Origin: a virus
Virus record (IMG/VR): IMGVR_UViG_3300032093_000017
Reading direction: 5' to 3' (one strand)
Length of the DNA: 64,000 nucleotides
Position numbers and translations under genes: made by a program. Below, in pieces: positions 1 through 64,000 of the stretch. The notes beneath the pieces are model-generated. The model saw nothing but the letters and a program-made list of their open reading frames with translations. It did no database searches and was not told the origin of the DNA. Positions within the stretch are counted from its first letter, which is position 1; each line of letters starts with the position of its first letter.

Positions 1-174
1 ATGACTGCTGCTCAACGGATGGAAAAGCAATTCTTCATTCAAATGATTCAACTTGTGAATGAAGTGCAAGGTAAGCAGAAACTTCCTTCTCAAGTTAATT
101 CTTCTCGTAAGTCTGCTTGGTGTAAGAAAGTTTCTAATCCCAAGCAAAAGAAAGATGCACTTGCTCGCATCTAG
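1..174 (+). CDS. small hypothetical protein (57 aa; may begin upstream of window)
   Basis: ATG at 1, open to TAG 172-174 (MTAAQRMEKQFF...DALARI); not in ORF track; co-oriented with neighbouring small genes. Confidence 0.6.
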   Translation: MTAAQRMEKQFFIQMIQLVNEVQGKQKLPSQVNSSRKSAWCKKVSNPKQKKDALARI

Positions 175-213
175 TTCTTAATTCTTTCATCTGTCCCACA
201 CAAACAACAAACA

Positions 214-378
214 ATGCTGATCAAAACTGTTTTCGATGTTCAAACCAAGCAAGCAGGTTATGCTATTTGTGATCCTGCCACTGAACGTTGTGGTTTTGTG
301 ACTTATAGCATCATCAATGCTATTAAAGCAGGGCAATGTAAAACCTTCGCACAAGTTCAACAACTCATCAATGCCTGA
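214..378 (+). CDS. small hypothetical protein (54 aa)
   Basis: ATG 214 after A/C-rich leader, MLIKTVFDVQ...QQLINA, TGA 376-378 next to the following ATG at 380. Confidence 0.6.
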   Translation: MLIKTVFDVQTKQAGYAICDPATERCGFVTYSIINAIKAGQCKTFAQVQQLINA

Positions 379-379
379 A

Positions 380-538
380 ATGAATCAAATGTATGAAGTT
401 ACTTATCAGGTGCCTTACAACGATTGTGAATGGAGAAGTCAATACTTTAATACTCTACAAGAAGCACAATCAATGGTAGAGTTTTATAGGTCTTGTGGAT
501 CTCCTGCTAAACTGATTGAACGTAAAGTAAGTAACTGA
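380..538 (+). CDS. small hypothetical protein (MNQMYEVTYQVPY...)
   Basis: Track ORF 317..538; start moved to ATG 380 because 317-378 overlaps the upstream gene. Confidence 0.65.
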   Translation: MNQMYEVTYQVPYNDCEWRSQYFNTLQEAQSMVEFYRSCGSPAKLIERKVSN

Positions 539-539
539 A

Positions 540-779
540 ATGACTCAAACTCTCACTGAAACCATCTACTCTGATGCTCTGTTATTTCTGACTCGATACT
601 TCAATCAGTTTGATGAATGTCAGTTGCAAGAACACGATGATTTGACTATTCAAGACATTGTTGATGTTCTTGGTTATGCAAGTTTCGAGGAGCATTATCA
701 TTCTGATGTAGCATATATTTCTGATATTCAGACACTCAATAAACTTCGTAATGAAATTCGCAATCGGTTCTATCAATGA
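540..779 (+). CDS. hypothetical protein (79 aa)
   Basis: Tightly packed ORF; ATGA overlap with next gene. Confidence 0.7.
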   Translation: MTQTLTETIYSDALLFLTRYFNQFDECQLQEHDDLTIQDIVDVLGYASFEEHYHSDVAYISDIQTLNKLRNEIRNRFYQ

Positions 780-931
780 CTGAACTCATCAATCGAACTC
801 ATATGCTTATCGAGGCACTTGAGTATTATATTCAAGACCTCAAAAAGAATAATTGCACTGAAGCATCTATTCAAGCATACACAACTCTTCTCAAAGAGAT
901 TGATGTTGACAACTACTCAGTCATTGATTAA
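776..931 (+). CDS. small hypothetical protein (51 aa)
   Basis: ATGA-coupled start, MTELINRTHML...YSVID, TAA 929-931; not in ORF track. Confidence 0.6.
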   Translation: MTELINRTHMLIEALEYYIQDLKKNNCTEASIQAYTTLLKEIDVDNYSVID

Positions 932-938
932 AACAAAG

Positions 939-1037
939 ATGAAACGTAAAGAAAAACTTGAACTACTATCTAAAGCACAAGATGGTAATGAACTTCTTCT
1001 AATCGCACAAGCAATTATTAACTCTCAAACCAAATGA
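939..1037 (+). CDS. very small hypothetical protein (32 aa)
   Basis: 3' part of track ORF 819..1037; ATG 939 follows the previous stop; ATGA overlap with next gene. Confidence 0.5.
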   Translation: MKRKEKLELLSKAQDGNELLLIAQAIINSQTK

Positions 1038-1228
1038 TTATTCTTCAAAAAGAAAACCACGGTTGTGTTTATACAATTGATCCTGATACTCAAGAACTCT
1101 TCTATGCCCCCATTCATACAAACAACACTGTAAATCTTTCTGAGTTTGCACCTGTTGATCTATCAAGTGTAGATGATGAATATGATGTAATTACGATTCA
1201 AAAAGAACTGATTAACCTAAACAAATAG
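1034..1228 (+). CDS. hypothetical protein (64 aa)
   Basis: Track ORF, translationally coupled to upstream ORF. Confidence 0.65.
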   Translation: MIILQKENHGCVYTIDPDTQELFYAPIHTNNTVNLSEFAPVDLSSVDDEYDVITIQKELINLNK

Positions 1229-1235
1229 TAATACA

Positions 1236-1391
1236 ATGAATGAAACGTTTGTAAGGTTGAGTGAAGAACAAATCAATCTGATTATGTTCTGTCTAGAGCA
1301 AATGGAATGTGATTTCAATGAGACTGAACAATCATTATGCGAAGCAATCATTGACTCTTTCACCACTGCTCTAGTAGAGATAAACACTTAA
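1236..1391 (+). CDS. small acidic hypothetical protein (51 aa)
   Basis: MNETFVRLSEEQ...VEINT, TAA 1389-1391; last gene before the non-coding locus. Confidence 0.6.
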   Translation: MNETFVRLSEEQINLIMFCLEQMECDFNETEQSLCEAIIDSFTTALVEINT

Positions 1392-1528
1392 TCATAAGAT
1401 GAAATAATCATTTATAACGATAAAATGTTTTAATTGATAATTAAATTAAATGTATTAAAAAACATATGTTAGTGTTTTGTGTTGATATAATGATAGTGTT
1501 ATAATAGTCTTTATATCCTCTTTATACT

Positions 1529-1585
1529 CTTATAAATGCCTCTAGTTCTTGTCTTTAGACACTTATAAATGCCTCTAGTTCTTGT
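1529..1585. repeat. direct repeat CTTATAAATGCCTCTAGTTCTTGT x2
   Basis: 24-bp identical copies at 1529 and 1562. Confidence 0.9.
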
Positions 1586-1598
1586 TGTCTAGGCCCGC

Positions 1599-1627
1599 AT
1601 TATACCATAAGACCCAAAAAAAGTCAA
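1599..1627 (-). promoter_or_regulatory. sigma70-type promoter, leftward
   Basis: Minus strand TTGACT (1627-1622) - 17 bp - TATAAT (1604-1599) with extended -10 TGG. Confidence 0.75.
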
Positions 1628-1865
1628 GGGCATTACAGACACTCCTAGGGGTGGCACAAGACATATAGACAATGAAACTCCTGAGACTCACACATCTTAT
1701 GAGTCTTGGGAGTATTTTGCTAGTTACTCGTAAGACTCATAGGTCTCAAACCACTGCAGTAACTGGCACATCGTATCGTGAGTCTCACTGATTCTGCGAT
1801 AGACTTATAGGGTCGGGAGGGGAGGGAATATTATAAACTCCCATAACTGATAAGAAATACGCACC

Positions 1866-2042
1866 TGTGGAAAAATAGTTTTCCACAGGTTTCATTCATT
1901 TCCTATAGGGGAAAGTAATGATTTCCCACAGATAGTTTTCCACAAGTTTATGATGATTTGTAGTGTTTGCAAGGGTTTATAAGAATTGCCCTGTGGAAAA
2001 AGTCTTATAGTTTTCCACAGGTTCGTTATATCTTGTGGAAAA
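1866..2042. promoter_or_regulatory. cluster of cyanobacterial-type DnaA boxes (TTTTCCACA)
   Basis: Perfect 9-mers at 1866(-), 1879(+), 1936(+), 1992(-), 2011(+), 2034(-); one-mismatch copy at 1922. Confidence 0.7.
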
Positions 2043-2165
2043 CTATTCGTGTTAGAATCTCATTCGTCCTGAGAGTTCGTTATACATAAGAGTTCGTTAT
2101 AATCATTCGTTGTGCTTATAGTATTATAATATATTCGTCTTATAGTATAATAATATAATAGCAAC

Positions 2166-2411
2166 GTTATGTTTGAGACCCCCCATAAGGTTTGCTATTT
2201 CAATCAGACAGTGCTATACTATTCGTTGTACACAGTTTCTGACATAAACTGATGTCGTCCTCTGAGTATCATAAACTCTCGGAGGAGTTCGTTATGCAAC
2301 CCCCCATAAGGTTTGTTATTCTTATTGACCAAGACTACATAATTCGTGTTGCACAGTTCGTGTTATAAACTGATGTCCTCCTTTCGTTATATCTAACCCC
2401 CCATAAGGTTT
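2166..2411. repeat. degenerate ~121-bp tandem repeat with conserved core ACCCCCCATAAGGTTT
   Basis: 16-bp core at 2178, 2299, 2396; second block ATAAACTGATGTC at 2244 and 2365. Confidence 0.85.
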
Positions 2412-2690
2412 CGTATTAGAATTAAACAGTAATGAATATAAACTATTCGTGATTGTTCGTTTATTATAATTAAACAGCACTGTTTGACAGTTATATTTTG
2501 TGTTGTTGTATTCTTATACCTAACCGATGCCCCCTTATATAAAATCAATGGGTCCTTCAAGGCTACACCGAACCGAAAACGAGAGAGTAATTGTCTTTCA
2601 AATAAAAAAATTTTTCCAAAAAATTTTTCCAAAAAAGTTGAGGGCACAAGAACAAAAAATGATATATAAGTTTAGAATTTAATCAAAAAA

Positions 2691-2849
2691 ATGACAATGA
2701 GATTAGAAATTGATGATTATGAAAAGGATCTTTTAATTGATACAATTCAGCATAGATTAGACACTGATAAAATCTTAGTGATTAACAATAGTCTGAAAGA
2801 AGAACTTGAAGATCTTCTAAGGAAAGTGGAAGAAGATGAATACGTATAA
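2691..2849 (+). CDS. small hypothetical protein (52 aa)
   Basis: MTMRLEIDDYEKDLL...EDEYV; not in ORF track. Confidence 0.6.
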   Translation: MTMRLEIDDYEKDLLIDTIQHRLDTDKILVINNSLKEELEDLLRKVEEDEYV

Positions 2850-3006
2850 TATTTCAGTAAATGGAAATGAAATATTAAGTCAAGTGCCGCAGAATGATTT
2901 ACAGGAAAATCTGAAACTTATCAGAGGACTTGTATGGACATCTGGGGGAAATGATGGGGATATTACAGTATCTCTAAATAAGAATGAAAACCATTGCAAT
3001 GAATGA
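2836..3006 (+). CDS. small hypothetical protein (56 aa)
   Basis: MNTYNISVNGNEIL...; overlaps upstream stop; not in ORF track. Confidence 0.55.
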   Translation: MNTYNISVNGNEILSQVPQNDLQENLKLIRGLVWTSGGNDGDITVSLNKNENHCNE

Positions 3007-3022
3007 TTTGTGGTGGTAGAAT
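2994..3022 (+). promoter_or_regulatory. sigma70-type promoter
   Basis: TTGCAA-17-TAGAAT with extended -10 TG, upstream of ATG 3058. Confidence 0.6.
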
Positions 3023-3057
3023 ACTAAAGAACAGATTATTTTTCGCAATTATTTTTT

Positions 3058-3807
3058 ATGGCTAAAGGATTTACGGTAAAAGCAAAACTTCCGACAGGAC
3101 CTGTGGAAGGAGAGTTTAATTTAGAAGCAGCAAAAGAAATGATCCGAGGCAAATCAATTGTCTTTTGTTTGCCTGGACGAGGAGTATCTTATCTGTATCT
3201 GAAGAATTTTGTTCAATTATGTTTTGACCTTGTTCAGAACGGAGCAAGTATTCAGATTTCACAAGACTACAGTTCAATGGTGAACTTTGCACGATGCAAA
3301 TGTCTTGGAGCAAATGTTCTCAGAGGACCCAAGCAGATTCCTTGGGATGGAAAACTACAGTATGATTATCAACTCTGGATTGACAGTGATATTGTCTTTG
3401 ATACTGAGAAGTTCTATCGTCTTGTAGCAATGGACAAAGAGATTGCTGCTGGATGGTACTGCACTGAAGATGGTCACACCACATCGGTTGCCCATTGGTT
3501 ACAGGAAGATGATTTCAGAAGCAATGGTGGTGTGATGAACCACGAGACACTGGAGACCATTCAGAAACGTCGTAAACCATTTACAGTGGATTACACAGGT
3601 TTCGGATGGGTTTTGATTAAGAAAGGTGTATTTGAGAATCTTGAGTATCCTTGGTTTGCTCCGAAGATGCAGGTCTTTGAATCTGGTGAAGTTCAAGATA
3701 TGTGTGGAGAGGATGTTTCATTCTGTCTTGATGCAAAAGAGGCAGGATATGAGATCTGGTGCGATCCTCAAATTCGTGTTGGTCACGAAAAGACACGAAT
3801 CATCTGA
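3058..3807 (+). CDS. GT-A-fold glycosyltransferase-like protein, conserved in cyanomyoviruses
   Basis: LWIDSDIVF (DxD), GFGWVLIKKGVF, GEDVSFC and C-terminal VGH motifs. Confidence 0.7.
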   Translation: MAKGFTVKAKLPTGPVEGEFNLEAAKEMIRGKSIVFCLPGRGVSYLYLKNFVQLCFDLVQNGASIQISQDYSSMVNFARCKCLGANVLRGPKQIPWDGKLQYDYQLWIDSDIVFDTEKFYRLVAMDKEIAAGWYCTEDGHTTSVAHWLQEDDFRSNGGVMNHETLETIQKRRKPFTVDYTGFGWVLIKKGVFENLEYPWFAPKMQVFESGEVQDMCGEDVSFCLDAKEAGYEIWCDPQIRVGHEKTRII

Positions 3808-3855
3808 TAAGTGTCTAGAAGGTATTTCTTGACCTTCTTTGAAACGTTATGATAG

Positions 3856-3897
3856 AATGTCTCTATAAGGTTTGTATCGTCTTATAGAGACATTTTT
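3856..3897 (+). terminator. 14-bp stem hairpin followed by T-run, putative intrinsic terminator
   Basis: AATGTCTCTATAAG (3856-3869) / CTTATAGAGACATT (3881-3894), with a T-run at 3893-3897. Confidence 0.5.
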
Positions 3898-3956
3898 ATT
3901 GGCTTGAGAGACTTTATAAAAACCCCCTTATAAAAACCGTTAGATGGAGAACTAAA

Positions 3957-4094
3957 ATGGCACAAAAGAGTCGGAAGGATATGAAGATTGAGAGTATTCC
4001 GAAGAATACTCGACAAGGTGAAGGTAGAAATACTAAATATGCTGCTACGAGTCGCAATGGGGCACGTAAGAAGTACCGAGGTCAAGGACGGTAA
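3957..4094 (+). CDS. small basic protein (45 aa) ending KKYRGQGR
   Basis: GGAG SD upstream, MAQKSRKDMK...RKKYRGQGR; missed by ORF track. Confidence 0.75.
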   Translation: MAQKSRKDMKIESIPKNTRQGEGRNTKYAATSRNGARKKYRGQGR

Positions 4095-4096
4095 AT

Positions 4097-4735
4097 ATGG
4101 CTTATTTAAACCATAGTCTTCCAGATTGGTCCTGTTATATTCGTAATGAATTTCTTTTTAATCACAAGAAAGGTCACGGTGAAGTAACTAAATGTGATGT
4201 TCATTGTGTTGCTAGTATTGAAAAAAGAGTTCCTTTATTTGAGGCATTCCTTGAGAATGGCGTGAATTGGACTCGTAGACCTCTTCACGCATTTTGTTGG
4301 AAACCAGATGCAGAAATAGAACCTTTAGAGGATCTTATGTACTGGGACTGCTTTTCACCGTATGTTGATGTTCAAAAACGTGCCCGTCTTGCTGGATTGC
4401 AAGCAGAATTGATTCGTCCTGATGGAAAAAAAGTGATTGGGAGATATATGTTTACCCTTGATTGGTCATGGGAAAATAAAGGAGTCACTGATCTTAATTT
4501 TTCAGAGACTCCTGAACATAAATGTGCTCATTTATTCAAGGTGGAAACTGGAAATTACTATGCATATCCAAACAATCGCATTATTTGGTATGATAATGCC
4601 TGGACTTTCAATAGAATTGACAAAAATCCAGGATATGAAATTGATTTGACAGTATATTCGGTTGAAAATAAAAGAAAAATCGAAACATCTGATCATTACA
4701 TGTACGAAATTACAAATTTAAATCAAAATAAATAA
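4097..4735 (+). CDS. conserved phage hypothetical protein
   Basis: 212-aa ORF with WDCFS, YMFTLDW, EHKCAH, YPNNRI motifs that I recognise from aquatic phages. Confidence 0.8.
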   Translation: MAYLNHSLPDWSCYIRNEFLFNHKKGHGEVTKCDVHCVASIEKRVPLFEAFLENGVNWTRRPLHAFCWKPDAEIEPLEDLMYWDCFSPYVDVQKRARLAGLQAELIRPDGKKVIGRYMFTLDWSWENKGVTDLNFSETPEHKCAHLFKVETGNYYAYPNNRIIWYDNAWTFNRIDKNPGYEIDLTVYSVENKRKIETSDHYMYEITNLNQNK

Positions 4736-4756
4736 ATTTTTACTAAAGATATTGAG

Positions 4757-5098
4757 TTGAAACAGTTTTCGATGGGCAATCACCTTCTTTTGGAGGTTTA
4801 TGATATAGAACACAATCTTCTGAATGATGGTATTTCTCTTCAGGGGGTGATGGAACGTGGAATTGAACGTGCTGGAATGACTATTTTAAATATTTTTCAG
4901 CACTGTTTCTATCCTCAAGGAGTTACGATTGTAATTGCTCTTTCGGAAAGTCATGTTTCGTGTCATACATGGCCGGAAAGAGGTTGTATTGCCATAGATG
5001 TATATACTTGTGGTGAAGGAAATCCAAAATTAGTTGCACTAGAATTGTTGAAGTATTTTAATTCGGATAATTATAAACTTCGTCAGTTGGATCGTTAA
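4757..5098 (+). CDS. speD: S-adenosylmethionine decarboxylase proenzyme (start may be ATG 4772)
   Basis: HxFxPQGVT...LSESHVSCHTWPE...DVYTCG; E-S autocleavage site. Confidence 0.9.
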   Translation: MKQFSMGNHLLLEVYDIEHNLLNDGISLQGVMERGIERAGMTILNIFQHCFYPQGVTIVIALSESHVSCHTWPERGCIAIDVYTCGEGNPKLVALELLKYFNSDNYKLRQLDR

Positions 5099-5159
5099 AT
5101 AATAATAGAGATAGCAACCTCTTTAAAAGTTCCGGTTTTACTAAAAACAGGAGTTGCAA

Positions 5160-5402
5160 ATGTCTTTTTATCAAATTGATAGAAATAAAGATTATATGAG
5201 AGAAATGTGGGGAACTACAAGTCTCATTACTGATTACAATCAACAAAAAAATACAAAAAAAGTACTTCAGGAGATTATGCACGATCATGCACCAAAGCAT
5301 GATTTTAAAAAACAAACTGAATTACACGAAAAGATCAGAAATGATGAAGATTATGATGATTGGAATTATGGTACAGAACCAGTCTATGGAAAAATTGTCT
5401 GA
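5160..5402 (+). CDS. conserved hypothetical protein
   Basis: AGGAG SD then ATG 5160 within track ORF 5154..5402. Confidence 0.75.
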   Translation: MSFYQIDRNKDYMREMWGTTSLITDYNQQKNTKKVLQEIMHDHAPKHDFKKQTELHEKIRNDEDYDDWNYGTEPVYGKIV

Positions 5403-5439
5403 AAAGTCTTATAGATATATAAAAGACAATTAATCTTAG

Positions 5440-5841
5440 ATGCCAATTAGCATTTCAAGATCTTTTAAAGACATTAGTTTGTCTTTTTCACGTCATCCTG
5501 TTACAAATGATATTTTAATTTTAAAAAATGAGGATGCAATTAAAAGATCTGTTCTCAATTTAGTTCAAACTCAAATTAGTGAGAGGTTCTTCAATAACTT
5601 ATTGGGAACCTCTGTGAATTCTTCTTTGTTTGAACTTGCAACACAAGAAATAGAGATTATTTTAAAAAGAGAAATTGAAACTGTATTAAATAATTTTGAA
5701 CCAAGAATTAGATTAAATAATATAGAGGTAGAAGTAATTGATGATTATAATGAATTGACCGTTAAAATTGTATATGACATTGTTGGACTACCATTACCAC
5801 TACAGAATATAGAGTTTATTTTACAACCAACTAGAATATAA
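5440..5841 (+). CDS. gp25: baseplate wedge subunit gp25
   Basis: FKDISLSF..HPVT, ERFFN, FEPRI motifs; precedes gp6. Confidence 0.9.
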   Translation: MPISISRSFKDISLSFSRHPVTNDILILKNEDAIKRSVLNLVQTQISERFFNNLLGTSVNSSLFELATQEIEIILKREIETVLNNFEPRIRLNNIEVEVIDDYNELTVKIVYDIVGLPLPLQNIEFILQPTRI

Positions 5842-7733
5842 TGTCCTTCAATAACTTTACAAACTTAGATTTTAATGATTTAAGAACTCAAATTAAGAGT
5901 TATTTGAGAGCAAATGCAAATTTTACAGATTTTGATTTTGAAGGATCTAATTTTTCTGTTTTAATTGATATTTTAGCATATAATTCTTACATTACTGCAT
6001 TTAACACCAATATGGTGGTGAATGAATCCTTTATTGATAGTGCAACTCTTCGGGAGAATGTTGTTTCTCTTGCACGTAATATCGGATATGTACCAAGATC
6101 AAAAAGTGCATCAAAGGGAAAAATAAGTTTTTCCGTAAGCACACCTAGAGATTCTAGTGGTAATTTAATTTCAAAAACAGTTACTTTAAAGGCAGGAGTA
6201 GTTGCCTTAGGTGCTGTGGAGGGGGGAAATTATATTTTTTCAATTCCAGAAGATAAAACAGTTGTTGTTGGAAATGATGGATTTGCAAATTTCACAGATG
6301 TTGAAATTTATGAAGGAACATTTTTAACTAAATCATTTACAATTGACGATTCGCAACCAAATCAAAGATTTTTAATTCCAAATGCAAGTGTGGATACATC
6401 TACACTTCGTGTGAAAGTTACAAATGTTATAAATGAAAAATATGAGTTATATAATAATATTTTTAAAGTAGACAAAACTTCAAAATTATTTTTAATACAA
6501 GAAGTTAGTGATGAGAAATATGAAATTGTATTTGGTGATAATATTTTAGGAAAAAGACCAATTAGTGGAAGTACCGTTCTTGTTTCCTATATTGTAACAA
6601 ATGGAAAGGAAGGTGATGGTTGCTTTAACTTTACATTTTCAGGAATTTTAGTTGATAATAATCAAACAGCAATCACAAGTGGAATTTCTTTAATTACCAC
6701 AACTCAAGTATCAGAAAATGGTGACGATATTGAGTCTATTGATTCAATTAAATATCTTGGACCAAGAGTCTATGCCTCCCAGTATCGTGCAGTTACTGCA
6801 AATGACTATAAAGGATTAATCCCATCTATTTTTCCAAATGTAGATACTGTTACTGCTTATGGTGGAGAAGAACTAGACCCACCAGAATATGGAAAAGTTT
6901 ACATTTCAATAAAACCAAGAAATGGTAAATTTTTATCTCAAATCTCAAAAAATGAGATTAAAAAGCAACTAAAGCAATATTCAATTGCAGGAATACAACC
7001 AGAGATTATTGATTTGAAATATTTGTATGTTGAATTGGAATCCTCTGTATATTATGACAAAAGTTCAACTTCAAGTGTTACTGATTTACAATCTAGAGTT
7101 ATTAATTCATTAAAGAGTTATGCAAAATCAACAGAATTGAACAGTTTTGGTGGAAGATTTAAGTATAGTAAAGTTTCAACGTTAATTGATAGCACAAGCA
7201 CTGCAGTCACTTCAAATATCACAAAAGTAAAAATAAGAAGAGATTTACAACCAGCACTCAATACTCTTGCAAATTATGAACTTTGTTTTGGAAATCAATT
7301 TCATATTCAAAAGTTAATTGATGGGAAAGGATATAACATAAAATCTACAGGATTTACTGTCAAAAATATAGCAGATAAATTATATTTAAGTGATACACCA
7401 AGGACAGATGAAGTTGGAACTATCTTTTTCTTTAGACTTGTGAATGGAGTTCCATTCATTGTAGTAAATAATGCAGGAGAAGTTAATTACAAAAAAGGAG
7501 AAATATTATTAAATCCAGTGATTATAACTTCTTCGGATAATTCTTCGGGAATACAAATTCAAGCAATTCCGGAATCAAATGATATCATTTCTTTGAAAGA
7601 TATATACTTAGAGATGGATACTACTACACTTAAAGTAACTATGCTAGAGGATGTGATAACTTCTGGAGAAAATACCTCTGCAACAGAATATCCAGTCACA
7701 TCTAGTTACAACAACGGAAATTATATAAGATAA
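5841..7733 (+). CDS. gp6: baseplate wedge subunit gp6
   Basis: DFDFEGSNFSVLIDILAYN, RENVVSLARNIGY, RAVTANDY motifs. Confidence 0.92.
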   Translation: MSFNNFTNLDFNDLRTQIKSYLRANANFTDFDFEGSNFSVLIDILAYNSYITAFNTNMVVNESFIDSATLRENVVSLARNIGYVPRSKSASKGKISFSVSTPRDSSGNLISKTVTLKAGVVALGAVEGGNYIFSIPEDKTVVVGNDGFANFTDVEIYEGTFLTKSFTIDDSQPNQRFLIPNASVDTSTLRVKVTNVINEKYELYNNIFKVDKTSKLFLIQEVSDEKYEIVFGDNILGKRPISGSTVLVSYIVTNGKEGDGCFNFTFSGILVDNNQTAITSGISLITTTQVSENGDDIESIDSIKYLGPRVYASQYRAVTANDYKGLIPSIFPNVDTVTAYGGEELDPPEYGKVYISIKPRNGKFLSQISKNEIKKQLKQYSIAGIQPEIIDLKYLYVELESSVYYDKSSTSSVTDLQSRVINSLKSYAKSTELNSFGGRFKYSKVSTLIDSTSTAVTSNITKVKIRRDLQPALNTLANYELCFGNQFHIQKLIDGKGYNIKSTGFTVKNIADKLYLSDTPRTDEVGTIFFFRLVNGVPFIVVNNAGEVNYKKGEILLNPVIITSSDNSSGIQIQAIPESNDIISLKDIYLEMDTTTLKVTMLEDVITSGENTSATEYPVTSSYNNGNYIR

Positions 7734-7734
7734 A

Positions 7735-10700
7735 ATGTCAGAAGTTAAAAGAGTAAAAATCCAATCTTTTATTGAATCACAAATTCCAGAATTTTTAAAT
7801 TCTGAATCTCCTCTGTTCAAAGAATTTTTAGAGCAATATTATATTTCACAGGAACATCAGACTGGTGTTACTGATTTAACAGTTAATTTACAAAATTATA
7901 AAAGCATTGATAATTTTAATAACGAAACATTTTACAGCACAGTTGGAATTTGTACTCTCACTTCTGATGTTGTGTCTTTTGATGATACGATTCTCGTCAA
8001 TCATACAATTGGATTTCCCCAAAAATATGGTTTATTGAAAATTGATAATGAAATTATTACATACACGGGAATTACAACAAATTCTTTTACTGGTTGTATT
8101 CGTGGTTTTTGTGGATTAGATAAAGATAATACAAATGATTTATTTAAATTTTCTTCAACAGATACTTCAGACCATACAAAAAATTCACAGGTAATTAATT
8201 TAAATATTTTATTTTTTCAGGAATTATTTAAAAAATTCAAAACACAATTTTTACCTGGATTTGAAGATAGACAATTTGCAACTGGAATTAATTTACAAAC
8301 AATATTATCAAGAGCAAAGGATTTTTATACTACAAAAGGAACTGATACTTCATTTAAAATTCTTTTTAGTGTTCTTTTTAATGAGTCAATATCTGTCATT
8401 AAACCACAAGACTATTTAATTTCTCCATCATCAAATGATTATTTGATAACTAAAAATATTTTAGTTGAACAAATAATTAGAGATTCCACATTTAAAGTTT
8501 CGGATTCTACTTTAAGAAAAGAATTAAAAGGAAAAACAATATTTCAATCAACTTTAGATAATAAAACAGCAAGTGCATCAATTTATAATGTTGAATATAG
8601 ACCAATAAATTCTGGAGATTTTATATACAATTCGGTTGGATTTGACGAAACTGCACAAAAAAATTATATCACCAAGGATTTTTATGAAATTTCTTTAGAT
8701 CGTACATCATTTATATTAAACTTTGAATCTACTAAGAAAACAAAAGTTTTAGAAAATACATTCAAAAATTCAACTTCTATTTTAGTTGATTCTACAATTG
8801 GATTTAAAAAATCTGGAACTTTATTGATTAAACCAAAAAATCTTTCAAATCCAATTGTTTTAACATACACCGATAAAACAATTAATGAATTTTTAAATGT
8901 AAGTGGTCTAACAATTGATTTAGATTATGGTGCAGAAATAATTGAAGAAAATTTCTTATACACATATTTGGATGACGGATCAAAAATTGAATTCAGATTG
9001 ATTAACATTATTAATGATATTGATTATAAAGAAACATCAAATTTAAGAGTAAATGATAAAATACAACTATTTTCATTTGGTATTGATTTAAATGACCGAA
9101 TTGAATTCAATCAATGGATTTATAATGTACCAACAACGCATCTCATAAAATCAGTAGATACAGGTAGAATATATTTGTATGAAAACATTAATTTGTCTAT
9201 TGGAGACCAAGTAGTATTATCTAATCCAGATTTAGTAGATGTACAAAATGTTACAGTAAGTATTGAAGGATTTGGTTTTAATGCATTTGGACATTTTATT
9301 GATACAAAAGGTCCAAATGCAAGCACATTCAAAAAAACACATTTAACAAAAATCATTAATAAAGTTTCTAGTGATCAAAATTATTTTCCAAATGTTTCTA
9401 TTTTTCCATCTTCAATTCAGAATACCTACATTGATTATAATAGTGAAAATTTTTATGTTGCTTCTTCTGGACTCCCCAATTATGAAATTTATGCAACCGA
9501 TAGAAAAACATTTGTTTCTGCAAATGTAAGTACGGGTTCAACTACAATTTTAAATTGTTCTAATCACAATTTATTTACTGGTGAAAAAATATATTATATT
9601 CAAAAATCTGGAAATGTTGGAATTAGAACTTCTGCATATTTTGTAACAAAAGTAAATGACAATCAAGTAAAATTGTCATATAGTAATTCTGATTTATTCT
9701 CAAAAACTTATGTCCCAATAAAAAATAATGTTGATGGTGATTATTTTGTTAAATTTGATTTTCAAAATAAATCATTAGGCAATCAAAAATTATTTAAAAA
9801 ATTTAATTTAGTTAAAAAATTAAATAAATTTTTTACAGATAATGATAAAAGTACTATAGATAAAGCCACTGGGATTTTAATCAATGGTGTTGAAATATTT
9901 TCACCGACTCTTTATGATGAAAATATTTACTACGGAAAAATTAATTCGGTCATTGTTGAGAGTTCAGGAAAGGATTATGATGTTATTAATTTTTCTGGTT
10001 TAGAAGTTGATGATATTTATGGCACTGGTGCATCAGTAGAGGCAAATCTATCTGGAAGTCTGGATAAAGTAATATTATTAAATCCTGGAATTGGATATCC
10101 AAGAAAACCAAAAATTACTTTAGTTGGAGGAAATGGATCAGGAGCAGTTTTAGAGTCAAACTTAGTAAAAACTAAAATCGTATCAAAATTTAACCCAAGT
10201 TCCGCCATCAGCATTGGATCAAGCACAATACAGTTTTTGACTAATCATAATTTTGATGACGGAGAAGAAGTATCTTATATTAATGATTCTAATGGAAATG
10301 TATCACCATTAATAAACAATTCAAATTATTTCGTAGGTATAGTAAGTGCAACACAACTGAAATTATATAAAACTAAGGAAAATGCATTAGGAAAAAATAG
10401 TCCTATTACTTTCACTGGGATTGGTTCAGGAATACACTCTTTAAAAACCTTAAATTCAAAAAATACAATCACAAAAATTTATGTAAAAGAAAAAGGAAAA
10501 AATTATTCAAATAGATCGGTCAAAATACCAAGTGATTTATCATCAAATAACCAAAATAATGGAATAAACACATTTGATGATTATATTTTTGCAAAAGAAC
10601 ACAATTTTAAAAATGAAGATGTAGTAATATACTCCACAAGTGGCACTTCAATATCTGGATTATCAACTCAAACAAATTATTATGTTACTGTAATTGATAG

Positions 10701-13700
10701 CAATAGATTTAAATTATCAGTTTTTGGATCTTCTGAAAATCAAAGAATTAATTATGATAATAAAAAATATGTTAGGTTTTCTTCTGTAGGGGTAGGAACT
10801 CACATTTTCTCATATCCACCAATTCAAATTGAAATTGAACACGTTTCTGGAATTGCAACTTCACCATCGGCAGAACCGATAGTTCTTGGATCAATTGAAA
10901 ATGTTTTTATCACAAATGATGGAAAAAATTATGGTTCTCCTGATACATTAAATTATCACAGAAAACCTAGAGTTGGAATTTTCAGTATTCTTTCTGAATG
11001 TATTCTAAAACCAGTTTTGTTGAATGGTTCTATTGTTGATGTTCAAATATTAAACTCTGGTAGAGGATACGGGAAAGACATTGATATAAAGATATTTGGC
11101 AAAGGAAAATATGCAGAATTATATCCAATTGTAACAAATGGAAAAATAACAAGTATTAATATTTTGAATTCTGGTATAGGTTATGATGAAAAGACTACGT
11201 TACTTATTCAAAGAAGAGGTTTAGGTGCAAGATTTAGTGCCAATATTTTTGAATGGAAAATTAATCAAGTAGAAAAAAACAAAAAAATTATTTCACCCAA
11301 TGATGGGGGTTTAATTGTACCTAGTAAAAACAACGAAACAACACTGGAATTTATTCATTTTTATCCACCAAAAAATCTAAGATTTAAAGTTAATAATTTT
11401 ATTGATAAAGATAATAATGAAATCTTACCAGACAATAATCAAAATCCATATAAAATTTTAGGGTGGGCTTACGATGGAAATCCAATTTTTGGACCATATG
11501 GAAAAGTTAATGGTGAGTCAAAATTATTACAATCAAGCTATAAACTAAAAAATTCTGGTGAAATCGGAATTTCAATTTCAAATCAACTGAGACCCAATTT
11601 TGGATCAGGATTTTTTGTACAAGATTATCTTTATGATAGGGGAACTGGAGATTTAGATGAATATAATGGAATGTTTATTAATGACAAAAATTTACCAAAT
11701 ATTAACTATGGTTACTTTTCAACGATTTCTAATGATGAAAAAGAACCACAGTATCCATATACAGTACCTTTGAATTTTAAAGATTTACCAATAGAAGAAA
11801 ATTTTAATCCGTTATTTAATCAAGATTTTAATTTTGAATCCTTAGATATTGTTAGAAATATTGGACCTTATTATTTGAATTCAAGTAATTCTTCTTATGA
11901 TTTAATTGATAAAATTGATTCAAAATATAAACAAGAATTTATTGTTAAAGATATAAGTTCTTCTGGTATAACTTCAATTTCTATTTTTGAACCAGGTGAT
12001 AATTATAAAGTAGGAGAATTAATTAAATTTGACAGTAAATCTTCTGGTGGAAATTCAGTTTCTGCTGAGATTTCTAGGATAAAAGGAAAAAACGTATCAA
12101 ATGTACAGGTTGGAATTTTAACATTTACTGATGTAAATTTCATCACAAAGGGTGTTTCAATAAAAGGAATTACAAATCAACCACATAATCTAATTAGTGA
12201 TGATGAAATCATTATATCCAATTTGTCATCAAGTGAATTTAATCATTTGGAAGGAACTAAAAAAATATATGTTTTCCAAAACAGTGCAGGATTAGTAGAA
12301 AACCTAGAGAGTCAATCAGTTACTGGAGTGACAACATACGTTAAAGTTACCGATGTATCTGGATTTGAAGTTGATAATTTTATAGGAATAGGAACAGAAG
12401 TTTTAAAAATAATCAACATTTCTTCAACGGAATCAAAATTATACGTAAATAGATTTGATAATTATTCTGGAATACACAGTGTAGGATTTGCAACTGTAAC
12501 TTTGTTGCCAAATACATTTACATTTTCAACTCAAAAATATGAAGATGATATAGTTGAAAATAAAACTGTTTATTTCAATCCAAGCAATACGATTGGAATT
12601 GGAACAACTGGTTCAATTTATTATAACATAGTCGGATTTCAAACTGCTTTCGGAACTTTAAATGCAACAGGTCTCAGCACAGTTGGTGTAAATACTACTT
12701 TATTGGAAATTGGTGATTATGTATTTGGGACTAATATTCAAAATAACACAACTATAACATCAATTGGGATTGGTTCAATTACAATAACACCAGACCACAC
12801 TCTTGGTGGTGGGATATCAACAAATTTATTGACATTTTCAAGGAAAATATACGATAAAACTGTTCCAAGTCGTTCAATATACATACCAAGTCACAAATTT
12901 TATACTGGACAATCTATTACTTATAATGTTGGGTTGGTTGGAAATGGCATTGTGGTTTCTGAAACTGGGACAGGAACAACATTTAGATTAGCAAACAACC
13001 AAACAGTATATACAGTTAATTTAGGAAAAGATTATGTTGGTCTATCTACTTTAGGATTTACTACTAGTACTGGAATTGGAACGACACAAAATTCTTTATA
13101 TTTTAGAAGTCCTATTGAAAATATTGGTTTGGCTCATTCTTTGACAACTCAATATGAAAAAATTAAGGGGAAAGTAAATAATTATTCAGTAGTCGTTTCA
13201 ACTTCTCAAACACACGGTTTGCAAACAGGTGACAATATTAAATTTAATTTTGAACAAAGTAACACAAATACTATAAAATTAAGATACGACAAAGTAATTA
13301 GAAAAATAACTACAGAACTTATTGATTTTGACCCCTTATCGGGAATAAACACACTCACAAATGAAATTAATATTCCTGGAAATAATTTAAAAACAGGAGA
13401 TAAGATTGTTTATTATACTAATGACCAAACTTCTGTTGGTGGATTATCTACAAATGCTGTGTATTATGTTTTAAAACAAAATCCAGATAAAATTAAGTTA
13501 TCAAGTTATCAATATGATGCTAATGTTGGAATTGCAATTACTTTGACTTCTGTTGGTGCAGGATTAACTCACAATTTTGCTCTCGTCAATCCACCAATCA
13601 ATATTTTAAATGGAAATATAATATCCTTTGATTTAACTGATGGTAGTCTTTCAAATATGGATTTGAGACTATATGCAGATTCCAATTTTAGTAAAGAAAT

Positions 13701-16125
13701 AGAAACATTCAAATATCTTAATTATGACACTAATAGAGTCAAAGAATTGAATACCAAGTTGTCTTTGCCAACTGAAATCTATTATAATTTAATTTCACTT
13801 TCTAAAAATGAAGATGAAAAAAATCAATTGTCTTCAGATAAAGAAGTAAATGGATTCAATAAAATTAAAATAATCCCAAATAATATTAACACTTACCATT
13901 CTATAATAAAAACAGGAAATTCGCAGTTTAAATTTAATTTAAACGTTATTCCAGAACCACTCACATTTATTTCTGGATTATCAACATCATACTATGATAC
14001 TGATTCAAAAAATGTTGTTGGTCCAATATCAAATCTTAGAGTTAATTTTGGAGGAAGAGGATATAAGAAAATTCCAAAAATTTCTTCAATTACTACAACA
14101 TCAGGAAAAGGTGCAGCATTAGAAGCAAAATCTTCTACTATTGGAAAAATAGAAAATTTAGAAAGAGTAAAAGATGGATTTGATTATCCAAGTGATACTA
14201 CACTAAAACCTTTTTTAAGTGTTCCTGCTGTTGCTCAAATAGGAGATATTTCAAGAATAGAATATGTTGGTATTATAACTGGAGGAAATGGATATAATAC
14301 TGCACCTACTTTAAAAGTTTTGGGGAATAATAAAATTAAATTATCGGCCAAATTGCAAAGTGGTAGTGTAATTGGTGTTGATATTGTTGAGAATACTAAT
14401 GATTTGATAACTCCATTGAGAATTGTACCTATAAGAAATTCCAATGGTTATGAAATTGATAGTGTTGTTGCCTCCAATGATGGTTCTACTGTAACTTTAG
14501 AACTTCTTAATAATTCAGAATTATTTCCACTAATTACAACTGGTTATGGAACAACTGATGTTGTATTTCCATTTACTGAAGGTGATGAAATTTTCATAGA
14601 AAACTGCAGGCAAGTGGATAGAACTAAAGATAATATAAACTCCAAAGATTATAGTTATAGATTTTTTACGGTAACTTCAGTGAGTTCTCAAAATTTTACT
14701 GTCACTTTTAGTATGACTGGTGTTAAAGATTCATTGAATTTAAATCAAAATAATGGAGAATCAAATTATGAAAATGGATTTGGATATGGTTATGTAGTGA
14801 ATAAAAAAGATATGGCCGTGTTTGAAATGAATTTGGTTGATGATTTGAGTTATATTTCTGGAGAAAATGTTTTTGGATATGATAATAGAGGAAATTCAGT
14901 ATTTTCTGCAAAAGTTGCAGAAAATGGTTGGGATAATGAAATTAACCAATTGAGAATGGTAGATGCAAAAGGAGAACTAGAAGTTGGAAATAAATTAAAA
15001 GGTGAAAAATCACTACTAAATGGAACAGTAAAAGACGTAAATAAATTTAATTTAAAAGCAAATCTAGGTGTCTCAAGAGATAAAGTAAATGAAAGCAAAA
15101 ATCAAAGTGGATTTTTGAATGATTATTTACAAAGACTCTCAGATAATTTTTATTATCAAAGATTTTCTTATGCAATTAAGAGTCAGATTTCTTATGATAA
15201 GTGGAAAGAACCAATCAAATCTCTAATTCATCCATCAGGATTTAAAGAATTTTCCGATTTAGATATTGTGAGTATTCCATCTTCAAATGTAAAAGTTGGA
15301 ATTAGTAGTAATGATTTAAATCTTAGTGTTTTGATGGATAATATCCAGTCACTTTACACTAAAAATAATTTTACATTAGTTTCAGAAGATGATGATAATT
15401 TATTTGAAGATGGATCAATTGAAAGAATTAATGTAGGTGCAGAAGAAGGAAATATTGCTGGAGTTGGAACTTTTGGTCCTATCTTTGGGGTTCCCCTCAA
15501 AGAGTATATTTTAAATAAAACAAATAAAGTTTTATTGATGAATGACATCAGTGATCAGTTTGATGGGTCAAATGATTACATTTCAATAGGAATTACCACA
15601 GCAACATTTAATGCTCTAAATCAATATTATGTTGGAATTTCCACAGAAAATTTAAAAATAGGTGATTATATTGGAAATTCTGAATTTTTAATTCCAGAGG
15701 CAACATTAGTTGATGAAATTGGAATTAACAGTATCAGAATAAATTTACCTCATCGTTTGCAAGTGGGAATTGATACGACTGATGTATCAATTAGAAGAAA
15801 ATTACCTGGAAATAAAGTCGTAGGTAAAACATCATTTGAACTCACATCTGGAATTAGTTCGGAAAAAGTACCATTATATTATCGTGAATTCAATTCTAAT
15901 TCTTCCCAAATTTTGAATTTAGATAATAATATAATCAATCTAAAGAGTCATAATTTCCAAACTGGTCAAAAAATATTTTACAACAGATCTATTATTGATT
16001 CCCAACCAGTTGGATCTGCAACAACTGAAGTTGATAATGCATTTTCATATAATGTTTCTAATAAATTTGATTCAAATACAATTATGAGACTTGATATGAC
16101 TATATTCAAGTTTGATTCAAATTAA
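7735..16125 (+). CDS. giant baseplate wedge initiator gp7-like structural protein (N-terminal part)
   Basis: Between gp6 and gp8; KDFYTTKGT, IHPSGFK motifs; YHYH-like segment (GWAYDGNPIFGPYG...DLDEYNG); repeated HNF.TG and GxGY modules. Confidence 0.75.
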   Translation: MSEVKRVKIQSFIESQIPEFLNSESPLFKEFLEQYYISQEHQTGVTDLTVNLQNYKSIDNFNNETFYSTVGICTLTSDVVSFDDTILVNHTIGFPQKYGLLKIDNEIITYTGITTNSFTGCIRGFCGLDKDNTNDLFKFSSTDTSDHTKNSQVINLNILFFQELFKKFKTQFLPGFEDRQFATGINLQTILSRAKDFYTTKGTDTSFKILFSVLFNESISVIKPQDYLISPSSNDYLITKNILVEQIIRDSTFKVSDSTLRKELKGKTIFQSTLDNKTASASIYNVEYRPINSGDFIYNSVGFDETAQKNYITKDFYEISLDRTSFILNFESTKKTKVLENTFKNSTSILVDSTIGFKKSGTLLIKPKNLSNPIVLTYTDKTINEFLNVSGLTIDLDYGAEIIEENFLYTYLDDGSKIEFRLINIINDIDYKETSNLRVNDKIQLFSFGIDLNDRIEFNQWIYNVPTTHLIKSVDTGRIYLYENINLSIGDQVVLSNPDLVDVQNVTVSIEGFGFNAFGHFIDTKGPNASTFKKTHLTKIINKVSSDQNYFPNVSIFPSSIQNTYIDYNSENFYVASSGLPNYEIYATDRKTFVSANVSTGSTTILNCSNHNLFTGEKIYYIQKSGNVGIRTSAYFVTKVNDNQVKLSYSNSDLFSKTYVPIKNNVDGDYFVKFDFQNKSLGNQKLFKKFNLVKKLNKFFTDNDKSTIDKATGILINGVEIFSPTLYDENIYYGKINSVIVESSGKDYDVINFSGLEVDDIYGTGASVEANLSGSLDKVILLNPGIGYPRKPKITLVGGNGSGAVLESNLVKTKIVSKFNPSSAISIGSSTIQFLTNHNFDDGEEVSYINDSNGNVSPLINNSNYFVGIVSATQLKLYKTKENALGKNSPITFTGIGSGIHSLKTLNSKNTITKIYVKEKGKNYSNRSVKIPSDLSSNNQNNGINTFDDYIFAKEHNFKNEDVVIYSTSGTSISGLSTQTNYYVTVIDSNRFKLSVFGSSENQRINYDNKKYVRFSSVGVGTHIFSYPPIQIEIEHVSGIATSPSAEPIVLGSIENVFITNDGKNYGSPDTLNYHRKPRVGIFSILSECILKPVLLNGSIVDVQILNSGRGYGKDIDIKIFGKGKYAELYPIVTNGKITSINILNSGIGYDEKTTLLIQRRGLGARFSANIFEWKINQVEKNKKIISPNDGGLIVPSKNNETTLEFIHFYPPKNLRFKVNNFIDKDNNEILPDNNQNPYKILGWAYDGNPIFGPYGKVNGESKLLQSSYKLKNSGEIGISISNQLRPNFGSGFFVQDYLYDRGTGDLDEYNGMFINDKNLPNINYGYFSTISNDEKEPQYPYTVPLNFKDLPIEENFNPLFNQDFNFESLDIVRNIGPYYLNSSNSSYDLIDKIDSKYKQEFIVKDISSSGITSISIFEPGDNYKVGELIKFDSKSSGGNSVSAEISRIKGKNVSNVQVGILTFTDVNFITKGVSIKGITNQPHNLISDDEIIISNLSSSEFNHLEGTKKIYVFQNSAGLVENLESQSVTGVTTYVKVTDVSGFEVDNFIGIGTEVLKIINISSTESKLYVNRFDNYSGIHSVGFATVTLLPNTFTFSTQKYEDDIVENKTVYFNPSNTIGIGTTGSIYYNIVGFQTAFGTLNATGLSTVGVNTTLLEIGDYVFGTNIQNNTTITSIGIGSITITPDHTLGGGISTNLLTFSRKIYDKTVPSRSIYIPSHKFYTGQSITYNVGLVGNGIVVSETGTGTTFRLANNQTVYTVNLGKDYVGLSTLGFTTSTGIGTTQNSLYFRSPIENIGLAHSLTTQYEKIKGKVNNYSVVVSTSQTHGLQTGDNIKFNFEQSNTNTIKLRYDKVIRKITTELIDFDPLSGINTLTNEINIPGNNLKTGDKIVYYTNDQTSVGGLSTNAVYYVLKQNPDKIKLSSYQYDANVGIAITLTSVGAGLTHNFALVNPPINILNGNIISFDLTDGSLSNMDLRLYADSNFSKEIETFKYLNYDTNRVKELNTKLSLPTEIYYNLISLSKNEDEKNQLSSDKEVNGFNKIKIIPNNINTYHSIIKTGNSQFKFNLNVIPEPLTFISGLSTSYYDTDSKNVVGPISNLRVNFGGRGYKKIPKISSITTTSGKGAALEAKSSTIGKIENLERVKDGFDYPSDTTLKPFLSVPAVAQIGDISRIEYVGIITGGNGYNTAPTLKVLGNNKIKLSAKLQSGSVIGVDIVENTNDLITPLRIVPIRNSNGYEIDSVVASNDGSTVTLELLNNSELFPLITTGYGTTDVVFPFTEGDEIFIENCRQVDRTKDNINSKDYSYRFFTVTSVSSQNFTVTFSMTGVKDSLNLNQNNGESNYENGFGYGYVVNKKDMAVFEMNLVDDLSYISGENVFGYDNRGNSVFSAKVAENGWDNEINQLRMVDAKGELEVGNKLKGEKSLLNGTVKDVNKFNLKANLGVSRDKVNESKNQSGFLNDYLQRLSDNFYYQRFSYAIKSQISYDKWKEPIKSLIHPSGFKEFSDLDIVSIPSSNVKVGISSNDLNLSVLMDNIQSLYTKNNFTLVSEDDDNLFEDGSIERINVGAEEGNIAGVGTFGPIFGVPLKEYILNKTNKVLLMNDISDQFDGSNDYISIGITTATFNALNQYYVGISTENLKIGDYIGNSEFLIPEATLVDEIGINSIRINLPHRLQVGIDTTDVSIRRKLPGNKVVGKTSFELTSGISSEKVPLYYREFNSNSSQILNLDNNIINLKSHNFQTGQKIFYNRSIIDSQPVGSATTEVDNAFSYNVSNKFDSNTIMRLDMTIFKFDSN

Positions 16126-16127
16126 AC

Positions 16128-16135
16128 CATAAATA
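16128..16135 (+). promoter_or_regulatory. T4-type late promoter
   Basis: CATAAATA just upstream of ATG 16158. Confidence 0.65.
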
Positions 16136-16157
16136 ATCAAAAGAAACACATTACCTA

Positions 16158-17891
16158 ATGGCAAGACTAGGGATATTTACTGGAACTACACCAAACGATG
16201 GAACTGGAGATACTTTATCTCAAGGTGCAGTAAAAGTTAATAGTAATTTTAGTGAAATTTATACTGCAATTGGTGATGGTACTAACATCACCAATACGAT
16301 TTCTTTTGCGAACACCTCTACTAATGTAGTGGGGGGAATTGCTTCAGTAACAAGTTTAAATGTTTCTGGTGGAATTTCTACTGTTGGTTTTTTAACTGCA
16401 ACTAACATAAATGTTGTTGGAATTGTAACTGCTTCTAGTTTTACAGGAAACTTAACAGGTACAGCAACTACGGCTAATAACGTAAGTTCTACTATTAACA
16501 TAAACACCACTGGTATTGTAACTGCTTCTAGTTTTACAGGAAACTTAACAGGAACAGCAACTACCGCATCTAATTTACCTTCAAATATAAACATCAATAC
16601 ATCAGGTATTATAACTGCTTCAAGTTTTGTAGGTAACTTAACAGGTACAGCAACTACAGCAGTTGGTTTAGGTACAACTTCAAGCATTAACACTACAGGA
16701 ATTATAACTGCTTCAAGTTTTGTAGGTAACTTAACAGGTACAGCAACTACAGCAGTTGGTTTAGGTACAACTTCAAGCATTAACACTACAGGAATTATAA
16801 CTGCTTCAAGTTTTGTAGGTAACTTAACAGGTACAGCAACTACAGCAACTACAGCAGTTGGTTTAGGTACAACTTCAAGCATTAACACTACAGGAATTAT
16901 AACTGCTTCAAGTTTTGTAGGTAACTTAACAGGTACAGCAACTACAGCAACTACAGCAGTTGGTTTAGGTACAACTTCAAGCATTAACACTACAGGAATT
17001 ATAACTGCTTCAAGTTTTGTTGGAACACAGTCAATAACAATTGATGGGTCAACATTAATTGGAACAAATATACTTTCACTTTCTGGTGTTTCTAGTGACT
17101 TTACAACAGTTGGTTCTCAAACTTTTACCGTTCCAGCAGGAGTTACAAAAATATCAGCAATCGTAATTGCTGGTGGTGGAGGTGGTGGAGCAGGACAAGG
17201 TGGAAATGGAGGTTCTGGGGGTGGAGGGGGTGGTTTAAGATATATTAACGACCATCCAGTTGCACCAGGTCAAGTATTAAGCATTTCAGTAGGAAATGGT
17301 GGAAATGGTGGAAATGGTGGAAATGGCAGTGCTGGTGGCACTTCTGAAATCACTGGGATTGTAACTGCTTATGGTGGATCTGGAGGATCAACATCTCAAG
17401 GAGGGTCTGCTTTGGGTGGAACTGGAAGTACAATTTCGGGAAATATTGGAGGATCTAATGGTGGCAATGGTGGAGGTGGAACTTTAACAACTGGTGGTGG
17501 TGGAGGTGGTGCAGGAGGATATACTGGAAATGGAGGAGATGGTTCACCTGCAACTGGAAATAATGGAACTGGAGGTTCTGGAGCAGGTGGAGGAGGTCTC
17601 GGGTCTGGTGGAGGTGGAGTTGGATTGCTTGGATTATCATCAAGTGGAACTGGGGCATCAGTTCAGGGAGGAGGTGGTGGATCTGGTGGTTCTAATGGAA
17701 CAACTGGGTCAGATGGTCAAAATGGAAGTCCTGGAGGAAACTATGGAGCAGGTGGTGGAGGAGGTGAAAATGGTAGTGCCACTCTTGGAGGAAATGGTGC
17801 TCAAGGTGCAGTAAGGATATTATGGACTCCAAATTCCAAGTTCTCAAGACTCTATCCATCACATCAAGTTGGAAACACTATAAATCAATAA
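16158..17891 (+). CDS. fibre-like structural protein: gp9/gp10-type N-terminus, Thr-rich repeats, Gly-rich C-terminal domain
   Basis: GTTPNDGTGDTL...KVNSNFSEIY N-terminus; 31-34 aa repeats; FTVPAGVT..IAGGGGG...GAQGAVRI Gly-rich domain. Confidence 0.7.
   Translation: MARLGIFTGTTPNDGTGDTLSQGAVKVNSNFSEIYTAIGDGTNITNTISFANTSTNVVGGIASVTSLNVSGGISTVGFLTATNINVVGIVTASSFTGNLTGTATTANNVSSTININTTGIVTASSFTGNLTGTATTASNLPSNININTSGIITASSFVGNLTGTATTAVGLGTTSSINTTGIITASSFVGNLTGTATTAVGLGTTSSINTTGIITASSFVGNLTGTATTATTAVGLGTTSSINTTGIITASSFVGNLTGTATTATTAVGLGTTSSINTTGIITASSFVGTQSITIDGSTLIGTNILSLSGVSSDFTTVGSQTFTVPAGVTKISAIVIAGGGGGGAGQGGNGGSGGGGGGLRYINDHPVAPGQVLSISVGNGGNGGNGGNGSAGGTSEITGIVTAYGGSGGSTSQGGSALGGTGSTISGNIGGSNGGNGGGGTLTTGGGGGGAGGYTGNGGDGSPATGNNGTGGSGAGGGGLGSGGGGVGLLGLSSSGTGASVQGGGGGSGGSNGTTGSDGQNGSPGGNYGAGGGGGENGSATLGGNGAQGAVRILWTPNSKFSRLYPSHQVGNTINQ
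16419..17024 (+). repeat. 93/102-bp coding tandem repeat (6 full units plus partial)
   Basis: Units start at 16419, 16512, 16605, 16698, 16791, 16893, 16995 (GIITASSFVGNLTGTATT...); later units near-identical in DNA. Confidence 0.95.
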
Positions 17892-17906
17892 AGGTATTAA
17901 ACAAAA

Positions 17907-19196
17907 ATGGCAAACAACATAGGAGTATTTTTTAATATAAATGATAATGATGGAATACCTTTGGTTGGTGTTTCCACCGATGGAAGAGTGTTTCTTGATC
18001 CTTTTTATGGTAATGTTGGTGTTGGTATAACAAATCCATCAGCAAAACTTCACGTTTTTGGAGATTCTTTAATTACTGGAATTGTAACTGCTTCTAGTTT
18101 TGTAGGTAACTTAACTGGAACAGCAACTACAGCAGTTGGTTTAGGTACAACATCAAACATTAACACTACAGGAATTATAACTGCTTCAAGTTTTGTAGGT
18201 AACTTAACAGGTACAGCAACTACAGCAACTACAGCAACTACAGCAACTACAGCATCAAATCTCACCAAAACTGTAACTGCAGGATCTGGATTAAATGGTG
18301 GTGGAACATTAACCTCCAATGTAACTCTTGATGTTAATGTTGGAACTGGCATTACCATTAGTTCTGATTCAGTCGCACTTAAAAATGGAGATAATTTAAC
18401 TGATAATAGAATTTTAAAATGGAATGGTGGTAGTGGGCAATTAACTGATAGTATTATTACTGATACTGGAACTAATATTGGTATTGGTTCTACACAACCA
18501 ACATCAAAATTTGAAGTTATTGGTGATGCTTCAATTTCTGGCAATCTTAAACTTAATACTATTGATCTAGGAAATAATACAGATACTACAATTTCTCGTT
18601 CTTCTGCAGGTGTTGTTTTCATTGAAGACCAAGAAGTAGTGACAACCACAAGAGATCAACTATTACAAAACAAAACTTATATAATTCCATTCGTTCAAGG
18701 TCAAGGAGTGTCTTTAATTAGTGGATCCGAGACTACTTACCAATATTTGTTTCCTGAACTATTCCCATCTATTACTTTGAGTGTAGGAACTTATGAAATG
18801 TTTGCATATATTATAGCATCAAGAACAATTACCGGTGCTGCTTCTTCGTCATTAAGAATTCGGAATATTGCAGTATCTTCAGCTGCAACTGGAACATTTA
18901 CTGGTACATCTACTGGAAGTTCCCCTAGTTTTTCTAATATTTTAAGCCACCATCTTTCCCAGAGCATCACAGACCCAATGATTATAACACCATCAGGAAA
19001 TAATAGTGGAAATTATATTTCTAAGATATCTGGAATTTTAAGAATAGGTGTTGCTGGGAACTATATTCCTGGGTATTCTATGTCAGCAACTATAAACAGT
19101 TCCGTGACCTGCGGTAGTTATAATTATATGATACTTAGAAAAATATCTAGTTCTGGATCTATTGTAGCGCAAGGTGGTTGGGGAGCTATTCCGTAA
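17907..19196 (+). CDS. tail-fibre-like structural protein
   Basis: GNVGVGITNPSAKLHV and NIGIGSTQPTSKFEV fibre motifs; same repeat unit at 18078-18254. Confidence 0.65.
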   Translation: MANNIGVFFNINDNDGIPLVGVSTDGRVFLDPFYGNVGVGITNPSAKLHVFGDSLITGIVTASSFVGNLTGTATTAVGLGTTSNINTTGIITASSFVGNLTGTATTATTATTATTASNLTKTVTAGSGLNGGGTLTSNVTLDVNVGTGITISSDSVALKNGDNLTDNRILKWNGGSGQLTDSIITDTGTNIGIGSTQPTSKFEVIGDASISGNLKLNTIDLGNNTDTTISRSSAGVVFIEDQEVVTTTRDQLLQNKTYIIPFVQGQGVSLISGSETTYQYLFPELFPSITLSVGTYEMFAYIIASRTITGAASSSLRIRNIAVSSAATGTFTGTSTGSSPSFSNILSHHLSQSITDPMIITPSGNNSGNYISKISGILRIGVAGNYIPGYSMSATINSSVTCGSYNYMILRKISSSGSIVAQGGWGAIP

Positions 19197-19264
19197 AAAA
19201 TTATTTTATTAATCTATAGATTGCAACAATAAATATAAAAAGCACTGATTAAGTAAAAATATTA

Positions 19265-22200
19265 ATGAGAACAACTCCAGGGGCAGGTGCAATATTATTT
19301 CCAATTTTTGATGGAGATAAATATTCTGTATCAAAAATTGAAGTGATTGATGGTGGAGCAGGATATGCATCAACAGATCCTCCAAAAATTGAAATTGAAA
19401 ATACTGCAACCCCAACAATTGAGGGTGTATTTTATCCAATAATTAATCATCCAAGCAATGGATCTATCGTTTCAGTTTTAATTGTAAATCCTGGTGAAGG
19501 TTATTTTCCAGTTACAAATACACTTGGTGAAAAAATTGGAATTGGAACCACGTCTTTAGTGGAGCCACAATTTGTAACTAAAGAATACGGTGCTGGAATT
19601 ATAATGGGAGTGAGTGGTGGTATTGGAAGTGCAATATTTGAGAATGGATATAATGTAGCAATTAGTACCACAATTGCTGGCATATCAACTCTAATACCAA
19701 ATGCATTAAGTCGCATTTATGGATTTGGTAATCCAATTCCATCAACAACAAATGGAATTGGAACGGATGCAAAATTTGAAGTTTGGATTACATATGATGG
19801 AACACCAGCAGGAAATCCAATTTCAACTTCAATTATTCTCAAAGATGGTGGAAGAGGATATAGAGTAGCAGATACAGTTTCAATTGCTGGAACTTATCTT
19901 GGAGGAGAAAATCCAACTCACACATTATCATTCAATGTTTCTAAAGTTTCAAGTACAGCAATCGTATCAGCAGCAAATGCATCATATACTGGTGTTGCTG
20001 GTACTACAATAGTTGGTGTTGGTTCTGGGGCAACATTCAATATATCAAGAGATTCTACTGGGAAAATTAGTTCAGTAACTGTTGCAAATGGTGGGAGAAA
20101 TTATTCAATAGGAGTTGTTGGTGTTGGAACTACAAGCACATCATCAACTCCTACAGATATAATAAGTATTGCCGGAACACATATTGGTGGTTCTACACCA
20201 GCAGATAATTTATTTGTTTCACCAACACTTTTGGGAACAGATATACTCCCTGACATTTTGTATATAGACAAACTAAATGATGACCAATTTAAAGTTTCTG
20301 GACTTTCTACAGCATCAGAACTTGATATAAGTCAATTGGGTGTAGGGACACATTCATTTGCATTTGATAATCCAAATGCAAGTTCTTTAATTGCAATTGA
20401 TAATATTATTCAAACTCCATTATACAGAAAAAATCTTACTTTTTCTTTATCATCTGGAGTTGGATTAGGAAATACAATATATGTGACTTCAGGTATTTCT
20501 TCACTAACTTCTTTAGATGTTTTGAAAATTGATTCTGAATATATGAATGTCAGAGCAGTTGGAATTGGTTCAACAAATGACATTATTGTAGAAAGAGGTC
20601 AATATGGAAGTGAAATAAGAGCACACACTTCATCATCCACGATTAAAGTTTATAGAGGTGACTATAACATTGAAAAGGGAAAAATTTATTTTTCAACTCC
20701 TCCTTATGGAAAAATAGGACAAGAAGGTTTGAAAGTTAGTTCAAATTTTCAAGGAAGATATTTTAGTAGAAGATTTGACCCAGGAAACACCACTGACAAA
20801 AATTTAGTTATTGATGACATTTCTTTAGATTTTACGGGAAAAGCAGAAAATTTAGGAATAAGAACAGGCACTTTAAATTATGATAGTCAAGATAGTATAT
20901 CAGGAATAGACACTACTAGTTTGGAGATTGGTGATACATTAAATTTAGAGTATTCTACTCCTTTTTTAATAAATTTAAATACAGTTATAAATTCAATTGG
21001 AATTGGAAGTATTGGAATTTCTCCAAATCATAATGTTTATGTGGGAATAGCAACTACCACATTTAATATCAGAAGACTTAATTTTTCTTTGAAAACCGAT
21101 AATGAAATAATATCTGGAATTTACACAAATACTAATAGTTCTACTGATATAAACAACAATCCAATTATTTTAATAAACAACATCCCCCAAGTAGCAGAAA
21201 AAGATTTTAAAATAGATACACCAGGCAACAATACGATCAAATTCATCAGTGGAGTTCCAAATGCTGGAAGAATAGTTAGAGTTGCAATTACTACTGGTTT
21301 TGGTTATCAACCCCTTGTAGGTGCCTCTGCAACGGTTTCTGTTTCTTCTGCTGGCACAATATCAAGTATTTCTTTAACTGGGGCAGGAAGTGGTTATAGA
21401 ACTGCTCCTGTGATTAGTATTGCTTCAACAGTTGGATCTGGTGCTACGATTACTGCGACAATCGGTACTGGAGGAACGGTAACTTCTCTGAGCATAGTAA
21501 ATGCAGGAACTGGTTATACTACAAATATACTTCCACAAATAAACATACCAATTCCACCAAACTATAGTGATTTGAGTACAACTTATGCAGGAATTTCAAC
21601 AGGAAGTGGAGAAGGGGCAAAAGTATCAGTAATTGTTGGAAATGGTTCCAGTGTAACTGGTTTTACTTTAGAAGATCCAGGAAGTGGTTATAAAGTTGGT
21701 GAAATTTTAGTTGTTCCAGGAATTACAACCAATCCAACTGTTGGTGCTGGTTTTAGTGAATTTAGAATTACTATTGAAGAAACATTTACTGATAAATTTG
21801 GAGGGTTTTATCCTGGCCAATTTATTAAATTTGATGATCCATCAAAATATTTTACAGGAACAAAGAGAAAATTTGATTTGCTGATAGATAAAGAATCAAT
21901 TTCATTAAAAACAAGTCCATTATCAGATTTAAAAGTTGAGAATAATTTCTTTGTGTTTATTAACGATATTATACAAGTTCCAAATTTATCTTATAAAATA
22001 GTTGGTTCCAGAATAATCTTTACAGAAGCACCAAAAAAAGACTCAAAATGTTTAATTTTATTCTATAGAGGTTCAGATTTAGACGTAGACCAAGTTGACC
22101 CACCAAAAACATTAAAAGAAGGAGATATAATTCAAATACAACAAAACAAATTTGAACTGACACAAAGAGAACAATTTGAAAGAGTAATTAAAAAGATTAT

Positions 22201-24274
22201 TTCTTCAGATCAGTTTGATACTTTTACTTATGATAGTTTGGGAATAAATACTGATCCAAAAAAATCAAGACCATTAAAATGGACAAAACAAACAAAAGAT
22301 AGAATTATTAATGGGGTCTTATATTCTAAACAACGACCAGATTTAAAATCAAGGGTAACTCCAAAAACTCAAATAATTAAATCAGTATCAAAAACAGATA
22401 CAAAAATTTATGTAAATAATGCATTTCCTTTATTTTCTATAGATGAAAATTTAAATTTAAAAGAAGAACTAAGAGATGTTGTATTGATATCAAATAAAGA
22501 TTTTACAATTTCCACTGGTACGGCTGTAGTATCAGCAGCATCAACGATTTCTGGTGTCTCAATTACTAGTGGTGGTTCTGGATATGAACCTTCAAGTCAA
22601 CCAGATATTTCTATATCTTCGGCATTTATATCCAAAAAAGATCCAATTTATAATTGGCAAAAAACAAGTGGAATAAACACTTCTTTTAATTTCAATTCAG
22701 TAATTTATGGCAATAAATTTGTTGCTATTGGAAGTAGTAGTTTATTGGGAATTAGTGAAGATGGAAAATCTTGGACAACCTCTAATGTTGGTTTCGGCAC
22801 AACAGTATCATTCAATTCAATATCTTTCGCATCAACATCAAATACTTATGTTGCTGTCGGAGATACAGGAAAAATTATTAAATCTGTTGGTTTATCCTCT
22901 TGGACTGAATATAATTTAGTACAAAAAATATCTTTCAATTCAAGCAATATAGATGTAAATGATGTTGAAACTGAACCAAGTTTATTTGAAGGAGGGTTCA
23001 ATGATATTACATATTCACCAATAAAAGATACTTTCATTGCAGTTGGATCTACCTGCATTTTTTCTTCCATTGGAACTGGTTCTACACAATTTGTAAAAAA
23101 TAGTTTTAATTCACAAAATAATTTAAATAGTGCATCCAATAATAATTCAGTATTTGTTGTAGTTGGGGATAATGGTAGAGTTTCTTATTCAATAAATGAA
23201 AATATTTGGAAGTCTGTCACTAATTTCACTAATGAGAATTTAAACAAAGTTATTTGGGATGGTTCTAAATTTGTAATTGTCGGAAACAATTCAATCATAG
23301 CAACTTCCGAAACTGGAATAGATTGGTCATTGCAACAGAGTGTAAATATTTCTGTAAATATTGAAAATATTAAATATTTTGATGGAATTTATGTTATTTT
23401 GGATAATAATGGTGATTTATATTATTCATTGAATCTTTCCTATTGGGAAAAAAGAACAACAAATCAAAACAATCCAATTAAAGATATAGTTTATGTGCCA
23501 AATTTAAACTCCGATGCCATAACTGTTGCTGTTGGGGTTGCAGGGACAGTAATTTATACAAATCCATCTTATAATAGGGCATCTGCAATTTCCACAACAA
23601 CAGGGGATTCTGTTTCATCTGTAACTATGATAAATGGTGGATTTGGATATTTGGAATCTTCTCCTCCCCCTGTTATTTTTGAAAGCATAACACCAAATAA
23701 GGAAAAAATTATTTCCATAAAAGCAAAGGGTGATTTTGGGACTATAATAGGAATTAATACTATAGGAATTGGACAATCATCTCTTGAGTTTATTTTAAAA
23801 TCAGAAACTTATAATAACAGTGCTTTAGGTATTGGTTACTCTTCTCTTAATGTATTTGGAATAAATTATACTCAATTGACGGTAGGTGATTATTTTGTAA
23901 TTTTTGATAGTAATGTAATAACTGGTTATGCTCTCACCGGAATTTCCACAATAACTGGAACGATTGTTGGATCTTCTGGTGTATCAACAAATACTATTAA
24001 TGGAGTTTATAGAGCAGAAAATGTAATTGTTGATGCTAATGTTGGTATTGTAACCGTTAGGTGTGATTTTGTTGTAGTTTCCGGTGGAGTAGACAAAGCA
24101 ATTAGTACAGGAATTAATACTACTGGATTTTATGGTAGGTATACTTGGGGTCAAATATATGATTATCAAAACAGAGCAAGAGAAAATCCAAAACAATTTA
24201 GTGTAAATACAAGAGATGGATTAGTTGGTTTATCAACCGCACCAGAGATTTATAGGACTCGTGGTTTAGTTTAG
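19265..24274 (+). CDS. large baseplate/virion structural protein (C-terminal part of gp7-like protein) with BNR-like propeller
   Basis: AATAAATA late promoter at 19228; GxGY modules; S-x-D/T-G-x-x-W repeats; directly precedes gp8. Confidence 0.7.
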   Translation: MRTTPGAGAILFPIFDGDKYSVSKIEVIDGGAGYASTDPPKIEIENTATPTIEGVFYPIINHPSNGSIVSVLIVNPGEGYFPVTNTLGEKIGIGTTSLVEPQFVTKEYGAGIIMGVSGGIGSAIFENGYNVAISTTIAGISTLIPNALSRIYGFGNPIPSTTNGIGTDAKFEVWITYDGTPAGNPISTSIILKDGGRGYRVADTVSIAGTYLGGENPTHTLSFNVSKVSSTAIVSAANASYTGVAGTTIVGVGSGATFNISRDSTGKISSVTVANGGRNYSIGVVGVGTTSTSSTPTDIISIAGTHIGGSTPADNLFVSPTLLGTDILPDILYIDKLNDDQFKVSGLSTASELDISQLGVGTHSFAFDNPNASSLIAIDNIIQTPLYRKNLTFSLSSGVGLGNTIYVTSGISSLTSLDVLKIDSEYMNVRAVGIGSTNDIIVERGQYGSEIRAHTSSSTIKVYRGDYNIEKGKIYFSTPPYGKIGQEGLKVSSNFQGRYFSRRFDPGNTTDKNLVIDDISLDFTGKAENLGIRTGTLNYDSQDSISGIDTTSLEIGDTLNLEYSTPFLINLNTVINSIGIGSIGISPNHNVYVGIATTTFNIRRLNFSLKTDNEIISGIYTNTNSSTDINNNPIILINNIPQVAEKDFKIDTPGNNTIKFISGVPNAGRIVRVAITTGFGYQPLVGASATVSVSSAGTISSISLTGAGSGYRTAPVISIASTVGSGATITATIGTGGTVTSLSIVNAGTGYTTNILPQINIPIPPNYSDLSTTYAGISTGSGEGAKVSVIVGNGSSVTGFTLEDPGSGYKVGEILVVPGITTNPTVGAGFSEFRITIEETFTDKFGGFYPGQFIKFDDPSKYFTGTKRKFDLLIDKESISLKTSPLSDLKVENNFFVFINDIIQVPNLSYKIVGSRIIFTEAPKKDSKCLILFYRGSDLDVDQVDPPKTLKEGDIIQIQQNKFELTQREQFERVIKKIISSDQFDTFTYDSLGINTDPKKSRPLKWTKQTKDRIINGVLYSKQRPDLKSRVTPKTQIIKSVSKTDTKIYVNNAFPLFSIDENLNLKEELRDVVLISNKDFTISTGTAVVSAASTISGVSITSGGSGYEPSSQPDISISSAFISKKDPIYNWQKTSGINTSFNFNSVIYGNKFVAIGSSSLLGISEDGKSWTTSNVGFGTTVSFNSISFASTSNTYVAVGDTGKIIKSVGLSSWTEYNLVQKISFNSSNIDVNDVETEPSLFEGGFNDITYSPIKDTFIAVGSTCIFSSIGTGSTQFVKNSFNSQNNLNSASNNNSVFVVVGDNGRVSYSINENIWKSVTNFTNENLNKVIWDGSKFVIVGNNSIIATSETGIDWSLQQSVNISVNIENIKYFDGIYVILDNNGDLYYSLNLSYWEKRTTNQNNPIKDIVYVPNLNSDAITVAVGVAGTVIYTNPSYNRASAISTTTGDSVSSVTMINGGFGYLESSPPPVIFESITPNKEKIISIKAKGDFGTIIGINTIGIGQSSLEFILKSETYNNSALGIGYSSLNVFGINYTQLTVGDYFVIFDSNVITGYALTGISTITGTIVGSSGVSTNTINGVYRAENVIVDANVGIVTVRCDFVVVSGGVDKAISTGINTTGFYGRYTWGQIYDYQNRARENPKQFSVNTRDGLVGLSTAPEIYRTRGLV

Positions 24275-24303
24275 AGATAAATAAAAAAAAGTATTTTCAC
24301 ACA

Positions 24304-25875
24304 ATGCCTGCGATTATATCTGATCAATTTAGAGTTATGAATGCTGAGACTTTCACTAAAAGTCTTGTTGCAGTTGGAAACACCAATAATACATATTATA
24401 CTTTTATTGGACAACCAAACGCTCTAAATCCACAAGCAAATGGAATTGCCGAGTGGGGAGCAAATCCCCCACCACCACTTGATGGTTTTGAAGAAGAAAA
24501 TAAAATAAAAGAAACCATCATATCAATGAAAAAGGTGACTCAGAGTGATGTGAGAAGAATGATTAGAAAGGTTGTCTGGGAATCTGGTTCAAGCTATGAG
24601 ATGTATAGGCACGATTATTCAATCTATAATTTATCACCAATTACAAACTCTTCTTCATTGTATGATGCTAATTATTATGTAATTAATGAAGATTTGAGGG
24701 TTTATATTTGTTTACAAAATGGAGCAAATCCAGAAAATTCTAGAGGTAGACCATCTGTAGATCAACCAACTTTTGTTGATTTGGAACCAAGACCAGCAGG
24801 AACTAGTGGAGATGGATATATTTGGAAATATCTTTATACAATTAAACCATCAGAAATTGTAAAATTTGATTCTATTGAGTTTATTCCAGTTCCAGAAGAT
24901 TGGGGAACAGTCGGAGAGAGTATATCAACAAAAAATAATGCAATTGATGGAAAAATAGAAATCATTAATATCAAAAATAGAGGTTCTGGGTATAGTCCAA
25001 TTTCTCAAACTTTTACAAATATTCCTATTCTTGGAGATGGGACTGGAGGAAAGGCAACAATTACGGTAGATTCTTTTGGGAAAGTTTCTGATATTTTTGT
25101 GAGTGATGGTGGAACTGGATACACAAAAGGTATAATCAAATTTGAACCAGGAGCACCTTCAATAACACAAAATTTAAGTAATACTGGAACAAATGCTACA
25201 TTTGAAGTTATTGTTCCACCAAAAGGTGGTCACGGATATGATATTTATAGAGAGTTGGGTGCATATAGGGCATTAGTTTATTCAAGATTTTCTACAGATT
25301 CTACAAATCCAGATACAATTATAGGAAATGATTTTGCTAGAATTGGAATTATAAAAAATCCAACTAAAAGTGGAAGTGCTGTAGAAAAATTAGAAACTGC
25401 CGAAGTAAGTGCGATGAAAGCATTGAAATTGACTGGTTCAGCAACTAGTACAACAACTTATGCAGTAGATTCAGTAATTACTCAACAAGTAAGTACTGGA
25501 GTTACTGCAATAGGTTTTGTTGCTGCTTGGGATAATGTCACAGGAGTTTTGAAATACTATCAACCTGTAGGACTAGCAACTGAGGGTGTTGGATATAACA
25601 TAAATCAATTCACATCTTCTCCTGGTTCTGGTGGAAGTTTAACAATTGTTGGATCTTCAATGAATGGTTCTTCATTAACAATTGATAGTGGATTTACTGG
25701 ATTAAGTACAGTAATAAATAATACTACATACCAATTGGGAAGTTATTTTACGTCTGGCATTTCATCGTCTGAATATAATAATAAATCCGGTGAAATTATA
25801 TACATTGACAATAGATTCCCTGTACCAAGATCAAAAAGCCAAAAAGAAGATATTAAAATCGTCCTGGAGTTTTAA
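24304..25875 (+). CDS. gp8: baseplate wedge subunit gp8
   Basis: VYICLQN, DGYIWKYLYTI, SGEIIYIDNR..QKEDIKIVLEF; GATAAATA promoter at 24276. Confidence 0.9.
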   Translation: MPAIISDQFRVMNAETFTKSLVAVGNTNNTYYTFIGQPNALNPQANGIAEWGANPPPPLDGFEEENKIKETIISMKKVTQSDVRRMIRKVVWESGSSYEMYRHDYSIYNLSPITNSSSLYDANYYVINEDLRVYICLQNGANPENSRGRPSVDQPTFVDLEPRPAGTSGDGYIWKYLYTIKPSEIVKFDSIEFIPVPEDWGTVGESISTKNNAIDGKIEIINIKNRGSGYSPISQTFTNIPILGDGTGGKATITVDSFGKVSDIFVSDGGTGYTKGIIKFEPGAPSITQNLSNTGTNATFEVIVPPKGGHGYDIYRELGAYRALVYSRFSTDSTNPDTIIGNDFARIGIIKNPTKSGSAVEKLETAEVSAMKALKLTGSATSTTTYAVDSVITQQVSTGVTAIGFVAAWDNVTGVLKYYQPVGLATEGVGYNINQFTSSPGSGGSLTIVGSSMNGSSLTIDSGFTGLSTVINNTTYQLGSYFTSGISSSEYNNKSGEIIYIDNRFPVPRSKSQKEDIKIVLEF

Positions 25876-25880
25876 GTAAA

Positions 25881-28800
25881 ATGCCACAAAATACAAATTT
25901 AAATGTATCCCCATATTTTGATGATTTTTCTGATCAGAAAGGATATCAGAAAGTATTATTTAAACCAGGAACTCCAATACAATCAAGAGAATTAACAACA
26001 CTCCAAAGTATTTTACAAAATCAAATTGAAAAGTTTGGAAAACACTTCTTTAAAGAAGGCTCAATGGTAATACCTGGACAAATTGGTTACGATGATCAGT
26101 ATTATTCTGTTCAAATTGATGAGTCTCATTTAGGTATTCCTGTTTCTTCGTATATAGAAAAATTTGTAGGAAAAAGTATCCAAGGAGAAACTAGTGGTGT
26201 TACAGCAGTAGTAGAAAACTATATTACCAATGAACAATCCGAACGAGGAAATTATACACTTTATATAAAGTACAAAAATTCAAGTAGTAGTAATTTTACT
26301 ACAAGATCTTTTATTGATGGTGAAAATTTAATTTCTCTAGAAGATGTAGATTATACATTATCTACAATTCAAAGAAACACATCATTTGCAACTGCAATTA
26401 TATCAAATTCTACTTCTATTGGATCTGCGGCAAAAATAGAGGAAGGGGTTTATTTCATTAGAGGATTTTTTTTAACGGTATCCAAACAAACAACAATACT
26501 GGATCAATATGAAAATAGTCCTTCATACCGTGTAGGTCTTTTCATTGATGAAGAAATTGCAGTGGCCTCAAATAATTATAGTGATTTATTTGATAATGCT
26601 CAAGGATTTTCTAATTATTCGGCACCTGGTGCAGATAGATTGAAAATATCATTATCTTTAATCAAAAAACCACTTGATGATTTTAATGATGAAAATTTTG
26701 TTGAATTGATGAGATTGGATTCTGGTGTATTGGTTAAATTTGTAAACAATTCTGATTATAATTTATTAAAAAATGAATTTGCCAGAAGAACATATGATGA
26801 ATCTGGAGATTATTATATCAAACCATTTAATGTTTTTCTGAAAGATTCATTGAATGATAAAGTAGGAAATAGTGGAATATATTCGGAAAAACAAAAAACA
26901 TCTCAGGGAAATGTTCCATCTGATGATTTAGCTTGTTTGTCTATAAGTCCAGGAAAAGCATATGTTAGGGGTTATGAAATAGAAACAATAAGTAATATTA
27001 GTGTTGATGTAGAAAAACCAAGAACAACTGAAAAAGTTTTTAATTCATCAATTCCATTTAATGTTGGCAGAAAAATTATAGTTAATAATGTTTTTGGAAC
27101 AATTCCAGTGGGATTTGGAACAACATCTCAGGTTTCTCTTTATGGTGATAGAACATCAACAGTCGGAGTATCTTCTGGAACTAAAATTGGAATAGCAAGA
27201 GTTTATGATTTTAAACTCAAAAATGCTGAATATTCTAATGCTTCTACTCAATTTGAACTTTTTCTTTATGACGTTCAAACATACACAAAATTGACTTTAA
27301 ATTCCACAATAACTTCTTTAAGTACTCCAGCATTTATAGAAGGAAAGAGTAGTGGTGCTTCTGGATATTTAGTAAGTGCTGTTTCAAATTCTTCAGAATT
27401 GGTTTTATATCAGGTATCTGGTTCTTTCATTTCAAATGAACAACTCAAATCCAATGGAGAGGATTTAAATAGAAATGTATCTAGTTTAATTGATTATAAT
27501 CTATCAGATGTACATCAAATTACTGCCAATGAATCGGCAGGAATAGGAACATTCACTGCAGATCCACTTCTTTCAGTTCAAACTCTTTTAGCACCATCTG
27601 GAACACAATTTTCCATCAGTTCTAGTGGCACTGTAACTTCCGGACAAGAAAACTTTTATGTGGGAATAAAGGTAGGTGATGTTGTTTCTTACACAAAACA
27701 AGGGGATATTGTCCCAACTTATAATAAAGTTTCCGCAATAAGTACCTCTGGAAAAAATATAACAATTATACCAACAACATCAGTCTCTGGCATTTGTAGT
27801 GGCACTTTACCTGCAAGTAATATTGCAGTTAATGACTTTAAAAAAGTTTCATTAGAGGTTTTAAATAATCAAAATGCATTTTTGTACTCTAAATTAAATA
27901 ATTCAAATATTTCAACGGTAGATTTAACAGGGTCTGAAATTATTATAAGAAAATCATATCAAATTCCATCAAGTTCATTTTCTTCGGGATCATATTCACA
28001 AATTTTAGAAACTGATCCAAATTTAACTTTATTGCCATTTGATGAAGAAGATTACAATTTAAGTTTTTCCAATGGAACTATTCCACCATTAAATAACCAA
28101 AAACTAACCGTAAGTGGGAGAACTGTATCAATTCAAGGTATTACACCAAATTCCAATTCTTCTACTTTGACGGTGACATTTAAAAAAATTAATGTTTCCT
28201 CCAGAAAAAAAATATACAATAGATGCTCTTCACTAATTATAAATAAAACTTCATCTGGAATAAACACTTCTACTAATGGTTTAACGAAAAGTGATATATA
28301 TGGATTAAGAGTTGAAGATAAAGAAATATCATTAAATGTTCCAGATGTAGAAAGTATTATTGGGATATTTGAGTCATCCACATCGTCAGATCCAATTTTA
28401 CCAAACATAACATTAACAAACTTAAATTCAAATATTTTAAATTTAATTAAAGGAGAAAGAATTGTCGGTAATGATAGCAATGCTGTAGCAGTGGTTGTTT
28501 CAAGCAATTCAACCAATGTAGTTGAGTTTGTCTACTTAAACGAAAATTCTTTTTACATTGGTGAAAACGTCATATTTGAAGAATCAAAGATATCTGGAAA
28601 AGTAGATTCCATTTTGACCGGTGATAAAAATATAAAAAATAATTATATCTTGGATGAAGGTCAAAAAGTGGAATACTTAGATTTTTCCAAAATAGTTAGA
28701 AAAAGTGAATTTTCTTCGCCAACAAAAAAACTTAAAATAATTTTTAACAACTATACAATAAATTCAACAGATGATGGAGATTTGGTTAGTGTAGATTCAT

Positions 28801-31800
28801 ACGATAAAGAAAGATATGGAAAAGATATTTCTTTTGTTGGTTCAAATAGTTTAAGTGATGTTATTGATTTGAGACCAAGAGTTGCTCCATATTCAGGTAC
28901 ATATTCACCGTTTGAATATGAATCAAGAAAATTTGAATCAATAAATTCTTCAAAAAATATATTCTCAAATAATAAAGATATTAATTTATCTTATGAGTAT
29001 TATTTGCCAAGAATTGATAAATTATATTTAAATAAAGATGGTATATTTTTTATCAGCAAGGGAATTCCATCCATAGAATCTAAAGAACCAAATTCTTTGG
29101 ATTCATCTTTAGAAGTTGCAACGATTAGATTACCGGCATATTTGTATAGTACTACAGATGCAACTATCATATTATCTTCTCATAAAAGATATACTATGAG
29201 AGATGTTTCTAGATTAGAAGATAGAATAAAAAATATAGAATATTATACTTCATTATCTCTACTTGAATCTGATACTCAGAATCTTTCAATTCGTGATCCT
29301 CAAACAAAATTAGATAGATTTAAATGTGGTTTCTTTGTTGATAATTTTAGATCATATAATGGTGGTCAAATAAGAAGTAGAGATTACAAAGCAAGTATTG
29401 ATACTGCAAATGGAATTTTAAGACCATCGCACTATACAACGTCAATTGATTTACTCATAGGATCCGAATCTGTTGTTGGATTGGGAACAATATCAAATCC
29501 AAACACAGACCTTCGTTTTGCAAATGATTTCGGATCACCAAATATAAAAAAAGTTGGCAGTCAGTTACTACTCAATTACTCTGAAGTGGAGTATGTAAAA
29601 AATATATTTGCTACAAGATCGGAAAATGTAAATCCTTTTCATGTTATAAATTGGATTGGATCTATTGAATTAAACCCATCTTCTGATAGTTGGATAGAAA
29701 CAAGAAAAACAAAAAAAACAGTTGATATTGAGGGAAGTTATCAGCAATCAATGGAACAACTTGGAGTTGATAGTAATACTGGATTCTCTCCAATAGATTG
29801 GAATTCTTGGGAAACAAATTGGACTGGAGAAACTATATCCAATGGTCCAGAAATAGGGAGAATTAGTCAAGGAACAACTAATTTAGGAAACACTACTTTT
29901 GATCCAAGCGGATCTGGAAGGAGACAAGTTACTGATACAACTACATTTAGAGATGACTTTTTGACATTTAATAACCAAACAATAACTAAAACTGGAACAA
30001 GTACAAGAGAAGGTATTCAATATAAAGTATCAGAAAAATTTGATTCAACTAATTTGGGAGATAGAGTAGTTTCCAGAGAAATCATTAAAAAAATGAGATC
30101 CAGAAACATTGAAATTATTGCAAGAAGATTAAAGCCTTCTTCTAGATTTTATTGCTTTTTTGATAACGTAGATTTGACTTCTTATGTAATCCCAAAACTT
30201 TTAGAAGTTTCTATGAGTAGTGGTACTTTTTCTCCAGGAGAAACAGTAATTGGCACTTTGGGCACAAAAAGCATAAGGTTTAGACTCTCTCAACAAAACC
30301 ACAAATATGGACCATACGATTCTGCAACAGAAGTGTATGTAGAGAACCCATATCAACCAGAAAATACATTATCTAGTTCTTATTCATCAACAACAACCAT
30401 TTTAAATGTTGATACTGCTAGTTTATCAATAAATTCTGAATCTAATTTTTATGGGTCATTAATTCAGGGAATGCAAATTGTTGGCCAAACTAGTAATGCA
30501 ATTGCAACTGTCTCTGAGATTAGATTGGTAAGTGATTTTTCTGGAGTCTTTATTGGATCTGTATTGATCCCCGATTCTACTATCCCATCAACACCTTCGT
30601 TTGAAACTGGAACAAAGACTCTTGTTTTGACAACTAGTTCTACAAATTCTACAGTTGTGACCTCAAATGAAAGTACTGCAGAAACTAATTTTTATTCAGA
30701 AGGCACTTTAGATAATGTTGAAAATTCAACTCTTCGTATAAGAAATGCAAATATAGAAAGATTACCACAATCAGAAACAATATTAGCATCAGAAACTGAA
30801 ACTAGATTAGTATCAAGTAACACTTCAGAAAACAGAACAACAACAAGTCAAAGATGGGTTGATCCATTAGCACAATCATTTGAAGTTGCAGATAGAAATG
30901 GAGTATTCATAACAAAATGTGATATTTTCTTCAAAACAAAAGACACTAAAGGAGTTCCGGTAACTCTTCAAATTAGATCTATGAGGGATGGGACTCCAAC
31001 TCAAGAAATTCTTCCTTTTGGTGAAATCGTATTGAATGCAAGTGATGTAAACATTTCTGAAGATGGAACTGTCCCCACTACATTCACATTCCCATCTCCA
31101 ATTTACCTTGAATCAGTAGGTAGTGGATATGCAATTGTATTAGTTTCATCTTCAAATGAATATAATGTTTGGATTTCTAGAATGGGTGAAACTGATATTT
31201 CTACAATTGACAAACCAGATTCTGAGAAAATAATTGTTTCCCAACAACCAACTCTTGGGTCTTTATTTAAATCACAAAATGGTTCTACTTGGGAACCAAG
31301 TCAATTAGAAGATTTGAAATTTACTTTATATAGAGCAGATTTTGTAACTTCACCAGCATCAATTAGATTTTACAATCCAGAGTTGGCAGTTGGAAACAAT
31401 CAAATAATTTCACTAAGACCAAATCCAATCAATACAAATTCAAATTCTGCATTGATTGGAATCGGAACGAGTTTATCTCCAGTTCAACAAAGTTCTTTGG
31501 TTATCGGAAATACAATAAGTCAAACAACCAATACTAATTTTACTGGAAAGTTAAAATCACTTGTTGGTGCAGTCGGGATTAATTCTGAATTGACTTTAAC
31601 AAATACAGGAATGGGTTTTACTAGTGGACCCAAATTATATTCTAATATAAATTTAAAAACACTTACTGGATTTGGAAATAATGCCAAGGTAAATCTTTTT
31701 GTATCTGGCGGAGTTGCAGTTGCAGCAACAGTAACTGATGGTGGTTCTGGATATAAAATTGGAGATACACTGACTGTAAATTCTTCTGATACAGACGGAT

Positions 31801-33356
31801 TCGGAAAAAATTTAATTCTGACGATTCCAAATAGTTCTGGAATTATTTCTTCCTTTAATTCAATTATTGTTGATAACATTCAAGGAAAAGTAAATACTTC
31901 TGGTTCGTATTCATTAACAAATAATGGATCAGAAATAACTAATGCAACAGCAACTAGTTCTATAGAATTGACAAATGGTTTATATTTTAAAGTAAATCAT
32001 AATAATCACGGAATGTATGCAGCAAATAATCAAGTAATTTTAAGTGGAATTGAATCCGATTATTCACCAGAAACTTTAGTTAGTGATTATTCTGCCACAT
32101 CTACTGATAATATTGTAGTTTCTTCTGGTTCTATTTTTTCTACTTTTGAAAATGTTGGTGTTGCATCAACAAATCCAGGATATATTTTAATTGATCAAGA
32201 AATTATTAAATATACTGGAGTTTCTGGAAATTCATTAACTGGAATAACAGGAAACAGAGGAATAGATGGAACAATACCAACTTTACATAAAGCAAAATCT
32301 TTAGTATTTAAATATGAAATGAATGGCATTTCATTGAGAAGAATTAATAAAACACATACATTCACTGATGTTGATGTGAGTAATTATCCAATTGAAATGG
32401 ATTCTTATTATTTAAAAATTGATACATCGTCAAAAACTGGAACAGACAGAACTACTGGAAGTGCTGTTGGTCCAGAACTATTCTTCAACCAATCAAAATC
32501 TTGTGGTTCTTATCTAACAAATACTCCACAACTGAATTCAATAAATGGACAAAAGGCAACGCAAAATTTAGTATTTAATAGTATTAGGCCAAACATAGTC
32601 ACAATGTTACCAGACACAACTTCAATTTCTGCAAAATTGAGAACAACATCTGCGACTAGTGTAAATGGAAATGAATTATCATTTATTGATTCTGGTTTTA
32701 CTGATATTTCTTTAAACTCAAATAATGAATTTAATTCTTTAAAAATGATTTGCTCTAAGGTCAATGAAGAGTTTTATTTGAGTTCTTTACCTGGAAATAA
32801 ATCGTTGACTATAGAAATGTCCTTACAGACCAAGGATTCTAAAGTTTCTCCTGTGATTGATTTTGATCGTGTAAGTTTAATTACTACTATGAATAGGATT
32901 GATACTCCAATTAAAAATTATTTAACTGACCCAAGAGTTAATCAATTAACTGGTGATCCAAATTCAGCAATTTACTTATCAAAAATAGTAAAGTTAGAGA
33001 AATCATCAGACAACTTAAAAGTTTTATTTGATGCATACAGACATCAATCTAATGATATTAGAGTTCTTTATCGTTTATTCAGAAATGATACTCCAGACGA
33101 ACAACAAATATTTGAGTTTTTCCCAGGATATGATAATTTAGATCAAAATGGTAATATCGTAGATTCATCTAAAAATAATGGAAGACCAGATAGATTTGTG
33201 CAATCATCTAATACCATAAATGATTATGGAAATTATGAATTCACCGCAAAAAATTTGCCTTTATTTAATGGATTTCAAATTAAAATTATTATGACAGGAA
33301 CAAATCAAGCACAAGTTCCTTATATTAAAGACCTTCGTATTATTGCAACAATATGA
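25881..33356 (+). CDS. large virion structural protein (DUF4815/VrlC-like)
   Basis: NLNVSPYFDDF, QSRELTTLQSILQNQ, APGADR, GFFVDNF, DPLAQSF, EDLKFTLYRA motifs. Confidence 0.8.
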   Translation: MPQNTNLNVSPYFDDFSDQKGYQKVLFKPGTPIQSRELTTLQSILQNQIEKFGKHFFKEGSMVIPGQIGYDDQYYSVQIDESHLGIPVSSYIEKFVGKSIQGETSGVTAVVENYITNEQSERGNYTLYIKYKNSSSSNFTTRSFIDGENLISLEDVDYTLSTIQRNTSFATAIISNSTSIGSAAKIEEGVYFIRGFFLTVSKQTTILDQYENSPSYRVGLFIDEEIAVASNNYSDLFDNAQGFSNYSAPGADRLKISLSLIKKPLDDFNDENFVELMRLDSGVLVKFVNNSDYNLLKNEFARRTYDESGDYYIKPFNVFLKDSLNDKVGNSGIYSEKQKTSQGNVPSDDLACLSISPGKAYVRGYEIETISNISVDVEKPRTTEKVFNSSIPFNVGRKIIVNNVFGTIPVGFGTTSQVSLYGDRTSTVGVSSGTKIGIARVYDFKLKNAEYSNASTQFELFLYDVQTYTKLTLNSTITSLSTPAFIEGKSSGASGYLVSAVSNSSELVLYQVSGSFISNEQLKSNGEDLNRNVSSLIDYNLSDVHQITANESAGIGTFTADPLLSVQTLLAPSGTQFSISSSGTVTSGQENFYVGIKVGDVVSYTKQGDIVPTYNKVSAISTSGKNITIIPTTSVSGICSGTLPASNIAVNDFKKVSLEVLNNQNAFLYSKLNNSNISTVDLTGSEIIIRKSYQIPSSSFSSGSYSQILETDPNLTLLPFDEEDYNLSFSNGTIPPLNNQKLTVSGRTVSIQGITPNSNSSTLTVTFKKINVSSRKKIYNRCSSLIINKTSSGINTSTNGLTKSDIYGLRVEDKEISLNVPDVESIIGIFESSTSSDPILPNITLTNLNSNILNLIKGERIVGNDSNAVAVVVSSNSTNVVEFVYLNENSFYIGENVIFEESKISGKVDSILTGDKNIKNNYILDEGQKVEYLDFSKIVRKSEFSSPTKKLKIIFNNYTINSTDDGDLVSVDSYDKERYGKDISFVGSNSLSDVIDLRPRVAPYSGTYSPFEYESRKFESINSSKNIFSNNKDINLSYEYYLPRIDKLYLNKDGIFFISKGIPSIESKEPNSLDSSLEVATIRLPAYLYSTTDATIILSSHKRYTMRDVSRLEDRIKNIEYYTSLSLLESDTQNLSIRDPQTKLDRFKCGFFVDNFRSYNGGQIRSRDYKASIDTANGILRPSHYTTSIDLLIGSESVVGLGTISNPNTDLRFANDFGSPNIKKVGSQLLLNYSEVEYVKNIFATRSENVNPFHVINWIGSIELNPSSDSWIETRKTKKTVDIEGSYQQSMEQLGVDSNTGFSPIDWNSWETNWTGETISNGPEIGRISQGTTNLGNTTFDPSGSGRRQVTDTTTFRDDFLTFNNQTITKTGTSTREGIQYKVSEKFDSTNLGDRVVSREIIKKMRSRNIEIIARRLKPSSRFYCFFDNVDLTSYVIPKLLEVSMSSGTFSPGETVIGTLGTKSIRFRLSQQNHKYGPYDSATEVYVENPYQPENTLSSSYSSTTTILNVDTASLSINSESNFYGSLIQGMQIVGQTSNAIATVSEIRLVSDFSGVFIGSVLIPDSTIPSTPSFETGTKTLVLTTSSTNSTVVTSNESTAETNFYSEGTLDNVENSTLRIRNANIERLPQSETILASETETRLVSSNTSENRTTTSQRWVDPLAQSFEVADRNGVFITKCDIFFKTKDTKGVPVTLQIRSMRDGTPTQEILPFGEIVLNASDVNISEDGTVPTTFTFPSPIYLESVGSGYAIVLVSSSNEYNVWISRMGETDISTIDKPDSEKIIVSQQPTLGSLFKSQNGSTWEPSQLEDLKFTLYRADFVTSPASIRFYNPELAVGNNQIISLRPNPINTNSNSALIGIGTSLSPVQQSSLVIGNTISQTTNTNFTGKLKSLVGAVGINSELTLTNTGMGFTSGPKLYSNINLKTLTGFGNNAKVNLFVSGGVAVAATVTDGGSGYKIGDTLTVNSSDTDGFGKNLILTIPNSSGIISSFNSIIVDNIQGKVNTSGSYSLTNNGSEITNATATSSIELTNGLYFKVNHNNHGMYAANNQVILSGIESDYSPETLVSDYSATSTDNIVVSSGSIFSTFENVGVASTNPGYILIDQEIIKYTGVSGNSLTGITGNRGIDGTIPTLHKAKSLVFKYEMNGISLRRINKTHTFTDVDVSNYPIEMDSYYLKIDTSSKTGTDRTTGSAVGPELFFNQSKSCGSYLTNTPQLNSINGQKATQNLVFNSIRPNIVTMLPDTTSISAKLRTTSATSVNGNELSFIDSGFTDISLNSNNEFNSLKMICSKVNEEFYLSSLPGNKSLTIEMSLQTKDSKVSPVIDFDRVSLITTMNRIDTPIKNYLTDPRVNQLTGDPNSAIYLSKIVKLEKSSDNLKVLFDAYRHQSNDIRVLYRLFRNDTPDEQQIFEFFPGYDNLDQNGNIVDSSKNNGRPDRFVQSSNTINDYGNYEFTAKNLPLFNGFQIKIIMTGTNQAQVPYIKDLRIIATI

Positions 33357-33553
33357 TACCAGTAGAAGGACATAAAGGACTCTATAGAGATGAGACCACT
33401 AATGCAATTGTAAATTGTAATGACTATCAGTATCAAGAATATATAAAATTGAAAAATGAATCTTTGAGTGAAAAAGAAGAAATTGAAAATTTAAAAAATG
33501 AATTGTCAGAAGTTAAGAAATTGCTGAAAGATTTAATAAACAATCATTCATAA
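33353..33553 (+). CDS. small conserved coiled-coil protein
   Basis: VEGHKGLYRD..AIVN plus coiled-coil tail; ATGA overlap. Confidence 0.75.
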   Translation: MIPVEGHKGLYRDETTNAIVNCNDYQYQEYIKLKNESLSEKEEIENLKNELSEVKKLLKDLINNHS

Positions 33554-33582
33554 ATACTATAAAATAAAAGTTTTTTAATATA

Positions 33583-33936
33583 ATGTCTATATACGTAGTC
33601 AATATAGTAATTCCTTCTGGTTCTGATTTTAGTCAATCATTTTTTCTTGAAAGTGATGAATCAGATTCTGCTTTTAATTTGACTAACTATAGTGTGTATT
33701 CAATGATCAAAAAAAGTCCATTATCTCTGACAACAGCAGCAAATTTCAATGCTTCTATTGTCTCCCCTCCAACTCAAGGTCAAATAATCATTTCTTTGGG
33801 ATCTAGTATTACTGCATCGTTAAAACCAGGAAGATATTCTTATGATGTTTTAATAAAAAATAATTCATCAGGATTAAAAACTAGAGTTATTGAAGGAAGT
33901 GCTTTAGTTACAGCAGGAATTACAACAACGGTGTAA
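33583..33936 (+). CDS. conserved virion-associated beta-sandwich protein
   Basis: GSDFSQSF, LKPGRYSYDV, RVIEG motifs; CATAAATA promoter at 33549. Confidence 0.7.
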   Translation: MSIYVVNIVIPSGSDFSQSFFLESDESDSAFNLTNYSVYSMIKKSPLSLTTAANFNASIVSPPTQGQIIISLGSSITASLKPGRYSYDVLIKNNSSGLKTRVIEGSALVTAGITTTV

Positions 33937-33939
33937 AAA

Positions 33940-34755
33940 ATGGCTCAACCATCAACAAGGCAGGGATTAATTGATTATTGTTTGAGAAAACTGGGATATC
34001 CAGTTTTGGAAATAAACGTTGATGAAGATCAAATTGATGATTTGGTTGACGATGCAATTCAATATTTTAATGAAAGGCATTTTGATGGAATAGAAAGAGT
34101 ATATTTAAAACACAAATTAACTCCCGAAGAAAAAACCACAATAAGAACAGGAGTTTCTACAACCACTGCAACTAGTGGTGTTGGAATTACAGCAATTTCT
34201 TTTCAGGAATCAAATAATTTTATAAAATTACCAGATACTGTAATTGGAGTATTTAATGTCTTTAAATCAGATGCAAATACAATATCCAGTGGGTTGTTTA
34301 ATATAAAATATCAGTTATTTTTGAATGATTTATATTATTATGGAGCATTGGACCTGTTAAATTATGCAATGGTAAAAACTCATCTTGAAGATATTAGTAG
34401 AATTATCACTCCAGATGTTCAATTGAGATTCAATAAAAAACAACACAGATTATATTTGGATATTGATTGGGCTATGGTTAATGAAAATAGTTATATTATT
34501 ATTGATTGCTTTAGAATTGTTGATCCATCAGATTTTCCAAAAGTTTACAATGACTGGTGGATAAAAAAATATTTAACTGCACTCATTAAAAGGCAGTGGG
34601 GTCAAAATCTCATTAAATTTAATGGTGTCCAACTTCCAGGCGGAATTACTTTAAATGGAAGACAAATTTATGATGATGCAATTTTGGAAATAGAAAAACT
34701 TGAAGAAAAACTTCATAATGAATATGAATTACCACCAATGGATATGATCGGATAA
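33940..34755 (+). CDS. gp13: neck protein gp13
   Basis: YCLRKLGYPVLEINV, QWGQNLIKF, LPGGITLNG. Confidence 0.92.
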   Translation: MAQPSTRQGLIDYCLRKLGYPVLEINVDEDQIDDLVDDAIQYFNERHFDGIERVYLKHKLTPEEKTTIRTGVSTTTATSGVGITAISFQESNNFIKLPDTVIGVFNVFKSDANTISSGLFNIKYQLFLNDLYYYGALDLLNYAMVKTHLEDISRIITPDVQLRFNKKQHRLYLDIDWAMVNENSYIIIDCFRIVDPSDFPKVYNDWWIKKYLTALIKRQWGQNLIKFNGVQLPGGITLNGRQIYDDAILEIEKLEEKLHNEYELPPMDMIG

Positions 34756-36131
34756 TGTCACCATTAAATCCTTATTTCTTACACGGTTCATCAAGTGAAC
34801 AAAGACTTGTCCAAGACTTAATCAATGAGCAATTGAGAATGTATGGTCAAGATGTTGTTTATATGCCAAGAAAATTAATTAATGAAAAATCTATCATTAA
34901 AGAGGCAATTGTTTCTAAGTTTGATGATAGTTTTAGAATAGAAGCATATGTAATGAATTTTGAAGGTTTTGGGGGACAAGGTGATATTTTAAGTAAATTT
35001 GGAGTAAGAACAACGGATGAATTAAATTTAATCATATCAAAAGAAAGATATGAAGATTTTATTTCCCCATTTTTGGTTTCAGATCAAAAAGTAAAAGTTG
35101 CTACAAGACCACAAGAAGGAGACCTTATTTATTTTCCTCTTGATAATTCTTTGTTTGAAATTAAATATGTAGAAGGAAAACAACCATTTTATCAATTGAA
35201 TAATTTATATGTTTATCAATTGAAGTGTGAGATATTTGAATATGAAGATGAAAACATTTCAACAACAATTGAAGAAATTGATAAATCTGTTCAAGAGTTT
35301 GGGTACATTCAAACAATTACAATGGTAAGTTCCGGTGCAACTGCTGCATCGGCAAGTATTTCAAATTTACCATCACCAAGTTCTCTTCAATATATTGATC
35401 TAATTAATGATGGAACTGGGTATTTGACAACTCCAACAATTCGTATTGAAAAAGCACCTGTTGGTGGAACAGACGCATCAGCAGTTGCAATTATGACATA
35501 TAGACCACCAAGAAATGGTAGCTCTATAGATAAAATTTTACTCATAAATCCTGGAGCAGGATATACAGTACCACCAAAAGTTGAAATATTAAGTGATACT
35601 GGAACTGGTGGAATCGCAACAGCAGTCATTTCTAATGGTTCTCTTGGACAAATATCAATATTAACTAATGGATCTGGATATTCTTCTGCACCAACTGTTT
35701 CAATATCTTCTGCACCTTCTGGTGGCACAAATGCAACTGCATTGGCATTTATAAATTCTTCCGGAATAGTTACAGCAATTAGGTATACAAATACCGGTGC
35801 TGGATACACTTCACTCCCATCTATTACATTGTCCTCTCCTGTTGGAACTTCCACTGGAAACTTTATATTTAATGAGTCAATCAGAGGAGTTTCTACAGGG
35901 ACAACAGCATATGTTAAAGATTGGGATGCAGACACCAAAGTCCTTAAAGTTTCAATTGCAAATGGAAACTTTGCTCTTGGTGAATTAATAGTTGGTTCTA
36001 ATGCAACTCATAAAGTATTTTCAATTCAATCTGATGATTTGTATGACCCATATGCTCAAAATACTGAAATAGAAAATGAATCAGATTCAATGTTAGACTT
36101 CTCTCAAAGAAATCCATTTGGTGATTACTAG
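34755..36131 (+). CDS. gp14: neck protein gp14 with inserted GxGY modules
   Basis: EQRLVQDLINEQLRMYG, RPQEGDLIYFP, C-terminal DFSQRNPFG. Confidence 0.9.
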   Translation: MSPLNPYFLHGSSSEQRLVQDLINEQLRMYGQDVVYMPRKLINEKSIIKEAIVSKFDDSFRIEAYVMNFEGFGGQGDILSKFGVRTTDELNLIISKERYEDFISPFLVSDQKVKVATRPQEGDLIYFPLDNSLFEIKYVEGKQPFYQLNNLYVYQLKCEIFEYEDENISTTIEEIDKSVQEFGYIQTITMVSSGATAASASISNLPSPSSLQYIDLINDGTGYLTTPTIRIEKAPVGGTDASAVAIMTYRPPRNGSSIDKILLINPGAGYTVPPKVEILSDTGTGGIATAVISNGSLGQISILTNGSGYSSAPTVSISSAPSGGTNATALAFINSSGIVTAIRYTNTGAGYTSLPSITLSSPVGTSTGNFIFNESIRGVSTGTTAYVKDWDADTKVLKVSIANGNFALGELIVGSNATHKVFSIQSDDLYDPYAQNTEIENESDSMLDFSQRNPFGDY

Positions 36132-36166
36132 TTATTAATTACTAAATAATTATAAAGTGTTTGATT

Positions 36167-37225
36167 ATGTTAGGAAATTATAGTTATCACGAAATTATAA
36201 GAAAGACGGTTATATCTTTTGGTACGCTTTTTAATAATATTTTAATCAAACACGAAGAGCAAGATGGAACTGATTATAGTTTAATCAAAGTTCCCATTGC
36301 GTATGGACCAATACAGAAGTTTTTAGCAAGATTAGAACAGAAGCCAGACTTGAGAAAAAGAGTTGCATTGACTCTTCCTCGTATGTCTTTTGAATTAACT
36401 AGTATCAATTATGATGCAAGCAGAAAGGTATCTACGGTACAAACATTCAAAACATTAAATTCCGAGAATCAAAATAAAGCAATAAAAGTTTATATGCCAG
36501 TCCCATACAATTTGGGAATAAAATTAAGCATAATGGCAAAATATAATGATGATATGCTCCAAATTTTGGAGCAAATTTTGCCATTTTTCCAACCATCATT
36601 TAGTTTAACTATTGATTTAGTATCATCCATTGGAGAAAAAAAAGATGTTCCAATGATATTGGAAAATATTCAAATGGAAGATAATTACGAAAGTGACTTT
36701 ACCACAAGAAGAGTTTTAGTTTATACTCTAAATTTTGTTGCCAAAACTTATATTTTTGGACCAATTGCAGATAGTACAGAAGGTTTAATTAAAAAAGTGC
36801 AAGTTGATTACTATACGGATACAAATATAAAAAATTCATCAAGACAGTTGAGATACACAGCAACACCAAGAGCAATTAAAGATTACAATAATGATAATAC
36901 AAATACACTAACAGAAGATATTAATGAGTATGTTACAAAAATTTCTGTTTCTGATGCTTCACTACTGAGCGAAAATACTTACATTATGATAGAAAAAGAA
37001 GAATTACTCATTAAATCTATTGAAGGAAATGACTTAACAGTATTAAGGGGACAAGACGGAACAACGGCAGTTCCGCATTTAATTAATTCTTCAATTGATG
37101 TAATAAATGCGGTTGATGATAGTTTAGTTGAACCAGAAGATGATTTTGGATTTAATGAAAGTTATTTTGATTTTGGTGATGGAAAAATTTATAGTCCAAC
37201 AAAAGGAATAGATGTATCATTATGA
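36167..37225 (+). CDS. gp15: tail sheath stabiliser/terminator gp15
   Basis: FGTLFNNI, KVPIAYGP, LPRMSFE, QILEQILPFFQP. Confidence 0.92.
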   Translation: MLGNYSYHEIIRKTVISFGTLFNNILIKHEEQDGTDYSLIKVPIAYGPIQKFLARLEQKPDLRKRVALTLPRMSFELTSINYDASRKVSTVQTFKTLNSENQNKAIKVYMPVPYNLGIKLSIMAKYNDDMLQILEQILPFFQPSFSLTIDLVSSIGEKKDVPMILENIQMEDNYESDFTTRRVLVYTLNFVAKTYIFGPIADSTEGLIKKVQVDYYTDTNIKNSSRQLRYTATPRAIKDYNNDNTNTLTEDINEYVTKISVSDASLLSENTYIMIEKEELLIKSIEGNDLTVLRGQDGTTAVPHLINSSIDVINAVDDSLVEPEDDFGFNESYFDFGDGKIYSPTKGIDVSL

Positions 37226-37644
37226 CAAGTAAATTTGAAAATATAGACGAAGCATTAGAAATAGAAGCAACTTCTGTATCAAAAGAAATTGTAAAAAAAT
37301 CAAAAGAAGCAATAGCAAGACCAATCTCTGGAGAAGAAAGTGATAAGGATTATGAATACACACGAGGAAATTTGTATTCATTGATTGAAAAGGGTCAAGA
37401 AGCAATTGATAGTATTATGGATTTAGCACAACAAAGTGATAGTCCAAGAGCATATGAAGTTGCAGGTCAATTAATTAAAAATGTTGGTGATGTGACTGAT
37501 AAGTTAATTGATTTGCAGCATAAAATGAAAAAACTTAAAGAAGAAGATGCTAGAGGTCCTTCTACCGTTAATAACTCTGTTTTTATTGGTTCCACTGCGG
37601 ATCTCCAAAAATTACTCAAACAAGGATTTGCCGACAATAAATAG
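37222..37644 (+). CDS. gp16: terminase small subunit gp16
   Basis: DYEYTRGNLY, SPRAYEVAGQL, FIGSTADLQK. Confidence 0.92.
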   Translation: MTSKFENIDEALEIEATSVSKEIVKKSKEAIARPISGEESDKDYEYTRGNLYSLIEKGQEAIDSIMDLAQQSDSPRAYEVAGQLIKNVGDVTDKLIDLQHKMKKLKEEDARGPSTVNNSVFIGSTADLQKLLKQGFADNK

Positions 37645-37654
37645 TTCAAAAACT

Positions 37655-38833
37655 ATGAAAACTTTTTCACAATTTCTTTTAGAAGCAACTGACCCAAAGG
37701 GACCCATTAAGAAATATATGTCCTTAGAAGAGATTGCGAAAAAGCATAAAATCTCAATGAAAACTTTAAGTTCCCAATTAGAGATGGGAATTAAAGTAGA
37801 AAGTGAACATACTGGAAGCAAAAGAATGGCAAAAATGATTGCCCTTCAACACTTAGAAGAACTGCCCGATTATTATACAAGATTGAAGAAAGCAGAAAAA
37901 ATTAAAGAAGAAACTGCATCTGGTGATGAAACTCTTGGGGATTGGTTTAGGAAATCCGACGCAATAGACCCCAAAACTGGAAGAAAAGTTCCGGGGTGGC
38001 GTCAGATTGGTGGACCATTTGCTGGTGCTCCTTGTGCTCGTCAACCTGGACAAACTTCTACTCCAAAATGCGGAAGTTCCAAGATGGCAGCAAACTTATC
38101 AGATGAAGAAGAGGATAAAGCATTTAGAAGAAAAAATAAAAAAGATCCAAATCAACCACAAAAATCTGGTTCTGCAAAACCAACTAATGTTGCAACAGAA
38201 GAAACTATTATTGAGAAAAAAGATGCTTGCTACCATAAAGTAAAATCTAGATATAGAGTTTGGCCTTCTGCTTATGCTTCTGGTGCTTTGGTTAAGTGCC
38301 GTAAGGTTGGTGCAGATAGTTGGGGAACAAAAACAGAAAGTACTGATGCTCTTGCATATGATTGGGATGGACCAATATATCAAGGGGAAAAGAGATATTG
38401 TCCCAACTGCCAAAAGATGGAATATATGAAAGAGTGCAAATATGGTCCAAAGTATTGGTTGTTATATTCTTCTGCAGTTGAACCGACATTTCCCACGATT
38501 CAAATTTATAATAAAAAATATGACCCAAATAGACCCCATCCAGCAAATGAGGAAGTAAAATACAATTACTCTGACAATAAAATAAAAAATATCCGAGAAA
38601 TATATACTAGAATACAATCAAGAGGTTCAACTTATACTATAATTTTTAATTGGAGAGGAAGATCTCTTTCATCTCAAATGTTTTTCCCCCAATTCACTAG
38701 ACCATCAAAACCACAGGTGACTTATGAACTGAGAAAAATATACCCAGGTGCTATTGTTTTAACTTTCAACCCTGCACCAAAAGACCCAACAAAACCTTTA
38801 TTATTTACAGGAGAATTAGATGGATCCAGATAA
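37655..38833 (+). CDS. multi-domain putative internal head protein
   Basis: Start reassigned to MKTFSQFLLEA after the AATAAATA late promoter (37636); modular basic/Cys-containing segments. Confidence 0.7.
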   Translation: MKTFSQFLLEATDPKGPIKKYMSLEEIAKKHKISMKTLSSQLEMGIKVESEHTGSKRMAKMIALQHLEELPDYYTRLKKAEKIKEETASGDETLGDWFRKSDAIDPKTGRKVPGWRQIGGPFAGAPCARQPGQTSTPKCGSSKMAANLSDEEEDKAFRRKNKKDPNQPQKSGSAKPTNVATEETIIEKKDACYHKVKSRYRVWPSAYASGALVKCRKVGADSWGTKTESTDALAYDWDGPIYQGEKRYCPNCQKMEYMKECKYGPKYWLLYSSAVEPTFPTIQIYNKKYDPNRPHPANEEVKYNYSDNKIKNIREIYTRIQSRGSTYTIIFNWRGRSLSSQMFFPQFTRPSKPQVTYELRKIYPGAIVLTFNPAPKDPTKPLLFTGELDGSR

Positions 38834-39008
38834 AATTATTCTTGATTGTTTATCTAAAAATTTTGAATATGAAAGGATTTCAAGAGAATTAGATACTTGC
38901 GAAAATATAGAACAAGTAAAAGATATAGCAAAATCATTTGTTAAATTATATTTGAAGCAACAAGAAGTTATGACACAAATTGGTATAATTGATGGAAAAA
39001 CATTATAA
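38820..39008 (+). CDS. small helical protein, possibly NblA-like
   Basis: 62 aa, two predicted amphipathic helices; weak resemblance to NblA; overlaps both neighbours. Confidence 0.6.
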   Translation: MDPDKIILDCLSKNFEYERISRELDTCENIEQVKDIAKSFVKLYLKQQEVMTQIGIIDGKTL

Positions 39009-40638
39009 GGGAAATCCCAATCTAAAAGCAGAAAATGTTCAAATTGAATTTACGACAGAACAAATTCAAGAATACTTAAAATGCAAAAGTGACCCAATTC
39101 ATTTTGCAAAAAATTATGTAAGAATTGTCTCTCTTGATCACGGATTAGTTCCGTTTGATATGTATGATTTTCAAGAAGAATTGATTACAAACTTTCACGA
39201 GAATAGATTTAATATTGCAAAATTACCAAGGCAAACAGGTAAATCTACGACTGTTGTTTCATATTTGTTGCATTATGCTCTCTTCAATGACAACATAAGA
39301 ATCGCAATTCTAGCAAACAAAGCAGAAACTGCAAGAGAACTTTTAGGTAGATTGCAATTATCTTATGAAAATTTACCAAAGTGGTTGCAGCAGGGTGTTG
39401 GTTCTTGGAATAAAGGTTCGTTGGAACTTGAAAATGGTTCCAAAATTGTAGCAGCATCTACCTCATCTTCTGCCGTCCGAGGAAACTCTTTTAATATTAT
39501 TTTCTTGGACGAATTTGCATTCATTCCAAATCATATTGCAGAGCAGTTCTTCTCTTCTGTGTATCCTACTATTTCTTCGGGACAGAGTACAAAGGTTATT
39601 ATCATCTCAACTCCAAATGGGATGAATATGTTTTATAAACTTTGGCACGATGCAGAAAGAGGAAAGAATGGTTATGTTCCACTAGAAGTCCATTGGTCTG
39701 CGGTGCCTGGAAGAGATGCAGAGTGGAAACGGCAAACAATTGCGAATACTTCCGAAAGACAATTCACACAAGAGTTTGAGTGCGAATTTTTGGGGTCTGT
39801 TGATACTTTGATTACTCCATCAAAACTTAGAATGATGGTTTATGATGATCCATTAACCAGAAATAAAGGATTGGATGTTTATGAAGAACCACAAGAAAAA
39901 AATACTTATTTAATGACTGTAGATGTTTCTCGTGGAATGAGTAATGACTATTCTGCATTTATTGTATTTGATATTAGTCAATTCCCATATAAGGTAGTCG
40001 CAAAATATAGAAATAATGAAATTAAACCTATGCTTTTTCCAAATATCATTCACGAAGTCGCAAAAGCTTATAATAAAGCATTTGTCCTCACTGAAGTAAA
40101 TGATATCGGGGAACAGGTATCAAGTATTTTGCATTTTGATTTAGAATATGACAATATTTTGATGTGCTCTATGAGAGGTCGTGCAGGTCAATTGGTTGGT
40201 CAAGGATTTTCCGGAAAGAAAACTCAATTGGGAATTAAAATGTCCAAAACCGTCAAAAAAGTTGGATGTTCAAACTTAAAAACAATCATTGAAGATGATA
40301 AATTATTAATAAAAGATTATGATATTATTAGTGAATTGACAACTTTTATTCAAAAAAGTCAATCTTTTGAGGCAGAAGAAGGTTGCAATGATGACCTTGC
40401 GATGTGTCTTGTAATTTTTGCTTGGTTGGTCGTTCAGGACTATTTTAAAGAGATGACTGACAACGATGTTCGTAAAAGAATTTACGAAGATCAAAGGGAT
40501 CAAATAGAACAAGATATGGCACCATTTGGATTTTTATCAGATGGATTAAGTGAAGAAACTTCTTTTGTTGATGAAGATGGAGATAGATGGCATTTGGACG
40601 AATATGGAGATAGATCATATATGTGGGAATACAGATAA
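38989..40638 (+). CDS. gp17: terminase large subunit gp17
   Basis: PRQTGKST Walker A, IIFLDEFAF Walker B, VDVSRG and DDLAM nuclease motifs. Confidence 0.97.
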   Translation: MMEKHYKGNPNLKAENVQIEFTTEQIQEYLKCKSDPIHFAKNYVRIVSLDHGLVPFDMYDFQEELITNFHENRFNIAKLPRQTGKSTTVVSYLLHYALFNDNIRIAILANKAETARELLGRLQLSYENLPKWLQQGVGSWNKGSLELENGSKIVAASTSSSAVRGNSFNIIFLDEFAFIPNHIAEQFFSSVYPTISSGQSTKVIIISTPNGMNMFYKLWHDAERGKNGYVPLEVHWSAVPGRDAEWKRQTIANTSERQFTQEFECEFLGSVDTLITPSKLRMMVYDDPLTRNKGLDVYEEPQEKNTYLMTVDVSRGMSNDYSAFIVFDISQFPYKVVAKYRNNEIKPMLFPNIIHEVAKAYNKAFVLTEVNDIGEQVSSILHFDLEYDNILMCSMRGRAGQLVGQGFSGKKTQLGIKMSKTVKKVGCSNLKTIIEDDKLLIKDYDIISELTTFIQKSQSFEAEEGCNDDLAMCLVIFAWLVVQDYFKEMTDNDVRKRIYEDQRDQIEQDMAPFGFLSDGLSEETSFVDEDGDRWHLDEYGDRSYMWEYR

Positions 40639-40869
40639 ATGAATATAAGTGACCAATTTGAATTAGAGCACTTATTTTTAACAGAGAGAAAATGCAGAGT
40701 ATGTAAAGAAATAAAAGATTTAATTGATGGTTTTTATTTAACTCGCAAAGGAAGGGGGGACATACCGTCAGCATATTCATATGAATGTAAAAATTGTACA
40801 GTAAAAAGAATTATACAAAGTAGGAAAAAAATTAGAAATATACCAAATTGGGAATATCCAGATTGGTAA
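40639..40869 (+). CDS. small zinc-ribbon protein
   Basis: CRVC...ECKNC; C-terminal WEYPDW. Confidence 0.7.
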   Translation: MNISDQFELEHLFLTERKCRVCKEIKDLIDGFYLTRKGRGDIPSAYSYECKNCTVKRIIQSRKKIRNIPNWEYPDW

Positions 40870-40907
40870 TGTTCACGGGTGGTTTCCCCATTGTAACGTA
40901 TCTAATT

Positions 40908-40915
40908 TATAAATA
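40908..40915 (+). promoter_or_regulatory. T4 late promoter (gp55-dependent)
   Basis: Perfect TATAAATA upstream of gp18. Confidence 0.8.
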
Positions 40916-40953
40916 CTTCTAGGCAAAATGAACTTCTTAACGAGGGGAAACAA

Positions 40954-43350
40954 ATGGCGTTAAATTTAGTATCACCTGGCGTCAAAATTAGAGAAGTTGA
41001 CTTAACTGTTGGTGGAATTACAGCTGGGTCAAATCAGGTGGGTGCTATTGCCGGACCTTTCCAAAAAGGTCCTGTCAATCAACCTATTTTAATTGAAACT
41101 GAAAATGATTTACTTAATGTTTTTGGAAAACCGATTTCTTCAGATTCTCAATATGAATATTGGTTGAGTGCATCATCTTTTCTTTCTTATGGTGGAATTC
41201 TAAGAGTTGTAAGATGTGATGGTGACAATTTAAAAACAGCAAATGCTGGGGTTTCATCAGCATCAGCAAATTTAAAAATTGAATCATTAGAAGATTATGA
41301 TACTAACCATACTTCGGACACTCATTGGTATTGGGCATCAAGAAATCCAGGTTCTTGGGCAAACAAATTAAAAGTCTGTATCGTTGATAATCTTGCTGAC
41401 CAAAGGATTTCAATTGCTACTACTGGTCTTGCTGTTGGTTGTGGAGTTAGTGCATCATACACAAGAACTTCTGCTGGTATAGGAACTACTTCATCGGAAA
41501 CTGGAGTTTTAAAAGGAATTATCACACAAGTTAATGTTGGTTCAATAGACGTAAAAATTCTCAGCAAAAATGTTGGTGGAGTTGATAGTGAAGTTTCTTA
41601 TCAACAAGGTGGTACATACGAATTTAAGTCTTCAGATTCCATAGGAATTAATAGTGCAGGAACTCTCGTTAGAGTCAATTCATCAACAGTTACTAATATT
41701 TCTGCTGTAGTTGCAACTGCTTCATCCATTGTTCTTCCTGGTCCTAGTGTTACTGGTTCAACACCATTTGCAAGTGCTGGTTATTCAGTTGGACAAGTTG
41801 TAAGAACAGTTGCAGATAATGGAGTGCAAGTTCCACCTACTGCAATTGTTGGTTTTGGAACCACTAATGTTAATGGTTTGCAACAAGATACTTTACTTTT
41901 AGCAAGTAATTCTCCAGCTTCCAGTGGAACAACAACAATTGGTGTATTTAATGCAACCACAACTATATCTGCCCCTTCAGATTGGTATGATCAACAAACT
42001 CTTGGATTGACAAATTCAACTGTTTATTGGAAAAATATTGCACCAAGACCAGGAACATCTCAATATGCAGCAGAACGAAGTGCAAAAAATGACGAAATCA
42101 ATATTGTTGTTGTAGATGATACTGGAGCAGTCACTAGTTCAGTTGGAAATATTTTAGAAAAATACCAAAGAGTTTCTAAAGCATCTGATGGTAAAATTTC
42201 TCCAAATCAAGCAATTTATTATAAAGATATCATTAGAGAACAATCTCAATATATTTTTGCAGGCATTGCATCAACTGGTGTTAAAACTAAATTCTCTACT
42301 TTATCTGGATATTCTGCAGCAACTGACACTACTTGGGGATTAGAGGCACAAGGAAATACATTCAATTGTGTTGGAGCAAAAACTTACGAATTATCTGGTG
42401 GAGCAGATTATTCCGGTGTAACTAATAATGTTGGTGGTTATTCTGCAAGTTTATCAAATGTAATTACTGCTTATAGAAAATTTACAAATCCAGCAGAATA
42501 CTCTATTGATTATTTAATTAGTGGTCCTTCAGGTGGAGCAACAATTTATGATTCACAAGCAAAGGCAAATGAGTTAATTGCAATTGCAGATTTACGTAAA
42601 GATTGTATTGCAGTTATTTCTCCACATAGAAGTGGAGTGGTTAATGTTTCAAACTCAGAAACTCAAACTAATAATATAATTGAATTTTTTGGTCCATTGA
42701 CATCATCTTCTTATGCTGTATTTGATGGTGGTTACAAATACACTTATGATAGATTCAACGGCACATTTAGATACATCCCTTGTAATGCTGATATTGCTGG
42801 ATTGATGGCAAGAACTTCTAATAATTCTTTCCCTTGGTATTCACCTGCAGGATCAAGCAGAGGAACAATTAATAATGCAACTAAACTTGCATATAATCCA
42901 TCACAAGAACAAAGAGATAGACTATACACAACAAGAATCAATCCAATTATATTCTCCCAAGGTGCTGGAATTATTCTTTTTGGAGATAAAACTGCTTTAT
43001 CTTATGCTTCTGCGTTTGATAGAATTAACGTTCGTCGTCTATTCTTAACCATTGAAAGGGCAATTGAAAGAGCAGCAAGAGCACAACTCTTTGAATTCAA
43101 TGATTTGATTACTAGATCAAACTTTGTTAATATTGTTGAACCATATCTTCGTGACGTAAAAGCAAAAAGAGGTGTTTCTGATTATGTTGTAATTTGCGAT
43201 GAAACTAACAATACTCCAGACATTATTGACTCCAATCAGTTTAAAGCTGACATTTATGTCAAACCAGCAAGAAGTATTAACTTCATTGGACTGACTTTTG
43301 TTGCTACTCGCACTGGAGTTAGTTTTGAAGAAGTTATCGGTACTGTTTAA
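40954..43350 (+). CDS. gp18: tail sheath protein gp18
   Basis: LVSPGVKIREVDLT, PWYSPAG, FDRINVRRLF, KPARSINFI. Confidence 0.97.
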   Translation: MALNLVSPGVKIREVDLTVGGITAGSNQVGAIAGPFQKGPVNQPILIETENDLLNVFGKPISSDSQYEYWLSASSFLSYGGILRVVRCDGDNLKTANAGVSSASANLKIESLEDYDTNHTSDTHWYWASRNPGSWANKLKVCIVDNLADQRISIATTGLAVGCGVSASYTRTSAGIGTTSSETGVLKGIITQVNVGSIDVKILSKNVGGVDSEVSYQQGGTYEFKSSDSIGINSAGTLVRVNSSTVTNISAVVATASSIVLPGPSVTGSTPFASAGYSVGQVVRTVADNGVQVPPTAIVGFGTTNVNGLQQDTLLLASNSPASSGTTTIGVFNATTTISAPSDWYDQQTLGLTNSTVYWKNIAPRPGTSQYAAERSAKNDEINIVVVDDTGAVTSSVGNILEKYQRVSKASDGKISPNQAIYYKDIIREQSQYIFAGIASTGVKTKFSTLSGYSAATDTTWGLEAQGNTFNCVGAKTYELSGGADYSGVTNNVGGYSASLSNVITAYRKFTNPAEYSIDYLISGPSGGATIYDSQAKANELIAIADLRKDCIAVISPHRSGVVNVSNSETQTNNIIEFFGPLTSSSYAVFDGGYKYTYDRFNGTFRYIPCNADIAGLMARTSNNSFPWYSPAGSSRGTINNATKLAYNPSQEQRDRLYTTRINPIIFSQGAGIILFGDKTALSYASAFDRINVRRLFLTIERAIERAARAQLFEFNDLITRSNFVNIVEPYLRDVKAKRGVSDYVVICDETNNTPDIIDSNQFKADIYVKPARSINFIGLTFVATRTGVSFEEVIGTV

Positions 43351-43369
43351 TTAAAAGAGGTAAAAACCA

Positions 43370-44047
43370 ATGGCAAATACAGAAAACCTTCTCCCATCAG
43401 TAAGAACTTTAAATGATTTTAAGAGCAGACTAACTGGAGGCGGAGCAAGACCTAATCTTTTTGAATGTGTAATTAATTTTCCAAGTGCTGCCCTTCCTAG
43501 TAATATTGACGCAAATGCATTACAAGAAAAAACTAGATTTCTTGTAAAGGCAGCAAATTTACCTGCTTCAACTTTGAGTGTAATTGATATTCCATTCAGA
43601 GGAAGAAATTTAAAAATTGCTGGTGACAGAACATTTGATCCTTGGACTATTACAGTAATAAATGACACTGATTTTGTAATCAGAAATGCATTTGAAAGAT
43701 GGATGAATTTTATCAACAAACACGAAGATAATTCTGGACAAATCAATCCAGTTGATTATCAAACAAATATGAAAGTACATCAACTTGGAAGAGCAATAGT
43801 TGGAAAAGATATGTCTAGTAATACAAAAATTCCGTATTTAAAGTCATATGAATTTTATGGGACATTCCCAACTTCAATTAGTGCAATTGATTTGTCTTAT
43901 GATTCAACAGATGTAATTCAAGAATTTACTGTAGATTTACAGGTTCAGTGGTGGGATGCCCTTAACGGAGAAACTCAAGATAGTATTCTTGGATCGGGAG
44001 ATTTGGAAGAATTTAACGAATCTTCTGTAAGCAAAGGGATTTTTTGA
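43370..44047 (+). CDS. gp19: tail tube protein gp19
   Basis: GGARPNLF, FRGRNLKIAGDRTFDPWTITV. Confidence 0.95.
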   Translation: MANTENLLPSVRTLNDFKSRLTGGGARPNLFECVINFPSAALPSNIDANALQEKTRFLVKAANLPASTLSVIDIPFRGRNLKIAGDRTFDPWTITVINDTDFVIRNAFERWMNFINKHEDNSGQINPVDYQTNMKVHQLGRAIVGKDMSSNTKIPYLKSYEFYGTFPTSISAIDLSYDSTDVIQEFTVDLQVQWWDALNGETQDSILGSGDLEEFNESSVSKGIF

Positions 44048-44083
44048 ACAGTCTAAATAATAGATATAGACTCAATTATTACT

Positions 44084-45754
44084 ATGGCTAAATTATTTGG
44101 ATTTAAAATAAAGGATACGGGAGACAATAATTCTAAAGGGATTATGTCTCCCATTCCTCGTAATGAGGAAGATAAATCCGATTTTTATATTTCTAGTGGT
44201 TTTTATGGACAATATGTAGATATTGAAGGTGTTTATAAGACTGAAGCAGATTTGATTAGAAGATATCGTGAGATGTCTTTGCATCCAGAATGTGATAGTG
44301 CAATTGAAGATATTGTGAATGAAGCAATAGTTTCCGACCTTAATGATTCTCCTGTAGAAATAGAACTTTCAAATCTTCCAGCATCTGATAAATTAAAAGA
44401 TATTATCAGAGAAGAATTTAAGTATATTAAAGAGATTATGGACTTTGATAAAAAGTGCCACGAAATCTTTAGAAATTGGTATGTTGATGGAAGAATTTAT
44501 TATCATAAAGTGATTGATTTAAAAAAACCAAATGAAGGCATAAAAGAAATTAGATATGTTGATGCCCTTAAAATTAAATATGTAAGGAAATTAAAAAAAG
44601 GGAATAATGATGCTTTTGGTGTTGATTATAGGCAATTTGTAAATGGAAAAAATAAAATTGATTTTTCAACACAAGATCTTGAAGAGTACTATATTTACGA
44701 TCCAAATGTTGGGTCTTCTCAAAATGCAACATATAAGTCATCAGATGTTAATAGTGTAAAAATCGCAAAAGATGCTATTACTTACATAACTTCTGGTTTA
44801 GTTGATCGTAACAAACAAACCGTATTATCATTTTTACATAAAGCAATCAAATCACTCAATCAATTAAGAATGATTGAAGATAGTCTTGTAATTTATAGAC
44901 TATCTCGTGCTCCAGAAAGAAGAATTTTTTATATTGATGTTGGCAATCTTCCAAAAATCAAGGCAGAGCAATATCTCCGTGATGTGATGAATCGTTATCG
45001 TAACAAGTTAGTATACAATGCAGACACTGGTGAAATTAAAGATGACCGAAAATATATGGCAATGCTTGAAGATTTTTGGCTTCCAAGAAGAGAAGGTGGC
45101 AGAGGAACTGAAATCACAACTCTTCCTGGTGGTCAGAATCTTGGAGAACTTGCTGATATTGAATATTTCCAGAAAAAACTTTATGATTCTTTAGGTGTTC
45201 CCCCAACTCGTCTTGATGCTGGTGGAGGATTTAATCTTGGACGTTCATCAGAAATTCTTAGAGATGAATTAAAATTCACAAGATTTGTCGGAAGACTGAG
45301 AAAAAGATTTTCTCAAATCTTTATTGATATGTTGAAAACTCAGTTAATTCTTAAGAATATTGTAACACCAGAAGATTGGAAAACCTTAAGTGATCACATT
45401 CAATTTGACTATGTTTATGATAATCATTTTTCAGATTTGAAGAAAAATGAATTAATGAACGATAAGTTGGGTGTTGTTGCAGCAATGGAACCATATGTTG
45501 GTCGTTATTTTTCATCACAGTATGTAAGGTCAAAGATACTTGGTCAAACTGATAGTGAAATTTTAGAAATTGACAAGCAAATTAAAAAAGAAATTAAAGA
45601 TGGAATTATTCCTGACCCATCTTTAGCAATGAATCCTATGATGGGTATGCCTCCTGGACAACCATCTTCAAATAATTTTGGTAATATTCCACAAGAAGGT
45701 GGACTCACTGATGCCCAAACAGGAGTTGAATTGGGTAGTCAGGGAGAGATATAA
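44084..45754 (+). CDS. gp20: portal protein gp20
   Basis: IYRLSRAPERRIFYIDVGNLPK, EDFWLPRREGGRGTEI. Confidence 0.97.
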   Translation: MAKLFGFKIKDTGDNNSKGIMSPIPRNEEDKSDFYISSGFYGQYVDIEGVYKTEADLIRRYREMSLHPECDSAIEDIVNEAIVSDLNDSPVEIELSNLPASDKLKDIIREEFKYIKEIMDFDKKCHEIFRNWYVDGRIYYHKVIDLKKPNEGIKEIRYVDALKIKYVRKLKKGNNDAFGVDYRQFVNGKNKIDFSTQDLEEYYIYDPNVGSSQNATYKSSDVNSVKIAKDAITYITSGLVDRNKQTVLSFLHKAIKSLNQLRMIEDSLVIYRLSRAPERRIFYIDVGNLPKIKAEQYLRDVMNRYRNKLVYNADTGEIKDDRKYMAMLEDFWLPRREGGRGTEITTLPGGQNLGELADIEYFQKKLYDSLGVPPTRLDAGGGFNLGRSSEILRDELKFTRFVGRLRKRFSQIFIDMLKTQLILKNIVTPEDWKTLSDHIQFDYVYDNHFSDLKKNELMNDKLGVVAAMEPYVGRYFSSQYVRSKILGQTDSEILEIDKQIKKEIKDGIIPDPSLAMNPMMGMPPGQPSSNNFGNIPQEGGLTDAQTGVELGSQGEI

Positions 45755-45757
45755 ATA
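45750..45757 (+). promoter_or_regulatory. T4 late promoter
   Basis: TATAAATA overlapping the gp20 stop. Confidence 0.75.
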
Positions 45758-45780
45758 AAAATAGTTAATTTTGCATAGTT

Positions 45781-45936
45781 ATGGAAGAATTAGTAGATAT
45801 GATTGCTGGTGAATCATCACCATCAGATGTTTCTGATAAGATTAAAGAAATTCTTTTCTCAAAAGCTTCAGAAAAAATCAATTCGGTAAGACCAGAAGTT
45901 ACCGCAACAATGTTTAATTTAGAAGATGAGGAGTAA
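45781..45936 (+). CDS. small acidic protein, gp67-like prohead core by position
   Basis: MEELVDMIAG...FNLEDEE (51 aa); immediately after portal; missed by ORF track. Confidence 0.65.
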   Translation: MEELVDMIAGESSPSDVSDKIKEILFSKASEKINSVRPEVTATMFNLEDEE

Positions 45937-45942
45937 TAATAA

Positions 45943-46938
45943 GTGAATTTTGAAGATAATTCAAAAGATTTATCTGATTTTTTTAATACTATTAGTTCGG
46001 GAAAACAAAAAAGAAAAAAAGAATTGCAAGAGACTGTAGGAGACTCTGTAAATGATTTTTTTCAAACCATTAGTATTGGCAAAAAAATAGAAAAAGAAAA
46101 AAAGGAGTCTTTAGTTGGGGACTCCTTTGAAACTCTTTTTTTGTCAAAACTTGAAGAAAGTAAAAAAGAAATAAAAAAGAAAAAAATACAAGAACAAAAG
46201 ACTGTAAAGGCATTTGAGGATTGGTTATATTCTGAGACACCAAAACAACAAGAACAAGTAATTGAAGATGTAATTGAAGAATCTTTGGATGAAGTTCTTG
46301 AAGTTTTGGAAGAATATAAAGAAGAACTTGAAAAACCCAAAGAAGACCTGATTGAAAAATCATTAGGTCTTCTTGCTGAACCAAGTGATGTTAAAGTTCA
46401 ACAAGACCCATTAACTCCATTAGACCAAAAGTTCGCAACACTTGACGATTTACAGAAACATTACAAACTGTTTCTTTCTCGTATTCAACAACAACTATCA
46501 ACAGTTGGTGGAGGTGGCGAAACCAGATTAAGATACTTGGATGATATTGTAGGCATCGCAACTAATTCTGGTGCTTATAATAATAAATTTTTACAATGGA
46601 ATTCCACAACAAATCAAGCAGAGTTTGTTGATCCAAATGATGTTGGTGGCACAACAATTGTAAATATCTCTGGTATTACCACTTACTATCAGGCATCGAA
46701 TGTTGATGATTATATTGGTGTAAGTGCAAATGTTCCAGTAACAATTGTATTGCCACAAATTCCTTCTTATGGAAAAAAACTCATCATAAAAGACGAGGGT
46801 AATAAGATTGCTACATACAATATAACAGTCCAGGCAGGTGCTGGAACAAGTGTAGAGAATGATAGTTCAGTTATTATGACTATCAATCATCAAAGTTTTA
46901 CTTATTTTTACAATGGTTCAAATTGGTTTCTAATTTAA
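45943..46938 (+). CDS. hypothetical chimeric protein (charged N-terminus, beta-rich C-terminus)
   Basis: 331-aa ORF; GGGGETRLRYLDD hinge; C-terminal IKDEG...YNGSNWFLI domain. Confidence 0.7.
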   Translation: MNFEDNSKDLSDFFNTISSGKQKRKKELQETVGDSVNDFFQTISIGKKIEKEKKESLVGDSFETLFLSKLEESKKEIKKKKIQEQKTVKAFEDWLYSETPKQQEQVIEDVIEESLDEVLEVLEEYKEELEKPKEDLIEKSLGLLAEPSDVKVQQDPLTPLDQKFATLDDLQKHYKLFLSRIQQQLSTVGGGGETRLRYLDDIVGIATNSGAYNNKFLQWNSTTNQAEFVDPNDVGGTTIVNISGITTYYQASNVDDYIGVSANVPVTIVLPQIPSYGKKLIIKDEGNKIATYNITVQAGAGTSVENDSSVIMTINHQSFTYFYNGSNWFLI

Positions 46939-46939
46939 T

Positions 46940-48316
46940 ATGTCACATAATCCTCTTCCACAACCAGCAGATGTAGTAGTCATTAGTGCTGGTTCATCAG
47001 TAACAGAAGTTAATAGATTTCCAGTAGGTATTGGAACAACTGGGCAAGTATCAATCAATCTCAACAATTCACCAGTCAGCACAGCAAATCCATTTCCAGT
47101 TACTCTACCACCAATAGCAACTGACGCATTTGGTAGACAAAGAATATCATCACCACTTACACTTTTTGATAGTTCGCACAGATATAGAGATAATAATCTT
47201 TGGAGTGGTTTAGTTGTTGGTACTGGTTCAACAGTTGGATTTGTAACAGCACAAGGTTTAGTAAATTTAACTGTTGGTGTTGGAAGCACTGCATCAATCA
47301 TCAGAGAAACTACAAAAGTATTTTCGTATCAACCAGGAAAATCATTACAAACATTAAATACATTTGTATTCAACCCAGCAAAAGCAAATCTTCGTCAAAG
47401 AGTAGGATACTTTGGTGCAGATAATGGAATGTATTTGGAACTTGATGAAACTAATTTATATTTTGTAGAAAGAACATATGTTCCAGGAATTACAACAGAA
47501 ACAAGAGTAGCACAAGCAGACTGGAATATTGATACGATGCTTGGTGCTGGACATCTCAATCCATCTGGTGTCACATTAGATATTTCCAAAGCACAGATTA
47601 TGTGGATGGATATTGAGTGGTTGGGACTTGGAACCGTAAGATTAGGATTTGTAGTTAATGGTAAGTTTATCCATTGCCATTCATTCCATCACGCAAATAT
47701 TATCAATACAACTTATATCACAACAGCATCACTACCATTAAGATATGAAATTGCAAATACAGGAATTACAACCAGTGCAAGCACACTTAAACAAGTTTGT
47801 TCTTCGGTAATTTCAGAAGGTGGTTATGAACTTCGTGGATTGCAACAAGCAGTTGGAACACCTGTTCAAACACCAGTCGATTTAACAACGGCAGGAACTT
47901 ATTATACAGTTATATCAATTCGCCTTAAAGCAACACCAAATAGATTGGATGCAATTGTAATTCTAACTGCACTTTCAATTCTTGGTATTACAAATAATGC
48001 AACTTATAACTGGCAAGTAAGAGCATCTGGAACATCTGTTGGTGGAACTTGGAATGATGCTGGTCTTGATAGTTCTGTTGAATATAAAATTGATGGTGGA
48101 ACTTATACTGGTGGAAGAATATTAGCATCTGGATATTTGTACGGGTCTAATCAAGGTTCAACACCGGTTGATATTCTTAAAGAGGCATTATTCAAGTTTC
48201 AGTTAGAAAGAGATGCATTAAATGGGACACCTTATGAACTTTCTCTCGTTGCTTCTTCCGATGCTAATGGTGCAGATATTCACGGGTCTATGGACTGGGA
48301 AGAAATTAGTAGGTAA
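46940..48316 (+). CDS. hypothetical, probably virion structural protein
   Basis: 458-aa beta-rich ORF; DAFGRQR, YQPGKS, EWLGLG motifs. Confidence 0.7.
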   Translation: MSHNPLPQPADVVVISAGSSVTEVNRFPVGIGTTGQVSINLNNSPVSTANPFPVTLPPIATDAFGRQRISSPLTLFDSSHRYRDNNLWSGLVVGTGSTVGFVTAQGLVNLTVGVGSTASIIRETTKVFSYQPGKSLQTLNTFVFNPAKANLRQRVGYFGADNGMYLELDETNLYFVERTYVPGITTETRVAQADWNIDTMLGAGHLNPSGVTLDISKAQIMWMDIEWLGLGTVRLGFVVNGKFIHCHSFHHANIINTTYITTASLPLRYEIANTGITTSASTLKQVCSSVISEGGYELRGLQQAVGTPVQTPVDLTTAGTYYTVISIRLKATPNRLDAIVILTALSILGITNNATYNWQVRASGTSVGGTWNDAGLDSSVEYKIDGGTYTGGRILASGYLYGSNQGSTPVDILKEALFKFQLERDALNGTPYELSLVASSDANGADIHGSMDWEEISR

Positions 48317-48358
48317 TACTAGATATTGATAAATAACTAATATAGTCCAATTATTACA

Positions 48359-48910
48359 ATGTCCGTATATAAGATTGTACAAAAAATTACGCCATTGACG
48401 ATGACTGGTGCAGCAGTAACCAGTAATCCAATTGCTTTGAGGTCTGGTTTTTTGAGAATTGTTCCAGAACAAGATGCTTATGTTGAGGTTGCTCCAACCC
48501 CAACAATTAGTACTTCTACGAGTGCTAGTATTTTTGTGAAGGCTGGAACTGAACTTGTTTTAAAAGATACCGCAGTCACTCAAACTATTGTTGGTGTAAC
48601 TACTGGAACTACCACTGTTGTGACTTTACCAGAAGGTACTTTCTCTGATTTTTCTGCTGGTGATATTGTTGAACTTACTGGTATTGTTCCCGCAGGAATT
48701 AACACAACAGCAGCAACTGTTGCATCAGTTGATGCAACGAATGATGCTGGAACAGGTGGATTTAATAGAGTAATTACTCTTACTTGGAATACTTCAAGTC
48801 AAGGACCAGTAACTACTTCCACTGGTGTTTTGAGAAGAGTAACAAAAGTTGCTGCTTATGGTGCAAGTGGAAAACTTCACATCACAGAAATTCAAATCGC
48901 AGGTGGTTAA
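48359..48910 (+). CDS. conserved hypothetical protein upstream of prohead protease
   Basis: GATAAATA late promoter at 48328; 183-aa Thr/Val-rich ORF. Confidence 0.75.
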   Translation: MSVYKIVQKITPLTMTGAAVTSNPIALRSGFLRIVPEQDAYVEVAPTPTISTSTSASIFVKAGTELVLKDTAVTQTIVGVTTGTTTVVTLPEGTFSDFSAGDIVELTGIVPAGINTTAATVASVDATNDAGTGGFNRVITLTWNTSSQGPVTTSTGVLRRVTKVAAYGASGKLHITEIQIAGG

Positions 48911-48914
48911 TCCA

Positions 48915-49565
48915 ATGAAACTTATCACAGAAGAAATAGAAAAGGTAAAAGTAATTACCGAAGAAAAAAATGGAGTTAAATCCCTTTTTATTGAAGGTGT
49001 TTTTCTTCAGGCAAATAGACCAAATAGAAATAAAAGACTCTATGAAATGAGAACTCTTGAAAGAGAAGTCAAAAGATATAATGAAAATTTTATTGCTAAA
49101 GGTCGTGCTCTTGGTGAATTGGGACATCCAGATGGACCAACTTTAAATCTTGATAGAGTATCCCATAAAATTACTATGCTTGAAAGAAAAGATGATAATT
49201 TTATAGGAAAAGCAAAAATTCTTGATACCCCAATGGGAAAAATTGCTTCTTCACTTTTAGGTGAAGGTGTGATGCTTGGTGTTTCTTCTCGTGGTGTTGG
49301 CTCATTGATTCCAACTAATGAAGGTTATTCTTTAGTTGGTGAAGATTTTATGCTTGCAACTGCTGCTGATATTGTTGCAGACCCTTCTGCTCCTGATGCT
49401 TTTGTGAATGGAATTATGGAAGGAAGAGAATGGATATATGATTCCAATAAAAAAACTTGGATTGCGGAATCAATTAAAAATATTATTGAAAAGGATGTAA
49501 AACAAAGAAAATTAACTGAACAGAGAAAATTACAGCATTTTGAAAAGTTTTTGGATATGCTTTGA
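48915..49565 (+). CDS. gp21: prohead protease gp21
   Basis: Start MKLITEE at 48915; ALGELGHP, GVSSRG, DIVADPSAPDA. Confidence 0.95.
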   Translation: MKLITEEIEKVKVITEEKNGVKSLFIEGVFLQANRPNRNKRLYEMRTLEREVKRYNENFIAKGRALGELGHPDGPTLNLDRVSHKITMLERKDDNFIGKAKILDTPMGKIASSLLGEGVMLGVSSRGVGSLIPTNEGYSLVGEDFMLATAADIVADPSAPDAFVNGIMEGREWIYDSNKKTWIAESIKNIIEKDVKQRKLTEQRKLQHFEKFLDML

Positions 49566-49588
49566 TTTTATACATTAAAATTATAAAT

Positions 49589-49596
49589 TATAAATA
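49589..49596 (+). promoter_or_regulatory. T4 late promoter
   Basis: TATAAATA upstream of gp22. Confidence 0.8.
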
Positions 49597-49635
49597 AATA
49601 TAGATTTAAGAAACTAGTTAAATCGGAGAGTTCAA

Positions 49636-50865
49636 ATGTCCCGTGGTAGAAACTTACAAGAAATGGAATCAGACACAAAACAATCTAAAACTGCTGTAAA
49701 TGCCGGTGCAAAGGCAGCAGAACCAATGCAAAAGTTAACCACAGGAATTCCTGATGGTCAAACAGGCAGTTGGGAAGACCTTGGTGGTCCTACTCCAGAA
49801 AATTATCGTTCAGATGATGACTCTGCAAAATTAAAAGACCCTTCAACAACTCTTAAGCAAGTTAAGGATATTGTAAATAAGGGTGCAAAAGCAGCAGAAG
49901 CAATGAAAAAAATGGCTTCTCCAGTCAAAGAATCTTCAGAAGAAGATGAAGATGAAGAACTCGTAGAAGGTGAATATGAAGAAGATGATGATGAAGTAGT
50001 TTCAGAAGCTAAGCATAAGTCCGAAAAGGACGAAGAAGATGAAGAAGATGAAGATGAATACGAAGAAGGTGATGAAGAGGACGAAGAAGATGAGGATGAA
50101 AAAAAGGAAAAGGCAATGAAAGAGGCATTTGCCCAAATTGAAGAAGAAATTGAGGAAGATGTTTCTGCTCTTCTTTCTGGAGAAGAACTTTCCGAAGATT
50201 TTAGAGTAAAAGCAAAAACTGTTTTTGAAGCAGCATTGAATGCTAGAACAAAGCAAATTGAAGAAGCAGTTGTTTTACATTATGAAGAGCAACTTACTGA
50301 AGAAATTATTGCCATTAAGGAAGAACTCACCGAAAGACTTGATTCTTACCTTGAGTATGTTGCTGACGAGTGGATTCAGGAAAATGCTCTTGCAATTGAG
50401 CAAGGCATTAAGACTGAAATGACTGAGAGCTTCCTCTCAGGAATGAAGAGTCTTTTTGAAGAACATTATGTAACAATCCCTGAAGAAAAATATGATGTTA
50501 TTGAAAGTATGGTAGATAAACTTGATGAAATGGAGACAAAACTCAACGAGCAAATTGAAAGAAATGTTGCTCTAAATAAGAGATTAGCCGAATCAGTTAC
50601 CGATGTAATCTTTGCCGAAGTTACTGATGGTCTTGCTCTTTCCCAGAAAGACAAACTCGCTTCTCTTGCCGAAAATGTTGAGTTTGATAGTGAATCAGAC
50701 TATCGTGAGAAACTAGTAACTCTAAGGGAATCTTATTTCCCAAGATATACTGGTGCTCAAATAGACAACTCAGATTATATCTCAGAAGGTATGGAGTATC
50801 GTCAAGAAGTTTCAGGGTCAATGGCCTACTATCTTGATGCACTTGGAAGAGTTTCTAAAAAGTGA
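49636..50865 (+). CDS. gp22: prohead core scaffold gp22
   Basis: Highly acidic; KAKTVFEAA, YLEYVADEW, LRESYF. Confidence 0.93.
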   Translation: MSRGRNLQEMESDTKQSKTAVNAGAKAAEPMQKLTTGIPDGQTGSWEDLGGPTPENYRSDDDSAKLKDPSTTLKQVKDIVNKGAKAAEAMKKMASPVKESSEEDEDEELVEGEYEEDDDEVVSEAKHKSEKDEEDEEDEDEYEEGDEEDEEDEDEKKEKAMKEAFAQIEEEIEEDVSALLSGEELSEDFRVKAKTVFEAALNARTKQIEEAVVLHYEEQLTEEIIAIKEELTERLDSYLEYVADEWIQENALAIEQGIKTEMTESFLSGMKSLFEEHYVTIPEEKYDVIESMVDKLDEMETKLNEQIERNVALNKRLAESVTDVIFAEVTDGLALSQKDKLASLAENVEFDSESDYREKLVTLRESYFPRYTGAQIDNSDYISEGMEYRQEVSGSMAYYLDALGRVSKK

Positions 50866-50915
50866 TTTTTACATTATAAACGATCAAACTAAAACTTTTT
50901 AAAGAGGTAAAAAAA

Positions 50916-52358
50916 ATGCAAATGTTCAATGCAGAGCATCTGCAGGAGAAGTGGTCACCACTCCTTGATTATCAAGGTCTGGACCCAATCAAAGACTCAC
51001 ATCGCAGAATGGTAACTGCGGTTCTCCTGGAGAATCAAGAAAAATTCCTTCGTGAGGAAAGAGAATTCCTCGGCGAAACAACCGCACCAACTAGCACAAC
51101 TGGTTCAACTGGTTCAAGTGCTGGTTTCTCTGGTGGTGCTGTTGCGGGTGGTCCAGTAGCAGGTTTTGATCCTGTTCTGATCTCCCTGATCCGTCGTTCA
51201 ATGCCTAACCTGGTCGCATATGACCTCGCAGGTGTTCAACCAATGAATGGTCCTACAGGACTTATCTTCGCAATGCGTTCACGTTACACCAACCAATCAG
51301 GTGCCGAGGCATTCTTTGATGAAGTTGATACTCAGTTCTCTGGCAGAAAGGGTAATCAATCTCAGTATGCTGTTAATCCTACTGTTGAAGCAAACGTAGG
51401 TTTTGGTACTACTGCTGCACAATCTGGTAGCAATCCTGGTCTTCTTAGTGCTGGTGGTTCTCAGCAAGATTACAACGTTGGTGGTGGTATGTCCACTGCT
51501 GATGCAGAGATTCTTGGTTCCGACTCCGGTGCTTCATTCAATGAGATGGCATTCTCAATTGAGAAAGTCACCGTTACTGCAAAATCCAGAGCACTGAAAG
51601 CCGAGTATTCACTTGAGCTTGCACAAGACCTGAAGGCAATTCACGGTCTGAATGCTGAGGCTGAATTGGCAAACATTCTCTCAACCGAGATTCTTGCTGA
51701 AATCAACCGTGAAGTTATCCGTACCATCTATAAGACTGCAGAGTCTGGTGCTCAGTTCAACGTTGCTAATGCTGGTACTTTTGACCTTGACATTGACTCC
51801 AATGGTCGTTGGTCAGTTGAGAAGTTCAAGGGTCTGATTTTCCAAATTGAAAGAGACGCAAACGCAATTGCACAGCGTACTCGTAGAGGAAAGGGCAACA
51901 TCATTATGTGCTCCTCTGACGTTGCTTCTGCTCTCTCAATGGCTGGTCTCCTTGACTACACCCCTGCACTCAATACAAACCTTAACGTAGATGATACTGG
52001 CAATACTTTTGCTGGTGTTCTGAACGGTAAGTACAGAGTTTACATTGACCCATATTCAGGTGGTGCTGGTAACCCAGCTTCTGGTGCAACTGGTGGTCAG
52101 TACTATGTTGTCGGTTATAAGGGTTCTTCCCCTTATGATGCAGGTCTCTTCTACTGCCCTTATGTTCCTCTCCAAATGGTTCGTGCCGTTGGTGAGAACA
52201 CCTTCCAGCCAAAAATCGGATTCAAGACTCGTTATGGTCTTGTTGCTAACCCATTTGCTGAAGGCAAGTCTGCATCTGCTCCTGAGAGCAATCTTGGTCG
52301 TATTCAGACTAACTCAAACCGTTACTACAGAAGAGTTCAAGTTAAGAACCTTATGTGA
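50916..52358 (+). CDS. gp23: major capsid protein gp23
   Basis: GVQPMNGPTGLIFAMR, SRALKAEYSLELAQDLKAIHG, FQPKIGFKTRYG. Confidence 0.98.
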   Translation: MQMFNAEHLQEKWSPLLDYQGLDPIKDSHRRMVTAVLLENQEKFLREEREFLGETTAPTSTTGSTGSSAGFSGGAVAGGPVAGFDPVLISLIRRSMPNLVAYDLAGVQPMNGPTGLIFAMRSRYTNQSGAEAFFDEVDTQFSGRKGNQSQYAVNPTVEANVGFGTTAAQSGSNPGLLSAGGSQQDYNVGGGMSTADAEILGSDSGASFNEMAFSIEKVTVTAKSRALKAEYSLELAQDLKAIHGLNAEAELANILSTEILAEINREVIRTIYKTAESGAQFNVANAGTFDLDIDSNGRWSVEKFKGLIFQIERDANAIAQRTRRGKGNIIMCSSDVASALSMAGLLDYTPALNTNLNVDDTGNTFAGVLNGKYRVYIDPYSGGAGNPASGATGGQYYVVGYKGSSPYDAGLFYCPYVPLQMVRAVGENTFQPKIGFKTRYGLVANPFAEGKSASAPESNLGRIQTNSNRYYRRVQVKNLM

Positions 52359-52377
52359 TTTCGGTCCACAAATACTG

Positions 52378-52403
52378 GAGGGTCCAAAAGACCCTCTTTT
52401 TTT
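52378..52403 (+). terminator. intrinsic terminator after gp23
   Basis: GAGGGTC-CAAAA-GACCCTC followed by T7. Confidence 0.85.
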
Positions 52404-52408
52404 ATGTC

Positions 52409-52416
52409 TATAAATA
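52409..52416 (+). promoter_or_regulatory. T4 late promoter
   Basis: TATAAATA immediately after the terminator, before gp3. Confidence 0.8.
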
Positions 52417-52425
52417 AAAATAAAA

Positions 52426-52968
52426 ATGAGTCCGAGTCCTTGGTCAAAACAAATTAGTAATAGAAATTACTTGTCCCCTGTAGGATTTAAATTTATTTTA
52501 TCCGAATATCCTAAGGTTGATTTTTTTTCTAATTCATCACAAATACCAGGTATAAATTTAGGAGTTGCAGTTCAATCAAACTATCTGAAAGATATTCCAA
52601 TTCCTGGAGATAAACTTTCTTATGATGATTTTTCTTTTGAGTTTTTTGTAGATGAAAATTTACAAAATTATTTACAAGTCCATAATTGGATGAGAGGTCT
52701 TGGATATCCACAAAGTGTATCTGAATTTCAAGAATTATTAAATTCTGATGAATTTAATCCAGGAGTTCAAGATGCAAACTTTGGACAATCAGATGGAAGT
52801 TTAATCATCTATAATAGTAATTACAATCCTATATCACAAGTCAATTTTAGAGGATTGTTTCCAGTTTCATTATCTACTATAGATTTTAATGCTAAAGAAC
52901 AAGATATCAATTATGTGACTGCAAATGTCACATTCAAATATACTTTATATGACATAGTTGTTTATTGA
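52426..52968 (+). CDS. gp3: tail completion/tube terminator gp3
   Basis: NYLSPVGFKF, IPGDKL, VDENLQNY, FPVSLS. Confidence 0.88.
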   Translation: MSPSPWSKQISNRNYLSPVGFKFILSEYPKVDFFSNSSQIPGINLGVAVQSNYLKDIPIPGDKLSYDDFSFEFFVDENLQNYLQVHNWMRGLGYPQSVSEFQELLNSDEFNPGVQDANFGQSDGSLIIYNSNYNPISQVNFRGLFPVSLSTIDFNAKEQDINYVTANVTFKYTLYDIVVY

Positions 52969-52973
52969 TTTTT

Positions 52974-53402
52974 ATGAACATTGATGAAATTCAAACATTA
53001 TGGGAAGAAGATTCAAAGATAGACCCAGACAATCTGCATCAAGAATCACTTAAAATTCCATCTTTACATTCAAAATATTATAAAATATATAATAACATTA
53101 CTCTTCTTAAAAAAATGGAAGAGAATAAATATAAAATTTTAAAAAAAGAAAAATGGTTATATTATTCTGGAAAAGCAGAACCAGAAGTATATAAAAATAA
53201 TCCATTTGATCATAAGGTTTTAAAACCGGACCTAGATAAGTATATGGATGCAGATCCTGACTTAATCAAAGTAGTATCAAAAATTGAATACTACCAAATG
53301 ATGATTAACTATTTGGATGGGATTTTAAAGACAATATTAAATAGAACCTACCAGATCAAAAATGCCATTGAATATATGAGATTTACTGCGGGATATGACT
53401 AA
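52974..53402 (+). CDS. uvsY: recombination mediator UvsY
   Basis: IPSLHSKY, YYSGKA, RTYQIKNAIE; precedes uvsW. Confidence 0.9.
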   Translation: MNIDEIQTLWEEDSKIDPDNLHQESLKIPSLHSKYYKIYNNITLLKKMEENKYKILKKEKWLYYSGKAEPEVYKNNPFDHKVLKPDLDKYMDADPDLIKVVSKIEYYQMMINYLDGILKTILNRTYQIKNAIEYMRFTAGYD

Positions 53403-54858
53403 TATAATTATTCAAAAAAAGAACGAAATATATTTAAAAGTAGAGGCAGAACCACATATACATCAGGAATTATTTGATTATTTTACTTTTGAAGTTCCTG
53501 GTGCAAAGTTTATGCCTCAATATAGAAGCAAATATTGGGATGGAAAAATAAGACTTTATAGTAATCATACTGGTGAAATATATGTTGGTCTTTTAGACAA
53601 ATTAGTTGCTTGGGCAAAACGATATGAATACACAGTAGAATTTAAAGATAATAAATTTTATGGTTCTCCATTTGAAGAGAACGAAATGATTTCTTTTAAT
53701 GGTGTTTCCGATTATATGAATAAAATATCAAAACACCAACCAAGAGATTATCAAATTGATGCTGTTTATGATGCTTTGCGGTATAATAGAAAACTTTTAA
53801 TTTCCCCAACAGCATCTGGAAAATCTTTGATGATATATACAATCGTAAGATATTTTGTGGATAATAATAAAAATATTTTATTGATTGTTCCAACTACATC
53901 ATTGGTTGAGCAAATGGTAAAGGACTTTTTAGATTATGGATGGGATTCGGAAAAGTATTGTCATAAAATTTATTCTGGAAAAGAAAAAAATACAGACAAA
54001 CCAGTAGTAGTAACCACTTGGCAATCTATTTACAATCTTCAAAGGTCTTTTTATGAAAACTTTGATGTGGTGATTGGGGATGAAGCACATCAATTCAAAT
54101 CAAAGTCTCTCGTGGGCATTATGACCAAGATGGACAATACAAAGTATAGATTTGGATTCACTGGAACTTTAGACGGGTCACAGACTCATAAATGGGTACT
54201 TGAGGGACTCTTTGGTCCATCATACAAAGTCACACAAACAAAAGAACTTATTGAAAAAGGTCATCTTTCAAAACTACAAATTAAAATTTTATTATTAAAA
54301 CATAATTCTCATCAATTTAATGAATATGAAGAGGAAGTTCAATATATTATTGGACACGAAAAACGAAATAATTTTATTAAAAATCTTGTATTAGATTTAA
54401 AAGGTAACAGTCTTGTCCTTTTTAATCGTGTTGAATCTCACGGACAGATTCTATACGAACTTATAAATAATTCTGCTTCAAAAAATAGAAAAGTATTTTT
54501 TGTTCACGGTGGAGTTAATACTGAAACAAGAGAAAAAATAAGAGAAATAACTGAGAAAGAAAACAATGCAATCATTGTTGCTTCTTACGGCACTTTTTCT
54601 ACTGGTATTAACATTAGAAATTTACATAATGTTATTTTTGCTTCCCCTAGTAAATCAAGAATCAGAAACCTCCAATCAATCGGAAGAGTCTTGAGGAAGG
54701 GAGAAAATAAAAATAAAGCAGTTCTTTATGATATTGCTGATGATGCTACATACAAGTCAAGAAAAAATTATACTCTCAATCATTTAATAGAAAGAATTAA
54801 AATATACAATGAAGAAAAATTTAACTATGAAATTTTACAAATTAACTTTAAAAAATAA
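53395..54858 (+). CDS. uvsW: SF2 helicase UvsW
   Basis: PTASGKS, GDEAH, GFTGT, QSIGRVLR. Confidence 0.95.
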   Translation: MTNIIIQKKNEIYLKVEAEPHIHQELFDYFTFEVPGAKFMPQYRSKYWDGKIRLYSNHTGEIYVGLLDKLVAWAKRYEYTVEFKDNKFYGSPFEENEMISFNGVSDYMNKISKHQPRDYQIDAVYDALRYNRKLLISPTASGKSLMIYTIVRYFVDNNKNILLIVPTTSLVEQMVKDFLDYGWDSEKYCHKIYSGKEKNTDKPVVVTTWQSIYNLQRSFYENFDVVIGDEAHQFKSKSLVGIMTKMDNTKYRFGFTGTLDGSQTHKWVLEGLFGPSYKVTQTKELIEKGHLSKLQIKILLLKHNSHQFNEYEEEVQYIIGHEKRNNFIKNLVLDLKGNSLVLFNRVESHGQILYELINNSASKNRKVFFVHGGVNTETREKIREITEKENNAIIVASYGTFSTGINIRNLHNVIFASPSKSRIRNLQSIGRVLRKGENKNKAVLYDIADDATYKSRKNYTLNHLIERIKIYNEEKFNYEILQINFKK

Positions 54859-55254
54859 ATGGAAGAAGACTTTTACGGAATTATAAAATTAATCTCTGGT
54901 GAAGAAGTGTTTGCTAAGATTTGTCCTTTTGATGATGGTGATGATGATACACTTTTAATGTTAGATTCTCCAGTTACTATGGAAACAATTGTAGTTCGTC
55001 AATTGGGAATGACTACAATTAAAGTGAGTCCTTGGATCAAAATGAGTGATGAAGATTTATTTATTATAAAGATGGATAAAATTATAACTGTTACAGAAGT
55101 TTCTGATAAAGATTTAATTAAAATGCATATAAAATATGTAAAAGATAAAAATAGAAAATCAAATAAGACAAAGTTATCAGAAAAAATGGGATATCTATCA
55201 AGCATTGCTGATGCAAGAATATCCTTAGAGAAATTATATAAATCTAATAACTAA
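54859..55254 (+). CDS. conserved hypothetical protein (possible Sm-like fold)
   Basis: IKLISGEEVFA N-terminus; usual position between uvsW and gp55. Confidence 0.75.
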   Translation: MEEDFYGIIKLISGEEVFAKICPFDDGDDDTLLMLDSPVTMETIVVRQLGMTTIKVSPWIKMSDEDLFIIKMDKIITVTEVSDKDLIKMHIKYVKDKNRKSNKTKLSEKMGYLSSIADARISLEKLYKSNN

Positions 55255-55287
55255 AAGATATAATTTATCTTCAAACCTAACAGAGTG

Positions 55288-55338
55288 ATTTTACTCATAT
55301 TTTAAATGTTTGTCAAGTTCCCATTGATGTGGTAAAAT
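55288..55338. promoter_or_regulatory. overlapping divergent sigma70-type promoters
   Basis: + strand TTGTCA(55310)-17-TAAAAT(55333) with TG; - strand TTGACA(55316)-17-TAAAAT(55293). Confidence 0.6.
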
Positions 55339-55376
55339 TATAGTTATTATTAGTAGTTCTACTTTCTCCTTTACAA

Positions 55377-55847
55377 ATGAATAAAATTAAAAAGAATCCA
55401 CATTACGTAAACAATAAAGATTTTTATGATGCTTTATTAGTTTATAAAAATAAAGTTAAAGCAGCAAAAGAACAAGATTTGCCAATCCCACCAATAACAA
55501 ATTATCTCGGTGACTGCTTTTTAAAGATTGCAACACATTTATCATATCGTCCTAATTTTGTAAATTATATTTTTCGTGAAGATATGATTAGTGATGGTGT
55601 TGAAAATTGTGTTCAATATATTAATAATTTTGATTTAAATAGGTCAAATCCATTTGCTTATTTTACTCAAATTGTCTATTATGCTTTTTTGCGTCGTATT
55701 CAGAAAGAGAAAAAGCAAATGGAAATAAAAGAAAAGATTATTGAAAGAAGTGGATACGAGCAGTTGTTTTATGTGGATGATGACTCACCAAATTCTTCTG
55801 ACTATAATACAATTAAAGAAAATATTCAAATGAAATCATATCAATGA
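55377..55847 (+). CDS. gp55: late sigma factor gp55
   Basis: HYVNNKDF, RPNFVNY, NPFAYFTQI..AFLRRI. Confidence 0.95.
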   Translation: MNKIKKNPHYVNNKDFYDALLVYKNKVKAAKEQDLPIPPITNYLGDCFLKIATHLSYRPNFVNYIFREDMISDGVENCVQYINNFDLNRSNPFAYFTQIVYYAFLRRIQKEKKQMEIKEKIIERSGYEQLFYVDDDSPNSSDYNTIKENIQMKSYQ

Positions 55848-56884
55848 AAATTGGAATTATAACTGATACTCATTATAATTTTCGTAAAGCTAATAAGGCA
55901 TTTCACGAATACTTTGAAAGATTTTATAATGATATATTTTTTCCAAACTTAAAGAAAAATAAAATTAAAACGGTTGTTCATCTTGGAGATGCTTTTGATA
56001 ATCGTAAAGGAGTAGATTATTGGGCATTGCAATGGGCAAAACGGAACGTATACGATAAGTTTGAACAACTTGGAATCACTGTATACAGTATTGTTGGAAA
56101 TCACGATGCATATTATAAAAATACTAATGAAGTAAATTCAATTGATGTTTTATTAAACGAGTACTCAAACATTGTAAAAATATCAAGTCCAACTGAAATT
56201 TTTATTGACGATACTGAGTGTGTTTTTTTACCCTGGATTTGCACTGACAATGAGAAGGACACATTCTCACTATTAGAAGAATCAACTGCAAAAATTGTAT
56301 TTGGTCACCTTGAACTGTCTGGATTTTCTGTTTATCCTGGACACGTTCAGGAAAACGGACTGAATAAAAATGTATTCAAAAAGTTTGATAGAGTTTTTTC
56401 TGGGCACTATCATACTTCTAGTAATGATGGCAAGATTTTTTATCTTGGGAATCCATATCAAATGTTTTGGTGTGATGTGAACGATAAAAGGGGATTTCAT
56501 ATTTTTGATACTGATGATTATGCATTAGAAAAAATTGAAAATCCTTACACTATGTTTGAAAAAGTTTATTATGATGACGATAGTGAGGATATTGATTTTT
56601 CCTCACTATCAAACAAGATGATTAAACTTTTTGTACAGAAAAAAGAAAATCATTTAAAGTTTGATAAGTTTGTAAGTCAAATTGTAAATGCAAATCCATT
56701 AGAATTTAAAATTGTTGAGAATTTTGATGTTTATGATGATGATGTGAATTCTGATGAATTTTGTATGGAAGATACACTTAGTATTCTGGATAAATACGTT
56801 GAAGAGTCTGAATTTAATTTAAATAAAACAATCATCAAAAATCTTTTAAGAGATGTTTACAAAGAAGCATTAGAGATAGAGTAA
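55844..56884 (+). CDS. gp47: recombination nuclease gp47 (Mre11/SbcD-like)
   Basis: DTH, GDAFD, GNHD, GHL, SGHYH phosphoesterase motifs. Confidence 0.95.
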   Translation: MKIGIITDTHYNFRKANKAFHEYFERFYNDIFFPNLKKNKIKTVVHLGDAFDNRKGVDYWALQWAKRNVYDKFEQLGITVYSIVGNHDAYYKNTNEVNSIDVLLNEYSNIVKISSPTEIFIDDTECVFLPWICTDNEKDTFSLLEESTAKIVFGHLELSGFSVYPGHVQENGLNKNVFKKFDRVFSGHYHTSSNDGKIFYLGNPYQMFWCDVNDKRGFHIFDTDDYALEKIENPYTMFEKVYYDDDSEDIDFSSLSNKMIKLFVQKKENHLKFDKFVSQIVNANPLEFKIVENFDVYDDDVNSDEFCMEDTLSILDKYVEESEFNLNKTIIKNLLRDVYKEALEIE

Positions 56885-57171
56885 TGTACGTACTATCAAT
56901 TAAAGAACAAGAAGATGAAGGTGCATATGCAGTAATGAATGAAGATGGTGATAAAACTTTGTATATATTTGAAGAAGAAGACGATGCAGAAAGATATGCT
57001 GGTCTCTTAGAAGCAGAAGACTATCCAGAGATGTCTGTGGTTGAAGTAGAAGACGAAGTAGCAATAAAAACCTGTGAAGTATATGGATATAGTTATGCTA
57101 TAATTACCCCTAATGACTTTGTAATACCCCCACGAGATTATGATTCTGTTCAAGAAAATTTCATATCGTAA
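56884..57171 (+). CDS. conserved acidic hypothetical protein
   Basis: FEEEDDAERYAGLLEAED motif; between gp47 and gp46. Confidence 0.75.
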   Translation: MYVLSIKEQEDEGAYAVMNEDGDKTLYIFEEEDDAERYAGLLEAEDYPEMSVVEVEDEVAIKTCEVYGYSYAIITPNDFVIPPRDYDSVQENFIS

Positions 57172-58855
57172 TTTTTTATCATCTGGAAATCAACCTACAC
57201 AAATTAATCTTTCAGAAAATCAAACAACATTAATTGTGGGGTCTAATGGTTCTGGAAAAAGTACCTTATTAGATGCTTTGTGTTTTGTGTTGTTTAATAA
57301 AGCATTCCGAAAAATTACAAAACCTCAACTTATAAATTCAACTAATTCTAAAGATTGTTTGGTTGAAATAGAGTTTAGTATTGGCACTAAAGAATATAAA
57401 GTAGTAAGAGGAATTAAACCAAATATTTTTGAGATTTGGGTAGATGGAGTTTTGCAAAACCAATCCTCGGCTACGGTGGACCAGCAAAAACAACTAGAAG
57501 AGAGTATTCTTAAATTGAATTATAAGTCATTTACTCAAATTGTTATTTTGGGAAGTGCATCTTTTGTTCCCTTTATGCAACTTTCTGCTTCAACAAGAAG
57601 AGAAATTGTTGAAGATTTGTTGGACATAAAAATATTTTCCTCTATGAATTCTGTAATTAAAGATAAAATTCGTAAAATCAATGAAGAAATAAAGGACTCA
57701 TCTTTTATTGAAAAGACAACAGAAGAAAAAATTGAGATGCAAAAGAGTTTTATTGAGGAACTTGAGAATCGTGGTAATGCCAACATAAATGCCAATAAGG
57801 AAAAGATTGCCAAGTTAAATACTGAAATTGACAATTATGAGGCAGATAATGATGCCATAGGATATGGTCTTAAGGGTCATCAAAAAGATCAAGAAGAACT
57901 CATTGGTGCTGATGATAAGTTAGTAAAACTAAACAATCTCAAAGGTAAAATCTCTCAGAAAGTATCTGTGATTACTAAAGAGCATAAGTTTTTTACTGAA
58001 AATACGGTCTGCCCTACTTGCACTCAAACAATTGAAGAAGAGTTTCGGTTAAATAGAATTACAGACGCTCAAAATAAAGCAAAGGAACTCCAGAAAGGGT
58101 TTCAAGAACTTGAGGAGACTATAAAGTTAGAACAAGAGCGAGAGCGTCAATTTGTTGTTCTTTCTAAGGAGATCACTAAACTTACATATGAAATTTCTCA
58201 AAACAATACTCGGATCAGTTTCAATCAAAGACAAATCCGAGAACTTGAATATGAAATTCAAACTATTACCGACAAAAGTAAAAACAGAACTTCTGAGAGA
58301 GATGAATTAAAAAAGTTAGAAAAACAACTTATTGAAATAACGAAGAATAAAGTTAAACATAAAGAAAATATTTCTTATTATGATTTTTTGCATTTATTGA
58401 TGAAAGATGGTGGAATTAAGGCAAAAATTATACAAAAATATTTGCCTTCTATGAATCAACTTATCAACAAATATTTGCAATTGATGGACTTTTATATCAA
58501 TTTTACTTTTGATGAAGAATTTAAAGAAATAATCAAATCCCCAATTTATGAGGACTTTAGTTATGATTCCTTCAGTGAAGGAGAAAAGATGAGAATTAAT
58601 CTTGCAATTTTATTTACTTGGAGAGAAATTGCAAGACTTAAAAATTCTGTAAATACTAATCTTCTTATTCTAGATGAAGTATTTGATAGTTCTTTAGATT
58701 TTGCTGGAACTGATTATTTTACAAAAATTATTAAGTTTATGATTAGCAATACTAATGTATTTGTCATATCACATAAGACAGATGAATTAATTGATAAATT
58801 TGACAAAGTGATTAAATTTGAAAAAGTTAAAGGATTCAGCAAAATGGTTGACTGA
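57140..58855 (+). CDS. gp46: recombination ATPase gp46 (Rad50/SbcC-like)
   Basis: GSNGSGKS, CPTC zinc hook, FSEGE signature, LILDE, SH. Confidence 0.96.
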   Translation: MILFKKISYRNFLSSGNQPTQINLSENQTTLIVGSNGSGKSTLLDALCFVLFNKAFRKITKPQLINSTNSKDCLVEIEFSIGTKEYKVVRGIKPNIFEIWVDGVLQNQSSATVDQQKQLEESILKLNYKSFTQIVILGSASFVPFMQLSASTRREIVEDLLDIKIFSSMNSVIKDKIRKINEEIKDSSFIEKTTEEKIEMQKSFIEELENRGNANINANKEKIAKLNTEIDNYEADNDAIGYGLKGHQKDQEELIGADDKLVKLNNLKGKISQKVSVITKEHKFFTENTVCPTCTQTIEEEFRLNRITDAQNKAKELQKGFQELEETIKLEQERERQFVVLSKEITKLTYEISQNNTRISFNQRQIRELEYEIQTITDKSKNRTSERDELKKLEKQLIEITKNKVKHKENISYYDFLHLLMKDGGIKAKIIQKYLPSMNQLINKYLQLMDFYINFTFDEEFKEIIKSPIYEDFSYDSFSEGEKMRINLAILFTWREIARLKNSVNTNLLILDEVFDSSLDFAGTDYFTKIIKFMISNTNVFVISHKTDELIDKFDKVIKFEKVKGFSKMVD

Positions 58856-58876
58856 TTCCAAGTTAACTGATATGAT
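58848..58876 (+). promoter_or_regulatory. sigma70-type promoter
   Basis: TTGACT-17-TATGAT with extended -10 TG. Confidence 0.65.
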
Positions 58877-58957
58877 TGATGAAGGTTATTATGACTTTCC
58901 CTAATTATGTTTGGACCAGAAGATTAACGCAACCGTGCAAATAAATTCACACCCATT

Positions 58958-59305
58958 ATGAATGATCATAATGGACTAAATGATATTACAAAAAAACCTA
59001 CTTTTATGACCGAAAACACAAATACTAATGGTTTCTGGAAATACAATGAAGATAAAATCCTGAAACAACTTGAAGAATATATTGCTGGCACTTATAATCA
59101 GCATTATCTTGATAAGAGTTCTGGTGGAACAGAACAGACACAGGATAAAATCAAACACAATCGTCGTGAAGGTTTCTTTGCTGGCAACATTACTAAGTAT
59201 GCTGATCGTTATGATACCAAAGGAACTCCTCGTGCTGACTTGTTCAAAGTATTGCACTATACTATTCTTTTGATCAATCATCTCAATCTCGTTGAAAATA
59301 AGTGA
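58958..59305 (+). CDS. DUF3310-like (T7 gp1.7-like) protein
   Basis: HY...F.AGNITKY..RY..KG....DL.K..HY pattern. Confidence 0.65.
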   Translation: MNDHNGLNDITKKPTFMTENTNTNGFWKYNEDKILKQLEEYIAGTYNQHYLDKSSGGTEQTQDKIKHNRREGFFAGNITKYADRYDTKGTPRADLFKVLHYTILLINHLNLVENK

Positions 59306-59322
59306 AACTGAAACCAAAAATT

Positions 59323-59988
59323 ATGAAACTTTCTGAAACTACTCTCACTATTCTAAAAAACTTTTCTTCAATTAATCAGTCTATTTTGGTTAAGGAAGGT
59401 TCCAAACTTCGCACAATTTCTGTGATGAAAAATATTCTTGCGGAAGCAGAAATTAACGAAGAGTTTCCAAAGGACTTTGCAATTTATGACCTCAATCAAT
59501 TTCTAAATGGTCTTGGGTTGCATCAAGATCCAGATCTTGATTTTGAAAATGATTCCCACGTAATTATTCGTGAAGGAAAACGTAGGGTAAAATATTTCTT
59601 TGCTGATCCTGAAGTGATTGTGTCACCACCAGAAAAGGAAATTTCTCTTCCATCGCAGGATGTTTGTTTTCAATTAGAACATTCTCAAATGGAAAAATTG
59701 ATTAAAGCATCTGCAGTTTATCAACTTCCAGATCTTTCTGTTATTGGTGAGAATGGTGTAATTAAACTGGTGGTTCGTGACAAAAAGAATGATACTTCCA
59801 ATGAATATTCAATTATTGTAGGTGAAACTAATAAAACATTCACGTTCAATTTTAAGGTGGAAAACATTAAGATTATTCCTGGTGCCTATGACGTTATAGT
59901 GTCTTCTAAACTTTTGTCACAATTTAAGAATAACAAGTACAATCTTTGCTACTATATTGCTCTTGAACCCGATTCTTCTTTTGAATGA
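59323..59988 (+). CDS. gp45: sliding clamp gp45
   Basis: MKLSETTLTILKNFSSINQS, FAIYDLNQFL, YYIALE. Confidence 0.95.
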   Translation: MKLSETTLTILKNFSSINQSILVKEGSKLRTISVMKNILAEAEINEEFPKDFAIYDLNQFLNGLGLHQDPDLDFENDSHVIIREGKRRVKYFFADPEVIVSPPEKEISLPSQDVCFQLEHSQMEKLIKASAVYQLPDLSVIGENGVIKLVVRDKKNDTSNEYSIIVGETNKTFTFNFKVENIKIIPGAYDVIVSSKLLSQFKNNKYNLCYYIALEPDSSFE

Positions 59989-60497
59989 ACATCTTTGCAA
60001 CTTGCCCTTGGCCTGCTGAAAGTGCTATTTGTCTTCCCGATAAACATATCGTCAAGATGCCTCTGGAATGCTGCCAAATGCTTTCTATTGTGGCATCTAA
60101 AAAATGGGGTCATAATTATGGAACACTTCCTAAAGCAGATGGAACTCCTTATGCAACTGAAAAAGGTGCTTTTCGTAATCACCCCTGCACTAAATGGGCA
60201 TCAGAAACTATTGATAATGCCTATTGGTTGATTAAGCACGGAATGAATTTATGTGATGAATATCATTTAAGATATGGAAAACAACATTCGTGCTATAATA
60301 CTTTACTTCAAGCATATTATATTTTTCCAAAAGGAAAAATAGATAATATAACTCCATTTGCTCGTGCTATGCCTGATGAGTATAAACTTGATACAAGCAT
60401 TGACACTTTTACTGCTTACAAGATGTATATCGCATCCAAACCTTGGGTTGCATCTAATTATCTTCGTATGCCTCAACGAAAACCTGAATGGATCTAA
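59985..60497 (+). CDS. pyrimidine-dimer DNA glycosylase family protein (DenV-like)
   Basis: MNIF...DKHIVKMPLE..QML, NHPCTKW, EYHLRYGKQH, AMPDEYK. Confidence 0.7.
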   Translation: MNIFATCPWPAESAICLPDKHIVKMPLECCQMLSIVASKKWGHNYGTLPKADGTPYATEKGAFRNHPCTKWASETIDNAYWLIKHGMNLCDEYHLRYGKQHSCYNTLLQAYYIFPKGKIDNITPFARAMPDEYKLDTSIDTFTAYKMYIASKPWVASNYLRMPQRKPEWI

Positions 60498-60500
60498 ATT

Positions 60501-61445
60501 ATGACAAGTGAATTTCTTTTTGTGGAGAAGTACCGTCCTAAAGTAATTGAGGACTGTATTCTTCCTGATGATACTAAAAAAACATTTAAGGAGTTTGTGG
60601 AGAAGGGTGAGATTCCCAATCTCCTTCTCGCAGGACCTCCTGGTATTGGTAAAACTACAATCGCAAAAGCATTGTGCAATGAATTGGGAGCAGATTATTA
60701 TGTCATCAACGGATCCGACGAAGGACGTTTCTTGGATACTGTACGAAACCAAGCAAAGAACTTCGCTTCGACCGTCTCACTTACGGGATCTTCTAAACAC
60801 AAAGTCATCATCATCGATGAAGCTGATAACACAGGAAACGACGTACAACTCCTACTACGGGCGAATATTGAGGCATTTTATAATAACTGCAGATTTATCT
60901 TCACCTGCAATTATAAAAACAAAATCATTGAACCTCTCCATTCCCGATGTGCAGTCATTGATTTCGCAATCAAAGGAAAACAGAAAGCACAACTCGCAGG
61001 AAGTTTCTTCAAGAGAGTTCTCCAAATCTTGGATCAGGAAAAAATTGAGTACGATCAAAAAGTCGTTGCTGAACTTGTATCCAAGCACTTTCCTGACTTC
61101 AGGAGAGTCCTTAATGAATGCCAAAGGTATTCTACTGGAGGAAAAATAGACTCTGGCATTCTTGTATCTTTTTCGGACGTTACTGTAAATGAACTTGTTA
61201 AACATCTTAAAGAAAAAAATTTCTCAGAAGTCCGAAAGTGGGTGGTCTCCAACTTGGACAATGATTCTTCTGTCATTCTTCGCAGGGTTTATGACACCCT
61301 TTATAGTGTTCTACTCCCCCAGTTTATCCCCGCTGCCGTTCTTGTTATTGCTAAGTATCAATACCAATGTGCGTTCGTGGCTGATCAAGAAATTAACCTC
61401 CTAGCAGCATTAACTGAAATTATGTGTGAGTGTGAATTTAAATGA
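60501..61445 (+). CDS. gp44: clamp loader large subunit gp44
   Basis: VEKYRP, GPPGIGKTT, IIDEAD, SRC motif. Confidence 0.96.
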   Translation: MTSEFLFVEKYRPKVIEDCILPDDTKKTFKEFVEKGEIPNLLLAGPPGIGKTTIAKALCNELGADYYVINGSDEGRFLDTVRNQAKNFASTVSLTGSSKHKVIIIDEADNTGNDVQLLLRANIEAFYNNCRFIFTCNYKNKIIEPLHSRCAVIDFAIKGKQKAQLAGSFFKRVLQILDQEKIEYDQKVVAELVSKHFPDFRRVLNECQRYSTGGKIDSGILVSFSDVTVNELVKHLKEKNFSEVRKWVVSNLDNDSSVILRRVYDTLYSVLLPQFIPAAVLVIAKYQYQCAFVADQEINLLAALTEIMCECEFK

Positions 61446-61648
61446 GTTTTTATAAAATTAATAAGACATCTTTTCATGAGATTCCAGCAAAAACAACACC
61501 ACAGAATGTTCAAGAAGCAAATGAAGGTTTGTTTCGGGCAAAGATGACTCTTCCTGCTGCTGCAAAACATTGTGGTATGACACAGAAAGAAATGAAACTT
61601 ACTTTTTTTGAGTACTTAAAGTACAATAGACCTGATTATGAAAGTTGA
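61442..61648 (+). CDS. small hypothetical protein (possible HTH)
   Basis: MTLPAAAKHCGMT pattern; coupled to neighbours. Confidence 0.65.
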   Translation: MSFYKINKTSFHEIPAKTTPQNVQEANEGLFRAKMTLPAAAKHCGMTQKEMKLTFFEYLKYNRPDYES

Positions 61649-62024
61649 ACTTAAAGATTGGTTGAATTCAATAAATCAAACAAAAAATAATTTAATTGAT
61701 GAAAATATAGAACTAGAAAAAGAATATCCTCCTTACATTATTAATCGGTGTTTTTCTGGGCACATTGATGCAATAATGTTTGCAAATGAAATGAACAGAT
61801 TTCATTTTCTTCCCAAAAAAATGCAATATGATTTTTATATAAATATTTTGAGGAAAAAGAAAAGATTTTCTCCTTGGATTCGTAAAGATGCAATTAAAGA
61901 TATTGATTGCGTTAAACATTATTATGGATACAGCGATGAAAAGGCAAAACAAGCTTTGAAAATTTTAACAAAAGAGCAAATCAATTTTATAAAATCAAAA
62001 TTTGAAACTGGAGGAATGAAATGA
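61638..62024 (+). CDS. gp62: clamp loader small subunit gp62
   Basis: YPPYIINRCFS, KKRFSPW, YYGYS. Confidence 0.92.
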   Translation: MKVELKDWLNSINQTKNNLIDENIELEKEYPPYIINRCFSGHIDAIMFANEMNRFHFLPKKMQYDFYINILRKKKRFSPWIRKDAIKDIDCVKHYYGYSDEKAKQALKILTKEQINFIKSKFETGGMK

Positions 62025-62461
62025 CTACTATTGTTGAACCTATTGTGAATTGGACACCAGAACACATGATTGAAGTGGTTCTTAATGAACCAGATGACTT
62101 CCTCAAAGTTCGTGAGACACTGACCAGAATTGGAGTGGCATCACGAAAAGAGAAGAAAATCTATCAGTCCTGTCATATCCTTCATAAGCAAGGTCGTTAT
62201 TATATTGTTCACTTTAAAGAACTTTTTGCACTTGATGGCAAGTATGCAAATTTAACTTTAAATGATATTCAGAGGAGAAATAGAATTATTCAACTATTAT
62301 CAGATTGGGGGTTGATTACAGTCGTTAAAGTTGAAAAGATTGTAGATATTGCTCCTCTAAATCAAATTAAAGTTATTTCTTATAAGGACAAGGGAGACTG
62401 GATTTTAGAAACCAAATACAATATTGGTGCTAAGAAGAAAAAGGTTGAGGAAACCGAATAA
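62021..62461 (+). CDS. regA: translational repressor RegA
   Basis: DDFLKVRETLTRIG, QSCHILHKQGRYYIVHFKELF. Confidence 0.96.
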   Translation: MTTIVEPIVNWTPEHMIEVVLNEPDDFLKVRETLTRIGVASRKEKKIYQSCHILHKQGRYYIVHFKELFALDGKYANLTLNDIQRRNRIIQLLSDWGLITVVKVEKIVDIAPLNQIKVISYKDKGDWILETKYNIGAKKKKVEETE

Positions 62462-62467
62462 AAAGAG

Positions 62468-62493
62468 GACGGGTTTCCAACCCGTCTTTTTTT
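62468..62493 (+). terminator. intrinsic terminator after regA
   Basis: GACGGGTT-TCC-AACCCGTC followed by T7. Confidence 0.85.
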
Positions 62494-62569
62494 GTGATCT
62501 TTTATAATTATATACGGATGCCGTAAGGATCCACAAAACGTAAACCTCGCTTTTAAAGGAGATACCATA

Positions 62570-63010
62570 ATGACTAACCTTGCAACATCACGGTTTACTG
62601 CGTCCGATCTTCCCGCTTTGATGGAAAGAATCACTCGCAATAGTATTGGAATGGACGAATATTTTGATCGTCTATTTAATCTTCACGAAACTACAAATAA
62701 CTATCCACCTTATAATCTAGTTCAGGTAAATAATGTGGAGTCTCTTTTAGAGATTGCACTTGCCGGATTCAAGAAGGAAGAGGTGAATGTTTTCACAGAG
62801 TATGGAAAACTTTTTGTCGAAGGGCAAAAATCAGATACAGAATCGGATAGAAAGTTTGTCCACAAGGGTCTGGCTCAACGAAGTTTTAAAAGGATATGGA
62901 CTCTCTCCGACGACACCGAAGTCCGAGAAGTCATCTTTGAAGATGGATTACTTACCATTCGATTAGGAAAGATTGTTCCAGAACATCATAGTCGCAAAGA
63001 TTACCTCTAA
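62570..63010 (+). CDS. hsp20: small heat shock protein
   Basis: YPPYN, LEIALAGF, HKGLAQRSF, DGLLTI alpha-crystallin motifs. Confidence 0.95.
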   Translation: MTNLATSRFTASDLPALMERITRNSIGMDEYFDRLFNLHETTNNYPPYNLVQVNNVESLLEIALAGFKKEEVNVFTEYGKLFVEGQKSDTESDRKFVHKGLAQRSFKRIWTLSDDTEVREVIFEDGLLTIRLGKIVPEHHSRKDYL

Positions 63011-63045
63011 ATACTTAAGGCTGCCCTACAAATATTGTTGCCGCA

Positions 63046-63088
63046 GGGAGGTAACTGGCAAAAACCAGTTTGACACCTCCCTTTTTTT
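63046..63088 (+). terminator. extended hairpin terminator with embedded sigma70 -35
   Basis: GGGAGGT..AACTGG/CCAGTT..ACCTCCC plus T7; TTGACA(63070)-17-TAAAAT(63093) overlaps it. Confidence 0.7.
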
Positions 63089-63118
63089 GTAGTAAAATCT
63101 TAAAAAAGGTATGATAAA

Positions 63119-63490
63119 ATGACTGTAAAACTTGCGATATTGAAATCTGGAGAAGATGTGATTGCAGACATTAAAGAATTGGTTTCAGACGAAGAAAAAG
63201 TAATTTCTTATGTCTTTTCAAATCCATTTGTAGTTAAACTAATTGAACCAGAAATTTTAACAAATGATGATCAATCAACAGTAAACAGACAATATGGTTT
63301 GTCTGTTTATCCGTGGATTCCACTTACTGAACAAAAAGACATTGTAGTAAATCCAGATTGGATTGTCACTGTTGTGGAACCTGCTACAACTTTAAAAAAA
63401 TCTTATGAGGAAAAAAATTATGGAAGAGGCAACAAAGAGTCAAGTGATTCAAGTTCTGATACTACAGAATCAGTTGAATTTAATAACTGA
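63119..63490 (+). CDS. conserved hypothetical protein (possible Sm-like fold)
   Basis: VKLAILKSGEDVIA, PWIPL, DWIVTVVEP. Confidence 0.75.
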   Translation: MTVKLAILKSGEDVIADIKELVSDEEKVISYVFSNPFVVKLIEPEILTNDDQSTVNRQYGLSVYPWIPLTEQKDIVVNPDWIVTVVEPATTLKKSYEEKNYGRGNKESSDSSSDTTESVEFNN

Positions 63491-63692
63491 AATTGAAGAA
63501 GTTCTTGTTGAATTTGGTGAACCAAATTGCAAATTGACAAAACCATATTTGATTTCTGATGATGGAAGTCTTTCTCCTTGGTTGAAGTCATTTACAAATG
63601 ACACAGAAATTATGATGAGTTCTGATAAGATTTTAACTCTTATTGAACCAAACGGAAAATTACTTGATGAATATACTGAACTTACAAAATGA
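63420..63692 (+). CDS. conserved hypothetical protein
   Basis: GEPNCKLTKPY, SDKILTLIEP; ATGA overlap with polymerase. Confidence 0.7.
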   Translation: MEEATKSQVIQVLILQNQLNLITEIEEVLVEFGEPNCKLTKPYLISDDGSLSPWLKSFTNDTEIMMSSDKILTLIEPNGKLLDEYTELTK

Positions 63693-64000
63693 GATTTTAT
63701 ACCAACGTCTATGAAAAATTTAATAAAATGTTGGTCCGTGGTTATGAAGACGGTAGGTATTTTCAGTCAGAGGAAGAATTTCAACCAACTCTTTATGTAA
63801 CTTCTAAAAAACAAAGTAAGTATAAAACTCTTGATGGGTTGAATGTTGAACCAATTCAACCTGGAAAGATTTCTGATTGTAAGGATTTTTTAAAGAAATA
63901 TGAAAATGTAGAAGGATTTACTGTTTATGGTAATGATAATTACAAAGCACAATATATTTCTGAAACTTATCCAGAAGATGAAATTAAGTTTGATATTAAA
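63689..64000 (+). CDS. gp43: DNA polymerase gp43, N-terminal part (runs off window)
   Basis: MRFYTNV...LVRGY...FQPTLYV...YISETYP; open to window end; usual position downstream of regA/hsp20. Confidence 0.88.
   Translation, partial: MRFYTNVYEKFNKMLVRGYEDGRYFQSEEEFQPTLYVTSKKQSKYKTLDGLNVEPIQPGKISDCKDFLKKYENVEGFTVYGNDNYKAQYISETYPEDEIKFDIK

Follow-up and report, generated by a model that had tools for sequence, protein, structure and literature searches.

In the iteron-bearing theta origins of P1 (oriR), pSC101, and RK2 (oriV), DnaA boxes are accessory elements; in Escherichia coli, the datA locus soaks up DnaA, which is also a known transcription factor. Among the origins of phage T4, oriE adjoins the baseplate genes. 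T4-like cyanophages are among the most abundant viruses of the sea and of lakes, and to our knowledge, where and how their DNA replication starts is not known; no published description of DnaA boxes in cyanophages was found in the literature searched. In T4 itself, oriF and oriG each consist of a promoter and a downstream AT-rich unwinding element (PMC3016281), and oriE combines an early promoter with evenly spaced short direct repeats, to which no role has been assigned and which are conserved syntenically in related phages (Kreuzer and Brister 2010, PMC3016281).

The locus analyzed here occupies positions 1392-2690 of a 64,000-nucleotide stretch of viral DNA, the whole of which is referred to as the window. 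The closest DNA matches of the window are myoviruses of Prochlorococcus and Synechococcus, and it was therefore assigned to a T4-like cyanomyovirus. The large ORFs lie without exception on the + strand, and their products include proteins of the types found in T4-like phages, namely baseplate wedge gp6 (5841-7733), tail sheath, portal, and major head protein; the ORFs on either side of gp6 (5440-5841 and 7735-16125) were taken to be gp25 and gp7 on the basis of synteny with P-SSM2 and S-SSM7. The 1.3-kb region itself contains no ORFs and is bordered on both sides by small + strand ORFs, in agreement with the initial annotation, which had placed it beside tiny genes. To the left is a series of such ORFs, and to the right are two tiny ORFs, a glycosyltransferase-like gene (3058-3807), an oxygenase-like gene, and then the gp6 block. 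Ahead of the baseplate-wedge genes gp25, gp6, and gp7, T4-like cyanophages keep a non-coding control region of modular build, and this is the region described here. As a whole, it shows no DNA similarity to phage isolates at E 1e-5, and positions 1-4200 of the window find no match in G001, the nearest record. The initial annotation interpreted the region as a bidirectional origin with bacterial and T4-style features, located at a GC-skew switch; nearly all the sequence elements on which this interpretation was built are real, the skew switch being the single exception.

The candidate unwinding element is an AT-rich, easily melted tract (1387-1536, 82% AT), originally delimited at about 1400-1525, which a duplex-stability calculation ranks as the second easiest-melting 150-bp window within the 64 kb (top 0.2%). 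Two + strand extended -10 motifs, TGATATAAT (1483-1491) and TGTTATAAT (1497-1505), were recognized in the tract by eye and are candidate promoters. Three related loci (L028, L101, and L086) carry one or two extra DnaA boxes directly beside the conserved word AATGTATTAAAAAA of the AT tract, unlike the window, where no box adjoins this word. A leftward promoter of the sigma-70 type, TTGACT-17-TATAAT with a TG extension (1627..1599, - strand, 11/12 match), points into the tract; it is kept in all 10 of the 10 aligned relatives and recurs as a short match in further loci; the promoter call of the initial annotation stands. The previously reported 24-bp direct repeat proved to exist in another form, as a 33-bp tandem duplication on the + strand (1519-1551 and 1552-1584; repeat family D4), with copies that are 94% identical and share about 23 nt exactly. 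The 33-bp unit is present as a single copy in the nearest relatives, L151 and L205, and hence the duplication is strain-specific. Each copy carries the late-promoter-like word TATAAATG, the TATAAATA-type copies of which end in G. Elsewhere in the window, TATAAATA, the T4-type late promoter word, is found at 40908, 49589, and 52409, shortly 5′ of the sheath gene and other late ORFs, a placement consistent with T4-like late transcription.

A promoter that fires into an AT-rich tract is the feature that the locus has in common with T4 oriF and oriG. The T4 promoters, however, are MotA-dependent middle promoters, and the T4 origins sit within genes, whereas the promoter here is of the plain sigma-70 type and an R-loop is only putative.

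To the right, the region is dominated by a polar array of the word TTCGT (consensus TTCGTTATA; 2022-2460). Fifteen co-oriented words were counted on the + strand in 2020-2470, far above the 0.28 expected, and none on the - strand, in accord with the array proposed at the outset. The left part of the array is built from a 30-bp unit with alternating 13/17-bp spacing, and the last two DnaA boxes are interspersed with the array, to which they are joined at a constant offset, TGTGGAAAA-CTA-TTCGT. In alignments of relatives, the TTCGT columns are 99.5% conserved, compared to 88.7% elsewhere, and the array is retained in relatives with and without boxes. It overlaps a second short AT-rich tract (2116-2160; z 2.45 for 60-bp windows, at about 2100-2170) and three + strand repeats of about 100-121 bp (2172-2428, starting at 2172, 2293, and 2390, that is, with spacings of 121 and 97 bp), each of which opens with CCCCCCATAAGGTTT and contains a promoter-like TTGCTA-17-TATACT followed by TTCGT. 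Both the second AT-rich tract and the repeats of ~121 bp had been noted initially, as had the A/T tracts farther right. The best-conserved non-coding block contains a second leftward promoter-like site, CTGTCA-16-TATAAT (2463-2490, - strand). The A/T tracts form an A6T5CC tandem (2605-2630; repeat family D17) that resembles an UP element and precedes an extended -10 motif, TGATATATA (2660-2668, + strand). Both are conserved in relatives, and together (2605-2668) they are the probable early promoter of the small ORFs that start at 2691. In L205, an extra ORF with an HNH-endonuclease-like motif recognized by eye (…HIDGNNRNNHYTNLKWGTHKEN…) lies between the A/T tandem and the early promoter (L205:5907-6807), which suggests a homing-endonuclease insertion. 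Overall, the region contains several promoter-like sites, on both strands.

An early-type promoter combined with a direct-repeat cluster, in a region that likewise precedes baseplate genes, recalls T4 oriE. The two differ in that T4 has no DnaA boxes and its repeats are 12-nt units, whereas the repeats here are a 5-9-nt word at 13/17-bp alternating spacing; the likeness is one of layout. By analogy, the ingredients shared with oriF, oriG, and oriE would be a promoter directed into a meltable tract, polar repeats, and a place before the baseplate genes.

An element without a T4 counterpart is the DnaA-box cassette (1863-2045), with boxes at 1866 (-), 1879 (+), 1922 (+), 1936 (+), 1992 (-), 2011 (+), and 2034 (-). 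The 64-kb window contains six exact copies of the box TTTTCCACA, all within 1866-2042 (177 bp), and the seventh box, TTTCCCACA at 1922 (+), has one mismatch; the cluster described in the initial annotation is thus confirmed. The first two boxes are inverted relative to each other at a distance of 13 bp, and 56 bp separate a + box from a - box across a conserved spacer. A scan of viral contigs for the inverted pair yielded at least 118 loci, 52 of which share the glycosyltransferase-like gene; 0.7-2 kb upstream of it, most of these have 4-12 boxes. The common layout begins with the inverted pair, whose starts are 13 bp apart, and continues with one or two + boxes. A conserved spacer of 47 bp (…GTAGTGTTTGCAAGGGTTTATAAGAATTGCCC) then leads to a - box exactly 56 bp on, and additional boxes follow; box numbers range from 4 to 12 among the relatives. 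Within the collection of phage isolates, cyanophages alone gave short matches to the cassette (E up to 1, at the level of the boxes); P-SSM2 and S-SSM7 have no boxes at the syntenic place, and Syn30 has only 3. Given the exact, clustered, and conserved boxes, the cassette probably binds host DnaA.

The flanked box pair is also frequent in cellular, mostly cyanobacterial, genomes. Cyanobacterial oriC clusters have the 9-mer TTTTCCACA and the flanked inverted pair in common with the cassette and are about as dense in boxes, but the similarity stops at the boxes. The locus has neither linkage to dnaA or dnaN nor a skew inflection, and its main AT tract (1387-1536) is not beside the boxes but 330 bp away, the short tract (2116-2160) being 74 bp from the last box. 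Among 120 cellular loci that carry this box pair, none resembled the cassette beyond the boxes, and the idea that the cassette was copied from a cellular oriC was rejected.

The initial annotation proposed that GC skew switches at the locus and that cumulative skew over the whole genome would reach its minimum near 1.4-2.7 kb. Local skew is indeed -0.07 at 1-1391, 0.00 at 1392-2690, and +0.2 to +0.35 rightward, but the stretch with C>G is merely a local dip of about 3 kb. Cumulative skew was calculated for the relative G002, a complete 247-kb contig (rated 100% complete) that is collinear with the window and 81-88% identical over it. In G002, G exceeds C in nearly all 5-kb bins, and cumulative skew rises monotonically from end to end, without an inflection, the homologous locus appearing only as a 3-kb dip. 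L205 matches the left flank of the window at 99.8% identity, and its skew turns positive again further left. Because the complete relative shows no inflection, the skew part of the earlier reading falls on its own terms, and the patterns in G002 and L205 indicate that the positive skew accompanies coding on one strand only and does not mark replication. A GC-skew origin signal was accordingly ruled out.

Comparison with close relatives shows that the DnaA-box block is exchangeable. Positions 1-1223 of the window are 99.8% identical to L205, L218, and L195, and positions 2019-6000 are 98.5% identical to L151, L131, and L145, with the mosaic break at 1863-2019, inside the non-coding region; the window is a recombinant mosaic, and the non-coding region looks like a hot spot of module exchange. 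In the slot that holds the boxes in the window, both sets of relatives and G002 carry an alternative unit instead, which consists of a TTGCAA-16-TATAGT promoter, a palindrome (TAGTTTTGTCCC…GGGACAAAACTA) that overlaps this promoter, and a conserved 54-aa ORF. The cassette types were tallied among distinct versions of loci that had been collected independently of the boxes: 7 versions have the ORF and 0-2 boxes, 7 have 4-8 boxes and lack the ORF, and 1 has neither. The DnaA-box block is an exchangeable cassette, and the box and small-ORF cassettes are mutually exclusive in one slot. Since near-identical strains carry the replacement and the complete 247-kb genome G002 has no box cluster anywhere, the block is dispensable. 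With respect to oriC-like features, the locus has the consensus box cluster but neither the GC-skew inflection nor retention of the cluster by close relatives.

The 54-aa ORF (MRPQKYKNLG…; L205:5118-5283, L152:10936-11100, and L151:8033-8191) is represented by just 7 protein clusters in a large database. Its product has no match in Pfam or PHROG and no sequence or fold match in the PDB, and an AF2 model (pLDDT 84) shows a two-helix hairpin and no strand. A ribbon-helix-helix regulator was considered and rejected given the lack of a family match, of a strand in the model, and of a fold match in the PDB; a DNA-binding role of the protein is a guess. The alternative cassette has the appearance of a transcription unit that regulates itself, in keeping with a transcriptional role of the slot.

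The origin proposed in the initial annotation stands in part. Both sets of ingredients are present, the bacterial-type one with dense host-type DnaA boxes and meltable AT tracts and the T4-type one with direct repeats, which T4 oriE also has, and a strong promoter that points into an AT-rich block, and origin-like ingredients are retained in many related viral contigs. The skew signal is absent, bidirectionality is unsupported, and the boxes are dispensable. The combination of T4-origin ingredients with iteron-like accessory boxes leads us to favor, tentatively and as a possibility short of even odds, a site of replication initiation that includes the promoter and the TTCGT array and to which the DnaA cassette is an accessory, non-essential input. 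The strong early promoter (1627..1599) would transcribe into the meltable AT tract, as at the R-loop origins of T4, the polar TTCGT array would act as an iteron-like array of sites, and host DnaA bound to the cassette would be an optional helper or timer that facilitates DNA opening or adjusts initiation to the replication state of the host. The most likely role of the cassette would be to recruit host DnaA, which would contribute as an accessory to replication initiation or early transcription. What was observed directly is the anatomy of the region, how well it is conserved, and that the cassette can be exchanged; DnaA binding, transcription, and a replication start are inferred.

The iteron theta origins offer a parallel for such an arrangement, with DnaA boxes, co-oriented direct repeats, and an AT tract occurring together, and their accessory boxes fit the dispensability seen here. 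They differ from the locus in two respects: the TTCGT repeats are much shorter than iterons of 17-22 bp, and the phage has a T4-type replisome of its own and no linked Rep initiator gene. No Rep initiator was found in connection with the array, as the tiny flanking ORFs match no Rep family and the next larger genes are the glycosyltransferase-like and oxygenase-like ones. Overall, an origin role in which the boxes are accessory at most is plausible, and transcriptional control or DnaA titration would fit about equally.

Under transcriptional control, the slot at 1863-2045 would be an operator through which host DnaA gates promoters, such that early transcripts or a non-coding RNA follow the replication or growth state of the host, and sister strains would use a small phage protein with a palindromic operator instead. 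The exchange itself speaks for this possibility, as the box cassette and the cassette of promoter, palindrome, and ORF exclude each other in one slot, with 7 versions each, and in the latter the palindrome overlaps the promoter; a swap of a self-contained promoter, operator, and small gene fits nearly as well as an initiation site. Promoter-like sites are numerous and lie on both strands, and a terminator-like hairpin can form from the inverted pair of boxes. In the window, however, no good promoter overlaps the boxes, the best candidate, TTGCAA-16-TAAACT, matching at only 8/12 positions and being weaker in relatives. Moreover, the 54-aa protein belongs to no recognizable DNA-binding family or fold, and the precise multi-box layout goes beyond what a simple operator needs. 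We consider this explanation somewhat less likely than the initiation site.

Alternatively, the boxes might serve as a sponge: multiplying phage genomes would titrate host DnaA and shut off host initiation, with no effect in cis on the phage. E. coli datA and DnaA-regulated promoters show the likeness, a high-affinity box cluster that acts without being an origin, and the density and exact consensus of the boxes, as well as their variation from 4 to 12 across relatives, are as expected if the total number counts. Titration, however, does not require the conserved orientation, the 13/56-bp spacing, or the inter-box spacer, and the conserved geometry and single genomic slot set the cassette, always found in one control region, apart from a simple sink such as datA. 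A replacement cassette with a small gene is hardly another sponge, and the sponge appears improbable.

The sequence between the leftward promoter and the DnaA boxes bears on one more explanation. It comprises a conserved hairpin-rich block (1657-1838, + strand; alignments A1 and A3) and a G-quadruplex motif, GGGTCGGGAGGGGAGGG (1810-1826, + strand), the latter noted initially. In the block, AGACTCA/TGAGTCT occurs five times, in alternation, and two mutually exclusive hairpins can form (1677-1713 or 1695-1744); the long hairpin noted before has its arms at 1698-1714 and 1725-1741. The G-quadruplex motif was the single instance in the window in a pattern search of both strands, and its fourth G-run is lost in some relatives. 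The + strand of the block folds at -91.6 kcal/mol (z -7.4, versus -4.2 for the - strand), and across 17 sequences, 93-95% of the cells are paired in the alternative structures, with many G-U pairs that are tolerated on the + strand only. The block may encode a structured RNA on the + strand or else present a series of sites for proteins. An RNA structure is not claimed because covariation in neither alternative structure (each about 94% paired) exceeds that in shuffles. The Rfam search returned no match above gathering (sole hit His_leader, 26 bits versus 49 needed, E 0.21), and a tRNA search found none. A non-coding RNA locus, in which a + strand RNA of about 350-400 nt with alternative hairpins would extend from ~1500 as far as the hairpin of the box pair (near 1890) and the DNA motifs would be secondary, draws on the strand asymmetry and the pairing, but it leaves the boxes and the TTCGT array unexplained, the block is missing from L097, L099, and L113, which retain the promoter and boxes, and we regard it as the most improbable of the readings considered here.

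The new observations are the identity of the alternative cassette, its mutual exclusivity with the boxes, the failure of the skew signal in a complete relative, and the existence of a complete relative without a box cluster. For the favored initiation site, a broader extension would be that early replication of T4-like cyanophages in general is started or licensed at this locus with host DnaA, with a swappable module (boxes, or the 54-aa protein and palindrome) and the TTCGT array as the constant core, which at present is an unlikely, speculative generalization. If true, the conserved perfect sites for the host initiator would represent an unexpected dependence in a lytic phage with its own replisome and would tie phage replication or early transcription to the light-gated cell cycle of the host. 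The either/or swap of cassettes in near-identical strains provides natural isogenic comparisons, and the question is therefore directly testable.

Two other features of the window were noted outside the control region. In a fibre-like gene, positions 16400-18000 have a GC content of 0.44 and a GC skew of 0.39, and internal repeats there match several places of G002; this is probably a repetitive G-rich fibre domain. At 3829-3905, a promoter-like TTGACC-18-TAGAAT is directly followed by a hairpin with an 11-bp stem (GTCTCTATAAG…CTTATAGAGAC) and a T run, which could specify a very short transcript or a terminator behind the glycosyltransferase-like gene. The stem contains CTCTATAAGGTTTG, which resembles the CCCCATAAGGTTTG word of the three repeats at 2172-2428.

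Follow-up and report, generated by a model that had tools for sequence, protein, structure and literature searches.

The 64-kb stretch of viral DNA analysed here (the window) carries an array of DnaA boxes that is real, conserved and accessory. It is best explained, as far as its sequence allows, as an optional, swappable set of helically phased perfect sites for host DnaA that would copy the loading side of a host oriC, with its phased boxes and bend-like spacer, and omit the unwinding module. Six exact copies of TTTTCCACA lie at 1866(-), 1879(+), 1936(+), 1992(-), 2011(+) and 2034(-), with an exact span of 1866-2042, and the near-box TTTCCCACA lies among them at 1922(+), all as reported in a preliminary description of this DNA. 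No exact copy was found elsewhere in the window, and the total of six is only a mild excess over the 2.35 ± 1.46 copies of shuffled sequences. The clustering, however, is not due to chance: 0.006 copies are expected per 180 bp (P ~1e-14, window-corrected), in line with the earlier estimate of far less than one. The box at 1922 is perfect in relatives, and the variant C1925T, present in a lake population, makes it perfect there as well.

The two inverted pairs and the four extended copies, with ATAG directly 5' of the box, were likewise recovered as first described. One pair is formed by 1866(-) and 1879(+), which stand back to back (1866-1887) around a 4-bp spacer. Sequence matching places the near-perfect box at 1922 and the perfect box at 1936 together on the plus strand (1922-1944), and the group formed by 1992(-), 2011(+) and 2034(-) (1992-2042) contains the other pair, whose 10-bp back-to-back spacer is the same as that of a host oriC pair. 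The three minus-strand boxes are separated by 126, 42 and 168 bp, which correspond to 12, 4 and 16 helical turns.

The source virus is a freshwater T4-like cyanophage. The protein encoded at 3058-3807 matches almost solely T4-like phages of Synechococcus and Prochlorococcus (Kyanoviridae), the window carries genes for a terminase, a helicase, SbcC/SbcD-like nucleases and a clamp loader, and the phage DNA is present in freshwater and river sequencing runs. T4-like cyanophages abound in lakes and oceans. Among the 80 closest IMG/VR relatives, ten have 2-8 boxes upstream of the marker gene, and around this gene the relatives hold 57 exact boxes in 259 kb upstream versus 3 in 458 kb downstream. 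A collection-wide scan for the back-to-back pair found matches mainly at this same locus, at which 56 de-duplicated phage blocks carry 3-12 boxes each. The array is thus conserved in the syntenic region upstream of the glycosyltransferase/gp25 block, where the preliminary description had suggested looking for it. Cultured phages exist both with boxes at this locus (S-CREM1, ACG-2014d, Syn30 and S-SSM5, with 2-5 each and two in S-SSM5) and without them (P-SSM2, S-SSM7, S-SRM01 and Sf-FS3, in which no box cluster was found anywhere in the genome). Absence from relatives had been named as evidence that would count against a role in DnaA binding; the boxes are kept in the 56 blocks but missing from these four cultured phages and from some near-identical alleles. 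Copy number ranges from 0 to 12 among relatives and grows in steps of 21-22 bp, or two turns, and the boxes lie anywhere between 60 and 640 bp from the promoter, to one side of it or the other. A tree of the marker gene, poorly resolved and with 19 rows weighted to box-bearing loci, implies at least three gains or losses of boxes.

The array sits in a 1.3-kb non-coding block, with small early-type genes to the left (1-1391) and a glycosyltransferase-gp25-gp6 run to the right. From left to right, the block consists of an AT-rich tract, a leftward sigma70 promoter, a probable rightward early promoter, the boxes, TTCGT repeats and a terminal element. The AT-rich tract (1401-1500, 17% GC) is by its composition a candidate for the unwinding element that a T4-type R-loop origin would need; its meltability is in the top 0.2% of the window, not the highest, and in the top 0.2-21% across five complete genomes. 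The predicted leftward promoter (1599-1627, minus strand) is near-consensus, with 11/12 matches and an extended -10, is kept in relatives and points into this tract. The rightward early promoter (1752-1812, plus strand) is suggested by a TGGCACA motif at 1764, a -10 at 1800-1805 and the same spacing as in the early promoters of relatives, and it would probably read into the boxes; we take its motif to be that of Syn9. The facing boxes 1936(+) and 1992(-) are separated by a spacer (1945-1991, plus strand) of fixed length, 47 bp or 56 bp start to start, which contains a conserved element with an IHF-like core at 1961-1979. The flanking promoters, the sharing of this spacer element with oriC and the option that the array acts in cis all go beyond the preliminary description.

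To the right of the boxes, fifteen TTCGT repeats (2022-2460, plus strand; background 0.64 per kb) are accompanied by three units about 121 bp apart that resemble decayed, gene-less early promoters. The block ends with a non-coding element with A/T tracts (2525-2640, plus strand), related forms of which close the block in most cyanomyophages inspected and occur once per genome in five complete ones, in either case with or without boxes; this element is a candidate packaging, termination or origin signal. A 33-bp tandem duplication at 1519-1584 is single-copy in other strains. Contigs assembled from RNA runs span 201-1629 and 1715-1863, the second from a box-less allele, and carry no strand, ends or level. 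In the relatives L177 (3003-4612) and L127 (7737-8275), back-to-back pairs recur before several early promoters.

It is very probable that the ligand of the phage boxes is host DnaA. The comparison was made with 66 real cyanobacterial oriC regions, mostly picocyanobacterial. The flanks of the phage boxes match those of host oriC boxes (+1 G in 74% versus 77%, -1 G/T), and several spacings are common to both, namely 11-12, 21-22, 43 and 54 for boxes on the same strand and 18-19 back to back. Same-strand distances in the phages are phased at 10.5 bp (R=0.68, from counts that are not phylogenetically independent). The start-to-start spacing of 13, on the other hand, occurs 37 times in phage blocks versus 0 in host oriC. 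The 56-bp facing interval is found in 14 relatives, whose spacers are akin to each other in sequence, and 11 of the 14 contain the IHF-like core versus 1.3 in shuffled sequences. In 20 of the 66 regions, versus 5.4 expected, a profile of these spacers matches best within the spacer that precedes the unwinding module of the host oriC; the reciprocal test with a host spacer profile was weak in the phage blocks (2-7/14, and not the top match in the window), so the homology of the spacers rests mainly on one direction. Among viral loci with a TTTT-type pair, 73/117 have the flanking genes of this block, and among those with the TTAT type 0/119 do. The proposal that a T4-like phage carries cyanobacterial-type DnaA boxes is upheld, with host DnaA as the most likely ligand.

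No DnaA domain IV was found encoded in five box-bearing phages. Five of five picocyanobacteria encode a DnaA whose recognition helix is that of filamentous species, and domain IV of Cyanothece DnaA binds paired TTTTCCACA and not clearly one lone box (PMC4674748). S. elongatus depends on DnaA and oriC for its replication (PMC7198777). In this mostly picocyanobacterial set, 47 of the 66 oriC regions have no perfect box, and three freshwater host genomes have 5-7 perfect boxes each per 3.1 Mb and 14-18 matches to the broad consensus. The phage array thus holds as many perfect boxes in 177 bp as a whole freshwater host chromosome. From the similarity of the proteins only, we infer that picocyanobacterial DnaA would bind the perfect word in preference to its own, degenerate boxes. 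The oriC regions of freshwater Cyanobium, Vulcanococcus and Synechococcus (L403-L522) have the usual cyanobacterial spacing and trios, and their boxes are strongly degenerate. A search with speD did not find picocyanobacteria.

The preliminary description had offered, as one of its two readings, that host DnaA opens an oriC-like origin at this site, and this claim is not supported. Host origins end with tandem boxes, a short GC spacer and DnaA-trios, which DnaA needs for unwinding (PMC8287927). A helically phased cluster of cognate boxes, as in an oriC, is present in the phage, the spacings and the spacer element are like those of oriC, and there is one array copy per genome. However, trios are clear in host oriC and none of the 56 phage blocks reaches the host 5% score, the best score in the window being -9.7 versus a host median of 19.5; a lenient trio test of the phage blocks gave shuffle level only, and the complete module of tandem boxes, GC spacer and trios was not found in them. 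It is true that trios cannot be recognised in 15% of bacterial origins (PMC8287927). Nevertheless, in the source phage no AT-rich tract adjoins the boxes, the nearest being about 370 bp off, and GC skew (raw, detrended or at third positions) showed no switch and no consistent extremum at the block in five complete genomes, where one-strand coding dominates the skew and leaves it uninformative. Since there are no trios, and the boxes are replaced in near-identical relatives, we do not regard the array as an oriC, and a self-sufficient origin opened by host DnaA is the least probable of the readings considered here, and a very improbable one. Alleles with 0-3 boxes and the absence of the array from the four cultured phages argue, indirectly, that it is not required for replication.

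The strongest evidence that the array is accessory comes from natural alleles. Alignment of public contigs to the region revealed a junction at 1863, which was followed up and led to an allelic series. The exchangeable slot (1847-2062) holds in relatives an HNH endonuclease gene, or a remnant of 53-71 aa, behind a late-promoter hairpin, with 0-3 boxes left. L602, L604 and L609 are 98.5-99% identical to the window right of 2019 (L604 has 98.8% over 2019-8301 and 95-99% over 555-1846), and in them the stretch 1847-2018, which includes five exact boxes and the spacer, is swapped for a 53-aa ORF, leaving two boxes. They provide the clean comparison because the box-less G013 is near-identical on the left only, its structural arm averaging about 75%. 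The nearest record, G001, lacks coverage of this block. In L580-L582, L585 and L587 the left arm is more than 99% identical and the block has zero boxes, with one stray copy in the 88-kb contig of L585. Alleles of the L579 type have a longer form, an HNH endonuclease that shares its C-terminal domain with the short ORF. The short ORF is preceded by a hairpin whose loop carries a T4 late-promoter motif, an arrangement by which T4 homing endonucleases are usually controlled (PMC2988022). It seems that a homing element overwrote the array and that such phages persist, which argues that the array is accessory. Near-identical natural alleles with 0, 2 or 6-7 boxes thus form a comparison set. As to the cassette itself, L584 (207-614), L585 (3134-3298) and L597-L609 have a free-standing HNH endonuclease whose C-terminal domain is 54 aa long, in a decay series of 135, 71 and 53-54 aa in the box slot, and the 54-aa domain outlasts the loss of the nuclease; the remnant protein had no match in Pfam, PHROG or Atlas. 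The start of the HNH cassette (L585, 3047-3070) resembles the oriC spacer element, which may be retained even where the boxes are lost.

The reading that we tentatively place first, and which the preliminary description had given as its other option, is that the array serves as an accessory sink for host DnaA. Paired boxes would, with good reason, be expected to be bound cooperatively by host DnaA; the phage sites would then outcompete the degenerate boxes of the host oriC and multiply as the genome is copied, so that DnaA would be drawn into complexes unable to unwind. More speculatively, host initiation might drop, sparing nucleotides for the phage replisome. If this were true, a mechanism of host takeover would reside in DNA alone, where gene annotation does not see it. 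A sink would suit the free variation in box number and promoter distance, the natural losses and the blocks without trios, and the similar TTAT arrays of unrelated phages would also favour a sink over an origin. On the other hand, one incoming genome brings just 6-7 sites, DnaA bound to them might be dislodged when the rightward promoter is transcribed, and the box geometry is not that of datA. T4-like cyanophages degrade host DNA anyway, which makes a sink worth less. The constant association with the same promoter and AT-rich block suggests a local job too, as do the repeated pairs of L177 and L127, which precede several early promoters.

Such a local job is the main rival, close behind the sink and followed in order by a phage protein, an RNA or neutral role and the true oriC. 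In this reading, which we consider possible, host DnaA bound at the boxes would tune the divergent promoters, and the transcript running leftward across the AT-rich tract would extend this control to an R-loop origin of the T4 type. Early phage transcription or replication would then be tied to the replication state of the host, in the way known for DnaA at lambda pR/pO. The boxes are constantly found with the leftward promoter and the AT-rich tract, often on both sides, and in L165 and L167 they begin about 10 bp past the rightward -10. T4 oriF and oriG also consist of a promoter and an unwinding element (PMC3016281), and lambda has DnaA sites downstream of pO (PMC3985674). However, the distance, side and orientation of the boxes relative to the promoter are all variable, near-identical phages keep the promoter block with 0-3 boxes, the AT-rich tract is unexceptional genome-wide, and the block shows no skew signal. 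The sink and the control of neighbouring promoters are not mutually exclusive. It is unlikely that a phage-encoded protein has converged on the same 9-mer, as an operator or iteron. The geometries absent from host oriC (back-to-back 13; facing 13, 23, 56 and 79), an A-rich 5' flank stronger than in hosts and the many early proteins that belong to no known family would fit such a protein, but against it stand the exact match to the host consensus, the flanks and phasing that go with it, the oriC spacer element, the missing homologue of DnaA domain IV in five phages, and the variable spacers with about 40% of boxes unpaired, which do not resemble a dimer operator. Even less probable is that the pairs are RNA hairpins (terminators) or by-products of recombination in a repeat-rich region. 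Although 1863-1890 folds as a 12-bp hairpin and the commonest spacer is of 4 bases, complementarity beyond the boxes is no greater than in shuffled pairs, U-tracts follow 5-17% of pairs only, the 9-mer is invariant while the spacers drift, and the phasing of direct repeats requires a DNA-binding protein. A terminator or hairpin role of the pairs was rejected for lack of covariation and for the few U-tracts; the sole Rfam match was a sub-threshold His-leader produced by the inverted pair.

Comparison with known systems places the array between several of them. With the cyanobacterial oriC it shares the 9-mer, its flanks, the phasing at 11, 21-22, 43 and 54 bp, the back-to-back pair of 18-19 bp and a related spacer element (PMC8287927, PMC4674748). 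Unlike that oriC, it lacks 9-bp tandem boxes, a GC spacer and trios, has the box that follows its spacer in reverse orientation, appears dispensable and is carried by a lytic phage with T4-type replication genes. Like E. coli datA and the box clusters of B. subtilis and Streptomyces (PMC5742627), it is non-coding and not an origin and has a candidate bend-like site between boxes, and as with datA its effect would rise with copy number. The essential boxes of datA, however, share one orientation on the two sides of a true IHF site (PMC5742627), whereas 1936(+) and 1992(-) face each other, so strict membership of the datA class is not supported; moreover, the phage array is viral and would be aimed at the host. 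The three-box core pattern of DARS (DnaA-reactivating sequence), in which box I is opposite to II and III, is matched by 1866(-), 1879(+) and 1922(+) in orientation, the one property compared. The lambda pR/pO region is also a non-coding phage control region with DnaA boxes near promoters (PMC3985674); there, however, the sites are only consensus-like and belong to a mapped origin, whose phage initiator recruits its helicase from the host, whereas the cyanophage boxes are perfect and variable in position and number, and no initiator was seen. With the T4 R-loop origins oriF and oriG and the iterons of oriE (PMC3016281) the block shares a predicted promoter into an AT-rich tract and short repeats nearby, although DnaA is not mentioned in that review and the cyanophage R-loop origin is only a candidate from sequence. 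As a defining feature of oriC and one of datA are missing, we assign the array to neither; by analogy, its working would best be compared with that of a datA-type sink or of a DnaA input of the lambda kind, assembled from components of oriC.

A conserved module predicted to bind DnaA, in a lineage assumed to ignore it, would offer a handle on how phage replication starts and how the host is shut down. A literature search for DnaA boxes in T4-like phages or cyanophages, covering mostly open-access papers, yielded nothing beyond a prediction by Ori-Finder for phage G; no paper on how T4-like cyanophages start replication or halt that of the host was found in this search, from which subscription journals were largely absent. 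DnaA-box arrays may be a wider phage trait. We consider it doubtful, though worth stating, that they represent a DNA-only decoy against the host initiator in lytic phages with their own replication proteins, made of phased perfect boxes without trios that would outcompete the degenerate host oriC and perhaps drive DnaA-ATP hydrolysis; the TTTT form of cyanomyophages and the TTAT form of unrelated phages would then have separate evolutionary origins. Within L611-L728, 47 unrelated viral loci have at least four TTATCCACA boxes, up to 23, and 44 of the 47 are without trios; examples are L645 (12862-13347), L706 (6653-7202), L625 (1936-2127) and L630 (1599-1770). L625 encodes its own primase-helicase and DNA polymerase, and L630 a terminase and a portal protein. 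A few of the loci in this set, such as L618, resemble a true bacterial oriC.
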